Shown here: one piece after another, positions 1 to 64,000 of the stretch | How the letters are laid out: each line of letters starts with the position of its first letter | Position numbering within the stretch: the first letter of the stretch is position 1 | NCBI GenBank assembly: GCA_964467655.1 | Contig: CAYXSN010000005.1 | Span: forward strand, 16,920 to 80,919 | Length of the DNA stretch: 64,000 bases | Direction of reading: 5' to 3' | Source: an uncultured Candidatus Saccharimonadales bacterium | GTDB lineage: Bacteria > Patescibacteriota > Saccharimonadia > UBA4664 | The notes under the pieces: generated by a model | Told to the model about the DNA's origin: nothing | Database searches by the model: none | The model's input: the letters and a program-made list of their open reading frames with translations, nothing else | Program-made: the position numbers and the translations under genes

Positions 1-374
1 AGACTCTTGTTTCTGTATTGGTACTTGTTACAGCCATGCTGCTAGTAGTGCCGTCGATAGTGGTACATGTATTGGCAATTATTCCAGCGGCTTTTGCCTT
101 TGGCGTATCAATAACGCCCCTAATCGCAACCGCTCAAAAGTTTGTAGATGAAAAATTCCACTCTACTGTGCTATCGGTTGTTTCACTCATTCAATACATG
201 GTTTACGGCATAGGCTCACTATATGTCAGTATTATGATCGATAGACTCGGTATCGGCGCCACCAGGAAAATTCTGCTATTTGAGGCCATAGTGGCTACGA
301 TCCTGATACTGACTGCATATGTTAGCCGCCGCCAAAACGACATAATTGTCACTTCTCCAGAGCAACTGCAATGA
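1..374 (+). CDS. C-terminal fragment of a polytopic membrane transporter (MFS-like), 5' end outside window
   Basis: ORF open to window start; hydrophobic TM-helix-rich sequence with loop patterns typical of MFS C-terminal half. Confidence 0.4.
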   Translation, partial: TLVSVLVLVTAMLLVVPSIVVHVLAIIPAAFAFGVSITPLIATAQKFVDEKFHSTVLSVVSLIQYMVYGIGSLYVSIMIDRLGIGATRKILLFEAIVATILILTAYVSRRQNDIIVTSPEQLQ

Positions 375-491
375 CGCCTGCAATAAGCCATTGGCAGTAA
401 AGCAGCTTTTGAGAGCAACCTGTATAATCAGTACTGTAAAAACGCCATAATTCTCCACGATAAATCAGGTAAAGAAAAATATTACAACCCC

Positions 492-881
492 ATGAACACC
501 ATCGTCATCACCACCACCCTCCCGCTGTGGCGAGCAGCGCAGGAAACAGGTGCCTACACGCAATCAACCGTCGATTCCACCCTAGAGGAGGTTGGGTTCA
601 TCCATGCCACATTCCCTGATCAAACTATGGCCATGATCAAACGGAAACAGATAAACATCCCAGGCCTAATGCTGTTATTGGTAGACACTACCAAGCTGAC
701 CTCGCCACGAAAGATCGAGCAGTCGCTCAGCGGGAGCGGCGTGGCCTATCCGCATATCTACGGCCCAATCAATCTTGATGCAGTGTCCGAAATTATCCCC
801 ATTGCCCAAGACAACGATGGCAACTACATTGAGCCGCCCCAACTATCCGCCGCCCGACTACAACACGCAGGTGACCACTGA
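492..881 (+). CDS. DUF952 family protein
   Basis: GFIHATF... and YPHIYGPI motifs characteristic of DUF952; 129 aa. Confidence 0.5.
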   Translation: MNTIVITTTLPLWRAAQETGAYTQSTVDSTLEEVGFIHATFPDQTMAMIKRKQINIPGLMLLLVDTTKLTSPRKIEQSLSGSGVAYPHIYGPINLDAVSEIIPIAQDNDGNYIEPPQLSAARLQHAGDH

Positions 882-1291
882 TGGCCGTCCAAATCGCCGA
901 CGCCATTATCACCAAAGATAACCTTGTCCTACTGGTTCAGCAGCGCAAACAGGTAGCGTACGGTCTCTGGAGCTTCCCTGGCGGGCATGTTGAAGCCGGG
1001 GAGACGCTTGAGCAAGCCGTCAGGCGCGAGGTGCAAGAAGAAATTGGCGCCGGGTTGCAGCACCCTAAGTTCTTCAAAACGTATCCAATATCGACACCGC
1101 GCGGCCAATTGGAAATCAACTCGTTCACCGGCCAGATCAATGGCGAAATCACCCTCAAACATGATGAACTCATGGCCTTCGGCTGGTTCAGCATCGATTC
1201 ACTTGAAACCATGAAAGCTGCCCTGCGAACAGAATTAGTATTACAGCAAGCGCGAGAGGTGCTGGCTGCTCGGGCAGGCCATAATGACTAA
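881..1291 (+). CDS. NUDIX hydrolase
   Basis: Nudix box GGHVEAGETLEQAVRREVQEEIG (GX5EX7REVXEEXG). Confidence 0.75.
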   Translation: MAVQIADAIITKDNLVLLVQQRKQVAYGLWSFPGGHVEAGETLEQAVRREVQEEIGAGLQHPKFFKTYPISTPRGQLEINSFTGQINGEITLKHDELMAFGWFSIDSLETMKAALRTELVLQQAREVLAARAGHND

Positions 1292-1475
1292 CCGCCCTTA
1301 CACCACCTTATTCCTACTCCAATCACTCGATGGCAAAATTTCCACCGGCGCCACCGACGAACGCGATTTCGACAAGGACCTGCCATTGCTCCCGGGCGTC
1401 AAAGACGGCCTGCACCAGTACCGTGTTATTACCGACCAAGCAATAGGCGTAAACTCAAGCGTGCCCATCCTATGA
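1284..1475 (+). pseudogene. Truncated RibD C-terminal/DHFR-like reductase fragment (63 aa of an expected ~180)
   Basis: N-terminal motif TLFLLQSLDGKIS typical of RibD_C/dihydrofolate-reductase-like domain, but ORF stops after 63 aa and its stop overlaps the start of next gene. Confidence 0.3.
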
Positions 1476-2050
1476 AAGAGCTAGCCGGAAGTATCGCCAT
1501 CGCACTGTCCATAATTGGGTATGTTCCCTACCTACGCGATATTTTTCGGGGCAAAACTAAGCCCCACGCTTTTTCATGGATTGTTTGGACACTGATCACC
1601 TTTATTGTTGGTGCGGCGCAACTGGCAGCCGGAGCAGGCTGGGGGACCGTGCATAATCTGGCAACCGGCGTTATCTGTCTCGTGATTGTGTATGCCGCCA
1701 TCAAAAACAAAGACAAAGACATCAAACGCATCGACATCTTGTTATTTTGTGCCGCCCTGATGGCTATCCCGTTATGGGTATTCGCCAGAAATCCCGTCTA
1801 CTCAATCATCCTGATCACAATCATTGATATCCTGGCTTTCCTGCCAACCTTCCGAAAAACCTGGCACAATCCAGGCAGCGAAACCCTTAGTAGTTACGCT
1901 ATCGCCGGCATCAAGTACGGCGTTTCGCTCGTGGCCATCGCTACGTATGACGTGGCAACGCTGGTATATCCCATAGCTCTCATAGCCATGAATATCGGGA
2001 TAGTAAGTATCATGCTGTTTCGCCATCCTAGAGCAGAGCCTAAGTCATGA
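1472..2050 (+). CDS. Integral membrane protein (~6 TM, two internal repeats; LAB_N/PQ-loop-like)
   Basis: Hydrophobic helices throughout; KTKPHAFSWIVW segment resembles lipid-A-disaccharide-synthase N-terminal-type small TM domain. Confidence 0.4.
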   Translation: MKELAGSIAIALSIIGYVPYLRDIFRGKTKPHAFSWIVWTLITFIVGAAQLAAGAGWGTVHNLATGVICLVIVYAAIKNKDKDIKRIDILLFCAALMAIPLWVFARNPVYSIILITIIDILAFLPTFRKTWHNPGSETLSSYAIAGIKYGVSLVAIATYDVATLVYPIALIAMNIGIVSIMLFRHPRAEPKS

Positions 2051-2334
2051 ACACGCCAACGCCTAACAGCGAATCCCGAACCCAATTAACAGCCAAGCTC
2101 GCCCAGGCAGCCCAGCAAGTAACCGTGGGCGCCCGTTACCGGCATTACAAGAATCAGACCTATACCGTAATCGGTCTGGCCCTCCGCGAAGCCAATAGCG
2201 AACCCTGCGTGATCTACCGGGCAGACTACGACCAAAACCTAACCTGGATCCGTCCAGTCGCCAATTGGATCGAGTCAGTTACCGTTGATGGCGCAACCGT
2301 GCCAAGGTTTGTCATAGAGACCACCGACAGTTAA
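2047..2334 (+). CDS. DUF1653 family protein
   Basis: YRHYKNQTYTVIGLALRE...VIYRADYDQNLTWIRPVANWIESV matches DUF1653 consensus. Confidence 0.6.
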   Translation: MNTPTPNSESRTQLTAKLAQAAQQVTVGARYRHYKNQTYTVIGLALREANSEPCVIYRADYDQNLTWIRPVANWIESVTVDGATVPRFVIETTDS

Positions 2335-2770
2335 AACCACGTCGACAGCTTATACCGCTTATATTCCTGACCAAATGTGGCTTGTAGAAGCTTTTCTTCG
2401 CGACGGATGCGCAGCAGCTCAAGCGCTATCAGGAAGACGAGAGCGCCATACATCAACTCAGAACCGCTAAACAAGCACAAGCCAACCACTGCCAGCACTG
2501 AGGCATAGTATACGGGGTGCCGAAACTTTGAGTACAAGCCAGTAGTCACCAGAGCCATTGCCTTGGGCGCAATGCTGAATGAGTTGCCAATTGAATCCTG
2601 GCCACAATCCAGAACCCAAAAGCAACCACCGTCATGAATACACCTACAAGCTGAAGCGGTGTCGGCTGATCCGGCCACGCCCAATAGATATACAGCCCAC
2701 TCACAACAGCGTACAGGCAGGGGACTATCAGCTTATATCGGGTGGTGGCTGAAAGGGTCTTGTTCACCAA
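2331..2770 (-). pseudogene. Isoprenylcysteine carboxyl methyltransferase (ICMT/PEMT) family protein, split by a 1-nt frameshift near 2586-2590
   Basis: ORFs 2546..2770 (N-terminal half, TM helices) and 2331..2684 (C-terminal half with LVTTGLYSKFRHPVYY and EEKLLQATFGQEYKRY motifs) are consecutive parts of one ICMT-family protein in frames offset by one; a CC vs CCC homopolymer at ~2587 explains the shift. Confidence 0.55.
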
Positions 2771-2855
2771 TGCATTATACTAAACGCTATGTGGTTCTGG
2801 TTAGCTATCCTGTCAATGGCCGCGCTGGGGATGAATTAGTTCAAACTTGCTCTCA

Positions 2856-3332
2856 CTAATCAGCCGAACTAGCGCGCTGATCTACCAACCCGCCAAAATA
2901 CGCTCCCCAGTATATCTCTTTACCGTGTTCCAAAATAACCTCCTTGCCAGAATAGGTCGCAAAGTCACCACTAGACACATCGCAATATTCAAGATGACCG
3001 CGAATAAAACTAACCGGGCCACGGAACGGCCGATCAGGATTTGGTTCGCGCAGAGCAAGCCGTAAGAAGTCATACACCTCATGCACGCTCAGTTTAGTAT
3101 CGTGAACCTGCCCATAGTACACCTGCGTCCACACAACACGGCCATGGTATTCGATCACCAAGCACCCGCCATAAGGCTCGCCACCATAAAACGTGTCGAC
3201 CATCTTCCAATCACCATCGGAGAACTCCATGACCTTAGCACCGTTTGGCTGCTTGTTAATAGCCGCCGTACTGAAGGCATGAGGTTGCTGTGACAGTATG
3301 TAGAAACGCTTAAGGTCTTCAATATTTACCAT
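2856..3332 (-). CDS. Conserved hypothetical protein
   Basis: 158-aa ORF, no recognised catalytic motif. Confidence 0.4.
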   Translation of the reverse strand: MVNIEDLKRFYILSQQPHAFSTAAINKQPNGAKVMEFSDGDWKMVDTFYGGEPYGGCLVIEYHGRVVWTQVYYGQVHDTKLSVHEVYDFLRLALREPNPDRPFRGPVSFIRGHLEYCDVSSGDFATYSGKEVILEHGKEIYWGAYFGGLVDQRASSAD

Positions 3333-3376
3333 AACGAAACTTCTCCTCTAATATTTCTACTCCAAAGCAAATTAGC

Positions 3377-4036
3377 TCAAAGCTGGTGCGACTGGCCAGG
3401 ATCAAGCACCACGACCCGGCTACCTTGAACATGAGCCTTCAAGCGAGCTGGATCAGCCGAGATTATCGGCCAGGTATTGTAGTGGATCGGAATAACCAGC
3501 TTTGGCGCCAGCAGCTCAACAGCCAGAGCCGCCGCTGCCACGTCCATGGTGTAGCGGCCGCCAATGGGCAATAATGCCACATCCAACGGACCAAAAAGCT
3601 TCGGTATTAGCGCCATATCCCCAAACAACCCCGTATCACCCGCATGATAGACCCGCTTGCCTTCCAGATTCACGACTACACCACAGGGATCACCGTGGCT
3701 AGCACTATGAATCGCCGGCGTGAACGAAAAGCTGACGCCATCATGGGCAATTGTTCCGCCGATATTGCCGCCTTCCACTCGCACATCACCAGCTGCCACA
3801 TCATCCCGAATTGTATTCTCGTGAATGCCGACAATCACAGCATGATCGCGCTGAGCAAGAGCCAGTGCATCCCCAAAATGATCGTTATGATCATGAGTCA
3901 CCACCACGTAATCGACGTGTGGCAGGTCACTGAGCTGAGTTGAAGCTTGCGGGTTACCAGTAATAAACGGATCGATAATAATGCGCTTGCCGCCCTCAAG
4001 CAGAACAGCTGCGTGGCCTAATCGTGTAATCTTCAT
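3377..4036 (-). CDS. MBL-fold metal-dependent hydrolase (UPF0173 family)
   Basis: MKITRLGHAAVLLEG...VVTHDHNDHFGD metallo-beta-lactamase His motif; start moved to internal ATG (MKIT) at 4036. Confidence 0.7.
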   Translation of the reverse strand: MKITRLGHAAVLLEGGKRIIIDPFITGNPQASTQLSDLPHVDYVVVTHDHNDHFGDALALAQRDHAVIVGIHENTIRDDVAAGDVRVEGGNIGGTIAHDGVSFSFTPAIHSASHGDPCGVVVNLEGKRVYHAGDTGLFGDMALIPKLFGPLDVALLPIGGRYTMDVAAAALAVELLAPKLVIPIHYNTWPIISADPARLKAHVQGSRVVVLDPGQSHQL

Positions 4037-4099
4037 ACAACTAGTATACGCCAGCGTCGTAAGGCTAACGAACATGAGCAAAAGCATGCTCTTGCATTC

Positions 4100-4122
4100 A
4101 ACTATACACTAAGTGTATAGTT
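4100..4122. promoter_or_regulatory. Perfect 11-1-11 inverted repeat AACTATACACT-A-AGTGTATAGTT immediately upstream of padR (likely PadR operator)
   Basis: Exact palindrome read from sequence, 8 nt upstream of PadR start, in divergent intergenic region. Confidence 0.45.
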
Positions 4123-4129
4123 TGGCGTA

Positions 4130-4663
4130 ATGGAAGCACAATACACGATCCTCGGAATTCTCGATACCGGCCCAAACTACGGCTACGCCCTGAAGAAAAT
4201 ACATGACCAGCTATTTGGAGCTGGTCGCAAACTGGCCTACGGGCAGATCTATGCCACACTGTCACGCCTGCTTCGCGACGGCAAGGTGAAACCGTCGGCA
4301 GACCGAGAAGAAAGCGGTGGTCCCGACCGGGTCAAGTATGAAATCACGCCCAAAGGTCACACCGATTTTGTCACCTGGCTCGAAACACCAGAAGCTCCAA
4401 CGCCCCATTTGCAAGCAACACTCTATATCAAAACCGTCTTAGCTATCATCCGTGATGGTGAGGCCGCCGCCTATCTGGAGGCGCAACGCCGGACCCACCT
4501 AGCCCGTATGCGCAGCCTCACGGCGCAGCGCCAAACCGTACCGCTCGCTGAACGGTTGCTCATTGACCATGCCCTCTACCACCTGGAAGCAGATTTACGC
4601 TGGATCGACATAACCACCAACCGCTTAACTCAACTCAAGGAGGAATTATGCCAAAACCGGTAA
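4130..4663 (+). CDS. PadR family transcriptional regulator
   Basis: N-terminal winged-HTH YTILGILDTGPNYGYALKK...YGQIYATLSRL typical PadR. Confidence 0.75.
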   Translation: MEAQYTILGILDTGPNYGYALKKIHDQLFGAGRKLAYGQIYATLSRLLRDGKVKPSADREESGGPDRVKYEITPKGHTDFVTWLETPEAPTPHLQATLYIKTVLAIIRDGEAAAYLEAQRRTHLARMRSLTAQRQTVPLAERLLIDHALYHLEADLRWIDITTNRLTQLKEELCQNR

Positions 4664-5325
4664 TAATTGAGGCTAGAAATGTCAAAAAAGCATTTGGCAC
4701 TACCCATGCGCTGGGCGGCATTGACCTCTCGGTGGCAGCCGGCGAAGTGCTGGCCATTATGGGGCCAAGTGGTAGCGGCAAGTCAACACTCCTGCACAGC
4801 CTGGCGGCCATTACGGCCATTGACGAAGGAGAGATATACCTAAACAATCTGCGCATCGACACCCTCAGTGACGAAAAGCGCAGCGTTCTGAGGCGCACAA
4901 CCTTTGGCTTCGTCTTCCAGTTTAGCCAGCTCGTGCCGGAATTAACCGCCGAAGACAATGTCGCGCTGCCGCTGTTACTCAATGGCGTGAACCGGGAGCA
5001 GGCCTATGCCACCGCAAACCACTGGATGAACAATGTTGGGCTCAAAGGCAAAGCCGCCCGCCTATCCGGCGAACTCTCAGGCGGCGAGGCACAACGAACC
5101 GCTATCGCCCGGGCCATGATTATCAAGCCCACGGTCATCTTCGCCGACGAACCAACCGGATCGCTCGATAGCCTAAACAGCGAACACATTATGGATTTGT
5201 TTGTGCAAACCGCCAAAGATCATGGAACAACCGTTATCCTTGTAACCCATGAGCCCATGATCGCCGCCTATGCCGATCGGGAAGTAACCGTACGCGACGG
5301 GCAAATTGTGAGGTCATCACGATGA
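4648..5325 (+). CDS. ABC transporter ATP-binding protein (MacB/LolD-type)
   Basis: Walker A GPSGSGKST, signature LSGGEAQR, Walker [13 protein letters not shown]; AGGAGG RBS. Confidence 0.85.
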   Translation: MPKPVIIEARNVKKAFGTTHALGGIDLSVAAGEVLAIMGPSGSGKSTLLHSLAAITAIDEGEIYLNNLRIDTLSDEKRSVLRRTTFGFVFQFSQLVPELTAEDNVALPLLLNGVNREQAYATANHWMNNVGLKGKAARLSGELSGGEAQRTAIARAMIIKPTVIFADEPTGSLDSLNSEHIMDLFVQTAKDHGTTVILVTHEPMIAAYADREVTVRDGQIVRSSR

Positions 5326-7562
5326 GCGTTGCCTGGCTCGTATTTGCCCGGTCATTTCGGCAATCCTGGAAACGCTTTGCGTTACTGGCAGCCGCTATCT
5401 CGCTTGGGGTCGCCATGGTTCTGGTATTTCTGGCCGCAATGCATGGCCTCCAGGCCCGCAATGCCCATCAAACATGGCGTTCGCAGTTGTTTGCCGCCAT
5501 CCAACAGCAGCAAGCGCCCATACATGGCATCGACCCGCTCATCGCCGCCACCTGGGTGCCTGGTAACCTTAACCAGTGGCAAAACCAGACCATCTGGATA
5601 ACATCACTCTATGCCACCGGCAGCACGAGCCCGCACGTACCAGATATTCCGACACCCCAGCCGGGCGAATACTACGTTTCGCCTGCCTTAGATAAGCTGA
5701 TGCACGACCATCCAGAGGCCAGTTTGGGCGCGCGTTTTGGCACGCGACAATTGGGCGTCCTGCCCGAAAAACTAGCCACTTCGCCGGACTCGCTCGACGT
5801 CATTCGGGGCATGTCAAAAACCGAAGTCGAGTCGGGAGCCATTGGGAGGGAGGGCGGCCCAATCCCGCGTATCTACTCGCTACCATCAGCTGCCAATAGC
5901 ACGCCAGGCATTGGCTACGTCGGCATAATGAAATATGTGGTGATACTCGGAATTGTTATCTTACTCTTTCCAGTTTTTCTCTTCATATCGATTGCCGTTC
6001 AGCTTGGCAGCGCCCAACGCGAACAACGATACGCGGCACTCCGGCTCATTGGCGCCACCCGTGCCCAAATCCGCGGAATTATTGCCGTCGAGTCATTGAT
6101 TTCAGGCATGGTTGGCATTGTACTAGGTAGTGGTATCTATGCAGCCGCACGACTCTGGCTAACCGAATTCCGATTGAGCGATCTACGATTCTGGCCAGCG
6201 GACCTAACGGTCAGCCCCTACCAGTACCTGCTCGTTACCTGCGCCACCCTTGCCGTCACGGTCATAGCGAGCTGGTGGGGGATGCGACAGGTGAATGCCT
6301 CACCTCTGAGTGTCCGGCTGCGTAGCCGCCCCGATAAGCAGCCTCACTGGTGGCGCCTCATACCATTGGTTGTGGGATTTGGAACCTTTGCCACCGCCTA
6401 TGTTCTAACAAAAAAAGATTCTGCTTCAAATAGCACGCTGGAACTACTCATCGCTGCGATTCTCACTATTATGGTTGGTATCGTGCTCAGCGGAACCTGG
6501 CTAACCAGTGGCATAGCCCGGCTCGCAGCCCGCCTAACCAGGCATGCACCCGTATTGCTAGGCGCCAAACGTATCGCCACACGGCCGCGGCAAACATTCC
6601 GGGCGGTGAGCGGCGTAGTAGTCGCCCTGTTTGCCGGTAGCTTCTACCTAACGGCCGTCAGCGGCATGGCAAACTATACCGCAGCCAGCGTACAGCAAAA
6701 CGGCTACTCAAGATTGCACGACAACACCGCGTTCATCAGCTCGAGTACTCTGCCCGACAACTTCGCGGAAACCTTGCACCGCCAGAAGTACATCTCGGCC
6801 GTTACGCCGGTTCAGCAACTACGTTACTCAGTGAGCATCATGCCATGCCCTGTGCTGTCGACTTACACAACCCGCAGCTGCCCCGGCAACAACAACCAGC
6901 TATTCGCAGCCATAAACCTCGACGCTCCGGCTACCGAACAGCCCGGGCTTGGCGCCACGGTCCCGGAGGCCATTCAAAATGCCGGCATCGATGTTGGTGA
7001 CGGCAGCCAGGTGGTGTACGACAACAGTTACTTCGTAACTCTAACGTCGACCAGCGCCATTGAACAATTACGCAGCCTAGTACTGGCAAATAGCCAAGGC
7101 CTCATGGCTAACACGCAGCTCGTGGTGAGCGGAACATATGCTAAGCAGGCCATCATGCCGCCCGAGATCCGCGAGTTATCGGGCATAACGTATGTGGGAA
7201 TAATTGTTACGATGCTCATAGCTATTGGCAGCTTCCTGGTATCAACTATTGGCGGCTTGCTTGAACGTCAGCGTTCCTTATTCACGCTGCGGCTCAGCGG
7301 TATGACGATCAAACAATTACGGCAGATGGTTATCATTGAAGCACTCGTGCCCCTGGTTCTAACGTCGGTTCTGTCTGCTGCCATCGGCGTGGCGGTCGGC
7401 TATATGTTTATGAACATGGTGTCAAAAAGCCTCGACGCCGTTATAACGCCCCTCTATATCTGGGTGGTAGCTGGTTCGCTCGTAGCTGCGACACTCGCGA
7501 TATACAGCTTATTGCCAATCCTCAAGCGGCTAACAGATCTTGAGTCAAACCGTACCGAGTAA
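5322..7562 (+). CDS. ABC transporter permease, FtsX/MacB-like with large extracytoplasmic domain
   Basis: 4-nt overlap with ATPase; N-terminal TM, large soluble domain, C-terminal FtsX-like 4-TM bundle. Confidence 0.75.
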   Translation: MSVAWLVFARSFRQSWKRFALLAAAISLGVAMVLVFLAAMHGLQARNAHQTWRSQLFAAIQQQQAPIHGIDPLIAATWVPGNLNQWQNQTIWITSLYATGSTSPHVPDIPTPQPGEYYVSPALDKLMHDHPEASLGARFGTRQLGVLPEKLATSPDSLDVIRGMSKTEVESGAIGREGGPIPRIYSLPSAANSTPGIGYVGIMKYVVILGIVILLFPVFLFISIAVQLGSAQREQRYAALRLIGATRAQIRGIIAVESLISGMVGIVLGSGIYAAARLWLTEFRLSDLRFWPADLTVSPYQYLLVTCATLAVTVIASWWGMRQVNASPLSVRLRSRPDKQPHWWRLIPLVVGFGTFATAYVLTKKDSASNSTLELLIAAILTIMVGIVLSGTWLTSGIARLAARLTRHAPVLLGAKRIATRPRQTFRAVSGVVVALFAGSFYLTAVSGMANYTAASVQQNGYSRLHDNTAFISSSTLPDNFAETLHRQKYISAVTPVQQLRYSVSIMPCPVLSTYTTRSCPGNNNQLFAAINLDAPATEQPGLGATVPEAIQNAGIDVGDGSQVVYDNSYFVTLTSTSAIEQLRSLVLANSQGLMANTQLVVSGTYAKQAIMPPEIRELSGITYVGIIVTMLIAIGSFLVSTIGGLLERQRSLFTLRLSGMTIKQLRQMVIIEALVPLVLTSVLSAAIGVAVGYMFMNMVSKSLDAVITPLYIWVVAGSLVAATLAIYSLLPILKRLTDLESNRTE

Positions 7563-7780
7563 TCGATTTTCAACTTGCAAGTTCCCTCCATGCCGCAGTA
7601 GCTTCTGGAATACTGCCCAAAGCCTGGTACCAACTATCCGCCTACCATGGTAGTTTAGGATACAAGCTAACCCGCAAAGTCAGAGACTAATCCATTATTA
7701 GCCCAAAAATTTATGAATAGTACCAAAGTATGTAGGTTCACTGTCGTATACCATGACCAGGTAACGATAAGGAGTAAACT

Positions 7781-8005
7781 ATGGCACACACCGAAGACGA
7801 CACCGACATCACCGATATGGAAATGCCCGAGCAAGGAGACCAGTTCTACGAAAGCCTTGATAACATGGGCATCGACCAGCTCAAGGACAAGGCCACAGAA
7901 CTAGGAGTCACCGACACAACGGGCATGGGGAAGGCCGAGCTCATCAACGCAATTGAAGAGCTAACTCCAGCCAACGGCCGTTCACCCGATATTCCGAGTA
8001 TGTAA
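7781..8005 (+). CDS. Small acidic protein with Rho-N/SAP-like helix-hairpin motif
   Basis: GIDQLKDKATELGVTDTTGMGKAELINAIEE resembles Rho termination factor N-terminal domain. Confidence 0.4.
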   Translation: MAHTEDDTDITDMEMPEQGDQFYESLDNMGIDQLKDKATELGVTDTTGMGKAELINAIEELTPANGRSPDIPSM

Positions 8006-8028
8006 AGACTGCTGCCTTAGCCAGCACA

Positions 8029-8060
8029 CTCAGGCCCCGCTTTCAGGCGGGGCCTGAGTG
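8029..8060 (+). terminator. Perfect 13-bp GC-rich stem-loop downstream of the small acidic gene
   Basis: actcaggccccgc-tttcag-gcggggcctgagt; no clear T tract. Confidence 0.4.
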
Positions 8061-8100
8061 ACTATAATAACTACAATTCATCACGAAAGAGGAAGCGCCC

Positions 8101-8562
8101 ATGGCTCAACACATCACCCCCAATCTCTGGTTTGACGGCAATGCCGAAGAAGCCGTCAACTATTACGTTTCGGTTTTTCCCAATAACCGCATCAACGCCA
8201 CGCACTATTACCCCAAAACCGCCGAAGAGGGGCTGGGCGATTTCCAAAAAGATCTGGCCGGCCAAGTACTCACCATCGATTTTACCCTCAACGGCCTGAA
8301 TTTTGTGGCCATCAATGCCGGACCCGACTTTAAATTCAACGAAGCCGTTTCCTTTAGCATTGCCTGCAAAGACCAGGCTGAGATCGACTATTACTGGGAA
8401 AAGCTATCAAAGGTCCCCGAGTCGGAGCAATGTGGCTGGTGCAAAGACCAATATGGCTTGAGTTGGCAGGTAGTACCAGCGAATATGGACAAGCTCATGG
8501 ATAAACCAACTGCTTTTGCCAATCTTATGGAGATGCACAAAATCGTGATTGCCGACCTGTAG
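8101..8562 (+). CDS. VOC/PhnB-like protein (3-demethylubiquinone-9 3-methyltransferase-like fold)
   Basis: ITPNLWFDGNAEEAVNYY N-terminus typical of PhnB-like family. Confidence 0.6.
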   Translation: MAQHITPNLWFDGNAEEAVNYYVSVFPNNRINATHYYPKTAEEGLGDFQKDLAGQVLTIDFTLNGLNFVAINAGPDFKFNEAVSFSIACKDQAEIDYYWEKLSKVPESEQCGWCKDQYGLSWQVVPANMDKLMDKPTAFANLMEMHKIVIADL

Positions 8563-8623
8563 GCCAACCTATAATTGTTACGCTTTTTGTGGTATGCTAT
8601 GTCCAACAAGCTAAAAAACACAT

Positions 8624-10009
8624 ATGGACATACTCATCAAATACCTCAAACTTGTCCGCAAACGCATCTGGCACGTCTCATCGGCTTTTCTGACTATTAG
8701 CCTGTTACTTGGTTGGCCGCACAGTGTCCAAGCCGGCATTTACTCCATCAGGGTGATCCCGTCGGTAACCCAAGCTACCACCGGTACCACATTTACGGTC
8801 TATTTACAGGCCAATATGGTGGTTGATCAATATGCCACCGGCTACATCAAAGGCGCCGTGACCTACCCAGCAGATCTGGTACAGCTACAAAGTGTAGTAG
8901 TCAATGAGTACCCGCTAGCCAGTTACACCGCCACCAGCCCCGGCCAGATTACCGTTTCATCACCAGATAAGGGGACCGGTAACGGCTACGGTGGCCAACA
9001 GAAGATTATCACGGCCACCTTCAAAGCCATCGCCGGTGGTACTGCCACCTTTTCGGTCAACAACGGCACCACCAGTGGCGTCATGATCGTCAACGGCACC
9101 AATCATGTAGTGGTGGCCGGTACCGTCAATTTGATCGGCTGCGCACCTGGTACTACCGGCACCTATCCTAATTGCACCACACCCACCCCACTACCGACCA
9201 CCACTCCTGTCACAGCAACCGCACCTAAAACAACAGTCGTACCAAGCGCCACAGCCGGCACCACCTCAGCACCCACCGGCTCAGTCACGAGCAGTACGCA
9301 AACCGCTGGCAGTCGCTACGGCCAGATCGATGCGGTACTCGACACATGCCTAACGCAAACCCTGGGAACCAACGCCTACCAGGAGTTGACAAAGCTGCAG
9401 GCTCGCCTAACCTATACGGACATCACCAAGGCCCAAACTTGTTTCGCTCAACGCAAGTCTGTCGTTCCGGCCATCATTGCGCCCGTAGAGCCCACAAAAA
9501 TAAAAGAATTGCCCGTCAAGGATAGTATTAAGGTAGAAAAAGTCGACCAAACCACCCAAAACAACACCACGATCCTCAAGTTTTCAGGCAAAGCAGCTCC
9601 CAACCAAACGGTGGTCATATACCTGTTCTCGGACCCCTTAGTACTCATAGCCAAGGCTGACCAAGACGGCACATGGTCATACCAATTGGAAGACCCAATG
9701 GAGCCAGGCAGTCACGAAGCTTACGTCACCGTCGAAGGCAGCGGTAACGAACCAGCCGTTCGATCAGCCGGCATCAACTTCGCCATTGTGGCAGCCCCCA
9801 AAACCGCCCTGAACCCTACAGGTTTAAGCCTGAATCTCGAAACAACCAGTGACTCCAAGAATTTTGTAAACCTCTATGTCGCCGGCGCAGTCATTGTTAC
9901 GCTGGGCGCCCTCGCCTTCAGCCTGAGATATATCCGCCGCCGCACATCCAAGCCGGTAACAGTGGGTATCGGCTTGACAGGATCACAGCTAACCAACGAA
10001 GACAACTAA
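8624..10009 (+). CDS. Cell-surface protein: signal/TM, cohesin-like beta domain, Thr/Pro-rich linker, C-terminal TM anchor
   Basis: N-terminal hydrophobic segment, T/P-rich low-complexity stretch, C-terminal hydrophobic helix followed by RRR. Confidence 0.5.
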   Translation: MDILIKYLKLVRKRIWHVSSAFLTISLLLGWPHSVQAGIYSIRVIPSVTQATTGTTFTVYLQANMVVDQYATGYIKGAVTYPADLVQLQSVVVNEYPLASYTATSPGQITVSSPDKGTGNGYGGQQKIITATFKAIAGGTATFSVNNGTTSGVMIVNGTNHVVVAGTVNLIGCAPGTTGTYPNCTTPTPLPTTTPVTATAPKTTVVPSATAGTTSAPTGSVTSSTQTAGSRYGQIDAVLDTCLTQTLGTNAYQELTKLQARLTYTDITKAQTCFAQRKSVVPAIIAPVEPTKIKELPVKDSIKVEKVDQTTQNNTTILKFSGKAAPNQTVVIYLFSDPLVLIAKADQDGTWSYQLEDPMEPGSHEAYVTVEGSGNEPAVRSAGINFAIVAAPKTALNPTGLSLNLETTSDSKNFVNLYVAGAVIVTLGALAFSLRYIRRRTSKPVTVGIGLTGSQLTNEDN

Positions 10010-10010
10010 C

Positions 10011-11354
10011 GTGTTTCGCGAAAAACTCCAGCTCTCTCGAGAACGATTAGAGTTTTACTACTCTATCGTCTTGCTCATCCTCATTCCCGTTCTCATTGTC
10101 GCCAATACCCTGATGATGGCGTTTGCCGTGCGGGGCGACCTCGACACCGAGCTGCGCCGCAAAGCCTCCCTCGCTAACTCGCTCATCACCGAATCGATCA
10201 GAAGCAAATTGAACGACCCTGCGGCCGTACAGTCGCAAGTATCCGCTTGGACCACGAGCAATGATGATCTCCTGGGGATTAGCATTGCCAAAATCGGTGG
10301 GAATGCCGTCGGCAACGTTATTGCCACAGGTGGCTCCCAGGCCAAAGATGCCAGCACCAGCGAGCTCTTGCTCCAGACAGTCGTCGGCACCAAGAAATCG
10401 GTCGCCCAGGAAATTACCGCCTCAAACGGCGAACGCATCTGGCGGGTAGTCAATCCAGTGCTCGATGGCGACACGATCAAGGCTGCCGTTACCAGCGACG
10501 TGTCCAGTAAGCGCACCGATAATCTCATTGCCAACACCTTGATGCGCTCGCTGGGTATTGTGATGGCTACAGTCGTGCTCATAGTCTTGCTGCTTTTGAA
10601 CCATTTCAGATTTGTCCAATACGCCATGTTGTTCAAGCGACTCAAAGAAGTTGACCAGATGAAAAACGACTTCCTTTCTGTGGCCACGCATGAGCTCAGA
10701 GCGCCCATGACAGTCATCAAGGGGAGTATCGAAAACCTCGAAGACGGCATTACCGGCACCGTCGACGAAAAAGGTCGTCACACCCTGCGCGTCATCTACG
10801 GCGAGACGGAACGCCTAGGCAACCTGGTGACAGACCTGTTAAACGTTTCCCGTCTCGAACAAGGCCGCATTTCGTACACCTTTGCCAATGTTGACGCCCG
10901 CACGATCTGTCAACAAATTGTCAGCACCTTTACTGCCAAAGCCCAGGCCAAAGGACTCCAGCTTGAATACCAAGACCCAGGTACGCCCGAGATGGTCAAT
11001 GTCGACCAGGACCGCCTAATCGAAGTGCTGACAAATCTCATTGATAACGCTATCAAGTACTCTCAAAAAGGCACTGTTGTCGTCTCGCATAAAAGTTCAA
11101 AAGACAAAGTACTCATATCAGTGCGCGACACCGGCATCGGCATGGCCGCCAAAGACCGCGAGAGACTCTTCAGTCGCTTCTACCGCATCCAAAACGATAC
11201 CACCAAAGGTATTCCAGGCACCGGCCTCGGCCTGTGGATTATCAAACAGTACATTGAGGCCATGCACGGTTCCATAAACGTCGACAGCATGGTGGGGGTG
11301 GGCACAGAGTTTGAAGTTGAATTCCCGCGAGTTACCATCCAACCGAGCTCATAG
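10011..11354 (+). CDS. Sensor histidine kinase (orphan, no adjacent response regulator)
   Basis: HisKA FLSVATHELRAPMTVIKG, HATPase_c DTGIGMAAKDRERLF...GTGLGLWI; GTG start; two TM segments. Confidence 0.8.
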   Translation: MFREKLQLSRERLEFYYSIVLLILIPVLIVANTLMMAFAVRGDLDTELRRKASLANSLITESIRSKLNDPAAVQSQVSAWTTSNDDLLGISIAKIGGNAVGNVIATGGSQAKDASTSELLLQTVVGTKKSVAQEITASNGERIWRVVNPVLDGDTIKAAVTSDVSSKRTDNLIANTLMRSLGIVMATVVLIVLLLLNHFRFVQYAMLFKRLKEVDQMKNDFLSVATHELRAPMTVIKGSIENLEDGITGTVDEKGRHTLRVIYGETERLGNLVTDLLNVSRLEQGRISYTFANVDARTICQQIVSTFTAKAQAKGLQLEYQDPGTPEMVNVDQDRLIEVLTNLIDNAIKYSQKGTVVVSHKSSKDKVLISVRDTGIGMAAKDRERLFSRFYRIQNDTTKGIPGTGLGLWIIKQYIEAMHGSINVDSMVGVGTEFEVEFPRVTIQPSS

Positions 11355-11398
11355 ATCAGCTAGTGCCATAAGCCGAAGGCTCGTGCTACCATAACTTC

Positions 11399-12448
11399 AT
11401 GCCGGCTCATAAACTTACGCTGATTTCGCGGATTATCAGGCTCGATGTTGCCTTTATTGCCATAATTTTGAGTTTAAGTATACCCGGGTCACTGCAACCT
11501 CCAGCCGCCGGCCAGACAGTCAGTCCTCGTGTGCCTTTCAAGATTGTTGTTTTACCCGATACCCAGCATTACGCACTGGACTATCCTTGGCTACTCAAGC
11601 TGCAGACAGACTGGATTGCTCAAAACGCCAACGCCCAAAATATTGTGTTTGTCAGTCAAACCGGTGATATTGTGGAAAACTGGGATAACCAGCGCCAATG
11701 GCAGGCCGCCGACAGGGCCTTTGCCAGTCTCGATGGGCACATACCCTATGGTATGGCGCCAGGTAACCATGACATTGGACCCGAAGGTACCGCACCGTAT
11801 TTTAACCAGTACTTTCCGTTGCCACGTCTGTTAGCCAACCCGGCACCAGCACCGTTAAACCAGCCGTTATTGACCGGGGCCGGCAGCTTTGGCCCCAACA
11901 ACACCTACCATCTGTTTACAGCGGCAGGCAAGCAGTTTATTGCGATTAATTATGAATTTTGCCCAACCGATGATACTGTCCAGTGGCTCGACGATACCCT
12001 GTCCAAGTTCGCCAACTACGGCGCCATCATTACCACTCATTCGTTCACCAGCGCCAACGGCGATCGCGAAAGAGCCGGGCACAGTTGTCTGTTCTGGAGA
12101 GGACCAGGTCAAAACGCGGCTGTCGACATCTGGGACAGAGTAATCGCTTCTGGTCGTCACAACAATGTCCTCATGTTCTTGAGCGGCCACGACATTTGGT
12201 CGACTGCCGGAGCCGCTAGACGAACAGATATGGTGGCCGGCTACCCCGTGCACCAGATGCTGTCAAACTACCAGGAGTTTAAGCAAGGAGGCGAGGGCTA
12301 TCTCAGGATCCTGGAATTTGATACCGATAAATCACTCCTCAATGTCAGCACTTATTCACCACTAACCAAAGCCTTCAAAACCGACGATGCCAACCAATTT
12401 TCCTTATACCTTCCTCTGGGTAGCCGTTTCACTATCGGTTCAAAATAG
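11399..12448 (+). CDS. Secreted calcineurin-like metallophosphoesterase
   Basis: GDIVEN...GNHD...GHDIW metallophosphatase motifs, N-terminal signal/TM. Confidence 0.6.
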   Translation: MPAHKLTLISRIIRLDVAFIAIILSLSIPGSLQPPAAGQTVSPRVPFKIVVLPDTQHYALDYPWLLKLQTDWIAQNANAQNIVFVSQTGDIVENWDNQRQWQAADRAFASLDGHIPYGMAPGNHDIGPEGTAPYFNQYFPLPRLLANPAPAPLNQPLLTGAGSFGPNNTYHLFTAAGKQFIAINYEFCPTDDTVQWLDDTLSKFANYGAIITTHSFTSANGDRERAGHSCLFWRGPGQNAAVDIWDRVIASGRHNNVLMFLSGHDIWSTAGAARRTDMVAGYPVHQMLSNYQEFKQGGEGYLRILEFDTDKSLLNVSTYSPLTKAFKTDDANQFSLYLPLGSRFTIGSK

Positions 12449-12498
12449 GTCATTGAGCACCATAGCCTTTTCAAGCGTAAGCGTGATAGTATGAAGGT

Positions 12499-13188
12499 AT
12501 GAATCGTACCCTGCGCCGAACGACGCTTGGCGTCATGGCTCTGACCGGTCTGCCAATAATGAAAGCTGCCTGGGTGCCGACGGGCGAACAGCCTTCCAGG
12601 TCTGAGGCTCCAGCCTCAGAAACGGTATCACGCCCAAACGTCTTGGCCCAAGTGGTTCACCAGGCAGTCAGCGTGGCGACAGGCACCACCGACACCGCCA
12701 GTGCCATCACCGCCTGCACCGGTGGTTACACGGGACCGGGCTGCACCACCCCTACCCCAACCCCACGGCCCGCTACGCCCACGCCGACACCACGACCAAC
12801 TACCAATCCAGGAGGAGGTGGTACTTCGGGTGGTGGCACCGGTGGCGGGGGATTGTCGAGCGGCGGCGCCAACTGCGACGTCGCCGATCTGAGTAACCCA
12901 GTATCGGCCGGCGCCAGCTGTAGCCAAGCCAACGGTACCAGCTCAAACCTGTTTGGCGAAGGTGGCATCTTCCAGACCATCGCCAATACCCTGATCTTTC
13001 TCATCGGTGCCGTTTCGGTCATATTCCTGATTATCGGCGGCCTCCGTTATGTCATCTCTCAAGGCGATAAATCAGGCGTCGAACAAGCCAAAAACACTAT
13101 TCTCTATTCAGTCATTGGTATTGTAGTCGCTGTAGTATCATTCGCCATTGTTAGTTTCTTACTCTCGGCTTTAGCTAAATCTGGGTAA
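12499..13188 (+). CDS. T4SS-pilin-like (VirB2/TrbC-like) surface protein paralog 1 with Pro/Thr-rich linker
   Basis: Signal/TM, conserved [13 protein letters not shown] motif, PT-rich linker, C-terminal two-helix hydrophobic module [21 protein letters not shown]...[11 protein letters not shown]. Confidence 0.5.
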
Positions 13189-13195
13189 CCCTGCC

Positions 13196-14038
13196 GTGAA
13201 AAAATCAAAATCAAAATTTGATACGCTCCTCAAACCCCGAAACCGCCAGACACTCAAAAGAGTTGGTCTTGGCGCCCTAGCGCTCGGCAGTCTGCCGCTC
13301 ATCAGGACTCTAACCGAACCGCCGCCAGGTCAGAGCCCTCAAGTGTATAGCTCGTTTGCCGACAATATCGCAGCAAATATCTCAACCAGCATCAAGCAGG
13401 CGGTTGAAATCGTTCTAGGCGATACCGACAGCGCCAGTGCCATCACCGCCTGCACCGGTGGTTACGTCGGACAAGGCTGCCTAACACCCACCCCGGTACC
13501 AACTCGCACACCGACACCCAGGCCGCCTACGCCCACACCAACACCCAAGTCGGCTACTCCCACCCCCAAGCCCACCACGACACCCACCCCCAAACCGGGA
13601 CAGACACCAGCCCCCACCACCTCACCAACAGCTACACCGAATCCCGGAAACACGTCACCGACGCCTACACCACTACCAGGTTCACCGACCGAATCGCCTT
13701 CGCCAACCCTCACGCCGGGATCAGAAGACAACCAGCCTACCCCCAGCACTGAGCCAGATACTCAGGAAACACCGACGCCCGAGCCCCAACCGACACCAGA
13801 ACCCATAGTGCTTGATCGCGAGAAGACCGCCCTCGTCCAGCATGCTAGTACTGGTATTGCTGGCGGTATTACGCTCATGTCAATTATTCTCACGGTCGTG
13901 AGCAGCCTCAAGCTAACCAACCGCCAAACTACAAAGCCGGTGAAAGCATCGGCTCAAAAGCTCTTCTACTACAGCCTCGGTGGAGTGACGTTCGGCCTGG
14001 CCTCATTATGGTTTATCAACTTTATTTTTGGATCCTAA
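13196..14038 (+). CDS. T4SS-pilin-like surface protein paralog 2 with long Pro/Thr-rich linker
   Basis: GTG start 8 nt after paralog 1 stop; [13 protein letters not shown] motif; ~150 aa PT-rich region; C-terminal two hydrophobic helices. Confidence 0.5.
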
Positions 14039-14068
14039 ATTGAACCATAAGCGTGATAGAATAAACTC

Positions 14069-14725
14069 ATGAAGCGCTCAGCCAAAATTGCCACCGGCTC
14101 AATAACTGCTTTGGCGGCCTTTGGAGCCAACTACGCTCATACTACATTCACGAGCAACAGGCTACCCACGACGCCCGCTGCCGCAACCGACTCATACCAT
14201 GAAGCACTGAAAGTAATAAGCCAGGCAGTCGTCCTCGTGATCGGACCGGTTGATACTGCCAGCGCTATCACTAATACTGACGGCGGCGGCGGAACAGCAC
14301 AAGCCCCAACCCCCGCCCCACCCGCTGGCGAGCACAGTGGTACCCGCATTGACGAAAGCCCAGATTATATTCCGCCTGCACCATCGGCCAGTAATCCTTT
14401 CGTGGTAGGCACCGGCGACAACTGCGTCACCATAGCGCTACCAATCTCTGGCACCCAGAAACAATATTGCGGGGACGACGCGAACGGCGGCGTCATCATG
14501 GTGTATGCCAAAGAAATCGCCAAATTACTGTCTGGCAGTATTGGCGGCGTCATCGTGCTCATGATCGTTATCTCGGGCATCCAGTATATTTTGTCGGCCG
14601 GCAGTTCCAGCCGAGTCCAGGCGGCCAAAAGCCGGCTCACCAATGCCATCATTGCCCTCGTATTGTTCTTGATGGCGTTCGCCATCATCAACTTCATTGT
14701 CCCCGGCGGTATTATTACCGGTTAA
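14069..14725 (+). CDS. T4SS-pilin-like surface protein paralog 3
   Basis: DTASAITNT motif; C-terminal IGGVIVLMIVISGIQYILSAGSSSRVQAAKSRL...LVLFLMAFAII matches paralogs 1-2. Confidence 0.5.
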   Translation: MKRSAKIATGSITALAAFGANYAHTTFTSNRLPTTPAAATDSYHEALKVISQAVVLVIGPVDTASAITNTDGGGGTAQAPTPAPPAGEHSGTRIDESPDYIPPAPSASNPFVVGTGDNCVTIALPISGTQKQYCGDDANGGVIMVYAKEIAKLLSGSIGGVIVLMIVISGIQYILSAGSSSRVQAAKSRLTNAIIALVLFLMAFAIINFIVPGGIITG

Positions 14726-15717
14726 AGGTGGGGGATAGGAGTGAGGTCGCCATATTGGAAGGCGGCCTTAGGTTCATTGGCCACCGGAGTAGTACCAAAA
14801 CCACTGAAGACCGTCGACACATTGCCGGCTGATGAACTATACTCGGCTTTGATAACCCTTTTAGCAACAGGATCGACATAGAGAGTGTTGGTGCGGTATT
14901 GGGCGAGCCCAGCAAGTGCCCGTTGCAGGGCAACATCGGGCATACCCATATAGCCCGCCACCATCCGAGCATACGCTTCAAGGTTCGCCGAATTGTACTG
15001 TACTTCGTAGACCAAGACATCCTTGCCCTCAACAGTCGCCGATTTGACTGCTTTGTCAGAAAAGCTCAAGACCGGCTTGACCGACCACTGCTTGAGCAAA
15101 GCTTGCCGCTGGTCAGAGCTAAATTGTCCGGTCACAAACGGCCCCAGCAGCTGGAAGGCCGGTTCAGTTAACTGACTGAGTTGGACCGGGGCTGTTGCGG
15201 GTATCACCGAGTTTTGCCGGAACGCAATCCATTGACCAATCGCTTTGGCCGGTACCAAACCGCTATCAGCTGCCACATATTTGAGATAGGCGTTGCGATT
15301 GTCGGCGTAGGTCGATACCTGACTGGCCTGACCCGCCGTTGATGTGACGCGGTACGCATTAATCCGAGGATTGGTCGCGACAGCCGTATCAACCAGCAGG
15401 GTATAGGTAATACTGCCGTACGTCATATCCTGACGATACGAGGCCGTTTGCAGGTTATTGTCAACCACCGATAGGAGCGTCTCGGCATTCGTCGGACCAG
15501 TTTGCGCCGTCAATCTCATAACCAAAGCGGTGCCCGCAACTATGGCAAACACCAGGGCAACCAAACCCAACGCCAACGGCAGTTTTGACACGGGGCGCGA
15601 GGGCGGCAGCGGCGTTACATAGGTCATTCCCGGGATGGTACTGAGTGGCCCGGCAGCAGCAGGATCGACACCGCCGGCAAATTGCTCATGCTTCATAATC
15701 AACACTATAGCGGTCAA
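14722..15717 (-). CDS. Membrane-anchored hypothetical protein
   Basis: N-terminal TM (LALGLVALVFAIVAGTALV) then ~280 aa extracytoplasmic domain; stop shares TTAA with convergent pilin paralog 3. Confidence 0.45.
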   Translation of the reverse strand: MTAIVLIMKHEQFAGGVDPAAAGPLSTIPGMTYVTPLPPSRPVSKLPLALGLVALVFAIVAGTALVMRLTAQTGPTNAETLLSVVDNNLQTASYRQDMTYGSITYTLLVDTAVATNPRINAYRVTSTAGQASQVSTYADNRNAYLKYVAADSGLVPAKAIGQWIAFRQNSVIPATAPVQLSQLTEPAFQLLGPFVTGQFSSDQRQALLKQWSVKPVLSFSDKAVKSATVEGKDVLVYEVQYNSANLEAYARMVAGYMGMPDVALQRALAGLAQYRTNTLYVDPVAKRVIKAEYSSSAGNVSTVFSGFGTTPVANEPKAAFQYGDLTPIPHL

Positions 15718-16438
15718 AGCCCTGTGTTAACAAGCCATTCCAGTCATTGGTGATAATAAATGCCTCATACCCCGCCTGGCGTTCGATAAACTCTAAACCC
15801 CGCTCGACACCCATAGCAAACAGGGTAGTAGCGTATACGTCGGCTACCATGATGCTGGGACCTATCACGGTCACTGATTGCATACCAACCGGCGCCCGGC
15901 CTGTCAGGGGATCATAGATGTGCTCGCCGCGTTCAGCCGTACCTGATGTTGCGATGCCTAAGCCCGAGAGAGCCAGGCGTTTCACATTTTGATCACGGTT
16001 GAGCGGGTGCCTTACACCAATCCACCACGGCCGTCCGGACCGGCCACCACGGGTCATAATATCGCCGCCAACGTCCAAAAAGTAATTTTTGATACCCCGC
16101 TCATCAAGCAGCTGGGAAGCTTTTTCAATCGCCCAACCTTTGACGAGCCCTGAAGGATCGATCAGGCCGTCTGGCCGACGGATATTGAAGTAACCCGCTG
16201 TAGCCGACTTTGCCTTCTCAGACAGCTCAAAAACCTCTTTCATGGGCACACTGTAGTCATCTGGTGCAAGTTCGCCGCGGTTAATAGCCGAGATCTCACT
16301 CGAAGCTTTATAGGTACTAAACCGCTTATCGACTGCTCGGAGTAGCGCAAAAACATCCCTGATATGCTCACCAGACCGCGGTCCGCCCACCATCACCTTG
16401 ATCGGCATGCCCATAATAGCGACTTCCCGGGTCTTCAT
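15686..16438 (-). CDS. apbE: FAD:protein FMN transferase (ApbE family)
   Basis: VAIMGMPIKV...YFNIRRPDGLID...GWAIEKA...ALSGLGIATSGTAERG ApbE motifs; start taken at internal ATG (MKTR). Confidence 0.7.
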   Translation of the reverse strand: MKTREVAIMGMPIKVMVGGPRSGEHIRDVFALLRAVDKRFSTYKASSEISAINRGELAPDDYSVPMKEVFELSEKAKSATAGYFNIRRPDGLIDPSGLVKGWAIEKASQLLDERGIKNYFLDVGGDIMTRGGRSGRPWWIGVRHPLNRDQNVKRLALSGLGIATSGTAERGEHIYDPLTGRAPVGMQSVTVIGPSIMVADVYATTLFAMGVERGLEFIERQAGYEAFIITNDWNGLLTQGFDRYSVDYEA

Positions 16439-16451
16439 GCTATCTATTATA

Positions 16452-18023
16452 ATGAGCGGCATGGCCGATACCACCCTTCTTTCTAGTACTCAGCGGCTTG
16501 TAATCAACCTGTCTGCCCCCAGCCCCCAGCCAGACCAGGACGCCAACGCCCAACTGATCCACGTATCAGATATCGGGGCGGGCTTTTATTTGGCGTACGA
16601 GCAACTTAGGAACATTGCCGAATACCGTGAGCACCACTTATTACTAAGGGGGGCAATCGGCCGCTATTTAAGCCGTTACGTCAGGCTCGAGAGTCCCGAA
16701 CCCTTCGCCCAAGACCTGGTGGTCGAGCTCACTCAGGCAGGTTACCTCGCCAATGACAGTATCAGTCGCGGAACCGCAAACCAAATTGACAATATCACGA
16801 CCCAAGCAAGTCAGCTCCTCTTCGCCATGCGGGCATGCGCCGATGAACTTGAGGCCACCGGTTGGGTCAGGCAATTCGTCGCCATGAGCATTGAAGCTAC
16901 CCTGGCGCCCGACACCAAAACGGCTGCCATCATGCAATTTGCTTACGAGCACTATCTTACCAGTGTTGATAAGTCGAGCCTGGCGCCTCAAGCACCCGAA
17001 ACGATATACCGTGTTGCCCTTACCTGCGCCATCCAGAGAGTCATTTTTAAATCCGATACTGCTACCACCAGGTACTACCTGCTCAAAGCCGCCTTTGGCG
17101 AACCCGACCCCCAACAAGCGCAGGCTATCGTCGACCTCTGCCGCCTCGTCGACGACTATTACCAACACCCCCTCACCAACAAACTAGCAAGCTTTATTAA
17201 CCGCTACGGCGCACCCATGCGCATTGTGCACAAACTCGTCATGGAAACAACCAACGCACCGGCGCTACTGGCAAACCGTCAGTCGACGCTCGCTAAGGTT
17301 AAGCTGGTGTGCACTGAGGCCTATGCTCACAACCAGAAACAAATTTCTACACGTATCATACGATCAATTCTATTCATTTTGATCACCAAAACCCTCATAG
17401 GTGTATCCATCGAAATACCCTATGATATGGCTGTCTACGGGCATATCTTGTGGCAACCACTCGTAATTAATATTTTGTTTCCACCGCTCTATATGGCCCT
17501 GTTGAGCCTATCGATTACCGCGCCAGGTAACCGTAATACTGAAGTTATTAGCGGCTACGTCGATAGACTCTTCTACGTAGGCCCAATTGAGCCCCTCACG
17601 TACACCTTGCGCAAACGACGATTCTCGCCAGGACTGTCCGCATCGTTTAACACGGTTTACGCGTTCGGTTTCATGGGCTCCCTCGCACTCATGGTCTGGG
17701 CGCTCTACCAGTTGGGCTTCAATGTAGTCAACGGCGGCATCTTTTTCTTCTTCTTTTCGGCAGTGAGTTTTTTGGCGTGGCGCATCAGGCGCACATCGGC
17801 CGAGTTACAAATACTCGACCGCAATCAAGGTTTAATCCAGGCGTTGGTTGATTTTCTTTCGGCACCCTTTATTGCTATTGGACACTGGATTTCAGACCGG
17901 TACGCTCGAGCCAACCTCGTAACACTCATTTTAGATCTGGCGATTGAGCTACCCTTCAAGACAATTATTAGGTTAGCCCGACAGTGGCTCAGATTCCTAA
18001 GCGATAAGCAGGATGAGTTATAG
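16452..18023 (+). CDS. Large hypothetical membrane protein (soluble N-terminal domain, multi-TM C-terminal half)
   Basis: ~520 aa ORF divergent from apbE; hydrophobic helices from ~residue 340; start chosen at first ATG (track lists upstream TTG). Confidence 0.45.
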   Translation: MSGMADTTLLSSTQRLVINLSAPSPQPDQDANAQLIHVSDIGAGFYLAYEQLRNIAEYREHHLLLRGAIGRYLSRYVRLESPEPFAQDLVVELTQAGYLANDSISRGTANQIDNITTQASQLLFAMRACADELEATGWVRQFVAMSIEATLAPDTKTAAIMQFAYEHYLTSVDKSSLAPQAPETIYRVALTCAIQRVIFKSDTATTRYYLLKAAFGEPDPQQAQAIVDLCRLVDDYYQHPLTNKLASFINRYGAPMRIVHKLVMETTNAPALLANRQSTLAKVKLVCTEAYAHNQKQISTRIIRSILFILITKTLIGVSIEIPYDMAVYGHILWQPLVINILFPPLYMALLSLSITAPGNRNTEVISGYVDRLFYVGPIEPLTYTLRKRRFSPGLSASFNTVYAFGFMGSLALMVWALYQLGFNVVNGGIFFFFFSAVSFLAWRIRRTSAELQILDRNQGLIQALVDFLSAPFIAIGHWISDRYARANLVTLILDLAIELPFKTIIRLARQWLRFLSDKQDEL

Positions 18024-18112
18024 AACCTGATCAAAACTCGTGTTACAATTAACGGTGGTTTTTGTAAATATTGTTTGTCAAAAATAATTATTTGTCAGGA
18101 GTTCACTAGATT

Positions 18113-18562
18113 ATGTCCGCCGCACTGCCGCACACAGCAAAGGCAATCGTCTTCACCTGCATGGATGAACGCTTAAGCAACCATGTCGAAAAAATTATCC
18201 ACTCACTGCCTGGTGGTGCCTTTCATGCTGCCCTGGCCGGCGGGGGAGGCGCCTTTAGCTTTGACTCAGACAAAGCCGTAGCCCTCAAGCAAGTGATCGC
18301 CGCATATCACATCAACAAGATCACTGATATTTACCTCGAAAGCCACCTCAGCTGTGGAGCGTATAGTCTTGCCGGCGTAACCTTTGCCGACCAGACGACA
18401 GAAATTAGCCGTTTACACCAGGATTTAGCCACTGCCCGCAGACTCATAACTGAAGCACTGTTAGCTGAAAGAGTACCAGCCGGTACCGTCCATGTACATA
18501 CCAGGGTAATCGACCTAGCAGGGCGGCCGGTTAAGAAACCCGAGCTTGCCAAAGCCATATAA
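18113..18562 (+). CDS. Beta-carbonic-anhydrase-like protein (divergent/short)
   Basis: CxDxR (FTCMDER) and HxxC (ESHLSCGA) zinc-ligand motif pair spaced as in beta-class CA. Confidence 0.35.
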   Translation: MSAALPHTAKAIVFTCMDERLSNHVEKIIHSLPGGAFHAALAGGGGAFSFDSDKAVALKQVIAAYHINKITDIYLESHLSCGAYSLAGVTFADQTTEISRLHQDLATARRLITEALLAERVPAGTVHVHTRVIDLAGRPVKKPELAKAI

Positions 18563-18852
18563 TCTAGTTCTAATACATTCTAACAAATTTAACGATGCCA
18601 TAATTTGGAGAAATGTCCATGGACGGTTCTAACCTTATCAGGCATTATAGGCTCACGACCGCATGAGGAAAGGGTTTTCCCGCCCATTTTAGGCCTCAAC
18701 CTGGTTCACAAGCTCTTTAGACGTAAAGGCGAACCATCTGGTCTACCGGCATGAATTGTGTGGTTGTAAGGGTGAGTCCATTCGTTCCAAGAGTGCCTTG
18801 AGTACTCTTGGAACCAAAACCATTTTGATACTAAATATGATATGATCGCCAC

Positions 18853-19413
18853 ATGACCCAGCCTGCGCTGCCCAACTACGCATTTATTGATAGTCAAAAT
18901 CTCAACCTCTCGATCCAGAATCTTGGTTGGAAGCTTGATTTTGCCCGGTTTCGGGCCTATTTACGTGATACCCATAACGTATCAAGGGCTCTGATTTTTA
19001 TTGGATATATGGAAGAACAAGCCGATCTCTATCATCATCTGGAGCTAGCCGGATATGAGCTAATTTACAAACCAACCCTCAGCTACAAAGATGGGTCAAC
19101 CAAAGGCAATGTCGACGTTGAAATGGTCATGCATACCATCTTGGAAATGCCGAGCTACCACCAAGCCGTCATCGTCACAGGAGACGGCGACTTTTATAGC
19201 TTGATAAATTATTTACTCGCCCAAGGCAAGCTAGCCAAGGTCATCGTGCCCAACCAATTCCGCTATTCCACACTACTCAAACAATTTGATCCCAGCTTGC
19301 TCGTATTCGTCTCGGAGATGCGCCGAAATCTCGAGTATACCCACAAACGCAAAGGGCCAAAAATAACAGCTGAGACGATACCTAAAATTGCTTCACAGGT
19401 TCCGGAGCCATAG
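18853..19413 (+). CDS. NYN-domain (LabA-like) protein
   Basis: NYAFIDSQNL...VIVTGDGDFYSLINYL matches NYN/LabA PIN-like nuclease fold. Confidence 0.6.
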   Translation: MTQPALPNYAFIDSQNLNLSIQNLGWKLDFARFRAYLRDTHNVSRALIFIGYMEEQADLYHHLELAGYELIYKPTLSYKDGSTKGNVDVEMVMHTILEMPSYHQAVIVTGDGDFYSLINYLLAQGKLAKVIVPNQFRYSTLLKQFDPSLLVFVSEMRRNLEYTHKRKGPKITAETIPKIASQVPEP

Positions 19414-21368
<1,955 letters not shown>

Positions 21369-21729
21369 GCGCAGCCCTTAAATCGCTCAGAACGATACGA
21401 GCGTGGTAATCGTCAATCGGCGTCAGTACTTTCTTCTGAGCCAGCACAACGTCTTCATCGCGCACTAAATAATGCTTGAAGAAATCTGCTTCGCCAATAT
21501 CAGAGGTGATCTCCCACTGCCATTCAAACGGCGGCCGCTCCGCCGGTTTTGATAGGGCTACCCGTATCCGCCCTTCAGGAGTATCAAGCTGGGCTTCTTC
21601 GGCCACCACCCGCTGAGCATCACCTTCAAACATAAACTCACCGGCCTTCAACACGCGCCGGCGGGGTGCGGCCGCAAACACCGCCCCCGCCAGCTCAACA
21701 ATATCGTTTCGGTACTGTTCCAAATAAAC

Positions 21730-22119
21730 CTAGCGCTTCTTGAGGAGATCGCGGATCTCTTCTAACAATTCAATCTGAGGATCACGAGGCTCGGGCTCAG
21801 CCTCTTTACCACTTTGCATCCGGGCCAGCAGGGCATTCATCGGTCTGACGACAAAGAAGAATATCACCGAAGCCACAATCGCAAACGAAACCAAGGCCGT
21901 CAGGAAATTACCGTACGTGATAGTAGCATCGTTAATCGTCCATTTGAGGCTAGTGAAATCGGGCAAACCACCCAGGACTGCAATCAGCGGCATAATGAGG
22001 TCTTCAACGATGGATTTCACAATTCCACCAAAAGCAGTACCAATCACCACACCAACGGCCAAGTCAACGACATTACCTCGTAACAGGAATGCTTTAAAGT
22101 CCTTCATCATTGCCTTCAC
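21730..22119 (-). CDS. mscL: Large-conductance mechanosensitive channel MscL
   Basis: FLLRGNVVDLAVGVVIGTAFGGIV...LIMPLI canonical MscL TM1. Confidence 0.85.
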   Translation of the reverse strand: MKAMMKDFKAFLLRGNVVDLAVGVVIGTAFGGIVKSIVEDLIMPLIAVLGGLPDFTSLKWTINDATITYGNFLTALVSFAIVASVIFFFVVRPMNALLARMQSGKEAEPEPRDPQIELLEEIRDLLKKR

Positions 22120-22227
22120 GTATCCTTCATATTACTTAACGCCATCTTACCCCTAATCAGGTAAGTCTGACAATATTTGTCCCCAAAAGTCATTGTCAGC
22201 TGGCTATGGTTATGCCAAGATGGGTAA

Positions 22228-22878
22228 ATGCCGCACAAATACCCAAACAAACCTCAGCACCACGGCCGCCGATTGCTAGCACTAGCCGCTCTGATTGCGG
22301 CTGTTCTAGGAACCAGTTACTATATTGCGGCCCACACGGTAACCCCCACGCCAACAGCAACCACTACCGATAATCATGAGGCAGCCGATAGTCAAACGTC
22401 TGGCGAAACGCTTGGTGATAAGGTTCAGAAACTGCAACCAGGCTTAGTTTCGGTTACTCAGATATTCGACGGCGATACCATTGAAGTCGATCTCAACGGC
22501 CAACGTGAGACCGTTAGGTTCATTGGCGTTGATACACCCGAGACCCATGATCCCCGTAAGCCGGTCCAATGCTACGGCCAAACAGCTGCCAAGTACACGA
22601 CCAAGCTACTAACTGGCCAAAAAGTCAGGCTGGAAGCCGATCCCCGCGACTCAAACCGCGATAAGTACAACCGCCTGCTACGCTATGTCTACCTCAGCGA
22701 TGGAAGCTTAGTAAACGCCAGACTCATCACTGAAGGATATGGGTTCGCTTATACTGTCTTTGACTACACCAAGATAGATGAATTCCGCTCACTCGAATCA
22801 GTTGCCCGTACTACCGGCAAGGGTCTGTGGCAGACCTGCCGCGTTGACGAATCCCAAACGATCAAACAAACTCTGTGA
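22228..22878 (+). CDS. Membrane-anchored thermonuclease (SNase-like)
   Basis: VRFIGVDTPET...YG...A..YT...L.G..V.LE.D....D.Y.R.LRYVY SNase motifs; N-terminal TM. Confidence 0.7.
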   Translation: MPHKYPNKPQHHGRRLLALAALIAAVLGTSYYIAAHTVTPTPTATTTDNHEAADSQTSGETLGDKVQKLQPGLVSVTQIFDGDTIEVDLNGQRETVRFIGVDTPETHDPRKPVQCYGQTAAKYTTKLLTGQKVRLEADPRDSNRDKYNRLLRYVYLSDGSLVNARLITEGYGFAYTVFDYTKIDEFRSLESVARTTGKGLWQTCRVDESQTIKQTL

Positions 22879-22882
22879 TGGT

Positions 22883-23272
22883 TTAGGCTGTAGGCTTGCC
22901 GAGCTTGGCACTCACCACCACTTGCATACTGTCACCGTCAGGCGTTGCAATCTCAGTAGCCTGAGTTTCACTGAAATAGGTAACTAAATGATGGCTCATA
23001 ATTTCCATTAAGTCTTTGTACTTAAACTTGAGCTCCTCAAGCTCTGAGTTGACTAACTGGTAGTCTTTATCTGATTCCAGAAGTTTCTTGGCTTTGGCTC
23101 GTTTCTCGGCCACACCTTTGAGTTCTTCGGCAATCGCGCGGTATTCATCGTTTTGTTCCATCACGTCTTTAAGCTGGTCTTTGACAGTCTTCATCTTCTG
23201 CCTAGTTTCAACCATTTCAATCATCAAGCGATGCACAGCCTGCAAAGTAGTTTGGTCTTCTTGTTCGTCCAT
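22883..23272 (-). CDS. Coiled-coil hypothetical protein
   Basis: Charged heptad-like K/E-rich sequence. Confidence 0.35.
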   Translation of the reverse strand: MDEQEDQTTLQAVHRLMIEMVETRQKMKTVKDQLKDVMEQNDEYRAIAEELKGVAEKRAKAKKLLESDKDYQLVNSELEELKFKYKDLMEIMSHHLVTYFSETQATEIATPDGDSMQVVVSAKLGKPTA

Positions 23273-23334
23273 GTGGTTCCTTCTTAGTAGTAATCAGCTA
23301 ACGTATTTATCCATAAGCTATCATAGTACAGATT

Positions 23335-23760
23335 TTGCGTTATGCTAGAGGTATGGCCACTGCTCAAAGTTTAGTCAGAGACATCAAGCTATTCGGCAGT
23401 CTGGCGATTGTGTTTGGTAGCCTCATGATGTTTGCCAGCCTTGGCGGTGGCTTTATATATTTGGCCTCAAACGCCTATCTGACAACAGACCCCTGGCAGG
23501 CATGGCTGACGGTTACCGCCGCACTCATCACGGGCTGGACGATGGTTGGTATTGGTAATGAATTCGCCCGAGCCACCGAAAGCTCCATCAAGCACCATGA
23601 AGGCTTACGACTCGACTGGACAGCCCTGTTGGTAGTACTCGCAATCACTATGGTTTTGAGCGCTTGGACATTCCAACCCTTGGCTTTCCTATGTGCCCTT
23701 TGGATCCTAGGTTTATTCTGGGTAAGGATCAGTATCCTGCAGCTTATCAACTTGCATTAG
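23335..23760 (+). CDS. Hypothetical membrane protein (4 TM)
   Basis: Hydrophobic helices. Confidence 0.4.
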   Translation: MRYARGMATAQSLVRDIKLFGSLAIVFGSLMMFASLGGGFIYLASNAYLTTDPWQAWLTVTAALITGWTMVGIGNEFARATESSIKHHEGLRLDWTALLVVLAITMVLSAWTFQPLAFLCALWILGLFWVRISILQLINLH

Positions 23761-24950
23761 TACCCAATGATAGTCAATTCCGTCTCGGCCCGGGTGACTG
23801 CCGTATACAACCATCGGCGCCAATCCTCGTCACTCGAACGAGGAAATCTTTCTTCGAATAATAACACCCGCGCCGCCTGTGAACCTTGGGCCTTATGCAC
23901 TGTCAGAGCATAGCCAAAGTCCCATAAATCACCCCGACCACCATCGGGCGCCAGCGGCATATCACGAGTTGTTTCAGCGGCGCCAAATTGGTCACGCCAG
24001 ATGTAGCCGTCGTATTCATAATCTTCACCCATAAGTTCGATTTGTGCCTCATACCAACCATTGGTGTCATCCAGCGCTGGCACAACCCGAAGAACAGTAC
24101 CCAACATCCCGTTATAGAGATGTTTAGTACGATTATTGCGCAAACATACCACGATATCTCCACTCTCGGGACCACTCGAAGTATGGTCACGCATGCTTCT
24201 CATAGCTTGGTTTAATTTAACGCGAGTAGTATTGTAGCCACACAAAACCATCATGGAATTCATATCGCCACCGAGCAATTCTTCAACAAGTTGACCAGTT
24301 TCAGCCTCACGCCGATCCAGTTTACGCACACCAGGCCCATATTCTTTCACCGGAATTACACCGGTTTGTCGGGCCAAAGTAGCCACTTCAATGATGGGGG
24401 AAAGGGCGGCTTGCCGCCAGATCTTCTCCAGGCGCACCTGCGGCTCGGCCATAAGGTTAAAACTTGAACCGACGGGCGGCAATTGTCCATGGTCGCCCAC
24501 GGCTAATACCGGAATACCAAATCCCAACAAGTCGCGCCAGATGGTTTCGTCAACCATCGAAGCTTCGTCAACAATTACTAGACTGCGGTCTAGGCGGTCT
24601 TTACGAACCCAACGGACAGCCCCGCCACCGGCATCTTCGGCGTCATAAATGAGGCTGTGCAAGGTACCGACACTATCACCCCGTCGGGCTGCTCCTGCTT
24701 CCCGTAACCGACTCGCCAGTACTCTGGCAGCTTTGCCGGTATAGGCACAAAAACCCACCTTAGCGGATTCATCGAGATCTCCCAATGCCTGTCGCAAATA
24801 CCCAATCAACGTCGTTTTCCCCGTTCCCGCATATCCGCCCAGGGTTATAAAAGGCGTCGATTGGGACCGGTACCAACGACCAATTTCCCTGATGGCTGCC
24901 GCTTGTTCGACTGACAATTCTACGCGCATAACCTCACTATTATGCGCCAA
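23757..24950 (-). CDS. RecD/Dda-like ATP-dependent DNA helicase (AAA_30 + UvrD_C_2)
   Basis: Walker A GYAGTGKTT, Walker B VIVDEASMV, GDHGQLPPV and C-terminal VHKAQGSQ...TAVTRA SF1 helicase motifs. Confidence 0.7.
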   Translation of the reverse strand: MAHNSEVMRVELSVEQAAAIREIGRWYRSQSTPFITLGGYAGTGKTTLIGYLRQALGDLDESAKVGFCAYTGKAARVLASRLREAGAARRGDSVGTLHSLIYDAEDAGGGAVRWVRKDRLDRSLVIVDEASMVDETIWRDLLGFGIPVLAVGDHGQLPPVGSSFNLMAEPQVRLEKIWRQAALSPIIEVATLARQTGVIPVKEYGPGVRKLDRREAETGQLVEELLGGDMNSMMVLCGYNTTRVKLNQAMRSMRDHTSSGPESGDIVVCLRNNRTKHLYNGMLGTVLRVVPALDDTNGWYEAQIELMGEDYEYDGYIWRDQFGAAETTRDMPLAPDGGRGDLWDFGYALTVHKAQGSQAARVLLFEERFPRSSDEDWRRWLYTAVTRAETELTIIGY

Positions 24951-25029
24951 AACTTGGAACTTCGACCAGTGATACTATCAAGCTCTGGCACTATGATGGC
25001 TGCTATAGAAGTAAAGTGAGTAGTGAGGT

Positions 25030-25269
25030 GTGCGCGTTATGAAAGACCATGACCAAAGGTTCCAGGAACAACGTTTAAGCGAAATTCTAGGCGCCAGTCG
25101 CTTGGATGACGTCGGCAAATCCCAAGCCATCATCAGACTTGGTTTCGATCCCGAAATTGCCGACGAACTGGTTGAGCGTCACCATTTGGGTCGGCGACAA
25201 CCCGAGTATTACGAGACACTCAACTTTGCTGATCTCGATGACCTGCCCGCGCCCAACCGACACACCTAG
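25030..25269 (+). CDS. Small hypothetical protein
   Basis: 79-aa ORF in intergenic gap, no motif. Confidence 0.25.
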   Translation: MRVMKDHDQRFQEQRLSEILGASRLDDVGKSQAIIRLGFDPEIADELVERHHLGRRQPEYYETLNFADLDDLPAPNRHT

Positions 25270-25305
25270 TTTAACGTGCGGATCTAGCCTATAATAGCTA
25301 GCATT

Positions 25306-26004
25306 ATGACCGAAACCCCCCACGTACTTGTTGCCGAACATATCTCCAAAACGTACGGCCGCGGCGCCAACGCTTTTACTGCACTGTCGGATGTATCATT
25401 GGCGATCGCCTCAGGCGAGACGATTGCCATAGTCGGTAAGAGTGGTTCAGGCAAAAGTACGCTTATGCATATTCTGGCATTGCTTGATAGCCCAACTCAA
25501 GGTCGGCTCTCGGTATCAGGGCAATTGGCGGCCGACTTATCGAGTCGTGAATTAGCCCGGTTGCGCAATCAGACATTTGGGTTTGTGTTCCAGCAATTCT
25601 TTCTGAATAGTTCAAACTCAGTGCTCGACAACGTCACACTACCTCTCAAAATTGCCGGCATGGGCCGACGAGAACGTCGGGCCAAAGCTCTCGAGGTGCT
25701 CAAACAAGTCGATCTCGCTGACAAAGCCAATGCAAACGCCGGCGACCTTTCGGGTGGCCAGAAACAGCGGGTCGTCATCGCCCGCGCCCTCGTCAACCAG
25801 CCCAAGGTTATATTTGCCGACGAACCGACAGGCAATCTTGATTCGGCAACCGGTCAATTAGTTGAAAATCTGCTATTTAAGCTCAATGCCGAACAAGGCA
25901 TTACCCTGGTAGTCGTCACTCATGACAACGATTTAGCCAAACGCTGCCACCGCCAGGTCCATATCAAAGACGGCCAGGTCATGGCGCCCATGAGGAGGCT
26001 ATAG
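25306..26004 (+). CDS. ABC transporter ATP-binding protein (MacB-type)
   Basis: [35 protein letters not shown]. Confidence 0.85.
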
Positions 26005-26006
26005 CC

Positions 26007-27305
26007 GTGAAACTACTTGATATCTTAGTTACTGCTAGCACCAATACCTTCCGCTCCAAGCTCAGAACAGTTCTCACAGTAATCGCTATTTTCATTGGAG
26101 CCTATACCCTCACACTCACCACTGGTTTGGGCCGTGGCATTTCGCACTATATCGATGATCAGCTCGGTAGCCTGGGTGCCAAGAATGTCCTCATGATTAT
26201 GCCGTCTTCAGACAATGGCTTTAGTTCGCCCAACGATCCACCCAAAAAATATGATCCAGCCAAAAAGACCCAAAGCATTGAATCTGAGGGCAACCGAACC
26301 ATCTCATTGATGAGTGAAGAGGATTTAGATAAATTCCGCAAAATCGATGGTATCAAATCGGTCACCGCTTACCGGCAAGCCGCCATGGATTATATCAGTG
26401 GGCCAAATAATCAAAAGCTCGTAGGCAATTTGAATTTGCTCTTAGACGGCGAAACTCACGCCACTGAAGCCGGCCAGGTGCCGCTCAATTCATCTGATAT
26501 ACCCCAGATTATGATCCCGAGCAACTATGCAACTGCCCTCGGTTTCGATGACGCTGCGGGCAGCATTAACCAGACGATTACCATCGGCCTGACCAATGGC
26601 CGAGGCGAAGCAGCCGTTCTGAAAATTACCAACATTGGTGTCGCCCAAAAAAGCTTACTCACAAGCGGCTACATTTACGTCAATCAAGCCGCCATGGCCA
26701 AACTAGTGAGTTTACAAAACCAAGGCGCCCCTGAAACAGCCACCAAATATTTTCAAGTGGCGACGGCGAATCTGGGAGACAATGTGGCCACGAGTAAATT
26801 AGCTCAGATTAAAGCTGAGTTGAAAAAATTAGGTTTTGAGGGCGTAACCGTGCAAGACCAGATCGGCGTCATCAAAACCATCATAAATGCCATTATCGCC
26901 GTACTCAACGGTTTCGCCATTATTGCTTTACTGGCCGCCGGCTTTGGCATTATTAATACACTGTTAATGAGCGTCCAGGAACGCACGAAGGAAATTGGAC
27001 TCATGAAAGCTATGGGTATGTACGCCCACAAAATCTTCCTACTGTTCTCGTTTGAAGCCGTCATTTTAGGATTCTGGGGTAGCGTTTCAGGAGTACTGTT
27101 TGCTATTGCTACCGGAACTATCGTGAACCAAATTCTCATGAAGGGACTCCTCAAAGATCTATCGGGCTTACAACCTTTGAGCTTCTCAGTCGAATCAGTC
27201 TTGCCGATTATGGCCATTGTCATGGGACTGGCCTTTGTAGCCGGAACTCTGCCGGCCATTCGGGCTGCCCGCCAAGACCCGATTAATTCTTTGCGCTACG
27301 AATAA
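26007..27305 (+). CDS. ABC transporter permease FtsX/MacB-like
   Basis: N-terminal TM, periplasmic domain, C-terminal FtsX 4-TM; directly follows ATPase. Confidence 0.8.
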   Translation: MKLLDILVTASTNTFRSKLRTVLTVIAIFIGAYTLTLTTGLGRGISHYIDDQLGSLGAKNVLMIMPSSDNGFSSPNDPPKKYDPAKKTQSIESEGNRTISLMSEEDLDKFRKIDGIKSVTAYRQAAMDYISGPNNQKLVGNLNLLLDGETHATEAGQVPLNSSDIPQIMIPSNYATALGFDDAAGSINQTITIGLTNGRGEAAVLKITNIGVAQKSLLTSGYIYVNQAAMAKLVSLQNQGAPETATKYFQVATANLGDNVATSKLAQIKAELKKLGFEGVTVQDQIGVIKTIINAIIAVLNGFAIIALLAAGFGIINTLLMSVQERTKEIGLMKAMGMYAHKIFLLFSFEAVILGFWGSVSGVLFAIATGTIVNQILMKGLLKDLSGLQPLSFSVESVLPIMAIVMGLAFVAGTLPAIRAARQDPINSLRYE

Positions 27306-28566
27306 GTTCCCGCCAGTCCAGCTTGCGAGCATATTCCAATGAACCGTATTGAAAAGTTCTAATAGCCAACCGCATACACAATACTGCCGTACACCAAACT
27401 ATAAAGACCCCAACAGCCAGTACTTCCCAGGACGCATTGCCAACCGCATTGCGCAACATGAGCGTAATGGGTGCCGTCAAAGGAAAGTAGGTGAGAACCT
27501 GGACCAATACTTGACCCGGTGACGACACGATGGCAGTCAGAGCATAAAACGGCAAAAACATCGAGATAATAGCAGCACCAAAGTAACCACTAGCCTCCTT
27601 GGCCGTAGGCACAGCTGCCCCGATCGTTACTAATATCCCGGTAAACATCAAGAACCCACCGGCCAGCAGTAAGGCACCCACCAGGATTGGCCAAGGTGCC
27701 AGACTGACACTAGCCAGATCAAATGAGGGTAACTTTAACTGATCCCGCCAGCCGATATAGGCGACTACTACCGGTAGCAACACTGCCACGATCTGAATGA
27801 CACCCATAGTTACTAGGGCCCAAAGCTTGCCGCTCATCAAGGTGCGCGCCGGCATACTCGTCAACAACAGCTCCACCACTCTGTTTTCTTTCTCTTCGGT
27901 CGTACTGGTGAGCATTTGGTTACCCAACAGCACAATCACCACGTACATGAGGACCAAAAAGATTCCCGGAGCCACCACCCGGCCGAAACCCTTAGTGGGC
28001 TTACCTTTGTCATAGGTCGTCAGGTCTACGTTGAGACCAGATTGAAATAGGGTAACCGCCTCAGATGATCCAAGTTTGATAGCCAGGCTGCCTTGCATCA
28101 GTTGCTGCGCCAAGCTGCTGTACTTGTTGTTATCCATGAGTCCCGCATCAGCCGCCACCACCAAAGTTTTTTGTTTCGTAGGATCAACCGGAAAATGAAT
28201 AAACGCCGTTAATTCACCGGCGGTTACTTGAGCAGCCTCAACGGAGGCATTAGTCGCGAGATGCCCACCGCTCGCAATCACTATTTCAGGCGATACCAAA
28301 CCTGATTCATCAAGTACGCTAAAACTAAACTTGCTAGCCTTGAGAGCTTCACCGGCTTCGGTACCCACTTGGGCCGAGAAAAACGACAGACTGAGCACTG
28401 CAGCAATCATCAGTGGAACCGACAGTGTCCTGATCCAAAAGCTTTTCTTAGTAATACTGCGCCACAGTTCAAACCAGTAGACAGTCCACCAACGATTAAG
28501 CCTCACGGTAAATCTCCAGAAAAATATCATCAATGCGCGACTGGCGTTGTTCAAAACGAGTAACAA
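27283..28566 (-). CDS. ABC-2 type transporter permease
   Basis: N-terminal TM, extracytoplasmic domain, 6 C-terminal TM helices; follows ATPase on same strand (true start likely internal, near 28499-28530). Confidence 0.6.
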   Translation of the reverse strand: MLLVLNNASRALMIFFWRFTVRLNRWWTVYWFELWRSITKKSFWIRTLSVPLMIAAVLSLSFFSAQVGTEAGEALKASKFSFSVLDESGLVSPEIVIASGGHLATNASVEAAQVTAGELTAFIHFPVDPTKQKTLVVAADAGLMDNNKYSSLAQQLMQGSLAIKLGSSEAVTLFQSGLNVDLTTYDKGKPTKGFGRVVAPGIFLVLMYVVIVLLGNQMLTSTTEEKENRVVELLLTSMPARTLMSGKLWALVTMGVIQIVAVLLPVVVAYIGWRDQLKLPSFDLASVSLAPWPILVGALLLAGGFLMFTGILVTIGAAVPTAKEASGYFGAAIISMFLPFYALTAIVSSPGQVLVQVLTYFPLTAPITLMLRNAVGNASWEVLAVGVFIVWCTAVLCMRLAIRTFQYGSLEYARKLDWRELIRSAKN

Positions 28567-29401
28567 TCAGCTGGGGTTGTGATGCTAGCTCCCGCCAGAC
28601 ATCAGCCACACGGGACCCGTATGTAAATTCAAGCTCTGCCTGGCGACCCGTTTGCCGTTTGATAGTATACGAAGTCGCTTTGGCAGCTAACCGGCCCTGG
28701 AATTCCAAATCAATCAATGGCATCCCGTATTGCTGCCGAACCGCTTCGATTTCGCCTGATACATAATTGCATCCATCCTTAAGCAGCAATACATGGTCGC
28801 ACAATCTTTCGACCTCTTCCATCTGGTGCGTCACCAGTATAACGGTAGCTCCGGCCTTGGATCGCTCGGCCACCATATCCAGAAGCAAACGGCGGTTTAC
28901 GGGATCAAAGCCTTTGGTTGGCTCGTCAAGGATTAAGAGCTCAGGGTCGCCCATGAGTGTCACCCCCAGTTGGATTTTTTGCTGCTGTCCACCCGAAAGC
29001 GTCTCCAGACGCCGATGGCCCACATCTGCCAAATCAACTGCTTCCAGGTAGTTCTTCGACCACTGCCGGGCCGCCTGCGGCGACAGTCCCTTGAGTTGCC
29101 CAAAATACTGCATAGTAGCCAACACCGGCTCTTTTTTGTACAAACCTCTTTCCTCGGGTAGGTACCCCAAGAGGCGGTTCCGGTCGGGGCGATAGGGTAG
29201 GCCGTCGATGAGCAATGTACCGGCCACCGGTTCGATAATACCCAAAAGTGCCCGAATCGTCGTAGTTTTACCTGAACCATTGGCGCCCAAAAAGGCCAGA
29301 GTTTGGCCTTTTTCAACCGTAAACGACAGATCTTTTACGACAGTTGTCTGACCAAAATCAACCCTCAAATTCGCCACTTCAACCATAGATGATTTCGCCA
29401 T
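28496..29401 (-). CDS. ABC transporter ATP-binding protein (ABC-2 partner)
   Basis: GANGSGKTT, LSGGQQQKIQL, LILDEPTKGFD; start moved to internal ATG (MAKSS) at 29401, N-terminal 109-aa extension of track ORF rejected. Confidence 0.8.
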   Translation of the reverse strand: MAKSSMVEVANLRVDFGQTTVVKDLSFTVEKGQTLAFLGANGSGKTTTIRALLGIIEPVAGTLLIDGLPYRPDRNRLLGYLPEERGLYKKEPVLATMQYFGQLKGLSPQAARQWSKNYLEAVDLADVGHRRLETLSGGQQQKIQLGVTLMGDPELLILDEPTKGFDPVNRRLLLDMVAERSKAGATVILVTHQMEEVERLCDHVLLLKDGCNYVSGEIEAVRQQYGMPLIDLEFQGRLAAKATSYTIKRQTGRQAELEFTYGSRVADVWRELASQPQLIVTRFEQRQSRIDDIFLEIYREA

Positions 29402-29421
29402 AATGGTATGATACACCATAG

Positions 29422-30309
29422 ATGAATACTTCCGACTACCAGCTTCAAACCGGCGCAGCCTTATACCCGGACGCTTTATATAACCGACCCTTGTCCCGGG
29501 TCGGTCGGACAAGCGGGCAACTGGTGACAATTGGGGGACACTTGCAGTCGTTTGCCTCAGCCGCAGCCTGGCCCGGTCTAGCCGAAGCCGCCGGCTTAGG
29601 CGTTTGCCGGTTATTGTTACCCGATAGTTTGCAGAAGTTAATTGGCTATGCCAGTGGCGTCGATTTCCTACCCTCAACACCGGCCGGCTCCATTGCCCAA
29701 GCAGCACTCCAGGAAATACTCCAAGCAACTGCCGATGCCGACGGCTTGGCCATGGGCTGGGATTTGTCAGGCAATTCCGATACCACGATTTTGCTTGAGC
29801 ACGTCATCGACAAGTCAGACAAACCCCTAGCCCTGTTTGGCGACGGTTTAGTCGCGCTCAGACACCGGCCGAAAGCCATTGCCACTTCCTCAAGCAACTG
29901 TCTCATTCTGACCCAAACCGAGGCCACTAAATTGGCAGCCCGGCTGGGCATTGGCATCGGTCCGGCCCAAGACACCGTAGTGCACAAACTTGAATTGCTA
30001 CACAAGCTTCATATCGAGCTACCGATCAACCTCGTTCTCGTTGGACCTCACATCGTCGTTATGACCACCGAAGGCGCAACAGTCACCCCCATACCAGCAG
30101 TTATGGCCCAAGAAAAAATGTTCATGACGGCAGTAATGTGTGCCTGGTGGATCCGGCACGCACCCAAAGCTTTGTCAGGACTGACCTGTGCGGCGTACAT
30201 TGTCAAGCAAACCGCTGCTGTGCTGCCCGCAGCAGCCACCTATACGCAAAGCCAGCTGTATCAGGCGCTCGACCAAGCCCTCAAACAAGCCGATGACACG
30301 ATTTGGTAA
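29422..30309 (+). CDS. YjeF-C/carbohydrate-kinase-like protein (degenerate NAD(P)HX-dehydratase-like fold)
   Basis: GQLVTIGG...SAAAWPGLAEAAGLGVCRLL resembles YjeF C-terminal ribokinase-like fold; catalytic GSGDVL motif absent. Confidence 0.35.
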   Translation: MNTSDYQLQTGAALYPDALYNRPLSRVGRTSGQLVTIGGHLQSFASAAAWPGLAEAAGLGVCRLLLPDSLQKLIGYASGVDFLPSTPAGSIAQAALQEILQATADADGLAMGWDLSGNSDTTILLEHVIDKSDKPLALFGDGLVALRHRPKAIATSSSNCLILTQTEATKLAARLGIGIGPAQDTVVHKLELLHKLHIELPINLVLVGPHIVVMTTEGATVTPIPAVMAQEKMFMTAVMCAWWIRHAPKALSGLTCAAYIVKQTAAVLPAAATYTQSQLYQALDQALKQADDTIW

Positions 30310-30331
30310 CGCCTATGCTAAACTGAGAAGT

Positions 30332-31156
30332 ATGCCAAACCAGCTAACCTCAGATCAGCAAACAGCTATCGCTCAAGCGCTTGAGGCATTTGGCGGCGAC
30401 ACCCATAAAGTCATCAAGGCACTCGAAGATGCCGGCCGGCCTAACCGTCGCCGGCGAGCAGCACGCCACATCGCTCTGGGAGACACCATTATTAAGCTCC
30501 AAGGAGTATCGCGCCGGTACAAGATGGGCAAATCTGAAGCTGTCGGCGCCATCAACGACGTTTCAATCTCGATTTCTGAACATGAGTTTGTGGCCATCAC
30601 TGGCGCCAGCGGCTCAGGTAAAAGTACCTTGCTAAATCTGATTGGCGGGCTCGACAAGCCGAATGCTGGTACCATCACAGTCGCCGGCCACGACCTCACC
30701 AAACTATCAGACAGCGCCCTGTCAGGTTACCGCGGCCAAACGATTGGTTTTGTTTTTCAGTTTTTCTATTTGCAGCCCTTTTTGACCGTCAGCCGCAACC
30801 TGGAAGTACCGGCGATGTTTAGCCAGTTACCCGCAGCCAAACGAATCGACAGAATCAGAACCCTGGCTGAAGCTGTCGGCCTGACCGACAGGCTCGGCCA
30901 CCGTCCCAACGAACTCTCAGGCGGCCAGATGCAACGCGCCGCCATCGCTCGGGCCCTCGTCAACCAACCCCGCATCCTTTTGGCCGACGAGCCCACCGGC
31001 AACCTTGATTCTGTCAACGCCGAGGCTATTATCGATCTCTTCCATGAAGTGCGCGACACCTTTGGTACCACGGTTATCATCGTTACCCACGACGCCAAAA
31101 TTGCAGCCGGCGCCGACAGGGTCATCACCATGCACGATGGCAAAGTCGCCTCATGA
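30332..31156 (+). CDS. ABC transporter ATP-binding protein (MacB-type) with ~45-aa N-terminal extra domain
   Basis: [35 protein letters not shown]; start set at ATG 30332 (MPNQL) after previous gene's stop. Confidence 0.8.
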   Translation: MPNQLTSDQQTAIAQALEAFGGDTHKVIKALEDAGRPNRRRRAARHIALGDTIIKLQGVSRRYKMGKSEAVGAINDVSISISEHEFVAITGASGSGKSTLLNLIGGLDKPNAGTITVAGHDLTKLSDSALSGYRGQTIGFVFQFFYLQPFLTVSRNLEVPAMFSQLPAAKRIDRIRTLAEAVGLTDRLGHRPNELSGGQMQRAAIARALVNQPRILLADEPTGNLDSVNAEAIIDLFHEVRDTFGTTVIIVTHDAKIAAGADRVITMHDGKVAS

Positions 31157-33072
31157 TGAAATTCAAAGACAACTGGGTACTGGCCCTCACCAAACTACGC
31201 ACCCGCCGCATCAGACTTGCCATCACACTTGTGATGTCGGGTCTACTATTTAGTGTACTCATACTGGCCTCACTGACCGTTCGTGGTCTGGTCGCCAGCG
31301 TTACGTCATACACTCACGAAGGCCTCCTCAATCGCTTTTACGTGCTCACCAATAAAGTAGGTAGCACAATGTACCAGGACCCAACAGCCGAGCCCACTGA
31401 TGAGTCCACCAAAATATTAAACCGCGCCATCGCTATCAACGATGAGCTGATCGCCAAAAAAACCGCTGCCGCCAAGAAACAAGGCGTGCCATATGACCCC
31501 GCCACCGAGCTCAAACCCTACAGTTTGATGGAGGGTCCAAACGGGCAGGGTGGTACGGGTAAAAAAATCTTAGATCCCACCCATCCGGCGAGCATCCAGG
31601 CCACTGCTGAGCTCACCGATATCAAGGCTTTCTCACGCTCAGTGGAAGCCGCCGCCCAACGTCACGGCGCCAAAAAAAGCTATATAACCACACCGCTCTC
31701 CGGTCCCAACGACCATGTCAGTCTCAATTTGATCATTAACAACCAAGAAGCTGCGCCCACCGACCAGTCCAAAACGTCAGCCTACACTACCCAGGACGTT
31801 AACTTTGGCGGGCAAATTATCGGCATCGACAGCAATATGCTCAAAGACTACCAGTTGCCAGGGGCCGACATGTCGACAGACGGCAACATCATTCCGGTTG
31901 TAATGGCCACAGCCGCGGCCGAAAAGATTACCGGCCTGGCCGCCGTCTCCAATACTGCCACTTCCAAAGAACGCCTCGACCATCTCAAAGCCTTGCGACA
32001 AAAAGCCCTCAACCTCAAATTTGAAAGCTGCTACCGTAATCCCGCAGCTGCCACCAGGCTGGCCGAAGCTACGGCCCAGGCCAAAGACATGGCCGCGCAC
32101 AGCAAAGATGCCGGCTATCAAGCCCCTGAGGTTACTTATCAGATATCTGATAAGCCGTGCCAACCGGTAACCATCACCAAAGATACCCGCACCGCCCAAG
32201 CTAAGCTCTTGGCTGCTAAGCTTGAGGATTTTCAAGAGCAGTTCGGCGCCGCCAAACCTTTCACGAGCCTTGTTACCTTTCGAATTGTGGGCTTAGTTGC
32301 CACACCCAACTACGACTCAACAGGTTTTAGCATCAGTAATCTGGTACAAACCATGCTGACCTCCACTCAAATATCAAACTTCATGGTGCCCCAAGAAGCA
32401 GTTAAACAGCACCCGATTTTGGGCAAGCTCGATTTTTCACTCAGCCAAGAAGTCTGGGGCAGCCAGTACATCATCGTGGAATTTGCCGACCGCGAGCATC
32501 AAAAAGCCTTTATGACCAACGAGAGCTGTAACCCAGGTATGAATTTCAAAGACTGCGAACAACCTGGCAAGTTTATGGCCACACCTTACGGTAACCCCAT
32601 CGCCGTCTTATATGAAGCCCGCGACGCCACCAAGACGTTCCTCATGTGGGTGCTCGGCATTATCGCCGCCCTGTCAGCCCTCATTACGATGGGCACTATC
32701 GGCAAAGTGATTGCCGATTCACGCAAAGAAACCAGCGTCTTTCGCGCGCTGGGTGCCACCCGTAGTCAAATCGCTCAAATTTACCTACTCTACGCGCTCA
32801 TGCTAGGAGGCTTAAGTTTTGCATTCGCTTTTGTCGTCGGTGGCGCCTTGGCGTTACTAATCGATCTCAAAACCTCGGCCGGCCTAAGTGTTGAAGCAGC
32901 CACGGCTCTTAATACCGCCAACCTCGACAAACAATTCCATCTCATTGGTTGGAACCCACTCGATTTGGGCCTCATCCTGGCATTGGTGCTACTGACAGCC
33001 ATTCTCGGTGCCTGCCTGCCGCTACTCACCAACGTCCGCCGCAATCCCATAAACGATATGCGCAATGAGTAA
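31153..33072 (+). CDS. ABC transporter permease FtsX/MacB-like with large extracytoplasmic domain
   Basis: 4-nt overlap with ATPase; TM1, ~450 aa soluble domain, C-terminal FtsX helices. Confidence 0.75.
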   Translation: MMKFKDNWVLALTKLRTRRIRLAITLVMSGLLFSVLILASLTVRGLVASVTSYTHEGLLNRFYVLTNKVGSTMYQDPTAEPTDESTKILNRAIAINDELIAKKTAAAKKQGVPYDPATELKPYSLMEGPNGQGGTGKKILDPTHPASIQATAELTDIKAFSRSVEAAAQRHGAKKSYITTPLSGPNDHVSLNLIINNQEAAPTDQSKTSAYTTQDVNFGGQIIGIDSNMLKDYQLPGADMSTDGNIIPVVMATAAAEKITGLAAVSNTATSKERLDHLKALRQKALNLKFESCYRNPAAATRLAEATAQAKDMAAHSKDAGYQAPEVTYQISDKPCQPVTITKDTRTAQAKLLAAKLEDFQEQFGAAKPFTSLVTFRIVGLVATPNYDSTGFSISNLVQTMLTSTQISNFMVPQEAVKQHPILGKLDFSLSQEVWGSQYIIVEFADREHQKAFMTNESCNPGMNFKDCEQPGKFMATPYGNPIAVLYEARDATKTFLMWVLGIIAALSALITMGTIGKVIADSRKETSVFRALGATRSQIAQIYLLYALMLGGLSFAFAFVVGGALALLIDLKTSAGLSVEAATALNTANLDKQFHLIGWNPLDLGLILALVLLTAILGACLPLLTNVRRNPINDMRNE

Positions 33073-34528
33073 CCACACTAAGTTTAAGATCATTAGCTTT
33101 GGCACCGGTTTTATCCTGATGGCCTTCGAGCTGGTAGCCGCCCGCCTGCTGGCACCGAGCCTGGGAACTTCTATGTACGTCTGGACCAGCGTGATTGGCA
33201 CCATGATCGCCGCCCTAGCCGTCGGCTACTGGCTAGGTGGCCGGATAGCCGACATCCGCCATCACACCAGCGACATTGCCTGGCTACTCCTACTAGGAGC
33301 TTTAGCCATAACTGTTACCATGGCACTTGCCAGCCCAATCCTCGAACTAGTCACCCGCAATATTCCCGACTCCCGACTACAGGGCGTGATGGCAGCATTA
33401 TTACTGTTTGCCCCCACTAGCCTGGTGCTTGGCATGGTCAGCCCGTATCTAGCAAGACAAGCTTTGAGCTCACTCGAGAAATCAGGCAGCACCGTAGCTT
33501 CGTTGAGTGCTTTTAACTCACTTGGCGGCATCACCGGCACCTTCACCACCGGCTTCATTCTGTTTGATGTAGTTGGTTCACGCACCACGCTCATGGTGCT
33601 CACAGGCTTGGTAGTAGCCTTGAGCTGGTTACTCACACCCCATACCGACACTATCAGACGAGTTGCTGCCACCGTGGGTATCACTATTCTGATTGGGTTA
33701 TACCTACCGACTCGCCCGGGCAATGGCATCGTCGTCCAGCTCGATACCAGCACGGCCCATTACGACATTAGGAACATCAATTACCATGGCATACCAGCCC
33801 GGGGTATTCTCATGGGGCCTTACGGTATCCAATCAGGCGTCGCCAATGATTCGCCCAATGAGCTATTATTTACCTACACCAAGACGATCGCCCGATTAAC
33901 CGCCGCCACACCCAGTCATCATCATATTTTAGTGTTAGGTGGTGGAGGTTACTCGCTACCTGAGTACTTCGGCCGCAATTACCCCGACTCAACCATCGAT
34001 GTCGTCGAAATCGACCCGAAACTCGAAAGCATAGCCGCCAAATATCTCGACTACCAGACTATGCCCAACGTGAGGAGTTATGCCGCCGATGGTCGTCGAT
34101 TTATCGCCCAGGTATCAGCTAGAACCTATGATGTAGTCATAGTGGACGCCTATAGCGATAACTCGGTCCCATTTAGCCTCACTACCCATGAATATGCCCA
34201 AGACCTAGCCCGTATTGTTGCACCTGGAGGCAGCGTGCTCGTCAACTTCATCGGCAATACCAAAGGCTGTCGTCCGTATCTAGCCGCCCTACACCATTCT
34301 TACACCAGCAGTTTATCTCAAAGCCGCTATTTGCCAGCAAGCCACAATGACACAGGTATTTTTCAAAATATCATTGGTATCTTCAGTCCGTCCGACCTTA
34401 GCTGGACCGACCAGGTCAGCGGCGTGCAAAAAGTCGAGCTATCGGGCGGCCAAGACCTGACTGATGATTTTGCACCAGTCGAAAAGCTGTTCCAAAACTG
34501 CATTGCCAGTGCTTACCATAGGTCGTAA
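33065..34528 (+). CDS. Membrane-bound spermidine-synthase-like (PABS fold) protein
   Basis: N-terminal ~7 TM MFS-like region fused to HILVLGGGGYSLPEYF...VVEIDPKL...VVIVDAYSD spermidine synthase/methyltransferase motifs. Confidence 0.65.
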   Translation: MSNHTKFKIISFGTGFILMAFELVAARLLAPSLGTSMYVWTSVIGTMIAALAVGYWLGGRIADIRHHTSDIAWLLLLGALAITVTMALASPILELVTRNIPDSRLQGVMAALLLFAPTSLVLGMVSPYLARQALSSLEKSGSTVASLSAFNSLGGITGTFTTGFILFDVVGSRTTLMVLTGLVVALSWLLTPHTDTIRRVAATVGITILIGLYLPTRPGNGIVVQLDTSTAHYDIRNINYHGIPARGILMGPYGIQSGVANDSPNELLFTYTKTIARLTAATPSHHHILVLGGGGYSLPEYFGRNYPDSTIDVVEIDPKLESIAAKYLDYQTMPNVRSYAADGRRFIAQVSARTYDVVIVDAYSDNSVPFSLTTHEYAQDLARIVAPGGSVLVNFIGNTKGCRPYLAALHHSYTSSLSQSRYLPASHNDTGIFQNIIGIFSPSDLSWTDQVSGVQKVELSGGQDLTDDFAPVEKLFQNCIASAYHRS

Positions 34529-34580
34529 GCCGCACACAATAAGTCCAAGGCTCTTGCCGTACAAATAACGAAAATGTATC

Positions 34581-35948
34581 ATGAGCGGTATGAAGCAACC
34601 GCTGGTATTTGTAGACGTCGAGACGACAGGCGGCCATCCGGCCAGCAGCCGAGTCCTCGAAGTAGCTGCTATTCGGATTGAGGAGGGGAGAGTCACTCGT
34701 ACGTTTCAGTCACTCATCAACCCCGGCACACCGGTACCGGCCAGTATCACCCAACTCACTGGCATCACGACAGCCGATATCACCAGCGCGCCCCAATTTG
34801 GAACAATTGCCGACGAGCTAGCTGAGGTCCTCGAAGATGCAGTGTTTGTGGCTCACAATGTCCACTTCGACCACGGATTCCTCAAAATGGAATTCGACAA
34901 ACTGGGCGCGCGGTTCAGTCCACCCTTATTGTGCACTGTCCGCTTGTCAAGAGCTCTCTACCCGCAGTTTAGGCGGCACAACTTGCAATCAATCATTGAG
35001 CGGCATGGCATTGTCACACCCGACCGGCACCGGGCCCTGGCTGACGCCGATGCCATCTGGCAGTTTTACCAGATTATCATGAGAGATTTTGACCTTGATA
35101 CCATCGAAAACGTACTCAAAAAACAGCTTAAACACCCATCATTACCTAGTAGCCTAAATGAGAAAATTACAGCCAAACTGCCTAGCGGACCTGGCGTCTA
35201 TATCTTTGAAGATGCTCAACGGCAGCCCCTCTATGTCGGCAAAAGCGTCAACATCAGGTCACGGGTACTGTCGCATTTTGCCGATTATCATACCTCAACA
35301 GTTGAGCTCAAAATCAGCCAGCAAATCAGACACATCAGGACCATACCAACCGCGGGTGAACTCAGCGCTCTCCTGCTAGAATCAAGGCTCGTCAAACAGC
35401 TACAACCGCTCTATAACCGGCAGCTGCGACGCAAGCAACCGGTGTGTCGAGCCGTCAGACATTTTGATGAACAAGGGTATATGAGGTTGACCATCGATAA
35501 CTCGGCTATCACACCAGATAGCACCGGGGACGTCATGGCTATTTACGCCACCGCTGGCGCGGCGCGGCGGAGCCTCCACACTACCGCCCGCAATTTTTTG
35601 CTTTGTCCCAAACTGATGGGGCTCGAAAAAGGCTCCGGCGCCTGCTTTCAATACCAGCTCCACAAATGCCATGGCGCCTGTCTGGGAATCGAGACACCAG
35701 CCGCCTATAACCAGCGCTATGAAACCGCCTTTGAGCATCAGCGCCTTCAGGCTTGGCCGTATCCTGGACCTATCACTGTCACCGAGACCAGCCAGGTCAA
35801 CGGCCAACAGCGGCAGCTCAGGATCGACAATTGGTGCCTCATGTCAGCCGCCGATAATGATGCCGCCGTCTTCGACCTCGATACCTACAAAATCTTGCAC
35901 CAATTTTTGGCCAATCCTGCACACCAGCACCAAATAATCCTGTGCTAA
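34581..35948 (+). CDS. DnaQ-like 3'-5' exonuclease fused to GIY-YIG nuclease domain (Cho/UvrC-N-like)
   Basis: DEDDh motifs VFVDVETTG...VAHNVHFDHGFL...HRALADA; then GVYIFEDAQRQPLYVGKSVNIRSRVLSHF GIY-YIG. Confidence 0.7.
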   Translation: MSGMKQPLVFVDVETTGGHPASSRVLEVAAIRIEEGRVTRTFQSLINPGTPVPASITQLTGITTADITSAPQFGTIADELAEVLEDAVFVAHNVHFDHGFLKMEFDKLGARFSPPLLCTVRLSRALYPQFRRHNLQSIIERHGIVTPDRHRALADADAIWQFYQIIMRDFDLDTIENVLKKQLKHPSLPSSLNEKITAKLPSGPGVYIFEDAQRQPLYVGKSVNIRSRVLSHFADYHTSTVELKISQQIRHIRTIPTAGELSALLLESRLVKQLQPLYNRQLRRKQPVCRAVRHFDEQGYMRLTIDNSAITPDSTGDVMAIYATAGAARRSLHTTARNFLLCPKLMGLEKGSGACFQYQLHKCHGACLGIETPAAYNQRYETAFEHQRLQAWPYPGPITVTETSQVNGQQRQLRIDNWCLMSAADNDAAVFDLDTYKILHQFLANPAHQHQIILC

Positions 35949-35949
35949 T

Positions 35950-36429
35950 ATGAATCGTATGAAAACCCAAAATCGTTATGTTATCGCCATCGCAATAATC
36001 ATCATGAGTGGCTTAAGCTTACTAGCCGCATGGGCAGCCATTCAGCCAAAATCACCCGGTGCTTCCCAGCCGACAGCGACACCAACGCCGAACAGTTTAA
36101 CTCGCATCAGCCGAACGGTCACAGGAACTAATTGGCGCTACACCGTCAGCCAAACCTATGAATCAAAATTTAACATTAAGGTGGAATCGGCAACCGACAG
36201 CAACAATAAGCCAGTAGTTAGGATCTCTGGGCAAGGCTGCAATTATCTATCGGCAGAAGTATCGCAGACAAAAGCCGACAACTCGAGTGCCAGCACTCAA
36301 TTAGGTAGTCAAACATACTACTTAAACGGTCCTACCAGTACCCTCATGGCCTGCGTTGATGAGCGCCAAACCTACGACGCGCTGCTCAGCAGTGAAATTA
36401 CCTCGATTTTTCAGTCGCTCGTACCGTAG
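35950..36429 (+). CDS. Secreted hypothetical protein
   Basis: N-terminal TM/signal, 159 aa. Confidence 0.35.
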   Translation: MNRMKTQNRYVIAIAIIIMSGLSLLAAWAAIQPKSPGASQPTATPTPNSLTRISRTVTGTNWRYTVSQTYESKFNIKVESATDSNNKPVVRISGQGCNYLSAEVSQTKADNSSASTQLGSQTYYLNGPTSTLMACVDERQTYDALLSSEITSIFQSLVP

Positions 36430-36443
36430 CAACATGTTGCGCC

Positions 36444-37532
36444 CTAATGGCACGTCCCACTACCGGAGTCACTAAAACTACCCGTCACCGGCAGATACAC
36501 CCAACTATACGTAGCATTCGGCTTCAGGGTTAGTTTCAACACTCCCTGGGTAGCCCCACTATACACGCTGACCAAGTTTTGTGAGTTGCTACCCGTGGCA
36601 CCAAAGGTATTATACAAATTGGTCGTGCCACCGGTACCCACAACAAAACTTATAAAACCACGCGCCGTATCAGCTTGGTTGGTATAAGGATTGATTGGTT
36701 GGAACCTTTGGTAATTATGCTCATGTCCGGCAAACACCAGCTCGCCACCATTGTCGTAAAACATCTTAAGCCAAGGCAAGGTGATGGCCCCCTCGCCATC
36801 GTGCTGAAGACTGTAATCTAAATAAGGCCGATGAGTAAACATAAGGGTACAGGGCCGGGGATTAGCAGTCATATCGGCAGCCAACCAGCTTTGTTGGGCA
36901 GCCGTATTGGCCTCTGAATTCAGGCTATAGAATCGCCAGCTAGTCCCTACATCAAAAGCATAGTAGCCTAAGTTGGCTGGACCGGTCACCGTTTTGCCAT
37001 TCATAGAATTATTGGCTGCCCCAAAGTAGCTGTAGTAGGGAGCAGCACCACTGGAGTTGTATTCATGATTACCTGGCGTCGGATACGTCAAAGATTTAAC
37101 GGCTGGCCGGCCCCAAGTCTTGGTGTAATAGTTGGCAAATTCACTGGCGGTACCCGAATCGTATTGTAAATCACCAAGCGCCAACACATACTGAGGCCGA
37201 ATGGTATTGGCGATAAGATCGGCTGTCTCGAGACCATAGCTTAAGGCAGATGTGGGGTTTTGGATATCGCCGGCGATTGCTACGGTAATATCGCTTGCGC
37301 CATCCGGCCCAAATTTGACGACACTGCCCCCGGAAGCGCCGGTAGCAACTGCCACTAGAGCACCACCGGTAGTAACCCCAGTTTCAGCTTCAAAGGCAGC
37401 TGGTCCGGCCGCCCGAGCTAACACAACCACCACAGCGCCCACGACAGCCGTCGCCGCCACAACGACCAAGGCCGGTTTTTGACGAAAACGAACCTGACGG
37501 CGAAGCTGATGATAGTGCTGACGTATCGGCAT
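36444..37532 (-). CDS. Secreted metallophosphoesterase (purple-acid-phosphatase-like)
   Basis: GDLQYDSG...GNHEY...FTHRPY...GHEHNYQRF motifs; start set to ATG 37532 (MPIRQ) downstream of ppsA stop. Confidence 0.65.
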   Translation of the reverse strand: MPIRQHYHQLRRQVRFRQKPALVVVAATAVVGAVVVVLARAAGPAAFEAETGVTTGGALVAVATGASGGSVVKFGPDGASDITVAIAGDIQNPTSALSYGLETADLIANTIRPQYVLALGDLQYDSGTASEFANYYTKTWGRPAVKSLTYPTPGNHEYNSSGAAPYYSYFGAANNSMNGKTVTGPANLGYYAFDVGTSWRFYSLNSEANTAAQQSWLAADMTANPRPCTLMFTHRPYLDYSLQHDGEGAITLPWLKMFYDNGGELVFAGHEHNYQRFQPINPYTNQADTARGFISFVVGTGGTTNLYNTFGATGSNSQNLVSVYSGATQGVLKLTLKPNATYSWVYLPVTGSFSDSGSGTCH

Positions 37533-37548
37533 GTGACACCTCGACGAA

Positions 37549-39912
37549 CTAGCGACCGAGAGAAACTTCAGTTTGTTTAAGGTCGATAGTGGTCTTGATG
37601 ATGGTATCTGGAGCCAGCGATATGCTATCGATACCACACTGCACCAGGAAACGGGCAAATTCGGGATAATCAGACGGCGCTTGACCACAAAGCCCGATCT
37701 TCACACCCTTGGCTTTGGCGATTTTGATGACATGATCAATGAGCGACTTAACTGCCAGATTGTTCTCGTCGTACACATGCGCCACGGTATGGTTGTCACG
37801 ATCGACACCTAACGTCAACTGGGTCAAATCATTGGAGCCAATCGAAAATCCGTCAAACAGTTCCGCAAACTGTTCAGCCAAAATGACGTTGGCCGGAATC
37901 TCAATCATACAATACGCTTGGAAACCGTTCTCGCCACGCTTCAGACCGTTTTCGGCCATAATGTCCAGCACTTTATGAGCTTCATCGAGGCTGCGACAGA
38001 AGGGGATCATGGCCTTGATGTTGGTTAGTCCGTGCTCGTCGCGGGCCTTCTTGAAAGCCTTACACTCAAGCGCAAAGGCTTCGCGGTATTCTGGCGAATA
38101 ATAGCGGCTCGCGCCGCGCCAGCCAATCATGGGATTGTTCTCCTGTGGCTCGAATTGCTGACCGCCAATCAACCCCGCATACTCATTGGTCTTAAAATCG
38201 CTAAACCTAATGATCACATCATTGGGGTAAAACGCCGCGCCAATAATACTGATACCTTCACAGAGCTTGTCGATAAAATATTGCGATTTATCTTTGTAAC
38301 CAGCCGTCAGCTCATTGATCTGGTTCCGAACAGCCTTGTCGGTCACTTCGCCAAATTTCAGAAGCGCCAAGGGATGAACCTTGATATGGGAGTCAATGAT
38401 AAACTCCTCTCGGGCCAAACCAACACCATCGTTGGGAATATGCGAATAGGCAAAAGCGTGGTCAGGAGAACCGATGTTCATCATGATTTTGGTTTTAGGT
38501 CGTTCCAGGTTGGTAATATCTGTCCGTTTCACCTTAAACTCAAGCTTACCGGCATATACGTAGCCTTCGTCACCCTCGGCGCAACTCACGGTAATAGGTG
38601 CCTTGTCGACAATCTTAGCTGTGGCGTCACCAGTACCAACCACACAGGGGATACCCAGTTCCCGCGACACAATCGCCGCGTGGCAAGTCCGGCCACCTTT
38701 GTCGGTCACGATAGCGGCAGCCATCTTCATGATTGGCACCCAGTCGGGATCAGTCATCTCTGTTACCAGAACGTCTCCGGGCCGGAACGAACTAATGTCT
38801 TTGAGATCAACGATTTTGCTCGCTTTGCCAGCCCCGATTTTATTACCCACACTGGTACCTTTCACGAGCTGGTTACCCTTACCGACAAGCTGATATTCTT
38901 CGATAACATGAACATCCTTGCGCGACTCAACTGTCTCGCCGCGAGCCTGCACGATATACAGCTGGTTGTCGTCTTCATCTAAGGCCCATTCAATATCCAT
39001 AGGGTGACCATAATGCTTTTCAATCTCGATACCCCAGGCCGCGAGCGTTTTGACCTGTTCATCAGTGATAGCGTATTTGTCGCGCTCAGATTTGGGCACC
39101 GGCAAATTCTTGGTCTTTGAGCCCACGACAGGAACCATCCGCTCCTGCTTGGCGCCTAGGCGTTTCTTGAGAATAGCCATGGTTGGCTTAAAAACAGTAA
39201 ACTCATCGGGGCTGACGCGACCCTGCACGATGTTTTCACCCAAGCCGTAAATCGAAGTTACTACCACGGCATTTTTGAAGCCCGATTCGGTATCAATCGT
39301 AAACATGACACCGGCAGCTTTGGAACGCACGGCCACCATCTGTTGGATACCCACCGACAGAGCCACGCTCATGTGATCAAACCCATTTTCTACCCGATAA
39401 ACGATCGCCCTATCAGTAAAGAGTGATGCAATGCAGGCCTTGGTGGCGTGCAGCACCTCGTGCTCGCCTGAGATATTCAGGAATGTCTCTTGCTGACCGG
39501 CAAACGAAGCGTTGGGCAAGTCTTCAGCCGTAGCCGATGAGCGCACCGCCACCACTAGATCTTGGTGACCGCATATTTTGCTCAGTTCTTGGTATCCCTG
39601 CTTAATCTCGGATTCAAAATCCTCAGGCAGTGCCGAATTCATGATGGCGGAGCGAATTTTGGCCCCGCGCCGCCCAAGGTCAGCTACATCCTTGACATCG
39701 AGCCCCTCAAGAAGCGTCCTGATTTTGGCGTCAACACCTGAGCTTTTGAGAAAATAACGGTAAGCATCGGCCGTAGTCGCCAATCCGTTAGGCAGTTTCA
39801 CACCTTTTGGTGCCAAGTACTTCACCATCTCGCCGAGCGAAGCATTTTTACCACCGACTTGAGGAATATCGGTCAGCGAGACGTCTTTGAAGAACTTTAT
39901 GTGGCGGTACAT
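37549..39912 (-). CDS. ppsA: Phosphoenolpyruvate synthase (pyruvate, water dikinase)
   Basis: 787 aa; N-terminal ATP-grasp, central phospho-His domain (GGRTCHAAIVSRELGIPCVVG), C-terminal PEP-utilising TIM barrel. Confidence 0.85.
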   Translation of the reverse strand: MYRHIKFFKDVSLTDIPQVGGKNASLGEMVKYLAPKGVKLPNGLATTADAYRYFLKSSGVDAKIRTLLEGLDVKDVADLGRRGAKIRSAIMNSALPEDFESEIKQGYQELSKICGHQDLVVAVRSSATAEDLPNASFAGQQETFLNISGEHEVLHATKACIASLFTDRAIVYRVENGFDHMSVALSVGIQQMVAVRSKAAGVMFTIDTESGFKNAVVVTSIYGLGENIVQGRVSPDEFTVFKPTMAILKKRLGAKQERMVPVVGSKTKNLPVPKSERDKYAITDEQVKTLAAWGIEIEKHYGHPMDIEWALDEDDNQLYIVQARGETVESRKDVHVIEEYQLVGKGNQLVKGTSVGNKIGAGKASKIVDLKDISSFRPGDVLVTEMTDPDWVPIMKMAAAIVTDKGGRTCHAAIVSRELGIPCVVGTGDATAKIVDKAPITVSCAEGDEGYVYAGKLEFKVKRTDITNLERPKTKIMMNIGSPDHAFAYSHIPNDGVGLAREEFIIDSHIKVHPLALLKFGEVTDKAVRNQINELTAGYKDKSQYFIDKLCEGISIIGAAFYPNDVIIRFSDFKTNEYAGLIGGQQFEPQENNPMIGWRGASRYYSPEYREAFALECKAFKKARDEHGLTNIKAMIPFCRSLDEAHKVLDIMAENGLKRGENGFQAYCMIEIPANVILAEQFAELFDGFSIGSNDLTQLTLGVDRDNHTVAHVYDENNLAVKSLIDHVIKIAKAKGVKIGLCGQAPSDYPEFARFLVQCGIDSISLAPDTIIKTTIDLKQTEVSLGR

Positions 39913-40001
39913 GAAAATCCCATAGATTAATGTTCAATACCTATTATAAGCTTAAGCGCGATAAAATAATAGCCGCCATCAGGTTCGTTCACAACGATGT
40001 A

Positions 40002-40388
40002 CTACTTACGCTTGACTCGTTTGGCTACCGGACGCACGGCCATAATGCCGGCTCCAGCCACAGCTACCGCCAAAACAATGCCGGTGAGCATGCCCGAAAA
40101 TACGTGAGCCATCGAGCCGAACCGGGACAATGTCCCCAAACAAACCAGTGTTTCACCGGCTACGATCAGCCATATGAGCCATACCCAACGTTTGCGGTAT
40201 GCCAAATATCCCAGCCAAACCACTGCCGCCGCCAGCAGTCCCACTACCACTAGAATTTTCAAGACGTAGGCGCTTGATGCATCATAAAGTCTTTGAGCCA
40301 GTAGCGTTTGTGCAAGCAGCAACCCATATGCAACCGCCACCTGGGCAACCAACAACTGGAAAAAGGCCTTGAAGGGATTCATGACCAT
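40002..40388 (-). CDS. Small hypothetical membrane protein (4 TM)
   Basis: Hydrophobic helices; preferred over the overlapping + strand ORF 39930..40253. Confidence 0.4.
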   Translation of the reverse strand: MVMNPFKAFFQLLVAQVAVAYGLLLAQTLLAQRLYDASSAYVLKILVVVGLLAAAVVWLGYLAYRKRWVWLIWLIVAGETLVCLGTLSRFGSMAHVFSGMLTGIVLAVAVAGAGIMAVRPVAKRVKRK

Positions 40389-40423
40389 ATGTTACACCAA
40401 ACATAACCGTTTTTATACTCAGT

Positions 40424-41497
40424 CTAGAGAATAAAATTGTGCGATAGCGACTGGGCAAATGCCCGATACGATCGCTTGAAGGGCCGAATGTAGCCTCTCA
40501 AAAGCCCGAGAATCACCATGGATTCTTCGGCGAGTTGCACATATGTAAACAGAAGTAGGCCTGCATCTCGTCGGTGCCACGCACGCAACGGCCACCAGAA
40601 ATAGAGGAGCTGGGGCATCAGCACCAAACAGCTAAGTGCCGTCAGTGGATGGTGACTGGCGCCTGCCAAAAAGCCCACACCGGCCAGAATCGGCATTGGA
40701 AAAACCGGCGGCAGCAATTTATAACGCTGATGAAACTCCAGGTTTCTTGGCCCCCGTTGAAACGGCCTCAGCAGGTATTTCATGAGCGTCATATCAGGAT
40801 CATGGACCATCCGGGCCTCGCGCCGTAGTACAAACCGCTTGTCTGGGAACTGATGGTTAAGTCGCATGCAGATGTCGCGGTCCTCGATGCCAGACATACT
40901 CACATCCCAACCGCCCACAGCTCGCAAAGCATCGGCTCTAAAGGTTCCAGTAGCACCATACAAGACATCGACTGCCATCGATTCTGGCAAGCATGCCGGA
41001 ATTTTGACCTTTGATACTAGGTAGTACCAGAGTCTACTCAGAGGATTGCCACCAAAAGGTTTTACCAGCGCCGACTCCATGCCGGTGGCTGTTTCGTTCA
41101 TGTAGTCTTCCACCAGAGTGCAAGCTTGCCGCGATGGTATGAGAAAACTTCCAACACCCATGATGTCGGGCGACTGATAGCCAGCGGCAATCTGCCGCAA
41201 TAGATCCGGCAACGCCACACAGTCGTCATCAGTAGCCAAAATAATACTACCCTTGGCCAGATCTAAACCCGCATTGCGTGCCGCCGAGATACCCCGATTA
41301 ACCGGTAACCTGACTACCAGAGCCCCGTGAGCCTGCGCCACCTCAGCTGTGTCATCACTCGAACCATCATCAGCCACAATAATCTCAAAACAATCCCCGG
41401 GGTAATCCTGAGATTTGAAAGATTCTATCGTGCGCGCGATCGTCCCCGCACCGTTGTACGTATTGATAATAACCGATATAAATGGCACAGATTTCAT
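40424..41497 (-). CDS. Glycosyltransferase family 2
   Basis: ISVIINTYNGAGTIARTIESF...IIVADDGSSDDT...ATDDDCV GT2 DxD motifs. Confidence 0.75.
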   Translation of the reverse strand: MKSVPFISVIINTYNGAGTIARTIESFKSQDYPGDCFEIIVADDGSSDDTAEVAQAHGALVVRLPVNRGISAARNAGLDLAKGSIILATDDDCVALPDLLRQIAAGYQSPDIMGVGSFLIPSRQACTLVEDYMNETATGMESALVKPFGGNPLSRLWYYLVSKVKIPACLPESMAVDVLYGATGTFRADALRAVGGWDVSMSGIEDRDICMRLNHQFPDKRFVLRREARMVHDPDMTLMKYLLRPFQRGPRNLEFHQRYKLLPPVFPMPILAGVGFLAGASHHPLTALSCLVLMPQLLYFWWPLRAWHRRDAGLLLFTYVQLAEESMVILGLLRGYIRPFKRSYRAFAQSLSHNFIL

Positions 41498-41573
41498 CAC
41501 CGGAGCAGCCACCAACATTGACACTCTTGAATAAGGCCCTTACTATAACAAAACCCAACAGATGTAACAAGTA

Positions 41574-42227
41574 TTGGCTTATCTTATGAGCACTCACGCC
41601 ACTATTGCCCAGAAAATCAGTTCTGCCAAATCGGCTGTATTGCGCCGCTATGCCGACTGGAGAGTTGGTGCTACCCGCGACGAAAAGTTTGTGTACCGTA
41701 CTTCACCCAACGTTCTACTTACGTTTGACGACTATGGTAGTGCCGATCAAATCAAGAGAATCCTCAAGGCTTTGCGCGCCGCCAACGTGAGAGCTATGTT
41801 TTTCCTGCAAGGCGACTGGGCGAGTGAGCACCCAGAACTCGTAACCAGGCTCGAAAGTGCCGGGCATATCATTGGCAATCACACCACCACTCACCCTAAT
41901 TTACTCGAATTGACCGACGAACAAGTGAAGCAGGAGATCTTGGATGGTCCCGACACCGAATTCGTGCGTCCACCTATGGGACGGTACAACCGGCGCATCA
42001 GGAACATTATCCACGGTCTCGGCAAAAAAATTGCCTACTGGAGCATCGACAGTGACGACTGGCAGGGAGTTTCAGGCGAGCAGATCATCGCCAAAGTCTC
42101 AAATGAGCTCCATCAGGGCGCCGTCATTCTCATGCACATTCATGCCGACAACACCATTGCCGTTTTGCCTGAACTGATCAAAACCATTCGTGATCGAGGT
42201 TTTGAGCTCGAACGTTCAGCAAATTAG
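41574..42227 (+). CDS. Polysaccharide deacetylase (NodB homology domain)
   Basis: LLTFDDYGS...GNHTTTHPNL...RPPMGRYN NodB motifs. Confidence 0.75.
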   Translation: MAYLMSTHATIAQKISSAKSAVLRRYADWRVGATRDEKFVYRTSPNVLLTFDDYGSADQIKRILKALRAANVRAMFFLQGDWASEHPELVTRLESAGHIIGNHTTTHPNLLELTDEQVKQEILDGPDTEFVRPPMGRYNRRIRNIIHGLGKKIAYWSIDSDDWQGVSGEQIIAKVSNELHQGAVILMHIHADNTIAVLPELIKTIRDRGFELERSAN

Positions 42228-42323
42228 CATCTCAGTATTGGTGTTTACTAAATAGGGCAGTTTCCGCCTATTTTTTGACCGGCTCGCATACGATACACAA
42301 TTCTTATGCTTAAATGAGAGTAT

Positions 42324-43139
42324 ATGAAACTACCAAAACTCAACCGCAAAGTCATTGTTGTAGGTTTAGGGCTAGCCCTCATCCTGGCTGGCGGAGGCTA
42401 TGCCTACACCCGCACACTCAATCAACCCGACAACCATACCGTCACCCAGCCGTCTACCCAAACTCCCACGCCGACTACCGCCAGCCCGGCGCCACCCAGT
42501 CCCAGCACAACAACAGGCCCAACACCGACTCCTACTACCACACCCCAACCCACTCCCAGTAAATACTTCACGCTCGCAGGCGATGCGACAGCCGATGGGG
42601 TCCAGCTTGACTGGGACGTGGCCGGCTACGACGTCAGCCAAGGATTCAAGCTCGCTATCGACAACTCTACTACCGGGACCTTTAGCAATTTCAAATACCT
42701 CTCGAGCCCAACCGTCAGGTCGGCCCTCTGGAAAGTTGGCGACGGCCAAACCAGGTACTTCAAAATTTGTGGCTACCACAAAGATGCCGGTAATGCAGTC
42801 TCTGGTACCACGGCTTGTTCCAACGTCATCAGTCTCGACACCAACAACGTAGCCGCCGAAACCAGCGGGTCCATCACGCTATTACCCTCAACTTCAAACG
42901 GCGGTTTCCATTGGATCACCGAAGGCTACGCACCCTACGGCTTCAGGCTTGTGTGGGCAGCCCACGCCAACCCCGCCTACCCGGCCGATCAGAGCCAAAG
43001 CTTCCAGCCAGTCTGGAGTAATGCCAGCTCAGGTAGCATTCCAAACACCACCGGTACTTGGTACGTCAAAGCCTGTATGATTACTGCCACCCAAGCCTGT
43101 AGTAATTACTCAGACGAAAAGACGATCACCATACAGTAA
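42324..43139 (+). CDS. Secreted protein with Pro/Thr-rich linker and Ig/FN3-like beta-rich domains
   Basis: N-terminal TM/signal, PT-rich low complexity, repeated beta-strand-like segments. Confidence 0.4.
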   Translation: MKLPKLNRKVIVVGLGLALILAGGGYAYTRTLNQPDNHTVTQPSTQTPTPTTASPAPPSPSTTTGPTPTPTTTPQPTPSKYFTLAGDATADGVQLDWDVAGYDVSQGFKLAIDNSTTGTFSNFKYLSSPTVRSALWKVGDGQTRYFKICGYHKDAGNAVSGTTACSNVISLDTNNVAAETSGSITLLPSTSNGGFHWITEGYAPYGFRLVWAAHANPAYPADQSQSFQPVWSNASSGSIPNTTGTWYVKACMITATQACSNYSDEKTITIQ

Positions 43140-43169
43140 GAACTATTTTATACTGAGCATGACTAGTTA

Positions 43170-43226
43170 TTACCGATAAACTTCCCAGCGATTACCAATC
43201 TTAATAACCTCGATCACCAACGTCAT
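43170..43226 (-). pseudogene. Remnant of relE/parE 3' end (last ~18 codons) fused to TA-promoter-like sequence
   Basis: 43171-43215 is ~93% identical to 45635-45680 (3' end of intact relE); encodes ...VIEVIKIGNRWEVYR* vs intact ...VVEIIKIGNRREVYR*; adjacent 43218-43240 matches operator-like sequence 46157-46180. Confidence 0.5.
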
Positions 43227-43266
43227 AGCGTCAAGACGCTATGCAGACGATGATACCCAACCTATA

Positions 43267-43704
43267 ATGAGCCAACCCACCTGCCAGCCGGCACATCCAT
43301 TCAGGCTAAGCGAATTGGTATATTTCGACAGCAATACCCAAATCAATCAAAGTTTCCGGACAGAGGATTGGGTCTACGCAATCAACGAATACAAATCAGA
43401 TAACCGCCATGGGTCCGAAACAATCGGCCATGCTGATCAAAACTACGACCCAAAAAGCACGAAACCAACATGCAGCATCCTCAAATCATCAGCTAATATG
43501 CCATATCGGCTGTGTCATTGGACCGATTATGACCGCATCAATGTATTTGAGGTTACATTCATTCGATCGGGCACGTTTGTTCGATCAACAATTCCTACTG
43601 ATCTAAACACCGATATTTCAATCACTGAAACCGGTGAGTTTGTGGACTCGTTTAGAGAGAAAAGTACTTTTGGCCTCCCGGTCCTGCGATCAAACGGAGC
43701 TTAG
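43267..43704 (+). CDS. Hypothetical protein
   Basis: 145-aa ORF inside the TA-repeat-bracketed insertion. Confidence 0.3.
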   Translation: MSQPTCQPAHPFRLSELVYFDSNTQINQSFRTEDWVYAINEYKSDNRHGSETIGHADQNYDPKSTKPTCSILKSSANMPYRLCHWTDYDRINVFEVTFIRSGTFVRSTIPTDLNTDISITETGEFVDSFREKSTFGLPVLRSNGA

Positions 43705-43978
43705 CCACAGACGTTAGAACTCCCCGCATGTTCGAACGATCCAATTCAGCTATACTTGCGGATAGCGCTGAGGAGCAGCGCATGCCAAAATAGCTCGTTC
43801 TTGTTAACTCATCAACCACAGCCAAGGAACCAATGACAAGTGAATGGGGTGGCAGCAAGCAGCCATTCAATCGGTCGGTTTCGAATGGGGACTGCCGAAA
43901 TTGGTCTACTTGAAATCACCCCAATGCCAGAAATGTAAACCAGATCAAGATATACGCTAACCACCAGAGGATAATCAA

Positions 43979-44419
43979 ATGACAACCATCAATCCGTACA
44001 TTAATTTCAACGGCAATGCCGAAGAAGCTTTTAATTTCTATAAGTCAGTGTTCGGCGGAGAGTTTGCGGGGGTTATTCGTTTTAAAGATATAGCCAGCGC
44101 AGAGTTCCCGGTATCCAAAAAAGAGGCAAACAAGATAATGCGCATTGTGCTCCCCATCGGTACGAACGTCTTGATTGCGAACGATGTACCTGAAGCCATG
44201 GGGCGAGTAGACGAAAACGAAAATAGATCCAAGATCGCAATTACGGCGGAAAGCAAGGCAGAGGCGGACAGGATTTTCAATAGTCTTTCAGAGGGTGGGA
44301 CCGTTGAGATGCCAATTGACGAAAGTCCCTGGGGCACCTACTTTGCTATGTTTCGAGATAAATATGGGATTGAATGGACGATAGAGTGTGACATCCCAGG
44401 AAGTATAAACAACAGCTAA
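43979..44419 (+). CDS. VOC/PhnB-like protein (second paralog)
   Basis: INPYINFNGNAEEAFNFY N-terminus, same family as 8101..8562. Confidence 0.55.
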   Translation: MTTINPYINFNGNAEEAFNFYKSVFGGEFAGVIRFKDIASAEFPVSKKEANKIMRIVLPIGTNVLIANDVPEAMGRVDENENRSKIAITAESKAEADRIFNSLSEGGTVEMPIDESPWGTYFAMFRDKYGIEWTIECDIPGSINNS

Positions 44420-44607
44420 CGACCCAAACCGGATCGTTATGAGCATAAGAACATTGGTACCGCTGGTCGTCAGATGGCTTTGTTACCTGCCTGCGACAAC
44501 AGTCTAAATAATCACATTTGAAGACCGTCGGCGCATATGGTATAGTCCGCCTGTCTCAATAGAGATTTCAGCCTGGCATAAGCCACCAACTATTCCGAGG
44601 TGACATC

Positions 44608-45531
44608 ATGCAAGACGCCACTACCGCCGCCGTTCGCGCGACCATCGAGCCCAGCGTTGCAGCCTACCTGTTCGGCAGCACCGGAGCCCTGGGGGTTGCT
44701 CTGACGGCCGCGTCGCGATCACTTCACATCCTGGCATCCACCGGGCAGAAGCTGGGCGACTTGCCATATTCAGACATGTCCCACCAGCTCCAGCTCGTGC
44801 GTTCCAGCGGCCTGCCATGCGTATGGGTCCCGGCACAGGGCTATGAGCTGGACGCCGACGAGCGCGACGCACGGTACCAGATGGACAGCCGGACACGATC
44901 TCCCAAGACGCCCGATCCGGCCGATCGAGCAGTCAGTGGCGGTCGCTCATACGCGAACACGTATCCGTTCTGGCTGCCCATCGCCGGGCAACCGGCCATC
45001 TTGGTCAGGAAGGACGATCTGGCTTATTGGAACTGGCCTCTGTATCTGGGCCTCAATGACCTCCCCGTCGGCCTGTTCGGCTTCAGCGTCAACGTGGCGC
45101 TCCAGACCGATACCGGCAATTGCGAGGTCGACTGCAACCAGATCGCCCAGGTCCTGGCCGCCATCGGCCTCGGCGACTACACCGGCGATCAGCTGGCCGC
45201 CCACATCGCTAGTGACGTCAACGACCTGCCGCCAGATTTCCGGCTCAGCGACCAGCACAGCTCTGCACGCGTTCACCTGAACGCTTGGGACGGCACTCGC
45301 CGTCCGCTCTGGGCGCGCGACATCAACAATAACCTCGTGCGCAACGGCTCGGTGCTGGTGCAACCAGCTGGTGCCACGGAGGAGTGGCGGCTGCCGCGCT
45401 TCTTGCGCTTCACGGTGAGTCGAACGCAAGACTCGTTCGGCTGGCCGCACGGCATCATCTACGAGCCCGAGGAGCGGGCCAGTCTGTACGCCGTCGCTGA
45501 CAGGATCGCAGCAGCATTCAACGCCAGCTGA
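44608..45531 (+). CDS. Hypothetical protein encoded in a ~65% GC segment (probable horizontally acquired gene)
   Basis: 307-aa ORF with strongly GC-biased third codon positions; local GC well above the ~50% window average; spurious long ORFs on other frames typical of high-GC DNA. Confidence 0.5.
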   Translation: MQDATTAAVRATIEPSVAAYLFGSTGALGVALTAASRSLHILASTGQKLGDLPYSDMSHQLQLVRSSGLPCVWVPAQGYELDADERDARYQMDSRTRSPKTPDPADRAVSGGRSYANTYPFWLPIAGQPAILVRKDDLAYWNWPLYLGLNDLPVGLFGFSVNVALQTDTGNCEVDCNQIAQVLAAIGLGDYTGDQLAAHIASDVNDLPPDFRLSDQHSSARVHLNAWDGTRRPLWARDINNNLVRNGSVLVQPAGATEEWRLPRFLRFTVSRTQDSFGWPHGIIYEPEERASLYAVADRIAAAFNAS

Positions 45532-45550
45532 GACGACCGGCTCATCGGCC

Positions 45551-45584
45551 GTCAGGGGCTTCCGGATGTCCGGAAGCCCCTGAC
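45551..45584 (+). terminator. Perfect 16-bp GC-rich hairpin (gtcaggggcttccgga-tg-tccggaagcccctgac) after the high-GC ORF
   Basis: Exact inverted repeat read from sequence; no T tract (style typical of high-GC genomes). Confidence 0.5.
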
Positions 45585-45633
45585 GCCTAAGGCTCTGATA
45601 TCATACCGATATGGCATCCACCACAAAGCAAAT

Positions 45634-45888
45634 CTACCGATAAACTTCCCGGCGATTGCCAATCTTAATAATTTCGACCACTAGTTGCTCATCTGTAATT
45701 GAGTATATAACCCGATAGTCGCCAATCCTGATCCGCCACGCTTCCACTCCGATCATTTTCTTCACACCATGAGGCCTAGGATCATGCGCTAGGGAATCAA
45801 TCAATTCCGAGACCTGCTTTCGAGCAGCAATAGGCAACTTGCGTAACTCCTTAGTGGCACTAGTCCGAAATATTACCGAATAAACCAT
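45634..45888 (-). CDS. relE: RelE/ParE family toxin
   Basis: 84 aa; ...IRIGDYRVIYSITDEQLVVEIIKIGNRREVYR C-terminus typical of RelE/ParE; 3-nt gap to upstream antitoxin. Confidence 0.7.
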   Translation of the reverse strand: MVYSVIFRTSATKELRKLPIAARKQVSELIDSLAHDPRPHGVKKMIGVEAWRIRIGDYRVIYSITDEQLVVEIIKIGNRREVYR

Positions 45889-45891
45889 CCG

Positions 45892-46146
45892 CTAAAGCAG
45901 CCCGTCTCGCACTAAATCGGCCTTGACTTTGTCCCACGCAAGCAACGGCTCAGCCTTGCGCTCCTCTACAGTCGCTGCATCCTCGGCATCTTCTAGAAGT
46001 TCAGCAAGTTGATCATTAATCAGCTCCGAGATGGATTTATTTTGCTCAACCGCTTCGTGTTGCAAATATTTTTTGACGTAAGGATTTAAATAAACAGTTG
46101 TTCGCTCTGTGAGGGTAGCCATAGTGCTCTCCTTAATTGATTTCAT
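45892..46146 (-). CDS. Antitoxin (ribbon-helix-helix/CopG-like) of RelE/ParE module
   Basis: 84 aa, acidic C-terminus, immediately upstream of relE on same strand. Confidence 0.55.
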   Translation of the reverse strand: MKSIKESTMATLTERTTVYLNPYVKKYLQHEAVEQNKSISELINDQLAELLEDAEDAATVEERKAEPLLAWDKVKADLVRDGLL

Positions 46147-46156
46147 TTTATCTTAA

Positions 46157-46180
46157 CAACGTCATAACGTCAAGACGTCG
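46157..46180. promoter_or_regulatory. TA operon operator-like repeats (aacgtcat aacgtcaagacgtcg)
   Basis: Direct/inverted ACGTC repeats just upstream of antitoxin start; near-copy present at 43218-43240. Confidence 0.35.
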
Positions 46181-46519
46181 TTAGAAGTGTCATCCGCGCC
46201 AACGGGTATATCAATGCTGGTTTGATAAGGTCTACCTATGAAATCGATAACTGTATGATGTAATCGATACTGGAGCACTCTCATGCCGGCTTCCTCAACT
46301 GCTTTTTACGTGAGGCTTCTTATCGTCGAAAAAAAACAGATGGATTGAAGCCAATACACCTGCCGCTTCCCGAAATGATTCGGAAGACTTCTTGCTGAGG
46401 CTGGATGACTCGGCGGTGTAGACCTCAACAAATATGTTCACAAGTCTTCGGAAAGATCAGCACTCGCGAAAAATAGTAATTATAGCTTTCATAGGATTAC
46501 CTATAAGCCAATGAGTCGG

Positions 46520-46556
46520 TGCTAGCCGAACCGGCGACGTTCGAGTCCTCCGGTGA
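46520..46556 (+). other. tRNA 3'-end-like fragment (GTTCGAGTCC T-loop-like box), possible att site remnant
   Basis: cgacGTTCGAGTCCtccggtgatca has canonical T-loop sequence but 5' T-stem/acceptor partner absent, so not a full tRNA. Confidence 0.25.
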
Positions 46557-46560
46557 TCAT

Positions 46561-46599
46561 ATTAAAATAACCCAACCGAGAGGTTGGGTTATTTTAATG
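46561..46599. repeat. Perfect 17-bp inverted repeat hairpin attaaaataacccaacc-gaga-ggttgggttattttaat
   Basis: Exact palindrome read from sequence, adjacent to tRNA-like fragment in a 560-bp non-coding gap. Confidence 0.5.
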
Positions 46600-46704
46600 G
46601 TACACCATAGTCACAGATGTTCGAACCAGAATTAGGGAAGAAAAACTAGGAGCACCGCTCAACAACCTATAGCCCACTAAGCTCCGGTATCCGATACTAG
46701 TGCT

Positions 46705-47421
46705 ATGGAACTATTCAATACCGGAGGTGACCGCAAAACATCACCCATGCAATTGCTGCGTCAAGGACGAGTGTGGCTTGGACTGTACGACTATGCTGTC
46801 AAAGACCGTGATGTGATTGCGGCACTCCCGGCCATTTATTGCTTATTTTCTGCTTTGGAACTTTACCTCAAAGCGTATATCGTCCTCATAGACACTGATT
46901 ACGCCGACACCACAAAACTCAGAAAACTTGAGCACAACTTCAGCAAGCTCTATGAGCAAATCCAAAGACTAGCACCGCCCAAATTGGCTGTGCTGATTAA
47001 AAAACAGCTCCATCATTACAAGCTTATGGGGCTAAAGCTCGACACGCTTAAATACCCCGAAAATCAAAACATTTGGTCCATTGACCACGGCCTTGTCGAA
47101 GGAAAGCATACCCTGAAGGATATATTCGATACCATCGAGGCAGAGATTGCCGAGCAGGAAGATGCTTGGATTAACACCGTCTACCCGAGAGAAATCCACA
47201 TCGGATTTATGTTTCAGACCGATTTTCAAGGAGACCCGCTGACGCTATCCAAGGATGAAAAGCATAAGCTTGCAAATACTTGCTCCAATTGCTTACCCCA
47301 GGGAGTCATCGTAACGCAAGAATACAATTTCCCTTGGCAACGGGAGCCCCAGCCACCCAAAACCTGCCTGATATGTGGGGAGTGGTTTATCCCCGACATT
47401 AATCATCGACCCTGGAGCTAG
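46705..47421 (+). CDS. Hypothetical protein, possibly HEPN-like
   Basis: Alpha-helical; LELYLKAYIV...KLRKLEHNF resembles HEPN R-x(3-4)-H region (weak). Confidence 0.3.
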   Translation: MELFNTGGDRKTSPMQLLRQGRVWLGLYDYAVKDRDVIAALPAIYCLFSALELYLKAYIVLIDTDYADTTKLRKLEHNFSKLYEQIQRLAPPKLAVLIKKQLHHYKLMGLKLDTLKYPENQNIWSIDHGLVEGKHTLKDIFDTIEAEIAEQEDAWINTVYPREIHIGFMFQTDFQGDPLTLSKDEKHKLANTCSNCLPQGVIVTQEYNFPWQREPQPPKTCLICGEWFIPDINHRPWS

Positions 47422-47447
47422 CCCACCCCACCACTCAGCTCACTATA
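47422..47447 (+). promoter_or_regulatory. Copy 1 of conserved 20-nt motif CCACCAnnnAGCTCACTAT (T7-promoter-like core)
   Basis: cccaccccaccactcAGCTCACTATa, 30 nt upstream of ATG 47477. Confidence 0.4.
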
Positions 47448-47476
47448 AATATCGAAACCAGGGTAGAATCGTAGGT

Positions 47477-48610
47477 ATGGCATCGAATAATGACGAAATA
47501 ACCGAAGCTGCGATGAAAGCCCTAGCGGTGGGCACGAGCGGCATTATCGGCATGAATGATCCAGTGGCCGGTGCGGCAATTGCCACCGGAGCGGAAGGTA
47601 TCACACTCGCCTTACAGGCAGCTGGGTCGGCCATTAATAACCTCAGAATCAACCGAGCAAAACGGTTAATCAAGCAAGCCGCCGAAAACGCCGGAAAAAG
47701 CCCAGAGGAGTTCTGGAGCCTCATATGTCAATCCGAAAAGCTGCTTGACCTAGCACTGGTTGCGCTTGAGGCCGGGTCAAAAACGGCTCTCAAGTCCAAA
47801 ATAGACCTGTACGCAAAAATCCTGGCGGGCGAGATCGATAGCCACGAAGACATGCTCGATGCGGTAAAAATCCGCTTTCTCACCCTGGCCCTCATTGAAA
47901 AACCACATCTGGAGATTCTACACGTTATCTCCAAGCCATCACCCAACATTACTCCTAAAGACGACGCTGACTTAGGCTGGGCAAACAATGACATCGCCAA
48001 GGCATTACCCAGTTACGAAATTGTCCTCCCGGCCCTCATTGAACCAATGCTTAGCAATGGTCTCGTTTGGAATAACGGCTTGGGCCGGTATGGCTACAAA
48101 CCATACTGGAAGCTAACTGAGTTAGGCAAAGACTGCTTGCAGCTGTTGTCAGGCGAGAAACCGGTACATCACGAACCAAGTAAACCCGGCACACCACAAG
48201 AGCCACATCAACCGCACTCCATAATTCAGCCCTTGGCAAAAAATGATTTTAATATCGTTAAGCTTGAAATCGTCGATAACAACGGCAGACCCATATCAAA
48301 ACCATTTCGCCTCAAGAATGGCCAAAACGTTTTTAGATGCATCGCAACCTACGCCGATGGCTCAACTGAACCCTATAGTCCCTATTGGACGTGTCCAATC
48401 ATCCTAAACCGGGGGAGGGAAGTCGATATCGACGTTTGGGGAACTTTTGACCAAATGAAACATGCCGAGGCTCCCATAACAGCCGGTGGCAACCATATGA
48501 AGTACACGAGCCTAAGCTGCTGGGTCTTTCCACCCATAAAGGAAACACCCACCGGCAATAGCGAGATTCCTCATGACGGCGTTGAATTTGACTATTCAGA
48601 GATACAATAA
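47477..48610 (+). CDS. Hypothetical protein (377 aa)
   Basis: Start at ATG 47477 (MASNND) directly downstream of motif copy 1; no recognised domain. Confidence 0.4.
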   Translation: MASNNDEITEAAMKALAVGTSGIIGMNDPVAGAAIATGAEGITLALQAAGSAINNLRINRAKRLIKQAAENAGKSPEEFWSLICQSEKLLDLALVALEAGSKTALKSKIDLYAKILAGEIDSHEDMLDAVKIRFLTLALIEKPHLEILHVISKPSPNITPKDDADLGWANNDIAKALPSYEIVLPALIEPMLSNGLVWNNGLGRYGYKPYWKLTELGKDCLQLLSGEKPVHHEPSKPGTPQEPHQPHSIIQPLAKNDFNIVKLEIVDNNGRPISKPFRLKNGQNVFRCIATYADGSTEPYSPYWTCPIILNRGREVDIDVWGTFDQMKHAEAPITAGGNHMKYTSLSCWVFPPIKETPTGNSEIPHDGVEFDYSEIQ

Positions 48611-48684
48611 GCTCATGGACTTGGAAATGTGGTAGAGGCACCGAAACCCGTCGGCTCGTAATGCGGACATTGCGGCCTGCTACC

Positions 48685-49017
48685 CTAGTCCTCAAACCAA
48701 TAGTGGTGCATCTGCCCCATGAACTCTTTTGTTATAGGAAACCCCGAAGCATCACCAATAACCGAATCAATTTCGCATGAGGGGCATAGCGCCGTTTTAC
48801 CATTATCAACCCAATCATCAATTTCATCCGGCGTAAAAATCTTGAGACAGTAAAAGCACCCGCACACCTTACTCGCACCAAGTTCAACACGGTGCTGCGA
48901 AGAATGTTCATGCGCTTTTACGATTTCCGGCGGCATTGATGCTTTGGCTCGCTCTAAAGCCGCAACAACCTCAGTCATTTCATCTTTTGGCTTGCCTTTA
49001 GGTCCAAATGGTCTCAT
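48685..49017 (-). CDS. Small Cys-rich (zinc-ribbon-like) protein
   Basis: CGCFYC...CPSC cysteine pairs, 110 aa. Confidence 0.4.
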   Translation of the reverse strand: MRPFGPKGKPKDEMTEVVAALERAKASMPPEIVKAHEHSSQHRVELGASKVCGCFYCLKIFTPDEIDDWVDNGKTALCPSCEIDSVIGDASGFPITKEFMGQMHHYWFED

Positions 49018-49045
49018 GGATATATGATATCAAATTGCCCACTAG

Positions 49046-49070
49046 CCAACCCACCACCCAGCTCACTATA
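49046..49070 (+). promoter_or_regulatory. Copy 2 of conserved motif CCACCAnnnAGCTCACTAT
   Basis: ccaacccaccacccAGCTCACTATa, 28 nt upstream of ATG 49098. Confidence 0.4.
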
Positions 49071-49097
49071 TCTGGCTAACCATGAGATAATTCAAGC

Positions 49098-49808
49098 ATG
49101 ACCAAACCTTACGGAATGAAAGCTGAGCTTAAAGATTACCCTTGGCGTGATTTGCGTGAAGAGCTGGACCTCAACGACATACACCTCAAAATCGAAAACG
49201 GCGCCCTAGAAGTCGGCTATGACCGAGAGGAAGATGAGGCAAAAGCTAAGGAGGTAGCCACGCTATATCTACAAACCCATAGTCTGCGTATGGGCTTTAA
49301 AGTCGCGGCCAACTTCAACCGTACATGGAAGCCAACCCCAGCTGGCGGAGTAGCCCATGCCATGGCACTTCAAAGCTCAGTAAAATTTAACGATCGCTTG
49401 CAGGCAACAATCCACCAAGCCACAATCTCCGGTCGTGCCCGTATCGTCAGCCAACAAATGGTAGACACCGCCAGTTTCACTAACGACACTCTCATGGTGC
49501 AAAAAGCTTTGAAAGACCCGGCGCTAAAGCAGGCTATAGCATATTTCGGTGACGAAGTAGCCGATGCCAGTAAGCCCCTCTACGGCGTATACAAAGCCAT
49601 CGAATCCATAACCAACCACCTTGGCAAACAGGGCCGTAAAAAGCTAGCCCAACTGGCTAGCCAGAGCGAATCATACATCTCCGACCTCATGGAGACCACA
49701 CAGTACAGCCGGCATGCAGTTACTCAAGCTCGCCAGCACCTAACCGAGAAGGAGTGCATTACGCGAGCAAAGACCCTAATTGAAGCTTATGCACGGACAA
49801 TTAGCTAG
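49098..49808 (+). CDS. Hypothetical protein (236 aa)
   Basis: ORF downstream of motif copy 2. Confidence 0.4.
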   Translation: MTKPYGMKAELKDYPWRDLREELDLNDIHLKIENGALEVGYDREEDEAKAKEVATLYLQTHSLRMGFKVAANFNRTWKPTPAGGVAHAMALQSSVKFNDRLQATIHQATISGRARIVSQQMVDTASFTNDTLMVQKALKDPALKQAIAYFGDEVADASKPLYGVYKAIESITNHLGKQGRKKLAQLASQSESYISDLMETTQYSRHAVTQARQHLTEKECITRAKTLIEAYARTIS

Positions 49809-49875
49809 CTTTGCTAACTACCAGAGGCATTAAGGGCATACTGGACGGAACAGACAACTGCAACCCGATTATTCA

Positions 49876-50487
49876 CTAGTTGGTTGTTGGTTCGCTCTCG
49901 GGCTTATCTAATGAGCTGAGAAGTTTGATGGTGGTGTATCTTTTTGGGGTTCCTGCCGCAACAAGTAATGTTAACCCGAGCCAAATAATTGCCAGTATCC
50001 ATCCGCCAACCGGGTCGAACCCGACATCAAATTTGGGGTTTCTAACGAATGCAGCAATTAATACAAGCAGTACCAGCGATATAACGACATTTCGCACGGC
50101 TTTAAACAGATAAACTCTTGGCTCTATATATTTTGGCGCCTCATCCCGGTAGACGTAAGCATCAAGCATCGTTTGATCGTAGTTTCTGTTCTTCAGATAT
50201 TCCTTAACAGCGAGATACCTTACTGATTGTTGCTTCATTCGCCCAACTGCCGAAAGAAATTCTGTATGAATATCATTTTGGTATCCGGCCAACCTAACGG
50301 CTACCTCATGAGATACCTCAAAGCGTTTTTCAAAATCTTTAGCCGTTAGCACTACCGCATGCTCAGATGACTTCGAAATTGGTCCGGGGGTTTCGTCACC
50401 TATATAAATCTCAGATGCATCCGAAAAGCCTATGTAAATTTCGCAGTAGACCTCAGCCGTCAAATCGATTGCGGTAAGCTTCTTCAT
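49876..50487 (-). CDS. Hypothetical protein with two C-terminal TM helices
   Basis: Start at internal ATG 50487 preceded by GGAGAG RBS; C-terminal hydrophobic helices. Confidence 0.4.
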   Translation of the reverse strand: MKKLTAIDLTAEVYCEIYIGFSDASEIYIGDETPGPISKSSEHAVVLTAKDFEKRFEVSHEVAVRLAGYQNDIHTEFLSAVGRMKQQSVRYLAVKEYLKNRNYDQTMLDAYVYRDEAPKYIEPRVYLFKAVRNVVISLVLLVLIAAFVRNPKFDVGFDPVGGWILAIIWLGLTLLVAAGTPKRYTTIKLLSSLDKPESEPTTN

Positions 50488-50533
50488 ACTGGATTCTCTC
50501 CTTGGTTCCATTGCCACTGCAGTAAAATCCTAT

Positions 50534-50893
50534 CTAGAAGACATCGTAAGGAGAAAGTATTACTCCGCCATCGCTATCGAGAACCTGCCATTTTTCCTTC
50601 TTCCGGAACAAAGTACGCTCAAGTTTAACCTTGCCTTCCAGGATTGATGCCAGACCCTTGAGCATCACCTGTTTGGGTTCGTCCTGATATATACAATTCT
50701 TATACTCGATATGGATAAAATCCCAATCTCCTTTTGGCAAATGAACGACGCTGACTTTTGCATCAAATTTATCATCGTGAATTACGACATCGCCAAAAAC
50801 CCTATCATTTGAGGAATGCTCGTTATATCTGTACTCGACGCCGCGATCCGATAACAACTGTTTTAATTCTTCGGGCATGTTATTTTCTTTCAT
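50534..50893 (-). CDS. Immunity-like small protein, paralog C of Rhs-associated array
   Basis: C-terminal LEGKVKLERTLFRKKEKWQVLDSDGG aligns with paralogs at 50890..51291 and 51909..52289. Confidence 0.45.
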   Translation of the reverse strand: MKENNMPEELKQLLSDRGVEYRYNEHSSNDRVFGDVVIHDDKFDAKVSVVHLPKGDWDFIHIEYKNCIYQDEPKQVMLKGLASILEGKVKLERTLFRKKEKWQVLDSDGGVILSPYDVF

Positions 50894-51291
50894 CGAGGCG
50901 AGAATTGCTCTAGCGCAGCGGCGGGCACTTTTCGACTTTCAGGATTTATGCGCTGCCAAACATCGAGTTCTTTTCCCGACTTATCGGTAAAAATATATTG
51001 TTTTTTCCTTGTGAGCGTCAGCTTCACGACATATTGTTTTTCGAGAAGCGCGCGGATTATCAACTCATAAATTTCATCAGGGTTATCTGGAAATTCATTT
51101 CCCCCAAATCCGATAGAGATAATCGACCAAGCGTCATTCTTTTTAAGCAGGTATATGTAGATTACGCGATGTTCATTTTTATTGTCTCTAATCGTTACCG
51201 TCAAACTCGTACTATCTACGCCTACGGATGGCTGCTCAATAGAGACGTCGTATTTGTCCTTAATTTGATCTAGTAATTGCGTTATGGTCAC
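50890..51291 (-). CDS. Immunity-like small protein, paralog B of Rhs-associated array
   Basis: GTG start at 51291 with GGAGGG RBS; C-terminal LEKQYVVKLTLTRKKQYIFTDKSGKE aligns with paralogs; upstream extension in track ORF rejected. Confidence 0.45.
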   Translation of the reverse strand: MTITQLLDQIKDKYDVSIEQPSVGVDSTSLTVTIRDNKNEHRVIYIYLLKKNDAWSIISIGFGGNEFPDNPDEIYELIIRALLEKQYVVKLTLTRKKQYIFTDKSGKELDVWQRINPESRKVPAAALEQFSPR

Positions 51292-51334
51292 TTTATTTTC
51301 CCTCCTACTAGGAAATCGAACGGTAAGGGCACAC

Positions 51335-51793
51335 TTAATAAAGCCTGTTTGCCCAGGACTGATTGAAGACGGCCTCCGTGGTCTCAGTTCTGCCCACATC
51401 CTCACCGATTTCTATTTCGGTCTGTTTATCCCATTGCTTTGGTAGCGAGCGAGTTTGGTTACCATCCGCCTTAAACACTGCCGCCCTAAGAATGTTGCCA
51501 TCAAGCTCTTCTGTTATCAGCTTCGCTGCTTTAGGATTACCCGTAACATATTCGTAGTACTTTAAGCCGCTATCAACCCTTTTTCTAAGCATTATCAGCT
51601 CAGTGGCAAAAAGAACTACTTCAAGAACTGTCCCCGCCGCATCGGTCGCCTTATATTCGGATTTTGGCTCAATGAAATGTTCCAGACCTCCTTCAAGATC
51701 GGCTAGGTCTTTATATGTTTCGGTTTTGCCGTCATGCCCGATGGTTATCGGGAGTTGGGGTTGGTAGTTTTGAGGGTTAACTATGATATGCAT
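51335..51793 (-). CDS. Small hypothetical protein in immunity gene array (distinct family)
   Basis: ATG with GGAGG RBS 7 nt upstream; 152 aa. Confidence 0.4.
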   Translation of the reverse strand: MHIIVNPQNYQPQLPITIGHDGKTETYKDLADLEGGLEHFIEPKSEYKATDAAGTVLEVVLFATELIMLRKRVDSGLKYYEYVTGNPKAAKLITEELDGNILRAAVFKADGNQTRSLPKQWDKQTEIEIGEDVGRTETTEAVFNQSWANRLY

Positions 51794-51908
51794 TTTAGAA
51801 CCTCCATGGTGACTGTAATCTCATATTCGGCCTACATTTGCATAATGTTCCGACCAATCTTACCCATGTATGGGGTCAACTCAAGTCACGCCCCACCAAG
51901 AAAGAGAC

Positions 51909-52289
51909 CTAATCTCGAGGCCAATATTCTTTTCCAGACTGGCCCGTCACAACATATTTTTTTTGACCAAAGCCAAACAATGTTTTTTTCTCGGCTATTT
52001 TCCCCGATAATATGCCATCGAGTGCTTCAAATAAGCTTTCTGGGCTTTCGTCGGTGTATTCTCCGTTGAGATATTTCACCGCAATCAATTGCGCGCCTAG
52101 GGAATTATTTTTATTCTCGACGAGTTCCACGACTACGACATTGTTCGAGTTACCTGGGCGAATCTCGATCTCCATAAAGCTTAGGTTGGGACTTTCTTTG
52201 CTCGCCGTTAAAGGCCGAGTTACCTCACATTGCCCTGAATATTTTTGAGCGAGTTCTTCAACCCTATTAACTGCATTTAATTTAGCCAT
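51909..52289 (-). CDS. Putative cognate immunity protein of Rhs toxin (paralog A)
   Basis: Starts 2-5 nt after Rhs stop with GGAGGAAGG RBS embedded in Rhs 3' end; C-terminal LSGKIAEKKTLFGFGQKKYVVTGQSGKE motif shared with paralogs B and C. Confidence 0.5.
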   Translation of the reverse strand: MAKLNAVNRVEELAQKYSGQCEVTRPLTASKESPNLSFMEIEIRPGNSNNVVVVELVENKNNSLGAQLIAVKYLNGEYTDESPESLFEALDGILSGKIAEKKTLFGFGQKKYVVTGQSGKEYWPRD

Positions 52290-52291
52290 TT

Positions 52292-55200
52292 CTACCACCT
52301 TCCTCCTACGATGAAGTCCCAGTGACGATCTTTACCGCGCCACTTCCAACCAGCACGGAAAGTCTGGCGGTTACCCGGAAAGCGCGACCACCCTAACTTG
52401 AAACTTCCATAATTATTTAGTTTACCGGCACCACTGCCCAGAGTTGCGTGTCCAAAGAGCTTACTATTTACCCCAATGACCGGCATTCGTGACTGTACAC
52501 GCGCCAACTTAGTACTAACCGCTTCAACTCCCTTAAGAAACATCCCCGCCCTACCGGCATTTACCGCCTTTGCTGCAACCTTGGTCAACAAGCCCGCGCC
52601 CACCAAACCACCAGCAGCAACCAACGCCTCCCCGTACCGTCCCTGAGCGACATTCCCTGCGACAGCAACCGCAGAGCATGCTATGCCGATCGGACCAGGT
52701 ATAAACGAGCCTATTGTAGCAACTGTGGTAACAACTTTTGCCGCAGCCTTAAACTTGTCCCAGAATCCAGCATTCCCATCTAAGTCGAAACCGTTTACTG
52801 GATCAGTCGGGTACACATAGCCGTTCTCGTTTCCACCCTCCTGCGGATCGACCTGGAGGAACCTCCCAATCTTCGCCAGGTACACCCGTGCCCCCATCTC
52901 AGTCGGAGCAAGAGCAAAGGCTGTTTCGGTGTCCTTTTCGTGCTGACCGACCCAGCCATAGGTAGAGCCGGTTGCGGTGTTGTTGGGGGAGCTAGCGACC
53001 GGGTTACCGAAGGGATCGTACATGAAGGTACCCGTTTGCGTACCATTGGCGTCGGTGGTTGCCATAGTGTCGCCATGAACATTGACGAGGGAGAAGACGC
53101 GGTTAGCCGGAGCTGTTTGGTTCGGTCGTACAGTCAGAAGAACTCCACCGGGCAGTTGCTCATACTTCTCGACGATGGCATTGCTTGCATCGAGGAGTAG
53201 ATCGGGAGAGTCGCCAGCGCCCGTAAACCCATACTTGTTGGTAGTCGTAGAGCCATTGACCAGCACCCGCTGGATAGTCCTACCCTGGACATCGCGAGTG
53301 TAGGTAGCAGACTTGCTACCTACAGTAATCGAGCTGTTGCGATCACTTGAATCGTACGCAAACTGAGTGACAGGCGTGGTGCCAATTTGAGTGGTGTTGC
53401 CATGCGCATCGTAGACGGGGCTCGTGACGGAGGCATCGGAGCTACTTACGAGGCGGTCAGCGTAATCGTAACAGTAGGTCGTCGTGACCCCATTTACCGT
53501 TTGGCTGGTTCGGTTGGAGTTTTTGTTGGCATTGGCATTGTAGGTACCCGTGCAACTAGTAGGGGAGCCAAAACCGTAGCTGTAGGTATTTGAGCCAATG
53601 GTCGCAGAGGTTAGGCGGCCTGCTTTGTCGTAAGTGTAGCTCTTGCTTTGACCAAGCTCGGTGCCAGAGATGATTTGGCCGGATTGGCTGCGAGTAACAG
53701 CGTCGGTAACATGCGTCGTACCATTACCGAGCGTGTAATCCATGCCCACCGTCCGGCCGAGAGAGTCGCGGGAGATGGCCAGAGCTTGCGAGCCAGCGGT
53801 AGGGTAGGTGACGCCTGACAGGCGACCGTAGCCATCGTAGCTCGGAACCGCCTGGGTAACCCCGTCGAGGGTTTGGGTGGTTAAACGATTGTAACTATCG
53901 TATGTGAACCCTTCTGCGCCGAGCGGACCGGAACGCGAGCTGAGGCGGCCGAGAGAGTCGTAGCTCGTTGTGGTGGTCTGGTTGTTGGCGTCGGTGTAGC
54001 TGACTGTACGGCCAAGGAGGTCGCTAGTGCTGGTAATGGTGCCATTAGCATCGGCCGTGCTCACAACGAAGGGATTACCACCAACGGACCAGTTGTTAGT
54101 GACGGTGCGGGCCGGAGCGCTACCAAAGGCCGGGATGGCAACTTGTGTGACTCGGCCGCGAGAGTCGTAGGTGGTGCAAGTCCAGGAATCACTATTGTAG
54201 CGAGTAGCCACCACCCGACCAGCTGCGTCGTAAACTGTTTCAGTGGTACGGCTAATTTGAGCGCCAGCTCCATCTGGGTCGGCTTCAGCCTTGAGCTTCA
54301 GCATACCTGCCTGGCTCACGGCCGCTCCGCCCACGCAGGGGTTAGCCCGGGTTTCGGTGGCACCGTAATAGGCGTATTGCGTACTCGGGTTACCTGCATC
54401 GTTGCCCGGCAGCACCTTAGTGAGCTGCCGCAAGTAGCTACCGCTAGTGCCTTGGGCTTCGTAGGTACTTGAGCTAGTGTAGTTGAGACCAGCAGAATCG
54501 AGGGTATTGGACTGTGCGAGGCCGAGCTCGGGATTAGCGCCGTAATTGGTAGTCGATTGCGTATCACCAACCGCAGCGCTTGAGTCAAAGGTCTTTTGGC
54601 TCGTCGCTAGTCCGTAACGGGGCGTCAAGATCGAACCAAGCACGCTCGTCTCACTCCCACCCGGCGCGGTCTTGAACAGTTCCAGATGACCGTCGGCGTC
54701 GAGCGTGGAGCCGACGGCTTTATTGTAATAGTCGAGCCGGACGCGGTGCCAGGAGTTGGCGGTCGGATTCGTGAACACGCCAACGGTATGGTCGCGGTAA
54801 ACACCGTCAGCCCAATCATCAGCCACAAGAATATCGTCAATCCAGAGGCGGGCACCATCGTCGGACTTAACTTTGAAAGTGTGGTCGCCGGTTTCGGCCA
54901 GCTTAATTGAACCGCTCAGCCGCAAGCCCCAACCGTAAGTGGACTGGCTCGGCGTAATGGGCTGCGTCGAGCCCCAATTCTTCACCACATCGCCGTTTGT
55001 GGGGCCAACGCCAGTTTGGTGGCTCCTGGGGGCGCCGGTGAGGACCTTGGTGCTCACGCCGGTGCCATTGGTAGCAATTGCGACGTCGTAGTAGGTGGCG
55101 GCTAGGCCGGTAATGCCCTCGTCATAGCCAGTTTGCGTATGGGGAGTTGAGCTGACATTAGCCGTCAGCGGCTTGCGGTCGGTCCCATACCAACTGCTCG

Positions 55201-58200
55201 GAGCGGGGCCATATTGATCCGTCGGCCGGTCGTCCTCGTCATAGATAGTAGTGGACTTGAGTCCAGCCGCATCCGTCGAAGAAAGCACCATATCCTTGCG
55301 AGGTGCCCCCGTAGTTGGGTCAACATCCCACTCGGTCTTGGTGGTGAGTCCAGATAACCAGCTCGACGGCGTACCAAAGGTTGTTCCGGTTGAAATACCA
55401 GCCATAATCTGGTCACCACCCGCCCCGGCGGTGCCGTTATTGAACGAGCCGAAGTCGGCCTTACCGTCAGCGTTTGCATCACCCGTAAACGGCTTCATGC
55501 CAAACCAGTTCCATCCCGCTAGGCTCTGAACATAGGTGGTGCTGTTAGCCAACGGTGAGCTCGCTCCATACAGGGTATGAAGGTCAGTGCCGCTCGGTGT
55601 ACTGTGGACCAATGCTACGTCATCATAAGCATCGCCATTAAAGTTGCCCGCAGCCAGGTTTACCTTCGACCAAACCCAGCCATTTGCAGCAGGGAGGCTG
55701 CGGATGTAGGTCGAGGTATTAGCGAATGGTGTCGTACCACCATTGAGCATATGAACATCAATGCCGTCACTGGCTACCTGATGGAAGATAGCCACGTCAG
55801 AGTAGCCATCGGCGTTAAACTTCCCGCCCGCCAGTTTCATCTTGGACCAGGCCCAACCGTTTGAAGCCGGTAAGTTTACTACCCAGGTAGAGCTATTGCC
55901 GAAAGGCGTCGAGCCACCGTAGAGGGCGTGTATCCCGACACCATCATCAGAGAGCTGATGGAAGATAGTAAGGTCAGCTTTACCATCACCGTTAATATCA
56001 CCAGGCACCAGCTTGAACTTGGACCAGGCCCAACCGCTAGAAGAGGGCATATTGCGTAGTAAGGTGGGGCTGTTATTGGAGGGTGAGCTGGTTCCATATA
56101 GTGCGTAGACATCGGCCCCGTCTCCGGTGGCCTGTCGAACCAAAGCTAGATCAGCTTTCCCATCGCCGTTAAAGTCACCCACAAGGGGCTTGATGCCATC
56201 CCAGCTCCAGCCCGGCAGGTTAGCCCAACGCACCAGCGGTTGGTAACCGCTACCCGTAGATGCTGCAAACATAACCTCCGAGCCACTCGCACCGCTGGCA
56301 CCGTTGTTGAGCAAGGCAACATCGGCTTTACCGTCGCCGTTAAAGTCACCCGTGATGGGGATCGTGCCGTTCCAGTTGAAGCCGTACTGCTCAGTATCGG
56401 TCAGCGTGCGATACGTTGTATCGTACGTGACTTTACGACCTCCGGTTACGGCAGTATCCGGGTGCATGATGGTGTAGCCAGCATCGCTACCAGCAGCCGA
56501 GTAATAGCTGTAGCTATGAGACTGATGAGCGGCTCCAGCAGTAGCAGCGGGCATGGTTATGCTTGAAACGCGGCCAATGGCGTCATAGGAAATGGTCGTA
56601 AGCTCGTTTCCATCCTGAGTACGAACGCCAGCCGAGATAGCATCATTCGCCAACGAATCCCGCATCGATGTGATGCGGCCGAGCGAATCAAAGCCATAGT
56701 CGCTAATCTCACTCCCGGGGTGGATTAGCCGAGCAAGCCGCCCCGTAGACGAGTAGGCAAACTGCGTAACCTGGCTGTCTGACGTAGTAACCGCACAAAT
56801 CATGCCAGCTGGTACGGCCGAGAAGCCCGAGGGAACCGAAGGACATCCGGCGTCGCCACTGTAGTAAACCTTAGCCCAACGACTTGAATCTACCCCATCG
56901 GTAACCTGGGTGAGATGGGCAGGGAGACCACTGTAACTGTACTGCAAAGCCGCCGGATTGCGATCGTCAGCCGGGCTCGTGCTCAGCTTGAGCGTGCCGT
57001 CAGTGTCGAAGACATAGGTACGGCCATCACTATCCTGGAGAGTGATGGTGCCGTCACCATTGCGGACCATGTGGCCGGTCTCGTTGACCGGAGGCGTGTA
57101 GCCCGAGCCGGTCCATTTATACTCATGCGTTTCACCGGTCGAGTCACGCAGAACCACACTATTTACGCCAATGGTCGCAAAATCATAACCAAGATCGCCA
57201 TCGGCATCAATGCTTAAGCCCCAGCCATCTGGCAGCACTTGAGCCTGCGGCAGCAGCCAGTCCGACGGCACCGGTAGGGTCTTGTCGATACCTGGCCCAT
57301 CAACATAGAGTCCAAGACTGGCATTGCCAGTCACCTCACGGTATTCAACCGTGATCGACTTAGTCTGTCCGGCAGTCATGGTGACGCCAGTTGAACCCGG
57401 CGCAGTCGTTGGCCAAGCGGGTGAGGTGGTGGAAGTAGACCAGTTATCGAGCTGGGTTACGCCATCCACGATAATCTTGATACCATCATCGGCCTGACCG
57501 CCAAACTTATAGGTGCCGTCTTGGGGTGCCTTAAAGTACCCCGACCAACGCACTACAAAGTTGTCTGCTGGCCCGTTTGGTACCGGCGAACCAGCACCCC
57601 AATCCATCCCGAGCGTCGTGTCAGTACGAGCCAAGAAGCGGCTACTGACATCCGACTCGCTCGAAGGGAATGAGCTTCCGGTGTAATAACGCCCGATGAG
57701 ACCGTGCGGCGTAGCCACTGGCCGCACCCCGGTCTGAAGCCATTCAGTTGGCACAACTTGGTCAGAGAAGCCAACGCCGCGAACCCATAAACTGTTATAA
57801 GCTGCTCCAGTCGCCTCGGTGTAATCAACCGTAATGGGCACGGCCTGACCAGCCGTCAGGGCAACTCCCGTTCCCCAATGTTGGTTGGTGTAGCAACCTC
57901 CGCTGGTCGTATCCAGGACTACCTGACTATTGAGGGTAACTTTAACCGTATCATCACCAACACAGCCCATCGTGTAGGTGGTGGTATAGGGAGCCACAAA
58001 GTAGCCGCTCCAGCGAGCGCTAAAGTTATCTGTCGTTACCATGCCGGTGTACGGAGAGCCGGTATTCCAGTTGTAGTCGACGTTGGGCTCGACTCGGGTC
58101 AAAACGGGGTTGCCGGAAAAGGTGGTGTTGTTCCAGTACTGTGCTACCAGACCCTGGCGAGACCGTTGCGGCGAGTTGTAGTCAAGACCGATGCCCAAGC

Positions 58201-60124
58201 TACCGCCAAGTGCCGCGATTGAATGACTCTTGGCTCCAGTCGTTAAATTACCCGTAGCCAGGTCGACACTAACCGGGCCCACCGTATCAAACGCTTGGGT
58301 CGCATCCTTGCCGTTGCGCATATCAACTTTAAACGAGTATGTAGGGCTATAAACCGAAGCAGATTTGAGATAGGTGCCCTGGTAGCTATCCCACACCAAA
58401 GACTGCCAATAATAGGTTGTCCCGTCCTGCAAGACGTTGTCCGGCACGGTCCACTGTGATATCGGGGTAAGCCCCGAATCGGCAACGACACCGCTCACGC
58501 TTTGAATCGTGTTATATGGGTTCGAACCAGGAACGGTTTTGCTCGTTCCAATGATGTACCGATACTGCAATGGCCCGGGTCCATCTGGGTCGGTCGAAGC
58601 CGTAGTTTTTAGAAGTGGCTGGTTGGTCGTGGTTATGCCTTGGTCGGCAGGGGAACCGGCCGCAATCAGGCTTTGTGACGGAAGCGATTCGTAGTCAAAC
58701 CAGACGAGCGTACGGTCGTAGGCCAGTAGTTTGTAGGAGTTCGTGTTAGCCTCTTCGCCGTGGACAATCATCCAAGCGCTGTAATCGCCAGCCGCGGCCG
58801 CTCTCCGGTACATATCCGACACATCAATGTCGCCTGTCGAGCCAACCGTCCCACTCTGCTCACCATAAGCATAGTCGATACAGCCATACCCGAAGCATCC
58901 CGCGTGGTCGAGGTAAACTGAGCGGTTATCGTAGGTGCCGTAGTAATGAACCCCGTCGGGAGTGGGCATCTCGACGTGGAAGATGGCTTGGACGATATAT
59001 TTGCCCGCCACCGACGAATATGGGGAATAGAACATGAACCGCCAGATATTGCCACTAACGTTACCCACACTGTTGCCACAGCCCTGGCCCGGGTTGCAGA
59101 CATAGCCGTCCGACTTGTAGTTAACGTAGTTGCTCCCGCTATAGCTCCAAAACGACGGATCAATCACCAGAGGGAATTTATCGGTGGTCTGCTTTTGCAT
59201 CCAGTCCGAATCAAGCGTAACGGTGAGGCGTGAACCATTTACCGATTGCCGGACAATTGGTGCGGCCCCCAAGATGCCCTCAGTAGCAGTGGCGATAGTC
59301 GGAACCGGAAGCTTAATGTTGCTCAAAGCCCCGTCGAGCTTAAAACCGCCCGGATTGTCGGTATCAGGCAAGAGGTTTGCGCCCGAGAAATCAAACGAAA
59401 AAGTGCTAGCGGCGGCCCGGCTCTTTATGACGATGCTCTCTTTAACCTCTGAACCCGACAACTGGTACATCAGATCAATGCCCGGCCAGACATTACGGTA
59501 CTTCACGATCTGGTTAGGGGCGGTACCGGTGACTTCTGGCTGGACTTGGCTTGCGCCGAGGGGTTTGAAAGTGACTGTCTGTCCGCCTTGATTTAGCTCA
59601 ACTCCTTGTGTAGGCGAAACTGCGCCAAAGCGAGCCTGCCAGGAGTTAGCTTTGGTCTTCCATTTACCATCCGTGGCGTCTTGAGCCAGAGACACATCGA
59701 CGTCTTTCCATTGGCCATTTTCTCGATAGCTCGTAGCTACTAGGCTACGGCGAAGGCTTTTGCTGCCGTCGGCGTTGAGGAAAACGGTGTCATTTTCAGT
59801 CCGACCTTCATTGAGAGCTTGCACGTGCCGTCTATCGCTTGGATGACCATCTTGCTGTGCTTTGCGGTCAGCATCCAGCTGCTGTTGGACAGAGATTGGG
59901 AGTGCGGAGGCTTTGCCAGTAGGGAGGGTGGCGTCGGCGGCCGGGGCGCTTGCGGGGGTGGTCTCAGCTAAAGCATGCGGTGTCCGAGCCTGATGCTTAT
60001 TGTAGGCGTCGATGAGCAATCCCACGCCAACTGAACTCAAAGTAATTGCGCCAACCATAAATATATTGAACGCAGAATAATGGAGCTTACGATCAATTAC
60101 TTTTTTGACACGCTGATACCACAT
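52292..60124 (-). CDS. Giant Rhs/YD-repeat polymorphic toxin (2610 aa): N-terminal TM anchor, PA14 domains, FG-GAP/VCBS repeats, YD repeats, RHS core, variable C-terminal Gly/Ala-rich toxin domain
   Basis: Two PA14-like segments (ARWSGYF... / VRWSGYFKAP...), six GDFNGDGKAD-type FG-GAP repeats, many YD repeats (YxYDxxGR), RHS core ending YVYPTDPVNGFDLDGN, then ~150-aa divergent tail. Confidence 0.85.
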   Translation of the reverse strand: MWYQRVKKVIDRKLHYSAFNIFMVGAITLSSVGVGLLIDAYNKHQARTPHALAETTPASAPAADATLPTGKASALPISVQQQLDADRKAQQDGHPSDRRHVQALNEGRTENDTVFLNADGSKSLRRSLVATSYRENGQWKDVDVSLAQDATDGKWKTKANSWQARFGAVSPTQGVELNQGGQTVTFKPLGASQVQPEVTGTAPNQIVKYRNVWPGIDLMYQLSGSEVKESIVIKSRAAASTFSFDFSGANLLPDTDNPGGFKLDGALSNIKLPVPTIATATEGILGAAPIVRQSVNGSRLTVTLDSDWMQKQTTDKFPLVIDPSFWSYSGSNYVNYKSDGYVCNPGQGCGNSVGNVSGNIWRFMFYSPYSSVAGKYIVQAIFHVEMPTPDGVHYYGTYDNRSVYLDHAGCFGYGCIDYAYGEQSGTVGSTGDIDVSDMYRRAAAAGDYSAWMIVHGEEANTNSYKLLAYDRTLVWFDYESLPSQSLIAAGSPADQGITTTNQPLLKTTASTDPDGPGPLQYRYIIGTSKTVPGSNPYNTIQSVSGVVADSGLTPISQWTVPDNVLQDGTTYYWQSLVWDSYQGTYLKSASVYSPTYSFKVDMRNGKDATQAFDTVGPVSVDLATGNLTTGAKSHSIAALGGSLGIGLDYNSPQRSRQGLVAQYWNNTTFSGNPVLTRVEPNVDYNWNTGSPYTGMVTTDNFSARWSGYFVAPYTTTYTMGCVGDDTVKVTLNSQVVLDTTSGGCYTNQHWGTGVALTAGQAVPITVDYTEATGAAYNSLWVRGVGFSDQVVPTEWLQTGVRPVATPHGLIGRYYTGSSFPSSESDVSSRFLARTDTTLGMDWGAGSPVPNGPADNFVVRWSGYFKAPQDGTYKFGGQADDGIKIIVDGVTQLDNWSTSTTSPAWPTTAPGSTGVTMTAGQTKSITVEYREVTGNASLGLYVDGPGIDKTLPVPSDWLLPQAQVLPDGWGLSIDADGDLGYDFATIGVNSVVLRDSTGETHEYKWTGSGYTPPVNETGHMVRNGDGTITLQDSDGRTYVFDTDGTLKLSTSPADDRNPAALQYSYSGLPAHLTQVTDGVDSSRWAKVYYSGDAGCPSVPSGFSAVPAGMICAVTTSDSQVTQFAYSSTGRLARLIHPGSEISDYGFDSLGRITSMRDSLANDAISAGVRTQDGNELTTISYDAIGRVSSITMPAATAGAAHQSHSYSYYSAAGSDAGYTIMHPDTAVTGGRKVTYDTTYRTLTDTEQYGFNWNGTIPITGDFNGDGKADVALLNNGASGASGSEVMFAASTGSGYQPLVRWANLPGWSWDGIKPLVGDFNGDGKADLALVRQATGDGADVYALYGTSSPSNNSPTLLRNMPSSSGWAWSKFKLVPGDINGDGKADLTIFHQLSDDGVGIHALYGGSTPFGNSSTWVVNLPASNGWAWSKMKLAGGKFNADGYSDVAIFHQVASDGIDVHMLNGGTTPFANTSTYIRSLPAANGWVWSKVNLAAGNFNGDAYDDVALVHSTPSGTDLHTLYGASSPLANSTTYVQSLAGWNWFGMKPFTGDANADGKADFGSFNNGTAGAGGDQIMAGISTGTTFGTPSSWLSGLTTKTEWDVDPTTGAPRKDMVLSSTDAAGLKSTTIYDEDDRPTDQYGPAPSSWYGTDRKPLTANVSSTPHTQTGYDEGITGLAATYYDVAIATNGTGVSTKVLTGAPRSHQTGVGPTNGDVVKNWGSTQPITPSQSTYGWGLRLSGSIKLAETGDHTFKVKSDDGARLWIDDILVADDWADGVYRDHTVGVFTNPTANSWHRVRLDYYNKAVGSTLDADGHLELFKTAPGGSETSVLGSILTPRYGLATSQKTFDSSAAVGDTQSTTNYGANPELGLAQSNTLDSAGLNYTSSSTYEAQGTSGSYLRQLTKVLPGNDAGNPSTQYAYYGATETRANPCVGGAAVSQAGMLKLKAEADPDGAGAQISRTTETVYDAAGRVVATRYNSDSWTCTTYDSRGRVTQVAIPAFGSAPARTVTNNWSVGGNPFVVSTADANGTITSTSDLLGRTVSYTDANNQTTTTSYDSLGRLSSRSGPLGAEGFTYDSYNRLTTQTLDGVTQAVPSYDGYGRLSGVTYPTAGSQALAISRDSLGRTVGMDYTLGNGTTHVTDAVTRSQSGQIISGTELGQSKSYTYDKAGRLTSATIGSNTYSYGFGSPTSCTGTYNANANKNSNRTSQTVNGVTTTYCYDYADRLVSSSDASVTSPVYDAHGNTTQIGTTPVTQFAYDSSDRNSSITVGSKSATYTRDVQGRTIQRVLVNGSTTTNKYGFTGAGDSPDLLLDASNAIVEKYEQLPGGVLLTVRPNQTAPANRVFSLVNVHGDTMATTDANGTQTGTFMYDPFGNPVASSPNNTATGSTYGWVGQHEKDTETAFALAPTEMGARVYLAKIGRFLQVDPQEGGNENGYVYPTDPVNGFDLDGNAGFWDKFKAAAKVVTTVATIGSFIPGPIGIACSAVAVAGNVAQGRYGEALVAAGGLVGAGLLTKVAAKAVNAGRAGMFLKGVEAVSTKLARVQSRMPVIGVNSKLFGHATLGSGAGKLNNYGSFKLGWSRFPGNRQTFRAGWKWRGKDRHWDFIVGGRW

Positions 60125-60186
60125 CTGATTGGCTCCACCATTAGTATTTTAAACAGTACATGCTTGGTTTATGGCTTGGCAAGAGT

Positions 60187-60209
60187 TCACCCACCACTCC
60201 GCTCACTAT
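60187..60209 (+). promoter_or_regulatory. Copy 3 of conserved motif CCACCAnnnCGCTCACTAT
   Basis: cacccaccactccGCTCACTATt located between Rhs 5' end and next gene; no + strand gene immediately downstream. Confidence 0.3.
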
Positions 60210-60239
60210 TTCTTCACAATTGCCTCCTTTTTATAATCG

Positions 60240-60587
60240 CTAGTTCTTAAGATACCGACCATAAGTATCCATAAGGTCCTCACGATTGCGCGGATTATTG
60301 AGCTGACCCAGTATCATAAGACCGCTGAACCCATAGCCAACCATAAAGGCAATGAGGTAAGCCGGGAACCAGGCCCGTAGACCAGCATAAACAGCAGCCG
60401 ATATTGCCAGCCAGACTAACGGGCTAGCCAATGTTACAACCCACGGAATTTTGTCTACTCGGCCAGCCCTCTTCCAGCGATACAACTGAGGTAGCGCCAA
60501 AAACAGGGGATAGATAATTTGAGCCGTCGCTAGCGCCCCAACGCCACAACCAATCATTAAAGCAATACAACCAAGAATAAGTACCAT
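60240..60587 (-). CDS. Small hypothetical membrane protein (3-4 TM)
   Basis: Hydrophobic helices, 115 aa. Confidence 0.4.
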   Translation of the reverse strand: MVLILGCIALMIGCGVGALATAQIIYPLFLALPQLYRWKRAGRVDKIPWVVTLASPLVWLAISAAVYAGLRAWFPAYLIAFMVGYGFSGLMILGQLNNPRNREDLMDTYGRYLKN

Positions 60588-60634
60588 TTCTGGCTCCCTT
60601 TGTTAAAGCCATAATACAGTTTTTTCAAGATAAA

Positions 60635-60672
60635 CTCCATGTATACTGCGTGGAGTAGACATGGAGCTCCAT
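60635..60672. promoter_or_regulatory. Operator-like palindromes (CTCCAT ... ATGGAGCTCCAT) upstream of XRE regulator
   Basis: Perfect 12-bp palindrome ATGGAGCTCCAT plus CTCCATGT-N16-ACATGGAG inverted repeat, 14-50 nt upstream of XRE start. Confidence 0.4.
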
Positions 60673-60685
60673 ATCTAATGGAAAC

Positions 60686-60946
60686 ATGTCAGGCAATCTC
60701 CAGGAACCCGAAAACGAAGATCGCGAGCTGAAACAGCAATTCAGCCTACGGCTGGGTAAACGCCTGCGCGAAGTCCGCGAGTCGAAGCAGATTACGCAAG
60801 AAGAGCTCGCTAACCGCGCCAACATTTACAGGACTTATGTGGGCCATATTGAAACTGGCACCTACAGCCCGACAGTCTACACCATGTCACGCTTAGCCAA
60901 GGCAATGGGTATTGAGTTGGCAGAGTTATTGCGCGATTTAGATTAG
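60686..60946 (+). CDS. XRE-family helix-turn-helix transcriptional regulator
   Basis: LGKRLREVRESKQITQEELANRANIYRTYVGHIETG classic XRE HTH. Confidence 0.7.
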   Translation: MSGNLQEPENEDRELKQQFSLRLGKRLREVRESKQITQEELANRANIYRTYVGHIETGTYSPTVYTMSRLAKAMGIELAELLRDLD

Positions 60947-61024
60947 CTTTAGCGATGCAGCCCCTGGAGCCACTCTACCACCGCCAGCAAGCTTTCAGGT
61001 TAGTGGGGTTTTAGGCTAAGTTAG

Positions 61025-61050
61025 GCCACCCCACCATCTAGCTCACTATT
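61025..61050 (+). promoter_or_regulatory. Copy 4 of conserved motif CCACCAnnnAGCTCACTAT
   Basis: gccaccccaccatctAGCTCACTATt, 52 nt upstream of ATG 61102. Confidence 0.4.
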
Positions 61051-61101
61051 CCATCCAGGTATAAACTAGGTGGCAAACAGATATGAGGATGAGCATTACA
61101 C

Positions 61102-62325
61102 ATGGATCGATACTGGCCACTAAGTAAGGTATATTTCCTTGGCCAACTAGCTTTATTCCCTGAGCGATTAACCAATCGCGAGCTCTCGCCGTACGATCTC
61201 GGCGACAATGCCACCACCGTGCTCCAAACCTTGCAGTCATATGTGAGCGAAGGACTCTTCCAACTTGAAATTAGATTTAGCCCCTCCTATATCAAACAAG
61301 AAGAAGCTCTAATCAAGATGTCGGCGGCAGTCACTCTTATAGGCAACTCTTCCACGGGGTATAAGCTCAGAGAAAAATATGGCCTGGGGCCAGCTTACGA
61401 AAGCGTCAAAGGTAACCACCCTCTAACCGAAGCCGAGCTCAAACACCTGCTTGGGCACCTACACAAGGAATGCGACACTTACCTACGATTCAAGATAATT
61501 GCGCTCGACCAAACCAAAGTTCAGGTAAGGCTCATCGAGTACCTCAATAAATTCCACGCCGGTGATTTAACAAGCGGGGGAGCGGAGGATGAGCCAGAGA
61601 GCTACGAAATCCAATTCATGCACTTGTTTAATGCCTTGAACAGGCAATACGAGTCCTTCCTCCATAAACCGGTGGTCAAGCTAACCGACATCTGGCTCGA
61701 TAAGTTTAAGCGATCACCCGCCAAAGCCCGATTTTGGGAATTGCTGTTTCTAGCGCACTTCAGTAACTCTATTAGGCTCATTAATATCGGGTATGAGGGT
61801 CGGTACCAAAGCAGTAAGTATACCGGCGCCAAAGCTTATACTTACGAGCACCCCACGCCCTTCGCCAAGCTAGAGATCCTGGAGCCGTTGAGGCAAAACA
61901 TACCGTACCAACCTCAGCAAGCCCAAAGCACGCCACCGGCAGCTACTGGCCAGACTCCACTCTTGGTTCTATCGGCCGATTCTGAAGACCGGCGGCTAGT
62001 TCTTAAAATTGGAGACGCCTACAAGCTCATCAGCAAGAGACGCTGCATTTACAAAAGCAACCCACATAAGCTACCCCAATGCATGGTAGCTAATAAGGGC
62101 CACGAGGTCGCCAGAGACCGGGCCGGTCTGCCCGGCAATCTCAAAATCAGCAATCTCGTTCAGGAGTTGGGCTTCACGGGGATAGTGCATTCAAAACTGC
62201 TCGCTGGCTGCGGTGCAGAAACGGTTACGCTCAAAGAAGATGCCTTGCTAAACCCAACCGAAGCCGATGAAATTCGCAAATCGTGTCAAGACCGGTTCGA
62301 CTTTATTCAGTTCAATCCCAACTAG
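61102..62325 (+). CDS. Hypothetical protein (407 aa)
   Basis: ORF downstream of motif copy 4; no recognised domain. Confidence 0.4.
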   Translation: MDRYWPLSKVYFLGQLALFPERLTNRELSPYDLGDNATTVLQTLQSYVSEGLFQLEIRFSPSYIKQEEALIKMSAAVTLIGNSSTGYKLREKYGLGPAYESVKGNHPLTEAELKHLLGHLHKECDTYLRFKIIALDQTKVQVRLIEYLNKFHAGDLTSGGAEDEPESYEIQFMHLFNALNRQYESFLHKPVVKLTDIWLDKFKRSPAKARFWELLFLAHFSNSIRLINIGYEGRYQSSKYTGAKAYTYEHPTPFAKLEILEPLRQNIPYQPQQAQSTPPAATGQTPLLVLSADSEDRRLVLKIGDAYKLISKRRCIYKSNPHKLPQCMVANKGHEVARDRAGLPGNLKISNLVQELGFTGIVHSKLLAGCGAETVTLKEDALLNPTEADEIRKSCQDRFDFIQFNPN

Positions 62326-62401
62326 AACTTAAGCTCAACAGCAAGAACCAGCGCTCAATCTCACTCGACGCCGACATGGCGTCCTTTTTTCGTTTTTATC
62401 C

Positions 62402-62677
62402 TTGGCCTATAAGCCAGAGGAACTAATGAGTATGAGACATAACGAACAATTTAATACGCAGGACATGGGCCTGGCGGTAGCGCTGGTTTGCAAAGACTTT
62501 GCACTGCAAGACCTTGGCCCATCCGCTGGTGGCTCACGGTATACATTCCACTTTGAGGCCACTCCAGGAATCGATGAAGCCGCCCAGGAATACTGGAACG
62601 GCAAACTAACGGTCGATGCCAAGCAGTTTTGGAACGAATCAAAGAACCTTAAAACGAGGCTCTATAGCCTTCGCTAA
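62402..62677 (+). CDS. Small hypothetical protein (prophage-region-like)
   Basis: 91-aa ORF. Confidence 0.3.
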   Translation: MAYKPEELMSMRHNEQFNTQDMGLAVALVCKDFALQDLGPSAGGSRYTFHFEATPGIDEAAQEYWNGKLTVDAKQFWNESKNLKTRLYSLR

Positions 62678-62681
62678 AACC

Positions 62682-62873
62682 ATGAGGCTTTCAGATGAGC
62701 AGCTAGCCAAATACCAGGAAGCACACCTAAAGGCGTTTGGTAAACCCATATCCAAAGAGAACGCCTTAGTACAAGGCCTGGCGTTACTCCAACTCGTGAA
62801 AGCCTCAACCCGAACCAAATCACCCAAAGATTACAAGGACAATGAAAATGACTCCCCGCAACGAAACACCTGA
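62682..62873 (+). CDS. Small hypothetical protein
   Basis: ATG 62682 (MRLSDEQLAKYQEAHLKAFG); overlaps primase start. Confidence 0.3.
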   Translation: MRLSDEQLAKYQEAHLKAFGKPISKENALVQGLALLQLVKASTRTKSPKDYKDNENDSPQRNT

Positions 62874-64000
62874 AAGCCTACTCACACGCAATAATATCCA
62901 ATACCGGGAGCGTAATGGTGAATTAATCATCGCCTGCCCCTTTAGCGACTGCGATGCCGACAGCCGTCCTGGCGAAGCTCATTGTTACATCAACGCAGAT
63001 ACTGGCCTCTTTGACTGCAAGAAATGCGGTGAGCGGGGGAATATCACAAAGCTATCCAATCACCTAAGCGGTGATAGCAACGGGCCGCGAGCCCAACAAT
63101 CAACAACCAAGAAGCCGCCCCAACTATCACCGGCAGCGATTGAACGGTACGCCGCCGCCATGCCCGACCATATTCGCACCTACCTAAACCAACGCGGCAT
63201 TAGCAACGAGGCAATCGAATCTCGCAAACTTGGCTACGGTGAACTCTACGGGTATCACTGGATAACCATTCCCGTACCAGACGAGAACGGGAAATGGGCC
63301 TTCCTAAAGCTACGCCGCGACCCCGAAGACGCTAAAAACCCAGCCAAGTACAAAAACTTCCCAACCGGTGCCAAGGCTGCAATTTATAATCAATCCGCTC
63401 TGAAGGACAGTGATGACATAGTGCTATGCGAGGGCGAATTTGACTGTCTGATGCTAGAAGCGAATGGCGTCCCAAGCATAACCTCGACCGCCGGTGCCGG
63501 AACATTTAAAGATGAGTGGTTCGACAAGCTAGAACGAGTTGAAAACATTTACCTCTGCTTTGATACCGACGAAGCAGGCGTTCGTGAAGCCAGCAATTTA
63601 TCCCGCCGCCTAGCCACAAAATTTCCAGATAAGCCAATCTACCGGATTTATCTCCCGGAACGCATGACTGACGGCAACGACATCACTGACTACTTCACCA
63701 AATATGAAGGCAACGTCGATGAGCTTATGTCCGAGTTGCCAAAACAAATCGCCGGACCAGAACCCACCGACCCAACTCTTTTCAACCCGCTCACCATAAA
63801 CGAACTTACCGATATTCTTGGGCTAACCATCAAAATGGATACGGAGAACAAGGCGGTCACATTCTTGTGCCAGCTAGCCGCCTACAGCGATTCGAGCCAA
63901 TTCAATATCAGCTTTAATGCCCCTTCCTCCACCGGCAAGAGCTATATCCCTACCGAAATTGCCCGCTTGTTCCCAGATACTGATGTACGGGAAATCGGCT
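62842..64000 (+). CDS. DNA primase (CHC2 zinc finger + TOPRIM) with downstream P-loop; 3' end beyond window
   Basis: ORF open to window end (absent from track because no stop); CPFSDCDADSRPGEAHCYINADTGLFDCKKCGERG zinc ribbon, IVLCEGEFDCLM...YLCFDTDEAG TOPRIM, then NAPSSTGKS Walker-A-like; AAGGA RBS. Confidence 0.7.
   Translation, partial: MKMTPRNETPESLLTRNNIQYRERNGELIIACPFSDCDADSRPGEAHCYINADTGLFDCKKCGERGNITKLSNHLSGDSNGPRAQQSTTKKPPQLSPAAIERYAAAMPDHIRTYLNQRGISNEAIESRKLGYGELYGYHWITIPVPDENGKWAFLKLRRDPEDAKNPAKYKNFPTGAKAAIYNQSALKDSDDIVLCEGEFDCLMLEANGVPSITSTAGAGTFKDEWFDKLERVENIYLCFDTDEAGVREASNLSRRLATKFPDKPIYRIYLPERMTDGNDITDYFTKYEGNVDELMSELPKQIAGPEPTDPTLFNPLTINELTDILGLTIKMDTENKAVTFLCQLAAYSDSSQFNISFNAPSSTGKSYIPTEIARLFPDTDVREIG

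What the first reader, a model, noticed from the sequence alone, without database searches (positions are those of the whole stretch)
12499..14725. Tandem triplet of paralogous pilin-like surface proteins with hypervariable Pro/Thr-rich linkers
Three consecutive genes share the same layout: an N-terminal signal or TM segment, a conserved DTASAIT motif (two with a C-x8-C pair, ACTGGYxGxGC), a Pro/Thr-rich mucin-like linker of very different length (~40 to ~150 aa), and a C-terminal two-helix hydrophobic module. The module is built around IGG-[LI]-[RQ]-Y-[VI]-[IL]-S and resembles VirB2/TrbC-type conjugative pilins, and the CPR-type 'T4SS pilin' family. Two of them carry a shared upstream TGATAG(T/A)AT extended -10-like box. 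Such variable surface arrays are candidate host-attachment or antigenic-variation structures in episymbiotic bacteria.
Basis: partly seen in the sequence, partly recalled or inferred. Interest (0 to 1): 0.65.

Follow-up and report, generated by a model that had tools for sequence, protein, structure and literature searches.

The report
Satellite T4SS pilin genes with stalks
Three neighbouring genes of an uncultured Saccharimonadia (CPR) bacterium encode VirB2-like type IV secretion pilins, a kind of gene array already described in these bacteria, but here each carries an unusual long leader and a Pro/Thr-rich stalk that the same lineage also attaches to non-pilin surface proteins.

Summary
The three ORFs are real, at the stated coordinates: A 12499-13188, B 13196-14038, C 14069-14725. 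A and C pass Pfam's threshold for PF18895 (T4SS_pilin). B has the same layout, but its core is only weakly pilin-like (hhalign probability 55-70%).

Tandem VirB2-like pilin arrays are already published for Patescibacteria, so the kind is known. The particulars here are:
- The triplet is a satellite array. There is no T4SS machinery in the window. In a syntenic complete relative (CP064960.1), the VirB4/VirB3/VirB6 cluster with four short pilins lies about 450 kb away.
- A is a paralogue of the last canonical pilin (71-78% identity in the core).
- All three carry a rare 66-82 aa leader: signal, helix, D-T-A-S-A-I-T, then in A and B a Cys loop and a Pro/Thr stalk. It gave 5 hits among 1.84 billion representatives. 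The same leader also heads non-pilin secreted proteins.
- A conserved leaderless-type promoter box precedes these genes.

The linkers are not hypervariable: orthologues keep them under purifying selection, and there are no switching repeats.

Most likely these are accessory pilins or membrane stalk proteins serving the distant T4SS.

One speculative lead: the leader motif resembles the ApbE flavinylation site, and an ApbE gene is a conserved neighbour.

The parts
12479..12492 (+). Promoter-like box of gene A. AAGCGTGATAGTAT is an extended -10 (TGaTAGTAT) ending 6 nt before the ATG, which implies a leaderless mRNA.
   Evidence: direct repeat D3 with the box of C. No Shine-Dalgarno sequence is present.
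12499..13188 (+). Gene A, 229 aa. It is a VirB2-like T4SS pilin with an N-terminal extension. It is a paralogue of the last pilin of canonical T4SS-linked arrays.
   Evidence: PF18895 scored 34.7 bits against a threshold of 26.6. The core is 60-78% identical to more than 100 Saccharimonadia pilins of about 145 aa. It scored 158.7 bits against L020_p4. Core omega is 0.037.
12499..12705 (+). Leader module of A (residues 1-69). It consists of a basic n-region, a hydrophobic segment (9-24), a spacer, an amphipathic helix (47-61), and D65-T-A-S-A69 followed by I-T.
   Evidence: (helix 48-60). Across all module copies, position -1 is always A and position -3 is A/V/T.
12715..12744 (+). C-x8-C loop of A (C73-C82, [10 protein letters not shown]).
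   Evidence: It is conserved in the A and B orthologues and in non-pilin module proteins.
12745..12873 (+). Linker of A (residues 83-125). It starts Pro/Thr-rich and then becomes Gly-rich.
   Evidence: pLDDT below 50, disordered. The orthologue in CP064960.1 carries 18 more residues of PTPxPRPVT repeats.
12874..12921 (+). Second Cys pair of A (C126-C141). This is the conserved pre-helix loop of this pilin subfamily.
   Evidence: C126 is invariant and C141 nearly invariant among 95 family members. AF2 predicts a small helix at 134-141.
12961..13185 (+). Two-helix pilin core of A (residues 155-229), with the basic loop [19 protein letters not shown].
   Evidence: AF2 predicts helices 157-186 and 191-228 with pLDDT 80-87. 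Hydropathy agrees. A keeps all 22 invariant family residues.
12681..12758 (+). Gene-conversion tract, copy in A. It is a 78-nt direct repeat with 13417-13494, and its central 39 nt differ at only one base.
   Evidence: repeat D1, 82% identity. In one search, 38 of 39 nt and 13 of 13 third codon positions are identical between A and B. Between orthologues, third-position identity is about 31%.
13196..14038 (+). Gene B, 280 aa, GTG start 7 nt after the stop of A. It has the same leader and Cys loop, an approximately 110-aa Pro/Thr stalk, and a divergent two-helix C-terminus.
   Evidence: The ORF is conserved at full length in CP064960.1 (284 aa) and in a Logan contig (275 aa) at 65-67% identity. 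dN is about 0.28 with dS saturated. There is no Pfam hit. hhalign to pilin profiles gave 70% and 55% probability, in register.
13196..13441 (+). Leader module of B (residues 1-82), ending D78-S-A-S-A82 followed by I-T.
13451..13480 (+). C-x8-C loop of B (C86-C95).
13481..13810 (+). Pro/Thr-rich stalk of B (residues 96-205).
   Evidence: B contains 45 Pro and 47 Thr. Only degenerate DNA repeats are present: 27 bp x 2.1 copies at 83% match, and 12 bp x 3.2 copies at 73%. The first half is almost invariant among orthologues.
13817..14035 (+). Divergent two-helix C-terminal module of B (residues 208-280).
   Evidence: Hydropathy segments at 217-241 and 260-279. A low-confidence AF2 model gives helices 208-240 and 253-279. 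hhalign aligns 223-280 with the helix-loop-helix of the pilin profiles.
14049..14062 (+). Promoter-like box of gene C. AAGCGTGATAGAAT is an extended -10 ending 6 nt before the ATG.
   Evidence: The longer motif ATAAGCRTGWTA is found in related loci only upstream of module-bearing genes.
14069..14725 (+). Gene C, 218 aa. It is a VirB2-like T4SS pilin of the subtype that comes first in the canonical arrays of two other Patescibacteria contigs. It carries the same leader.
   Evidence: PF18895 scored 33.8 bits against 26.6. It scored 90.1 bits against L009_p1 and 67.2 bits against L010_p1. Homologues P0005-P0019 are shown.
14069..14266 (+). Leader module of C (residues 1-66), ending D62-T-A-S-A66 followed by I-T. 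Here the module helix (46-60) is the most hydrophobic N-terminal segment.
   Evidence: 11-residue hydropathy 2.43 at residue 49.
14423..14470 (+). Cys pair of C (C119-C134, CVTIALPISGTQKQYC). This is the conserved pre-helix loop of the C subtype.
   Evidence: (alignment with 17 homologues).
14513..14722 (+). Two-helix pilin core of C (residues 149-218).
14722..16474 (-). Conserved neighbours on the opposite strand: an unknown membrane-anchored 324-331 aa protein (14722-15717) and a signal-less ApbE-family FMN transferase (15686-16474). They are listed because the block follows the extended pilins in all five related loci.

Best explanation
A, B and C form a satellite array of VirB2-like type IV secretion pilin paralogues in a Saccharimonadia (Patescibacteria/CPR) genome.

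Shown:
- A and C are members of the T4SS_pilin family.
- A is a paralogue of the last pilin of the canonical T4SS-linked array.
- C belongs to the subtype that comes first in the canonical arrays of two other Patescibacteria contigs.
- B is a strongly diverged third copy.
- All three are conserved and under purifying selection.
- A syntenic complete relative encodes the T4SS machinery (VirB4-, VirB3-, VirB6- and TraC-like proteins) plus four short pilins about 450 kb from its copy of this triplet.
- Each of the three proteins carries a rare lineage-specific N-terminal module. In the same lineage this module also heads non-pilin secreted proteins.

Inferred:
- A and C are each transcribed from their own leaderless-type extended -10 promoter. 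B is read by coupling to A.
- The proteins insert through Sec with the N-terminal part outside and the basic inter-helix loop inside.
- The unusually long leader (66-82 aa) is removed at the conserved (A/V/T)-x-A site by signal peptidase I.
- This leaves a two-helix pilin core whose new N-terminus is a flexible, probably glycosylated, Pro/Thr-rich stalk. In A and B the stalk is capped by a 10-residue disulfide loop.
- These stalked pilins are then used by the distant T4SS as accessory subunits that decorate or terminate a VirB2-type filament. Alternatively they stay in the membrane at its base. Either way they put a differentiated, stable set of surfaces at the contact with the host cell.
For: Family membership:
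- PF18895 is above its gathering score for A and C.
- A keeps all 22 invariant residues of 95 family members. Its core is 60-78% identical to Saccharimonadia proteins that NCBI already names 'pilin'.
- AF2 gives a confident helix-loop-helix hairpin for A, pLDDT 80-87. Hydropathy and the basic loop fit an N-out, loop-in topology.

Link to the T4SS:
- The closest short relatives of A and C lie in arrays of 4-6 pilin genes divergently adjacent to TrbL_3/VirB6, PrgI/VirB3, TraC-like and VirB4-like genes.
- The syntenic genome CP064960.1 has such a locus, with VirB4 found by tblastn at 99% identity to the L020 copy. It also has the orthologous triplet.
- In another relative, a VirD4-like coupling protein gene lies directly upstream of the A/C pair.

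Real, constrained genes:
- The triplet or pair is syntenic in five lineages.
- dS is saturated, dN is 0.08-0.35, and omega is 0.04-0.12 where it can be computed.

Leader:
- The motif sits at a constant position (residues 62-78).
- Position -1 is always Ala, position -3 is A/V/T, and a Gly or Pro lies at -6 to -4.
- Short family members instead have an AxA site directly before the Cys loop.
- One module-bearing protein is anchored by a dockerin, so the module is not needed as an anchor there.

Promoter.

Literature: arrays of 2-11 VirB2-like pilins are reported in 383 Patescibacteria assemblies, and the pilin array of S. epibionticum is essential (PMC12102498, PMC10633639, PMC12857230).
Against: - No T4SS gene lies within about 20 kb upstream or about 49 kb downstream on this contig. 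The machinery is shown only in a relative whose synonymous sites are saturated relative to the window, not in this organism.
- B fails every family profile, and its hhalign probability is only 55-70%.
- Foldseek and PDB sequence searches gave no significant match to solved VirB2/TraA pilins. The best conjugative-pilus hit had E = 5.9.
- Cleavage at the AxA site is not demonstrated. In A and B the helix before it is amphipathic (mean hydropathy 0.7-1.0), and the first hydrophobic segment is the stronger signal-like element.
- The conserved Asp at -5, Ser/Thr at -2 and Thr/Ser at +2 are not explained by signal peptidase specificity.
- No pilus has been seen in any Patescibacterium (PMC12857230). 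A 55-120 aa N-terminal appendage might not be compatible with VirB2-type helical packing.
Confidence: 0.6

Rival explanations
1. T4SS-independent stalked surface proteins. On this reading the pilin hairpin has been co-opted merely as a membrane anchor for mucin-like stalks, which act as spacers or adhesins in the envelope. The proteins would belong functionally with the other module-bearing surface proteins (cohesin/dockerin, Ig-like, CBM-like) rather than with the secretion machine.
For: - The array lies far from any T4SS gene.
- Its promoter box and leader are shared with non-pilin secreted proteins.
- B has lost the family's G-G-(L/I)-(R/Q)-Y-x-x-S-x-G-D signature.
- The conserved neighbours (331 aa, ApbE, 541 aa) have no counterpart in canonical T4SS loci.
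Against: - A plain anchor would not need to keep all 22 family-invariant residues, nor evolve at omega 0.037 in the core.
- A is 71-78% identical to the T4SS-linked pilin p4 of the relative.
- In one relative, a VirD4-like gene directly precedes the pair.
Confidence: 0.2
2. The conserved D-x-x-[S/T]-A-[I/A]-T motif is not (or not only) a peptidase site. Instead it would be a flavinylation site for the neighbouring ApbE-family FMN transferase. The pilins and the other module-bearing proteins would then carry covalent FMN on the last Thr.
For: - The ApbE recognition motif is D-x-x-[S/T]-G-A-[S/T]. It is seven residues long, and G->A or A->V substitutions each still allow about 50% flavinylation (PMC12052999).
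- Several module copies read D-T-A-[S/T]-A-A-T.
- An ApbE gene lies two genes downstream in all five syntenic loci.
- Among 43 proteins of the window, only A, B and C match the relaxed motif (3 observed vs 0.77 expected). No canonical motif exists.
- The two other conserved neighbours have no such motif.
- Asp at position 1, Ser/Thr at position 4 and Thr/Ser at position 7 are conserved beyond what a peptidase site needs.
- New ApbE substrates were previously found in exactly this way (PMC8238504).
Against: - The G-A dipeptide that is near-universal in known substrates is A-I in the window's three proteins.
- Position 6 varies across copies (I, A, E, D, S, V).
- All five ApbE orthologues start at MGMP... 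with no signal peptide or lipobox, so the enzyme is predicted cytosolic, whereas the motif is predicted to be outside.
- Module-bearing genes also occur away from ApbE.
- The adjacency is seen only in related, syntenic genomes, so these are not independent observations.
Confidence: 0.1
3. Antigenic-variation or phase-variation locus. The paralogues and their linkers would vary rapidly between strains to change the exposed surface.
For: - Tandem divergent paralogues share only 34-35% identity.
- There is a short gene-conversion tract between A and B.
- VirB2 paralogue arrays of Bartonella and Anaplasma have been discussed in these terms (PMC12102498).
Against: - Each paralogue has a clear orthologue with the same linker type in related genomes.
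- dN is far below the saturated dS, and the linker evolves no faster than the rest.
- Only degenerate repeats are present. There are no significant inverted repeats and no recombinase gene nearby.
- The converted tract lies in the conserved leader, not in the exposed variable part.
Confidence: 0.05
4. B is a decaying pseudogene or a chance open frame in Pro/Thr-coding, GC-rich DNA, and only A and C are functional.
For: - The gene caller on the source assembly skipped it.
- It has no family hit.
- It starts with GTG and has no Shine-Dalgarno sequence.
- Its AF2 model has a mean pLDDT of 43.
Against: - A frame of 275-284 codons is open in three genomes whose synonymous sites are saturated.
- The N-terminal module and the C-terminal helices are the best conserved parts.
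- The start position is conserved, 5-7 nt after the stop of A.
- The hhalign match is in register with the helix-loop-helix of the pilin profiles.
Confidence: 0.05

Closest known systems
VirB2-like pilin arrays of Patescibacteria (S. epibionticum ML1 T4SS locus SEML1_0006-0019; TM7x 'Sec-secreted array'; 441 arrays described by Quinonero-Coronel et al. 2025)
   Same: - The Pfam family is the same (PF18895).
- The genes are tandem, sequence-divergent paralogues (34-35% identity here; a mean of 25% in the published arrays).
- The class is the same (Saccharimonadia).
- A and C are orthologous or paralogous to members of such arrays.
   Different: - Here the genes are not beside virB4. They form a second, satellite set in addition to a canonical four-gene array.
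- The proteins are 218-280 aa instead of about 90-180 aa, because a shared long leader plus a Pro/Thr stalk has been added.
- One member (B) has lost the family signature.
- I found no mention of such extensions in the papers I read.
Conjugative pilins of diderm T4SS: VirB2 (Agrobacterium), TrbC (RP4), TraA (F)
   Same: - Small two-helix hairpin with a basic loop.
- A weak TrbC/VirB2 profile match for A (E = 0.0076).
- Unusually long leader peptides removed by leader peptidase (36-51 aa in TrbC, VirB2 and TraA; this is from my own knowledge, not checked here).
- The N-terminus faces outward.
   Different: - The PF04956 score is below threshold (16.9 vs 27.9 bits).
- There is no significant structural or sequence match to solved pilins.
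- The host is a monoderm.
- There is no evidence of cyclisation or acetylation enzymes.
- The mature protein would carry a 50-120 aa stalk that those pilins lack.
VirB2 paralogue families of Bartonella, Anaplasma and Rickettsia
   Same: Several divergent virB2 copies per genome, some lying away from the machinery genes (as cited in PMC12102498).
   Different: Those are discussed as immune-evasion variants in pathogens of animals. Here the orthologues are stable and there is no sign of diversifying selection.
Mbov_0395 family pilin-like conjugal transfer protein of Mycoplasma ICEs (NCBIfam NF045849)
   Same: Weak similarity over the two-helix core: 26.2 bits for A and 19.1 bits for C.
   Different: Both scores are below the 40-bit cut-off. 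There is no ICE context in the window.
ApbE substrates (FMN-binding domain, DUF2271, DUF3570)
   Same: A seven-residue D-x-x-[S/T]-x-x-[S/T] motif lies next to a conserved apbE gene.
   Different: The G-A dipeptide is replaced by A-I or A-A. There is no FMN_bind, DUF2271 or DUF3570 profile hit. The ApbE lacks an export signal.

Membership tests
Pfam PF18895 T4SS_pilin (VirB2-like pilins of CPR and monoderms) | Profile score at or above the curated gathering score (26.6 bits). | tested here: met
   A scored 34.7 bits and C scored 33.8 bits. B had no hit even at E <= 0.5, whether as the whole protein or as its C-terminal 85 aa. The feature is therefore met for A and C only.
Pfam PF18895 T4SS_pilin (VirB2-like pilins of CPR and monoderms) | For B specifically: homology of the C-terminal module to the pilin core. 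| tested here: inconclusive
   hhalign of the three B orthologues against 95 A-type pilins gave probability 70%, E = 3.9e-5, 53 columns. Against a broad 26-member pilin profile it gave probability 55%, E = 1.2e-4, 56 columns. Both alignments are in register with helix-loop-helix. phmmer against 15 array pilins gave no more than 13 bits.
Pfam PF18895 T4SS_pilin (VirB2-like pilins of CPR and monoderms) | Two hydrophobic helices joined by a short basic loop, preceded by an export signal. | tested here: met
   AF2 of A predicts helices 157-186 and 191-228 at pLDDT 80-87. Hydropathy shows two segments in each of A, B and C, and each has a basic N-terminus followed by a hydrophobic segment. The model of B is low confidence.
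Pfam PF18895 T4SS_pilin (VirB2-like pilins of CPR and monoderms) | Genomic association with T4SS machinery (VirB4, VirB3/PrgI, VirB6/TrbL). | tested here: not met
   The feature is not met locally. There are no Pfam or tblastn hits to these proteins in the 64-kb window or in the 8.5 kb beyond its start. At genome level it is met only by proxy. The syntenic relative CP064960.1 has the full cluster about 450 kb from its triplet, and another relative has a VirD4-like gene directly upstream.
Pfam PF18895 T4SS_pilin (VirB2-like pilins of CPR and monoderms) | Polymerisation into, or function with, a T4SS filament. | not testable with these tools
   No experimental data exist. According to PMC12857230, even for S. 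epibionticum the pilus is still hypothetical.
Pfam PF04956 TrbC/VirB2 pilin | Profile score at or above the gathering score (27.9 bits). | tested here: not met
   A scored 16.9 bits (E = 0.0076). B and C had no hit.
Pfam PF04956 TrbC/VirB2 pilin | Structural match to solved conjugative pilins. | tested here: inconclusive
   Foldseek against the PDB gave a best E of 1.7, to unrelated hairpins. The archaeal conjugation pilus 8dfu ranked 6th with E = 5.9. A profile search of PDB sequences found no pilin. Short helical hairpins carry little signal.
Antigenic or phase-variable surface array | Fast, diversifying change of the exposed part between close relatives. | tested here: not met
   dN is 0.08-0.35 with dS saturated, and omega is 0.04-0.12. 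The dN of B's linker equals that of its flanks, and the first half of B's linker is nearly invariant.
Antigenic or phase-variable surface array | A switching device: perfect tandem repeats, invertible segments or silent cassettes. | tested here: not met
   Only degenerate repeats are present, at 73-83% match. The single inverted pair is weak: 17 nt, 82% complementary. The one conversion tract lies in the conserved leader.
ApbE (FAD:protein FMN transferase) substrates | The motif D-x-x-[S/T]-G-A-[S/T]. | tested here: not met
   The window's proteins read D-(T/S)-A-S-A-I-T. Relatives read D-T-A-[S/T]-A-A-T. Only the relaxed pattern matches. The motif definition comes from PMC12052999.
ApbE (FAD:protein FMN transferase) substrates | The enzyme and the motif lie in the same compartment. 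| tested here: not met
   All five ApbE orthologues lack a signal peptide or lipobox. The motif lies after the export signal, in a region with disulfide pairs and a mucin-like linker, which is predicted to be outside. This rests on prediction only.
ApbE (FAD:protein FMN transferase) substrates | Covalent FMN on the terminal Thr. | not testable with these tools
   This needs co-expression and a fluorescence or mass-spectrometry assay.

The most novel reading that the evidence does not exclude
The conserved D-x-x-[S/T]-A-[I/A]-T motif would be a new, non-canonical target of the adjacent signal-less ApbE flavin transferase. The motif is shared by these three pilins and by a handful of other secreted proteins of this lineage.

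If so, this Saccharimonadia lineage would export FMN-tagged T4SS-type pilins and surface proteins. That would be a new class of ApbE substrate. It would also be a redox-active appendage at the host interface, in a phylum thought to be nearly devoid of extracytosolic flavinylation.

A less radical version, also not excluded, is that a mobile 'leaderless promoter + long leader + Cys loop + Pro/Thr stalk' cassette is grafted by recombination onto different cargo, producing 'hairy' VirB2-type filaments.
Probability: 0.08. Interest if true: 0.85.

Novelty: new variant of a known kind. Interest (0 to 1): 0.42.

Why it matters
The T4SS and its pilin array are essential for the epibiotic growth of the one genetically tractable Saccharibacterium, and their role is unknown (PMC10633639, PMC11665869). 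This locus shows three things:
- Some Saccharimonadia keep a second, separately transcribed set of pilins away from the machine.
- These pilins have been fused to a leader-and-stalk module that the lineage uses for other surface proteins.
- One copy has drifted far from the family signature.

This gives concrete candidates for accessory or tip subunits of the hypothetical pilus, and for how it is adapted to the cell envelope or to the host. It also supplies a small, sharply defined leader motif next to an orphan ApbE gene that can be tested cheaply in E. coli.

In addition, the locus shows that standard gene callers can miss the Pro/Thr-rich member. For genome annotation, the result itself is ordinary: A and C are 'T4SS pilin' genes.

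Tried and rejected
- Word-indexed homologue search with an 11-sequence alignment of the leader module: no hit at E <= 1, not even the query's own proteins. The result is uninformative and cost the third search.
It was repeated with 5 close sequences.
- Foldseek of the A model against the PDB, and a PDB sequence-profile search: nothing significant.
- AF2 of B with two sequences: mean pLDDT 43, so I did not use it for a fold search.
- Search for the accession of the sister genome in the literature and in the supplement of the T4SS survey: nothing found.
- T4SS genes in the window: none by Pfam on all ORFs of at least 150 aa, and none by tblastn with six machinery proteins.
- The conserved neighbours (331 aa, 541 aa, 349-aa phosphoesterase) as hidden T4SS parts: they have no relatives in three canonical T4SS loci and no Pfam family.
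- Tat export, considered because A has 'RR': B, C and several relatives have KR, and the rest of the Tat consensus is missing. I did not pursue this.
- Near-match of the promoter box at 39954: no start codon follows it, so I treat it as chance.
- Slipped-strand or invertible switching: rejected.
- A resemblance of D-[ST]-[A/V/T] to the Bacteroidota O-glycosylation sequon (recalled from memory): three residues are too little to weigh, and the phylum is wrong. Not tested.
- tRNA and Rfam scans of the window: nothing found.

Full report
**What is there**

The window holds three consecutive + strand ORFs at exactly the reported limits:
- A, 12499-13188, 229 aa.
- B, 13196-14038, 280 aa, GTG start.
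- C, 14069-14725, 218 aa.

They are 34-35% identical overall and share one layout:
- a basic N-terminus followed by a moderately hydrophobic segment;
- a variable spacer of about 30 aa;
- a helix, QAVxVxxG;
- the motif D-(T/S)-A-S-A-I-T;
- in A and B, a C-x8-C loop (CTGGYxGxGC);
- a Pro-rich linker;
- two C-terminal hydrophobic helices.

The linker is about 42 aa in A (half of it Gly-rich) and about 110 aa in B. In C it is about 25 aa and is followed by a conserved Cys-pair domain.

The source contig is ENA ERZ27309396 k141_254224 (82.8 kb). The gene caller used there missed B, calling an antisense 95-aa ORF and a 76-aa C-terminal piece instead.

**Family**

A and C pass the curated threshold of Pfam PF18895 (T4SS_pilin): 34.7 and 33.8 bits against 26.6. 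In both cases the match covers the C-terminal hairpin. Other profiles are sub-threshold:
- TrbC/VirB2 (PF04956): 16.9 bits against 27.9, for A only.
- The Mycoplasma ICE pilin-like NCBIfam model: 26.2 and 19.1 bits against 40.

The last 100 residues or so of A are 60-78% identical to more than a hundred proteins of about 140-150 aa. Several of these are already named 'pilin [Candidatus Saccharimonadia/Saccharimonas]' by NCBI. A keeps all 22 invariant residues of a 95-member alignment.

AlphaFold2 with that alignment gives a confident helix-loop-helix (157-186 and 191-228, pLDDT 80-87). It also gives a small helix in the Cys loop, a weak helix at 48-60, and disorder elsewhere. Foldseek and a PDB sequence-profile search found nothing significant. 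The fold is therefore compatible with VirB2 but not diagnostic.

B has no Pfam hit, even for its C-terminal 85 aa at E <= 0.5. Profile-profile comparison of its three orthologues with pilin profiles gives 70% and 55% probability. Both alignments are in register across helix, loop and helix. I treat B as a strongly diverged pilin paralogue. It has lost the G-G-(L/I)-(R/Q)-Y-x-x-S-x-G-D signature.

**Context and relatives**

No T4SS machinery gene lies in the window or in the 8.5 kb beyond its start. This was checked by Pfam on all ORFs of at least 150 aa, and by tblastn with six machinery proteins.

The triplet is syntenic in the complete 1.32-Mb genome CP064960.1, an activated-sludge MAG labelled 'bacterium'. 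There the proteins are 247, 284 and 189 aa. The last is truncated, and the assembly contains many split genes. The triplet is also syntenic in Logan contigs.

More distant relatives have an A+C pair in the same place. In GCA_036518915.1 (Candidatus Saccharimonadia), a 722-aa VirD4-like coupling protein lies directly upstream of the pair. It passes the thresholds of TrwB_AAD_bind, TraG-D_C and T4SS-DNA_transf.

In all five lineages the pilins are followed by the same block:
- an unknown membrane protein of about 330 aa;
- an ApbE-family gene on the opposite strand;
- an unknown polytopic protein of about 520-540 aa.

Short relatives of C (P0013, P0018) and of A (P0024) lie in arrays of 4-6 PF18895 genes. 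These arrays are divergently adjacent to TrbL_3/VirB6-like, PrgI/VirB3-like, TraC-like and VirB4-like genes. A matches the last gene of such arrays and C the first.

The 90%-identity cluster of P0024 contains IPG36_01950 of CP064960.1. Its locus at 293-313 kb carries four short pilins (115, 105, 109 and 144 aa) and the machinery. This includes a VirB4 that tblastn recovers at 99% identity to the L020 copy, frameshifted in the assembly.

That relative therefore has seven VirB2-like genes: four beside the machine and three extended ones about 450 kb away. The core of A is 71-78% identical to the canonical p4. By inference, the window's triplet is a satellite array of a T4SS encoded elsewhere.

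**The N-terminal module**

Typical family members have a signal peptide of 25-45 aa ending in AxA directly before the Cys loop. A, B and C instead carry a conserved module of about 66-82 aa. This module is much more alike between the paralogues than their cores are.

The module is rare:
- A profile of the three window modules found only 5 of 1.84 billion representative proteins: A, the B orthologue, C, P0141 and P0142.
- A pattern scan of 185,579 species genomes found it only in CP064960.1, at the triplet and at one further locus.

The additional carriers are not pilins:
- L018 3860-4765 and P0141 have the module, a Pro/Thr linker and a CBM-like beta domain. In P0141 a dockerin follows. These genes lie next to cohesin and dockerin genes.
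- L015 6996-8405 has the module, a Pro/Thr linker, Ig-like repeats and a C-terminal anchor.

The module is therefore a lineage-specific head for several exported proteins. A similar Cys loop plus Pro/Thr linker also occurs inside the window's Big_13 surface protein, as GCAPGTTGTYPNCTTPTP.

Within the window, A and B share 38 of 39 nt across [13 protein letters not shown], with 13 of 13 third positions identical. Between orthologues, third-position identity is about 31%. This points to a recent short gene-conversion tract.

**Promoter**

It also precedes the phosphoesterase gene (11399) and the NYN gene (18853), and those starts lack a Shine-Dalgarno sequence. This suggests leaderless transcripts.

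The longer form, ATAAGCRTGWTA, occurs 8 times in the fetched loci. Each time it sits about 10 nt before the start of a module-bearing gene, including the non-pilin L015 gene and the single pilin P0011. Several of these 8 matches are the same or orthologous sites, so they are not independent.

B starts 7 nt after the stop of A, with no box and no Shine-Dalgarno sequence. It is probably read by coupling.

**Variation**

Between the window and its two closest relatives, synonymous sites are saturated, dN is 0.08-0.35, and omega is 0.04-0.12 where it can be computed. The dN of B's linker equals that of its flanks, and its first half is nearly invariant. Length differences are small repeat-unit indels. 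DNA repeats are degenerate, and no meaningful inverted repeats exist. The linkers differ between paralogues but are stable within each. 'Hypervariable' and 'antigenic variation' are not supported.

**Mechanism**

Shown:
- family membership of A and C;
- the paralogy relations;
- purifying selection;
- presence of the T4SS in a syntenic relative;
- the shared leader module and promoter box.

Inferred:
- Sec-dependent insertion with the N-terminal part outside and the basic loop inside, based on the charges and the Cys pairs.
- Removal of the long leader at the conserved site. Position -1 is always Ala, position -3 is A/V/T, and a Gly or Pro lies at -6 to -4. In C, the helix before the site is the most hydrophobic N-terminal segment. 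Long leaders are typical of TraA, TrbC and VirB2 (from my own knowledge).
- A mature pilin core carrying a flexible stalk, capped in A and B by a disulfide loop. The T4SS would use it as an accessory subunit, or it would be retained at the membrane.

Weak points:
- In A and B the pre-site helix is amphipathic.
- The conserved Asp at -5, Ser/Thr at -2 and Thr/Ser at +2 are not explained by peptidase specificity.
- No pilus has yet been seen in Patescibacteria (PMC12857230).

**A lead that competes for the same motif**

The ApbE recognition motif is D-x-x-[S/T]-G-A-[S/T]. G->A or A->V substitutions each still allow about 50% flavinylation (PMC12052999). The module reads D-T-A-S-A-I-T here and D-T-A-[S/T]-A-A-T in relatives.

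In favour:
- An ApbE gene is the conserved neighbour.
- No protein in the window has a canonical motif.
- Only A, B and C match a relaxed motif, 3 against 0.77 expected.
- The other conserved neighbours have no such motif.

Against:
- All five ApbE orthologues lack any export signal.
- Position 6 of the motif is variable.
- The adjacency comes from related, syntenic genomes.

I rate this at about 0.1 and list the decisive assay.

**Comparison with what is known**

Tandem arrays of 2-11 divergent VirB2-like pilins are described for 383 Patescibacteria assemblies, above all Saccharimonadia and Microgenomatia. The pilin gene is near virB4 in only 1135 of 1948 assemblies. The array of S. epibionticum is essential (PMC12102498, PMC10633639, PMC12857230).

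The finding is therefore a member of a known kind. As far as I could search, the following are not described:
- the satellite arrangement in addition to a canonical array;
- the long shared leader and Pro/Thr stalk fused to pilin cores;
- the use of the same leader and promoter box on non-pilin cargo;
- the degenerate middle copy.

I file it as a new variant of a known kind, of moderate interest.

**Limits**

- The T4SS is shown in a relative, not in this organism.
- Cleavage, glycosylation, flavinylation and filament assembly are all untested.
- One homologue search failed for technical reasons.
- The model of B is of low confidence.

Noticed in passing
window 15686-16474 (-), with 14722-15717 (-) and 16398-18023 (+): An ApbE-family FMN transferase gene with no signal peptide sits between two unknown membrane proteins (about 330 aa and about 540 aa). 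The block follows the extended pilins in all five related loci. No canonical flavinylation motif exists in the window, so the enzyme looks like an 'orphan' ApbE in a CPR genome.
   Followed up: partly
window 11384-11401, 12484-12501, 14054-14071, 18838-18855, 45596-45613 (+); 49015-49032 (-): The pattern TGnTAnnAT followed by exactly 6 nt and ATG occurs 6 times against 0.44 expected. Several first genes of operons have a -10 hexamer 6-7 nt before the ATG and no Shine-Dalgarno sequence, while internal genes do have one. This suggests that leaderless mRNAs are common in this organism.
   Followed up: partly
window 52292-60124 (-): A giant 2610-aa ORF with three PA14 domains, FG-GAP repeats, RHS repeats and DUF7948. 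It is a candidate adhesin or toxin-delivery protein.
   Followed up: no
window about 44600-51800: This stretch has lower G+C (0.43-0.49 against about 0.52). It holds seven ORFs of 170-411 aa with no Pfam family, so it may be a mobile or defence island.
   Followed up: no
window 8624-10009 (+): A 461-aa surface protein with a Big_13 domain and a C-terminal anchor. It contains an internal Cys loop plus Pro/Thr linker (GCAPGTTGTYPNCTTPTPLP) that resembles the junction in pilins A and B.
   Followed up: partly
window 13462-13749 (-) and 13808-14038 (+): In the source assembly, the gene caller replaced gene B with an antisense 95-aa ORF and a 76-aa fragment. Pro/Thr-rich genes of this kind are likely to be under-annotated in metagenomes.
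   Followed up: yes
L018 14-1515 and 2259-3863 (CP064960.1, 819-827 kb): Cohesin-domain and dockerin-bearing surface proteins (a cellulosome-like docking pair) are encoded in a Saccharimonadia genome, next to a module-bearing CBM-like protein.
   Followed up: partly
L005 10001-10570 and elsewhere in L005/L024 (CP064960.1): Many genes of this 'complete' long-read MAG are split or truncated: pilin C, NYN, His_Phos_1, SNase, VirB4 and the 1076-aa T4SS protein. This looks like residual indel errors rather than real pseudogenes.
   Followed up: partly
window 14322-14420 (gene C residues 85-117): A conserved segment, GEHSGTRI...PDYIPPAP...NPF, lies between the leader and the Cys loop of C. It is shared with the C orthologues of L005, L006 and L016 and has no known family.
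   Followed up: no

Follow-up and report, generated by a model that had tools for sequence, protein, structure and literature searches.

Cis-mobilizable elements (CIMEs) are decayed integrative elements which are accreted in tandem at the 3' ends of tRNA genes (PMC5704250, and Pavlovic et al. 2004 as cited in it). The ssrA genomic islands of Dehalococcoides are also arranged in tandem, with 20-bp direct repeats from the 3' end of the tmRNA gene at their boundaries (PMC3146451). The locus described here, located in a 64,000-nt stretch of DNA (the window), shares traits with both. As in CIMEs, repeated att sites beside a tRNA 3' end enclose elements with neither integrase nor transfer genes, newcomers appear to enter the att site containing the end of the tRNA gene, the arrays vary by strain, and attB-, attP-, attL- and attR-like hybrids are all observed. 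The locus differs from CIMEs by its very small units (0.4-2.7 kb, one or two genes), by the sequence shared with the tRNA, which often extends no further than the terminal hexamer TGGTAC but reaches 15-19 nt in T and T* copies, by a repeat of ~55-95 nt with conserved arms on both sides, by the fact that no cognate integrase was found and by its host, which belongs to the Candidate Phyla Radiation (CPR) and has a genome below 1 Mb. As in the ssrA islands, a high-plasticity region is found downstream of a single small-RNA gene, the boundaries are repeated RNA-gene 3'-end copies with extra conserved nucleotides alongside, and integration genes are absent from some islands. However, those islands are ~10-30 kb long and many have a serine-recombinase integration module, whereas the cassettes here are single genes with no visible recombinase.

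The arrangement also recalls chromosomal (sedentary) integron arrays, in which same-orientation recombination-site repeats separate cassettes of 0.5-1 kb, the cargo includes many RelE/ParE, YoeB and PIN toxin-antitoxin (TA) pairs, GNAT, VOC/glyoxalase and orphan genes, TA cassettes have their own promoters and new cassettes enter at one privileged end. Unlike integrons, the locus has neither an IntI integrase nor an attI site; its repeat, named U below, lacks the RYYYAAC...GTTRRRY inverted core and the attC-hairpin fold, is conserved in sequence and not in structure, and a tRNA 3' end serves as docking site. The TA pair itself is compatible with a RelBE type II system: an antitoxin gene of ribbon-helix-helix (RHH) type lies upstream, a 3-nt gap separates it from the gene of a RelE/ParE-fold toxin with the C-terminal ...RREVYR motif, and a sigma-70-type promoter overlaps short GACGT repeats forming a putative autoregulatory operator. 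Unlike RelBE, the antitoxin falls below curated cut-offs, and one copy is a promoter stub plus toxin tail without coding capacity.

The host is a relative of the Saccharibacteria (Saccharimonadales), a possibility raised in the earlier note on this DNA. Its pyruvate phosphate dikinase (PPDK, 37549-39912) shares 84-74% identity with the enzymes encoded in Saccharibacteria metagenome-assembled genomes. In this strain, a 1.2-kb piece of DNA with a single GC-rich gene has recently been gained next to a TA pair, inside a patchwork of cassettes which adjoins a leucine tRNA gene in sister strains. The region of ~43.1-46.6 kb as a whole is probably, though by no means certainly, part of a hypervariable array of small cassettes accreted beside the 3' end of tRNA-Leu(CAA).

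An intact and a decayed TA module

The intact module (45634-46178, 545 bp) is encoded on the minus strand. The 84-aa toxin of the RelE/ParE family (45634-45888) matches PF05016 (49 bits), TIGR02385 (28.3 bits for a cut-off of 27.9) and phrog_1213. The RHH-like antitoxin (45892-46122) has 76 aa according to the gene callers, from an ATG at 46122 preceded by AAGGAG, the mechanical ORF reaching 46146; its RHH/RelB matches are below cut-off. The promoter scan gave a single good sigma-70-like promoter for the antitoxin gene on its upstream side, TTGACG-17-TAAAAT with its GACGT repeats (46145-46177, minus strand, 46173 to 46145). The homology limits 45629/34 and 46177/8, the latter being the outer limit of the module, are common to four comparisons (L106, L118/L113, L019 and the TA remnant of the window). 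In L019, the orthologous pair (87% and 71% amino acid identity) is placed between tRNA-Leu and the PPDK gene.

The second copy is reduced to 43168-43238, also on the minus strand. Its first part (43168-43217) contains the last 15 codons of relE and a TAA stop (43168-43170); it encodes VIEVIKIGNRWEVYR before the stop, compared with VVEIIKIGNRREVYR in the intact gene, and 43171-43217 is identical to 45635-45681 at 42 of 47 positions. It directly abuts (43217/43218) a 21-nt promoter/operator piece (43218-43238) which spans the -35 hexamer TTGACG and 11 nt of spacer, the -10 being absent, and which matches 46157-46177 at 20/21 and the TA promoter of L118 at 25/27. When each query was shuffled 300 times with dinucleotides preserved and compared with the whole window on both strands, scores reached at most 29/47 and 18/21, and the real repeats are thus far beyond chance. 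The fused relE-tail and operator repeat of the earlier note is confirmed by this formal check, with a tail of 47 nt (50 nt with its own stop) instead of 57 nt. The remnant retains both ends of the 545-bp module and has lost the middle 475 bp, which supports the proposed deletion derivative of a second RelE/antitoxin copy.

Between the two copies, the ORF formerly called hypothetical (h145, 43267-43704, plus strand, 145 aa) is a native Saccharibacteria family gene without its 5' end. Its 38 homologues have 166-190 aa (family length ~180 aa), and alignments reveal a 129-nt 5' deletion that removed the start codon and the membrane anchor, the frame being restored by a compensating 1-nt insertion. 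Its full-length homologue in L119 is named h184. The next gene (43979-44419, plus strand) codes for a PhnB-like VOC protein of the glyoxalase superfamily (146 aa), a previous assignment now supported by PF06983 (40 bits) and PF00903 (44 bits), both above cut-off; it differs from its L106 counterpart by four synonymous and two non-synonymous changes.

L120 carries the same remnant (140/140 nt) together with the truncated h145 and is devoid of the GC-rich gene (ORF307); the remnant hence predates the ORF307 insertion and is independent of it. At the same place relative to the neighbour gene, upstream of h184, L119 keeps the promoter piece alone, without relE tail, and the second TA copy therefore decayed independently twice. 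Two RelE/RHH modules would formerly have stood in the array, one of which (45634-46178) stayed intact while a 475-bp internal deletion fused the relE tail of the other to its -35/operator stub, probably before the compared strains diverged.

A strain-specific insertion carrying a GC-rich gene

The cassettes are separated by a conserved junction repeat, U (~55-95 nt), built around the hexamer O (TGGTAC), with half X (AAGCATAAG-N5) on its left and half H (RCCAYNGTCACAGAYGTYMGAAC...) on its right. Seven sister contigs (L106 and L119 to L124) show an empty allele, PhnB-X-TGGTAC-H(37 nt)-CAAAT-relE; in the window, PhnB-X-TGGTAC is followed by 1168 nt (44461-45628, plus strand) in place of the 37-nt H half-repeat, and then by CAAAT-relE. 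The flanks are 98-99% identical to the window in five of them (L106, L120, L122, L123 and L124). The insertion contains ORF307, its own promoter and a hairpin. Its left edge falls at the TGGTAC of the junction repeat, where a 15-nt exact copy of the tRNA-Leu(CAA) 3' end, TGGTACCGCTGGTCG, occupies 44455-44469 (plus strand; identical to the tRNA-Leu 3' ends of L106, L109, L119, L120 and L019), and on the right 5 nt separate the insertion from the relE stop codon.

These limits bear on the proposal of a single insertion filling the 2.3-2.4 kb between the TA copies, with TA sequences as recombination flanks. In such a scheme, a circular element with a RelE/antitoxin copy would have entered the chromosomal TA locus by Campbell-type homologous recombination, bringing in h145, the PhnB-like gene and ORF307 as one 2.4-kb block, and one TA copy would then have been deleted in part. 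The block is indeed bracketed by highly significant TA direct repeats, and much of the 43.0 to 52 kb neighbourhood, including the block minus ORF307, has a GC content of 0.43-0.50, below the window mean of 0.518. However, L120 combines remnant, h145 and PhnB-like gene without ORF307, and the block therefore does not form a single unit; in L119, the promoter stub stands at the same place upstream of full-length h184, with YefM-YoeB between h184 and PhnB; h145 belongs to a native family, found directly beside tRNA-Leu in L109; and the indel is delimited by 44461 and 45628 instead of by the TA repeats. This scheme is considered highly improbable, and neither the single insertion nor the TA flanks could be retained. 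In the cassette-array reading, the TA modules would be array-stabilising cargo and not the recombination substrate.

ORF307 (44608-45531, plus strand, 307 aa, 1% Lys, 12.7% Ala) has a GC content of 64.6%, with GC1/2/3 of 0.66/0.50/0.79, the GC3 maximum being 0.656 among the 56 other tabulated ORFs of the window. The ~65% GC and GC-rich third positions reported previously are thus correct. The GC step begins at the ORF307 start codon and stops after the hairpin, whereas the 147-nt leader (GC 0.49) and the 43-nt trailer (0.47) of the inserted segment are native-like. In favour of a separate insertion, Logan contigs from three samples stop at 44453, 44480 and 45624, with branches of the assembly graph at both ends of the segment. 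The abrupt GC step and the short contigs ending near the segment could also evoke a high-GC fragment of another organism joined in silico, or by binning, to a Saccharibacteria contig. Independent megahit, SPAdes and Logan assemblies of ~10 different samples nevertheless agree at 100% identity on both junctions, and contigs of 15.7 and 82.8 kb span the segment. The GC-rich segment is no assembly chimera, and the probability left to an artefact is negligible.

The promoter scan placed a sigma-70-like promoter, TTGAAG-17-TATAGT with a TG, at 44518-44546 (plus strand), and an SD-like GAGGTG precedes the ATG; ORF307 may be expressed. Between the convergent ORF307 and relE, a perfect 17-bp inverted repeat (45550-45585; arms 45550-45566 and 45569-45585, 100% complementary) folds with -23.2 kcal/mol (z = -8.9). 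It has no T run on either side and is not in the terminator-scan list. The earlier description, a perfect 16-bp GC-only hairpin without T tract, was right for the perfect pairing and the T tract, but the stem is 17 bp long with 12 G or C in 17.

No homologue of ORF307 was detected in ~15 billion proteins and no match in protein-family searches, and the single-sequence AlphaFold (AF2) model was uninformative (pLDDT 31.7). The case for a foreign origin is therefore one of composition and strain distribution. The absence of the gene from three sister-strain backgrounds with flanks 98-99% identical is in agreement with the proposed acquisition and makes it recent; the composition and the hairpin devoid of T tract would point to a high-GC source, for which the actinobacterial donor suggested in the earlier note would be one possibility.

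It could also be argued that ORF307 is ancestral and was deleted in the other strains, or that it is no real gene but a GC-rich non-coding stretch: a single ORF307-bearing genotype without sequence diversity is seen, neither homologue nor confident fold is available, and long ORFs arise by chance in high-GC DNA, overlapping ORFs of 145 and 167 aa being present. Nevertheless, the empty alleles hold an intact conserved U whose H half is missing in the window, and a loss would have to recreate the consensus repeat in at least three backgrounds. Moreover, the GC1/2/3 values together with a single terminal stop, in the only stop-free frame of six, form the coding pattern of a high-GC genome, and promoter-like site, SD-like sequence and hairpin are correctly placed around the ORF. 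Loss or a non-coding nature is thus very unlikely.

Junction repeats and the tRNA-Leu array

TGGTAC is also the tRNA-Leu 3' end read on the plus strand. Three stretches with repeat halves, all on the plus strand, were recognised around the insertion. An H-type half-repeat, CACAGACGTTAGAAC...GTTCGAACG, lies at 43704-43738, and in L119 a YefM-YoeB cassette is inserted at the equivalent of 43720, between h184 and PhnB. An X-type half-repeat at 44417-44460, also matched by nhmmer, comprises a hairpin, GAGCATAAGAACAT and TGGTAC (44455-44460); its 43 nt recur after a different gene in L119 (100%), after a GNAT gene in L110 (92%) and in L114 (88%). The third (46500-46636) holds a conserved relic element and a bidirectional terminator hairpin (46561-46598) followed by TGGTAC and an H half-repeat, where sister strains show TGGTAC followed by tRNA-Leu.

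The window departs from its sister strains at two independent breakpoints exactly after TGGTAC, 44460/1 and 46603/4. The junctions fall into the classes X-O-H (17 copies), terminator-O-tRNA-Leu (L106, L109, L120), terminator-O-H (window 46598, L119 8275) and X-O-tRNA-Leu (L119 10039), to which is added X-O-T* (window 44455, L106, L109, L120), T* being a tRNA 3'-end copy followed by non-tRNA sequence. The presence of all four hybrid types, the reciprocal products expected of an attB x attP exchange at O, suggests site-specific recombination at this hexamer. The right junction of the insertion (TGGCATCCACCACAAAGC followed by AAAT) has a weak likeness to TGGTAC-H which scores no better than chance, and the event is therefore no clean attP x attB product. 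The left end of the segment resembles the L106 T* block after an internal loss of 32 nt, and block order varies between strains, indicating that more than one step is needed.

These junctions also weigh on the view that no dedicated recombination system is involved, U being an ordinary conserved intergenic sequence and TGGTAC mere microhomology. ORF307 would then have been taken up by natural transformation and joined illegitimately or through microhomology; alternatively, homologous crossovers in the flanking PhnB and TA genes would have replaced the allele with that of a donor strain already bearing ORF307. Natural competence has been reported in Saccharibacteria. A search for an integrase or recombinase in the window, in the array-bearing loci and beside tRNA-Leu found none; no att site is recognisable at the right junction; and L119 shares 99% identity with the window over h145 and PhnB but only 86% over the TA region, a mosaic typical of inter-strain homologous exchange. 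Against this view stand the two breakpoints exactly after TGGTAC, the four reciprocal junction classes, an inserted segment opening with 15 nt of the tRNA-Leu 3' end, and ordered same-strand U arrays ending at tRNA-Leu. It is a serious alternative, although an unlikely one.

We rather favour, with measured confidence, a cassette array at tRNA-Leu in which the arrival of ORF307 was a later and separate event. Some high-GC organism would have been the earlier source of the GC-rich gene with its hairpin. The 1168-bp unit, made of a native-looking leader opening with the tRNA-Leu 3'-end copy, the sigma-70-type promoter, the GC-rich orphan gene and the GC-rich hairpin, would then have been joined exactly at the TGGTAC of the U located between the PhnB-like gene and relE, replacing the H half, most likely by recombination at tRNA-Leu-type attachment sites with a recombinase supplied in trans.

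U showed no consistent fold and matched no Rfam family, tRNA included. An nhmmer search of 80 other Saccharibacteria PPDK neighbourhoods gave no U in 79, the exception being a marginal X-half match in L020 (E = 0.017). Same-strand arrays of U copies spaced by 0.4-2.7 kb occur in L110, L115, L116, L118, L119 and L120. The tRNA-Leu(CAA) gene adjoins the array or the TA locus in L019, L109, L119 and L120, and in relatives it terminates an array of such cassettes. The cargo between U copies consists of RelE/RHH, YefM-YoeB, VapBC, VOC, GNAT, Fic, methyltransferase and orphan genes, and some U-flanked genes are housekeeping-like, for example those of thymidylate synthase and inositol monophosphatase.

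Limits of the ORF307 segment in sister strains

The organism is Saccharibacteria-like, as the earlier note had supposed: its pyruvate phosphate dikinase (PPDK, 37549-39912) shares 84% identity with the enzyme of MAG MFD04944.bin.2.55 and 74-79% with those of many Candidatus Saccharibacteria/Saccharimonadales MAGs. The exact protein encoded by the GC-rich 307-aa open reading frame (ORF307, 44608-45531, + strand) was found on 12 contigs from different samples (ENA megahit and Logan assemblies), and SPAdes contigs spanning both junctions of the ORF307 segment were recovered via the neighbouring genes. Across both junctions, the aligned contigs match the window at 100% identity, with mismatches at contig ends only. 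The identical junctions in megahit, SPAdes and Logan assemblies exclude an assembly chimera.

Other alleles of the locus were recovered via the exact sequence of neighbouring proteins and then via the members of their 90%-identity clusters. The sister-strain contig L120 (JGI Ga0490005_003923) is 99.06% identical to window 41575-44460. It shares with the window the remnant of a second toxin-antitoxin (TA) copy (140/140 nt), the same truncated 145-aa ORF (h145, 43267-43704, + strand) and the PhnB-like gene, and it carries an empty site of 37 nt (GCCACCGTCACAGACGTTAGAACTGCCGTTCGGACGT) where the window has the ORF307 segment. L120 rejoins the window at 45629, 5 nt before the stop codon of relE (45634-45888, - strand), with 98.5% identity, and the junction of the empty site reads ...AACATTGGTAC / GCCACCGTCAC. 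The same empty site was observed in L106, L122, L123 and L124 and in two further backgrounds, L119 and L121. ORF307 is thus missing from seven contigs; these stand for three sister backgrounds, all of which keep the consensus junction repeat (U). From these sister-strain empty sites, the polymorphic unit is therefore 44461-45628, i.e. 1168 nt comprising a 147-nt leader, ORF307 and a hairpin. The TA remnant, h145 and the PhnB-like gene are older than the insertion and independent of it. A single 2.3-kb insertion bracketed by TA sequences, as previously proposed, is contradicted by L120, which has the remnant, h145 and the PhnB-like gene without ORF307; nor are the TA sequences the recombination flanks, the real limits being 44461-45628 with the left break after TGGTAC. 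Comparison with related genomes did reveal a segment that is present or absent, but the variable unit is the 1168-nt segment and not the TA-bracketed block.

The left break lies directly after TGGTAC (44455-44460) and the inserted DNA starts with CGCTGGTCG. Because this start directly continues TGGTAC, TGGTACCGCTGGTCG (44455-44469) is an exact 15-nt copy of the tRNA-Leu(CAA) 3' end on the + strand. These results show that ORF307 is an insertion with loss of the 37-nt right half of the repeat (H), and that its left junction consists of the left half (X), TGGTAC and the tRNA-Leu 3'-end copy. The right junction reads ..CGATATGGCATCCACCACAAAGC / AAAT; considered as a degenerate TGGTAC-H, its local alignment score was no better than chance. 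The two ends of the segment bear an imperfect 8-nt duplication (AGATGGC / ATATGGC), which was not significant and is not claimed as a target-site duplication. The left end of the segment resembles, minus 32 nt, the T* block of the sister contig L106 (a tRNA 3'-end copy followed by non-tRNA sequence). This 66-nt block is present in L106 and L120 and missing from the window at 46494. Since the right junction is not recognisable as TGGTAC-H, the left end resembles a shortened T* block and the block order differs, the arrival of the segment needs two steps or more, or else a permutation of blocks.

The ORF307 segment was most likely joined by the same recombination that builds the surrounding array, although the fit is imperfect. 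DNA uptake followed by illegitimate joining, or allelic replacement via the flanking homologous genes, is a credible alternative that is in agreement with the mosaic identity of L119: positions 7310-8317 of this contig are 86% identical to window 45629-46640 across the TA module up to the terminator, versus 99% in h145 and the PhnB-like gene. This sharp mosaic boundary at U suggests allelic exchange between strains.

Logan contigs from three samples (SRR20074300, SRR14234036 and SRR14234052) end at 44453, 44480 and 45624. Such ends are expected from a branching assembly graph if the samples contain a second context for the ends of the segment, and those at 44453 and 45624 would be compatible with either a second context or a circular form of the segment.

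Composition and possible origin of ORF307

For a window GC of 51.8%, ORF307 has a GC content of 0.646 (0.66/0.50/0.79 at the three codon positions; GC3 0.786), the highest GC3 among the other tabulated ORFs being 0.656. The earlier description of a gene of about 65% GC with GC-rich third positions is thus confirmed. The frame is the single stop-free one of the six, and the deduced protein contains 1% Lys and 12.7% Ala, with one weakly hydrophobic stretch at its N-terminus (Kyte-Doolittle mean 1.5). The GC step begins at the ORF307 start codon and ends after the hairpin; the 147-nt leader has a GC of 0.49 and carries TTGAAG-17-TATAGT and GAGGTG, and the trailer (GC 0.47) is native-looking. The hairpin (45550-45585; -23.2 kcal/mol, z = -8.9) is perfect and devoid of a T tract, as had been noticed, but it is GC-rich with 17-nt arms and not GC-only. 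It is located between the convergent ORF307 and relE and probably insulates their transcripts from each other. It was rejected as an intrinsic (Rho-independent) terminator, the stem being present but no T run being found on either strand, whereas native terminators nearby do have A/T tracts (e.g. 46561-46598).

A word-index search of 5.8 billion protein clusters with ORF307 returned self-matches only. The sole HMMER matches in 1.84 billion representatives, P0002 and P0003, are long tandem-repeat proteins with 23-33% identity over short pieces; they were rejected as spurious because their scores sum over tandem repeats and the identity is short-range. The protein has no match in Pfam, NCBIfam, PHROGs or PADLOC, and no homologue was detected by tblastn in plasmids and phages or in a scan of IMG/VR. 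Its AlphaFold single-sequence model (pLDDT 31.7) was unusable. ORF307 therefore displays the atypical composition and the presence/absence polymorphism of a foreign gene, but no homologue in a donor lineage was found in these two protein collections. The proposal that the gene is foreign and recent is nevertheless upheld by its atypical GC3 and its absence from three sister backgrounds.

In a first stage, ORF307 and its T-tract-less hairpin would have been captured from an organism of roughly 62-67% GC; in a second stage, the gene, now a cassette, would have circulated among Saccharibacteria. Terminators of the hairpin type that lack a U tract are frequent in Actinobacteria but not specific to them, and an actinobacterial host is therefore no more than a candidate donor. 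Saccharibacteria have very small genomes, for which the usual description is one of streamlining and of dependence on a host bacterium. Being fully orphan, compositionally foreign and equipped with native (predicted) expression signals, ORF307 offers a concrete case for the sources of new genes in such cells.

The RelE/antitoxin module and its decayed second copy

The relE product (84 codons) belongs to the RelE/ParE family according to PF05016 (49.1 bits, cut-off 23), TIGR02385 (28.3 bits, cut-off 27.9) and phrog_1213 (E = 1.5e-22). The antitoxin gene (45892-46122, - strand) lies upstream and ends 3 nt before relE; its product matches RHH/RelB models only below the curated cut-offs (PF20605, 18 bits vs 27.2; NF046040, 24.3 bits vs 50). 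Its start is most likely 46122, behind AAGGAG, giving 76 aa as in the gene callers. Upstream of the antitoxin, a strong sigma-70-like site occurs only once (TTGACG-17-TAAAAT, 46173 to 46145), and this predicted promoter, with its GACGT repeats as a putative operator, is conserved in L019, L118 and the remnant. The TA pair itself is conserved in L019, L118 and L119. In L019, the closest genome, the orthologous pair (87% and 71% aa identity) sits in the same orientation between tRNA-Leu and the PPDK gene. The TA locus is an old resident of this tRNA-adjacent zone. The limits of homology (45629/34 to 46177/8) are the same in four comparisons (74-98% identity) and in the remnant, the module behaving as a discrete 545-bp unit amid changing surroundings.

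In L121 (767-830), U follows the PhnB-like gene. Of the relE tail, just 9 nt (CTACCGATA) come after U, and the genes beyond are unrelated; in strains with this allele the TA locus is lost or replaced. In sister strain S1, a 238-aa methyltransferase cassette is found directly upstream of the TA promoter (L106 139-971 and L120 3520-4236, corresponding to window 46179-46499). In the window and L119 its place is taken by 321 non-coding nucleotides, and the break at 46178 is the outer edge of the TA module.

The remnant (43168-43238) contains a 47-nt copy of the relE 3' end (43171-43217, from 45635-45681; 42/47 identical) abutting without gap a 21-nt copy of 46157-46177 (43218-43238; 20/21 identical). 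In 300 dinucleotide-preserving shuffles per query over the whole window and both strands, scores reached at most 29/47 and 18/21, so both observed identities exceed all shuffles and the repeats are real. The fusion of a duplicated relE tail and operator reported in the earlier note thus stands far above chance, with a tail of 47 nt and not 57. On the minus strand, the tail encodes the last 15 RelE residues and its own stop (VIEVIKIGNRWEVYR, compared with VVEIIKIGNRREVYR in the intact gene). The 21-mer spans the -35 hexamer of the TA promoter plus 11 nt of its spacer, including the GACGT repeats; the -10 is missing from the fused copy and GAGGTT is present at its position. An 18-codon ORF (MTLVIEVIKIGNRWEVYR) runs through promoter stub and relE tail on the minus strand; no -10 lies upstream of it, and it is probably meaningless.

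In L119, a 59-nt stretch that begins at the promoter stub and matches window 43218-43276 at 96.6% identity precedes a full-length 184-aa homologue of h145 (h184). No relE tail was found left of the stub in L119. The window/L120 lineage retains tail and stub and L119 the stub alone; the two forms are different deletion derivatives of one ancestral TA copy, which was transcribed divergently from h184, and the second copy is indeed a deletion derivative as had been claimed. Compared with L119, h145 has undergone a 129-nt deletion between two TGAGCC repeats, which removed the start codon and the membrane anchor, and a 1-nt insertion that restored the reading frame. Its first 19 residues (43267-43330) are an out-of-frame translation caused by this deletion, and its product would have no membrane anchor. 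The members of this family are proteins of 166-190 aa, and the annotation of one of them comes from a Saccharibacteria MAG. In L119 (5943-6531, corresponding to window 43720), a 589-nt YefM-YoeB cassette absent from the window lies inside the H half-repeat, right after h184.

The junction repeat, tRNA-Leu and the cassette array

The repeat U has the form AAGCATAAG-N5-TGGTAC-RCCAYNGTCACAGAYGTYMGAAC... and is preceded by a hairpin in several copies. Both the sequence lost at the ORF307 site and that gained at 46604 are parts of this repeat. About 20 full copies, as well as half copies, were detected by a metagenome pattern scan and an nhmmer profile, in same-strand arrays with a spacing of 415-2709 nt (three copies each in L110, L115, L116 and L120, two to three in L118 and four in L119). 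U was not found in the other 79 Saccharibacteria PPDK neighbourhoods, except for one marginal match, nor in a scan of viral contigs. The cargo between copies includes RelE/RHH, YefM-YoeB, VapBC, a PhnB-like VOC protein (PF06983, 40.0 bits; PF00903, 44.2 bits; above cut-off, with a cluster member named 'PhnB protein' by JGI), GNAT, Fic, methyltransferase, inositol monophosphatase, short-chain dehydrogenase and orphans. The 39% GC contig L116 bears three U copies within 1.1 kb (104-1141), and its cassettes would therefore be of just 415-570 nt.

No tRNA-Leu(CAA) was found in the window. In L106 and L120, this tRNA comes after the terminator hairpin (Y) that the window has at 46561-46598, and an equivalent hairpin precedes tRNA-Leu in L109; at this site the window has the terminator, TGGTAC and ACCATAGTCACAGATGTTCGAACC in place of tRNA-Leu. 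This switch between tRNA-Leu and H at the terminator and the left break of ORF307 thus represent two independent strain breaks right after TGGTAC. Copies of the tRNA 3' end occur at element boundaries (15 nt at 44455-44469; 19 nt, T*, in L106, L109 and L120), and an intact tRNA-Leu(CAA) stands at the array end in L109, L119 and L120. In L119 the order is TA, terminator-TGGTAC-H, inositol monophosphatase, X-TGGTAC-H, dehydrogenase and X-TGGTAC-tRNA-Leu. With O designating TGGTAC, the junction classes observed across loci are X-O-H, Y-O-tRNA, Y-O-H, X-O-tRNA and X-O-T* (19-nt copy). As judged from sequence, these classes would be the pattern left when a tRNA-end site and a site carried by a cassette exchange reciprocally at O and tandem accretion follows.

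In the known tRNA-targeting integrative elements and arrays of cis-mobilizable elements (CIMEs), tRNA 3'-end copies are present at boundaries, as they are here. The reciprocal hybrid sites attB, attP, attL and attR of integrative elements have as counterparts Y-O-tRNA, X-O-H, Y-O-H and X-O-tRNA, all of which were seen. Such elements encode a cognate tyrosine or serine recombinase, whereas no recombinase or integrase domain was found in the ORFs scanned in the window, in the arrays and next to tRNA-Leu (the contig ends 1.8 kb past the window). The gene beyond the array-end tRNA-Leu, in the three loci scanned, is a sortase in L019 and L120 and an unannotated 200-aa ORF in L119. L019 is also the only one of 80 Saccharibacteria PPDK neighbourhoods to share more than PPDK, namely the TA pair and tRNA-Leu.

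The same-orientation array of short cassettes spaced by 415-2709 nt is an integron-like trait, and there is a further likeness to chromosomal integrons in the size of the cassettes, their range of cargo and the occurrence of several TA cassettes. However, an integron has an IntI integrase with adjacent attI and Pc promoter, and no integrase was found here. Its attC sites are imperfect inverted repeats with RYYYAAC/GTTRRRY cores and a hairpin fold, whereas U is conserved in sequence, without a core pair and without a consistent fold. In the absence of matching cores, palindromes or transposase, U was rejected as an attC, a dif site or an IS200/605 end. H was also rejected as a tRNA fragment (Rfam and ARAGORN negative, no T-arm by manual parsing), its TGGTAC...GAAC loosely paralleling a tRNA 3' end. 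The closest behaviours are those of decayed integrative elements (CIMEs) that accrete in tandem at tRNA 3' ends (PMC5704250) and of the tandem ssrA islands of Dehalococcoides (PMC3146451). Because the defining integron features were tested and absent, the array would by analogy be a new variant of tRNA-linked accretion arrays and not an integron. In the literature searched, no precedent emerged for integron-like or tRNA-linked arrays in Saccharibacteria.

It is possible, but rather doubtful, that U is the recombination site of an undescribed cassette-capture system of Saccharibacteria, integron-like but differently built. Single-gene cassettes would enter, leave and be reshuffled at TGGTAC through a recombinase acting in trans, with docking at the tRNA-Leu(CAA) 3' end; TA cassettes would hold the array, and genes of foreign composition such as ORF307 would be taken up, possibly from the host bacteria of these epibionts. 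If U is a true recombination site, this would be a cassette system that falls outside the integron paradigm. Among strains of 98-99% identity, five or more separate indels were found (ORF307; methyltransferase; YefM-YoeB; inositol monophosphatase and short-chain dehydrogenase; TA loss), indicating that a population of Saccharibacteria maintains a compact, fast-changing cassette array at this locus. The precise junctions lend themselves to PCR- and read-level assays of gene flux in an uncultured lineage of the Candidate Phyla Radiation.

Before the bidirectional terminator, a conserved element of about 60 nt (46500-46560, with GTTCGAGTCC) is common to the window, L106, L109, L119 and L120; it is loosely like a tRNA T-arm/acceptor end on the + strand, with no tRNA call by ARAGORN or Rfam. 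No homologues of the tRNA, sortase, dehydrogenase or methyltransferase were found anywhere in the window. Where sister strains have tRNA-Leu and then a sortase, the window continues for more than 17 kb (46604-64000), and its contig runs to about 65.8 kb (L125). Small minus-strand ORFs of 42-45% GC, well below the window mean, and without family matches occupy 49800-52300, directly upstream of a giant RHS-type gene. Probably a large integrated element, the stretch 46604-64000 starts with TGGTAC and an H half-repeat and contains unannotated ORFs, this 2610-aa RHS/PA14/YD-shell protein (52292-60124), an XRE-type HTH protein, a DUF5659 protein and a 723-aa Toprim primase-like protein.

Follow-up and report, generated by a model that had tools for sequence, protein, structure and literature searches.

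A bipartite polar site in tRNA-integrating elements, mostly of ultra-small bacteria, and its possible role in replication initiation

Phage P4 pairs its alpha protein with the sites ori and crr, and the SaPI initiator Rep has its ori 3′ of the rep gene. Classical iterons are clustered direct repeats. At ColE2-type origins, Rep is a site-specific primase and the origin is a single asymmetric site of about 30 bp. Short asymmetric sites are also known from cluster A mycobacteriophages, in which stoperators occupy many intergenic gaps in a non-random orientation. In pRN1, the origin is situated immediately 3′ of the gene encoding the primase/helicase/winged-helix protein (PMC4234260).

We analyzed a 64 kb stretch of DNA (64,000 nucleotides, the window) from a Saccharimonadia relative. 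It contained four exact matches to CCACCANNNMGCTCACTAT, all on the + strand (47428–47446, 49051–49069, 60191–60209, and 61031–61049). No match occurred in 100 dinucleotide-preserving shuffles (0 expected by chance), and no further copy was found in the whole 64 kb with up to three mismatches tolerated. The earlier note had described these four same-strand copies; all four proved exact, the third starting at 60191 rather than at about 60190. The conserved block was longer than first described: it comprised (C/A)ACCCACC or ACCCCACC, six variable nucleotides, and CTCACTAT, 22 nt altogether (M1–M4, Table 1). Distances from the last T of the site to the + strand starts were as claimed (30 nt to 47477, 28 nt to 49098, and 52 nt to 61102), and M3 indeed had no close downstream + strand gene, the nearest being that of the XRE regulator at 60686, 476 nt away. 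The genes following the copies are not paralogues, so gene duplication does not account for the repeat.

Table 1. Copies of the site and genes around them (window coordinates)
Feature	Position	Strand	Site sequence	Remarks
238-aa ORF	46705..47421	+		stop 3 nt before M1
M1	47425..47446	+	ACCCCACC-ACTCAG-CTCACTAT	exact match; 25.1 bits (matrix from other loci only)
377-aa gene, no assigned function	47477..48610	+		proposed module M1–M2; start 30 nt past M1
M2	49048..49069	+	AACCCACC-ACCCAG-CTCACTAT	24.5 bits
236-aa gene, no assigned function	49098..49808	+		first gene past M2
Five small ORFs after RHS gene, cargo	49876–52289	-		proposed module M2–M3
2610-aa RHS / PA14 / FG-GAP protein, cargo	52292..60124	-		proposed module M2–M3
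M3	60188..60209	+	CACCCACC-ACTCCG-CTCACTAT	23.6 bits
115-aa gene	60240–60587	-		called gene
XRE-family HTH regulator, 86 aa	60686..60946	+		
M4	61028..61049	+	ACCCCACC-ATCTAG-CTCACTAT	25.7 bits
407-aa gene, no assigned function	61102..62325	+		variable slot from regulator to DUF5659
DUF5659 gene	62432..62677	+		conserved core gene
Primase-helicase gene, 723 aa, 5′ part	62848..64000	+		continues to ~65019, past the window
Fifth copy, inverted	~64974–64999 (L063 13873–13898)		CTACCCCACCATTGGGCTCACTGTTG	24.6 bits; same contig, ~1 kb past the window

According to the gene calls on record, M1–M4 are all intergenic. At the position of the 238-aa ORF, relatives encode a serine recombinase; no recombinase similarity was detected for this ORF (46705..47421). 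M2 occupies the gap from which a 97/110-aa gene on the minus strand and the 236-aa gene on the plus strand diverge. M3 lies within a string of minus-strand genes, with the start of the RHS gene (60124) on one side and the 3′ end of the 115-aa gene, toward which it is oriented, on the other. M4 separates the XRE regulator gene from the 407-aa gene heading the element core, and two relatives (L183 and L099) carry a copy at the equivalent position. The slot of the 407-aa gene is filled in relatives by a 427-aa protein, a TPR protein, or a reverse transcriptase. The fifth, inverted copy is part of the primase-helicase gene, at its 3′ end.

Eighty loci were fetched via protein similarity to the primase alone, and a scoring matrix was built from them. 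These loci share a bipartite asymmetric site of 22–26 nt, ACCC[C/T]ACC-N6-[C/T]TCACTAT, with 222 matrix matches in 925 kb as against 3 in shuffles. M1–M4 are the instances of this site in the window element: under the relatives-derived matrix they scored 23.6–25.7 bits, and the sole match in the first 47 kb of the window reached 13.4 bits. Without seed bias, the conserved 3′ box was only TCACTAT, followed by T-rich sequence and not by a G-rich start. The site is kept across elements with primases merely ~55% identical. It is restricted to the elements: 114 matches were found in 265 kb from primase start to recombinase end, against just one weak match in 142 kb of host flank. The assignment of the copies to a mobile element in the earlier note was borne out. 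The pattern also occurred in 29 viral contigs, about the estimated chance number; multiple copies were not found among these contigs beyond one inverted pair.

The family is very large and comprises integrative elements residing in tRNA genes, mostly of CPR/Patescibacteria—ultra-small bacteria; it has apparently not been described previously. More than 2341 homologues of the window primase were found at E ≤ 1e-20, and it was 52% identical over its full length to the primase of a motif-carrying Margulisiibacteriota MAG. The conserved core (84 loci) encodes DUF5659, a DnaG-primase/MCM-like helicase/winged-helix fusion, two small proteins, and a large serine recombinase; in 57 of 84 loci, the DUF5659 gene immediately precedes that of the primase-helicase. 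The large recurrent cargo of the 84 elements consists of restriction-modification enzymes, kinases, TPR proteins, and reverse transcriptase. The recombinase ORF ran into an opposite-strand tRNA gene in 11 of 12 loci tested, and the integration crossover maps to TGGCTCCG, common to the recombinase tail and the tRNA 3′ end, 57–95 nt from the site. Most distal copies in relatives either follow the recombinase stop codon immediately or border on convergent cargo genes. Once the element has integrated into a tRNA gene, a copy at the recombinase stop forms its left end. A displaced recombinase tail with its stop and the site was present at element left ends and between tandem elements (L135, L158, L137, L107, L125, L130, L134, L103, and L108).

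The orientation of the site tracks the element axis, not adjacent genes. On the left side of the primase gene, 58 copies in relatives were "+" and 4 were "-"; the primase 3′ end carried 111 "-" and 43 "+" copies at fixed positions. At least one inverted copy was found there in 68 of 71 unique loci, including the contig of the window, with 1–3 copies per locus within the last ~130 nt of the gene. Where two arms form an inverted pair, their offset is fixed (39 nt in 29 of 37 pairs) and their spacers agree at only 2.5 of 7 positions; the arms are independent sites, not a hairpin. In about half of the loci, among them the window's contig, the inverted copy has no partner in that part of the primase gene. 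The AT content between the arms was 0.61 against 0.57 for the gene; with a value barely above that of the gene, an AT-rich unwinding element is not evident. Codon usage in the part of the primase tail overlying the site departs from the rest of the gene: serine is encoded by AGT in 85% of cases (14% elsewhere), glycine by GGG/GGT in 98% (32%), and valine by GTA in 75% (21%). This strong synonymous-codon bias within the primase ORF shows that the site is under selection at the nucleotide level.

Our best explanation, which we hold tentatively, is that the copies are binding sites for the replication initiator of the element and that the distal ones indicate where tandem or decayed elements have their left ends. 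The primase-helicase is the only large DNA-binding protein encoded in every element. It consists of a zinc-binding domain, a DnaG RNA-polymerase domain (PDB 2au3, E 7e-13 by sequence and 5e-13 by fold), an MCM-like AAA+ ATPase (8q6p_5, TMt 0.61), and a C-terminal winged helix (residues 651–701; its MarR match was weak, E 0.03); the model of the protein has pLDDT 80. A putative initiator with a predicted sequence-specific DNA-binding domain is encoded, and its last ~15 codons are formed by the fifth, inverted copy; the site-encoded tail (residues 705–723) is disordered in the model. In L009 and L030, where the protein is split, the site remains with the helicase-winged-helix gene. The site is a putative protein-binding site, and the C-terminal winged helix, judged by its ubiquity and position, is the best candidate for its binder; DUF5659, a zinc-ribbon protein of ~190 aa, and the recombinase, present in this contig and most relatives, are other possible binders. 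The copies in the primase tail would form the core of the replication origin, a placement that parallels primase-helicase replicons in which the origin coincides with the initiator gene or lies immediately 3′ of it.

Like P4 alpha, SaPI Rep, and pRN1 ORF904, the predicted initiator is one large protein combining a primase, a hexameric-helicase-type ATPase, and a C-terminal winged helix. As with ori/crr of P4, the site is found at the 3′ end of the initiator gene and at a second location kilobases away, beside the integrase/att end; integration into a tRNA gene is a further feature shared with P4/SaPI/pRN1-type elements. Unlike these elements, the present ones have an MCM-like helicase in place of an SF3/D5 or DnaB-like one and use a large serine recombinase as integrase; their sites are embedded in the coding tail and not placed past the gene, and no AT-rich unwinding element is evident. 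The putatively bound sites are also few, 22 nt long, bipartite, and strictly polar instead of being clustered short direct repeats; from classical iterons they differ in being few and dispersed.

In the window, M1–M4 would each mark the left end of an element, the elements having accreted in tandem and partly decayed, with proposed modules at 47.4–49.0, 49.0–60.2, and 60.2–61.0 kb and a live core from 61.0 kb. Recombinase remnants were not demonstrated beside the window copies, so for M1–M3 this reading is an analogy with the relatives. The distal copies may serve as auxiliary initiator sites and may also act as short homology patches for module exchange.

An exchange function could, on a view that seems to us somewhat unlikely, be the primary one: cargo modules or whole elements would be joined and exchanged at the site by a site-specific enzyme or by plain homologous recombination over ~26 bp of identity, giving loosely integron-like arrays with one copy bounding each module. 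Similarity between loci does break exactly at either edge of the site: L162 resembles L166/L174 for at least 150–575 nt rightward and differs within 4 nt leftward, while L107, L125, and L135 have the recombinase tail in common leftward and diverge immediately past TAT. Two to five "+" copies, each before a different cargo block, were found in L141, L125, L132, L134, L103, and the window; a convergent cargo ORF stops at the internal TAG of the site in at least 10 loci; and the spacers of distal copies are more alike within a locus (5.7 of 7 positions) than between loci (3.6 of 7). Integron attC arrays likewise have one copy per cargo block 3′ end, same-orientation block arrays, and mosaic breakpoints at the site. 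However, such a breakpoint pattern is expected for any conserved site between variable DNA, and the near-universal inverted copy within the primase ORF is left unexplained. The site does not fit a serine or tyrosine recombinase core site (att, attC, or res): TTACCCCACC-N6-CTCACTAT has no inverted half-sites and thus lacks the dyad symmetry that these enzymes require, and the integration crossover falls outside it, in the tRNA 3′ end. In contrast to attC, the site is neither palindromic nor foldable, the recombinase is of the serine type with its crossover in a tRNA-like core, and, unlike integron cassettes, the blocks may hold several genes in both orientations. An operator, insulator, or polar roadblock, bound by DUF5659, the zinc-ribbon protein, or a regulator and controlling or isolating transcription units, is an unlikely alternative role. 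The site resembles stoperators as a short asymmetric sequence repeated in numerous intergenic gaps of a single mobile genome; it is tight between convergent genes, lies at the boundary of the replication and recombination modules, has individually conserved boxes, and in relatives is reached from the TAT side by RNA polymerase ending the primase or a cargo operon. Its orientation, however, follows the element axis and not transcription; relative to transcription it is inconsistent in the window (M1, M2, and M4 before co-oriented genes, M3 in a minus-strand operon). In L129, L158, L113, and L103, the site is immediately followed by a canonical bidirectional terminator hairpin, so a roadblock would be redundant there. 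A conserved repressor gene does not accompany the site, and regulators vary across the family (HTH72 in 24 loci, XRE in the window). A hairpin or 3′-end signal in transcripts is extremely improbable: the primase 3′ end has inverted pairs that could fold, and one RNA sense (AUAGUGAG..GGUGGGGUAA) would end primase and cargo transcripts in many relatives, but the spacer positions of the arms are not complementary, the partner arm is missing in half of the loci, no Rfam match was found at E ≤ 1, and the sense relative to transcription is not constant in the window.

The earlier note had read the motif as contiguous and fixed-length, hence unlike a -35/-10 promoter, and this description holds: the motif is also asymmetric, and none of the 12 sigma-70 consensus matches in 46000–62500 coincided with a copy. 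A sigma-70-type promoter was rejected, as the two boxes are just 6 nt apart and -35/-10 elements need 16–18 nt. The note's main proposal, a set of T7-class promoters served by a dedicated RNA polymerase or sigma factor, was not supported. Neither protein was found in the conserved core or recurrent cargo of the 84 elements or among the window ORFs of at least 700 aa (FtsX permease, PEP synthase, and RHS protein only), and orientation follows the element. It is very doubtful that the site is a T7-class-like promoter for a single-subunit RNA polymerase or special factor that a helper phage or another part of the host genome would encode. The likeness is real in form: the site is contiguous, asymmetric, and ~22 nt long (T7-class promoters, ~20 nt), and its 3′ box TCACTAT(A/T) is identical to positions -7 to -1 of T7/SP6/K11 promoters. 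Three of the four window copies lie 28–52 nt upstream of co-oriented genes, which makes a transcriptional role of these copies possible; similar arrangements exist in a few relatives (25 nt in L183/L099 and 43 nt in L137), and a "+" copy 129 nt before the primase stop is oriented toward the downstream recombination genes. Yet the family shows no general tie to gene starts: only ~10 of ~55 distal copies across relatives are upstream of and co-oriented with genes, about three quarters face a convergent gene 3′ end or sit in an ORF, and the majority of those at the primase end would drive antisense transcription of the primase gene. The upstream box ACCCCACC is C-rich, whereas positions -17 to -13 of the T7 class are AT-rich; the region past TAT is T-rich, with low information and no conserved start; and viral contigs hold single copies at about the chance rate. 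The fallback proposed in the note, a recombination or repeat element, is nearer the evidence.

The promoter-like form could also have an origin within the replicon, although we regard this as decidedly unlikely: the element's own DnaG-type primase would use the site as a start signal, its winged helix and zinc-binding domain reading the 22-nt site and laying a primer at a fixed position and in a fixed direction. In a variant of this idea, the copies would be promoters for the single-subunit RNA polymerase of a helper phage, through which the element may sense infection. As in ColE2, a primase-type initiator reading an asymmetric site would give promoter-like architecture and polarity; in contrast to ColE2, the protein family is unrelated, each element has several copies, and the reading of the site is putative. 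To our knowledge, origins primed at a specific site have so far been described only for unrelated proteins, ColE2 Rep among them. If true, a start signal for the element's own primase would account for the T7-like architecture of the site, its strict polarity along the replicon, and the presence of a copy within the initiator gene.

A pattern search of the 64-kb window with CCACCANNNMGCTCACTAT returned four exact matches, all on the + strand; no match was found in dinucleotide-preserving shuffles of the window, and allowing up to three mismatches added no further copy in the window itself. These four same-orientation copies had been claimed in the earlier note. In register, the conserved block was 22 nt long and consisted of ACCCCACC or a one-base variant, six variable bases, and CTCACTAT. 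According to the stored gene calls for the contig, all four copies (M1-M4) were intergenic. The note was also right in placing three of them shortly upstream of + strand start codons, at distances of 28-52 nt, and in leaving the third without a directly downstream + strand gene, as M3 was flanked by two minus-strand genes. The genes after the copies were unrelated to each other; paralogy was rejected, and the repeat is thus not carried by gene duplication. No family assignment was found for these genes, and near-identical DNA for 46-64 kb was absent from phage, plasmid, and E. coli collections. A Chi-like or tRNA-3'-end (CCACCA) reading was dropped because the family consensus lacks CCA and the 22-nt bipartite unit is conserved across hosts.

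The window belongs to a metagenome contig of 82.8 kb, and the presence of housekeeping genes (enolase, PEP synthase, FtsX permeases) identifies it as part of a bacterial chromosome. Among named enolases the closest, with 79% identity, came from Candidatus Saccharimonadia, which makes the host a member of the CPR/Patescibacteria. The genes between ~46-47 kb and the end of the contig are those of a mobile element. The GC fraction falls from ~0.56 to 0.43-0.48 across 46-52 kb, and the region of this drop and of a ParE-family pair may be the left limit of the island. The giant RHS protein is apparently cargo of this CPR mobile element, a polymorphic toxin by its looks, and the small ORFs downstream of it would be immunity or orphan modules. 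Pfam, PADLOC, and PHROGs searches of the neighbouring genes gave nothing beyond XRE, DUF5659, RHS/PA14, and ParE. The last ORF of the contig presumably encodes an IS30-type transposase N-terminus, according to our own reading of the sequence; the assembly was probably broken by a repeated insertion sequence, and because of this break the recombinase and tRNA end of the element are missing. A 407-aa protein identical to that of the window was encoded in three other assemblies (L066, L067, L068), followed by different genes: a DUF5659 protein of 83 aa (81 aa in L067, as in the window) and a 63-aa gene. L066 also had a different primase downstream, with a length of at least 717 aa. An identical gene with different downstream genes indicates a recombination breakpoint between them, and no copy of the site lies at this breakpoint.

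Features of the window, its contig, and related loci (L numbers denote fetched relative loci or contigs; L063 is a stretch of the window's own contig that reaches beyond the window end)
Feature	Sequence	Coordinates	Strand	Remark
Site copy M1	window	47425-47446	+	CCACCANNNMGCTCACTAT match starts at 47428
Site copy M2	window	49048-49069	+	CCACCANNNMGCTCACTAT match starts at 49051
Site copy M3	window	60188-60209	+	CCACCANNNMGCTCACTAT match starts at 60191
Site copy M4	window	61028-61049	+	CCACCANNNMGCTCACTAT match starts at 61031
Family-matrix match ATGCCCACCGCTCGCAATCACTATTT	window	28261-28286	+	lone, 13.4 bits, far from the element
ParE-family toxin gene and upstream 76-aa partner	window	45634-46122	-	just left of M1
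Unknown small genes	mobile-element part of contig
Five small ORFs after the RHS gene	window	49876-52289	-	no family match
2610-aa protein	window	52292-60124	-	PA14, FG-GAP, RHS/YD-shell domains
TGGCTCC	window	60130-60136		56 nt upstream of M3
TGGAGCC	window	60965-60971		61 nt upstream of M4
XRE regulator, 407-aa unknown protein, DUF5659 (in this order)	island right part
723-aa Toprim protein	window	from 62848	+	extends past the window end
188-aa protein	beyond window			after the 723-aa Toprim gene
ORF starting MGKQYRQLTKEDRQTISALRGRGLTNPEIA	L063	14603-14693		window-equivalent ~65704-65794; cut by contig end
763-aa reverse transcriptase	L129	7076-9367	+	RVT_1, YADD motif
tRNA genes overlapped at the 3' end by the recombinase ORF	L107, L125, L139, others	12968-13042, 15159-15233, 13728-13802	opposite to recombinase
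Inverted copies inside the recombinase gene	L149, L162, L164, L166, L173, L174	14253, 14177, 14237, 14190, 13392, 10170
Cargo ORFs ending on the TAG of the site	L107, L130, L139, L144, L149, others	302, 2765, 1712, 4349, 6652
Anaerolineae matches	L004, L025, L038, L038	5455, 307, 2551, 5834

The exact window pattern was scanned against one genome per species, and for the most part the matches were due to chance. Several Patescibacteria matches and one Margulisiibacteriota MAG had TAC CCCACCA…GCTCACTAT in common, sometimes followed by an inverted copy; here the motif lay inside the 3' end of a large gene, the product of which was 52% identical over its full length to the 723-aa protein of the window, a primase-helicase. 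More than 2341 homologues of this protein were found at E<=1e-20; CPR lineages accounted for most of the named ones, and a few came from MAGs that bear the label Planctomycetes or Thermodesulfovibrionia. Eighty metagenome loci were fetched by protein similarity alone and then searched for the motif. A matrix iterated on these loci alone converged to TTACCC[C/T]ACC-N6-[C/T]TCACTAT[T/A] and identified 222 sites in their 925 kb versus 3 in shuffled sequence. With this matrix, M1-M4 scored 23.6-25.7 bits, and a fifth, inverted copy (24.6 bits) was found at the 3' end of the primase gene on the same contig, ~1 kb past the window. The motif is a property of the element family rather than of the window locus. 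The match at 28261-28286 is probably a chance one. The four Anaerolineae matches were unrelated to the family and represented one orthologous stretch; in these MAGs, GGCTTCCCACCAGATAGCTCACTATAATACAAACCCTATG stands directly upstream of a gene starting MSKLTHLDE, with two copies 3.3 kb apart in L038. Viral contigs, scanned with a single protein, gave only distant N-terminal primase matches.

Clustering of the ORFs of the fetched loci yielded a core of conserved order: an HTH gene, a variable gene of ~400-760 aa, DUF5659, a 65-aa gene, the primase-helicase, a ~174-aa gene, a ~199-aa zinc-ribbon gene, and a large serine recombinase. The variable slot before DUF5659 was occupied by a reverse transcriptase in L129 and by TPR proteins or unknown ~400-aa proteins in other relatives. 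The core is preceded by a region of variable cargo, encoded mainly on the opposite strand; type III and type I/IIG restriction-modification systems, a kinase-TPR protein, TPR proteins, and reverse transcriptase recur in it. In 11 of the 12 loci tested, the recombinase ORF ran into an opposite-strand tRNA gene (Asn, Glu or Gln), with the crossover near TGGCTCCG in the tRNA 3' end. This overlap indicates that the elements integrate in tRNA genes and that integration replaces the last ~30 recombinase codons with tRNA-derived sequence; excision would restore the displaced codons. Inside the recombinase gene, at one recurring position ~600 nt from its start, the site was observed once more as an inverted copy of lower score (15-29 bits).

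With the primase gene taken as the + strand, 58 "+" and 4 "-" copies of the site were found to the left of this gene across the loci. In the last ~130 nt of the primase ORF, 111 "-" copies were counted, most often at -90 or -48 relative to the stop, and 43 "+" copies, most often at -129. At least one inverted copy was present at the primase 3' end in 68 of the 71 unique loci, accompanied by a "+" partner in 37; in 29 of these 37 pairs the arms stood at a fixed offset of 39 nt. All 83 strong in-ORF inverted copies shared one reading frame, NSExxGGV, and the encoded peptide is the disordered tail of the protein model. Within the site, Ser was encoded by AGT in 85% of cases (14% elsewhere in the same genes), Gly by GGG/GGT in 98% (32%), and Val by GTA in 75% (21%). 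The synonymous positions are nearly frozen, i.e., the site is selected at the nucleotide level. At the variable positions, the arms of one pair were alike at 2.5 of 7, versus 2.0 of 7 between loci. The spacers were not complementary, and a hairpin or cruciform formed by the inverted pair was rejected; the two arms behave as separate sequence-specific sites. The site is confined to the elements: 114 matches were found in 265 kb between primase start and recombinase end, and one weak match in 142 kb of host DNA beyond the recombinase gene.

In two loci where the recombinase gene was not fused to a tRNA (L135 and L158), the site started 2 nt past the recombinase stop codon; in L137, the distance was 72 nt. 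Integrated elements carried the displaced ~95-nt recombinase tail, the stop, and the site at their far left. This unit was often tight against the stop of a convergent cargo gene (-6 to +27 nt, about 20 loci). The reverse complement of the site has TAG-TGA in one frame, and unrelated convergent cargo ORFs stopped on this TAG in at least 10 loci. Two to five tail-stop-site units in series, each before a different cargo block, were found in L125, L103, L134, L141, and L132. Most simply, elements would have integrated repeatedly at the same tRNA and later decayed, and each "+" copy would be the left end of an element that is, or once was, present. The window, with four "+" copies left of the core and one inverted copy in the primase tail, would fit this picture drawn from its relatives; M4 directly heads the core, likewise in relatives L183 and L099. 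Recombinase remnants beside the window copies were not found by tblastn with recombinases of the CPR loci and of the three closest relatives, and the 238-aa ORF before M1 was rejected as a remnant on the same negative searches. Over a short stretch the final codons of this ORF resembled the recombinase tail, but too weakly to serve as evidence. Upstream of M3 and M4, TGGCTCC and TGGAGCC resemble the crossover core TGGCTCCG/TGGAGCC, which in relatives is located 84-95 nt before the site; that they are scars left by former left ends is conceivable, seven bases being too few to judge.

Structure prediction for the window's primase-helicase gave a model of four parts with a pLDDT of 80. Its zinc-binding and DnaG RNA-polymerase domains match Aquifex primase 2au3, and the MCM-like AAA+ domain matches 8q6p_5 (TMt 0.61); residues 651-701 form a C-terminal winged helix and residues 705-723 a disordered tail. 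The primase-helicase was the one DNA-binding protein found in every locus, and in loci with a split protein the site remained with the helicase-winged-helix gene. Residues 588-706 showed weak, non-significant profile matches (E about 0.1-0.2) to the mitochondrial transcription termination factor MTERF1, a factor that occupies an asymmetric site as a monomer and forms a polar roadblock.

Regarding the function of the site, the earlier note had proposed a T7-class promoter set for a dedicated polymerase or sigma factor. Neither was found in the core or the recurrent cargo of the fetched loci, and the proposal was not supported. The supposed tie to gene starts did not hold family-wide: the copies are oriented with the element and not with the genes. 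Roughly three in four distal copies point at the 3' end of a convergent gene or sit within an ORF, and transcription from most of the primase-end copies would be antisense. After removal of the seed bias, the 3' box was TCACTAT, followed by T-rich sequence of little information, which reduces the T7-core resemblance to 7-8 bases. The pattern occurred in only 29 viral contigs, about the estimated chance number, as a single copy in each except for one inverted pair. The note had correctly set aside a -35/-10 promoter, since the boxes are 6 nt apart, too short a gap for sigma-70-family recognition, and no sigma-70-like site was predicted at any window copy; its attribution of the motif to the mobile element of the region also agrees with the confinement to elements across the fetched loci. 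A dedicated promoter is improbable on the whole, and it is retained because the three window copies upstream of genes are compatible with a local transcriptional role.

The site is an asymmetric, bipartite DNA word of 22 nt that is selected at the nucleotide level, element-confined, and replicon-polar, located nearly always in the primase-helicase gene tail and again beside the recombinase/att end. We tentatively predict an initiator site, at somewhat less than even chances: an element-encoded protein would bind it, the candidate being the winged helix of the primase-helicase, and the gene-tail copies would form the origin core. There is precedent for this: P4 alpha binds repeats at both crr and ori, kilobases apart. 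Initiators with primase and helicase functions serve the P4 and SaPI satellites (PMC7145576). In pRN1, a primase/helicase/winged-helix protein is encoded immediately 5' of the origin, and such proteins were proposed to assemble downstream of their own gene (PMC4234260); the likeness is partial, as the site of the present family is in the initiator gene tail itself. Against the initiator prediction, an AT-rich unwinding element was not seen between the inverted arms, and the partner arm is missing in half of the loci. Between loci, similarity stops exactly at the left or right site edge, which is compatible with module exchange there, but any conserved island in variable DNA would look similar; we consider a module-junction recombination site unlikely. 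An operator or roadblock of another element protein is rather improbable, and an RNA element hardly credible, with no Rfam match on window positions 44-64 kb.

CPR/Patescibacteria are uncultivated and, to our knowledge, their mobile elements are barely characterised. A full-text literature search for the gene combination and for DUF5659 found no paper, and the element family is perhaps undescribed. Integrative elements that replicate themselves and carry cis sites for their initiator are a known kind; this family departs from it in pairing a DnaG-MCM-winged-helix initiator with a serine recombinase, in having the site within the coding tail of the initiator, in the nucleotide-level conservation of the site across elements only ~55% identical in protein, and in the strict site polarity relative to the element. 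For those who study CPR bacteria and mobile elements the finding is of use and comes as something of a surprise, although it is not the dedicated transcription system proposed earlier; as a cautionary case, likeness to the T7 promoter core over 7-9 bases does not make a promoter. One 22-nt DNA word marks a family with thousands of members, which carry restriction-modification systems, reverse transcriptases, kinases and, in the window, a giant RHS toxin. The site can serve as a marker to find such elements and to delimit their left ends and tandem arrays, and together with the fusion of DnaG primase and MCM-like helicase in bacteria it provides a candidate origin/initiator pair for biochemistry.
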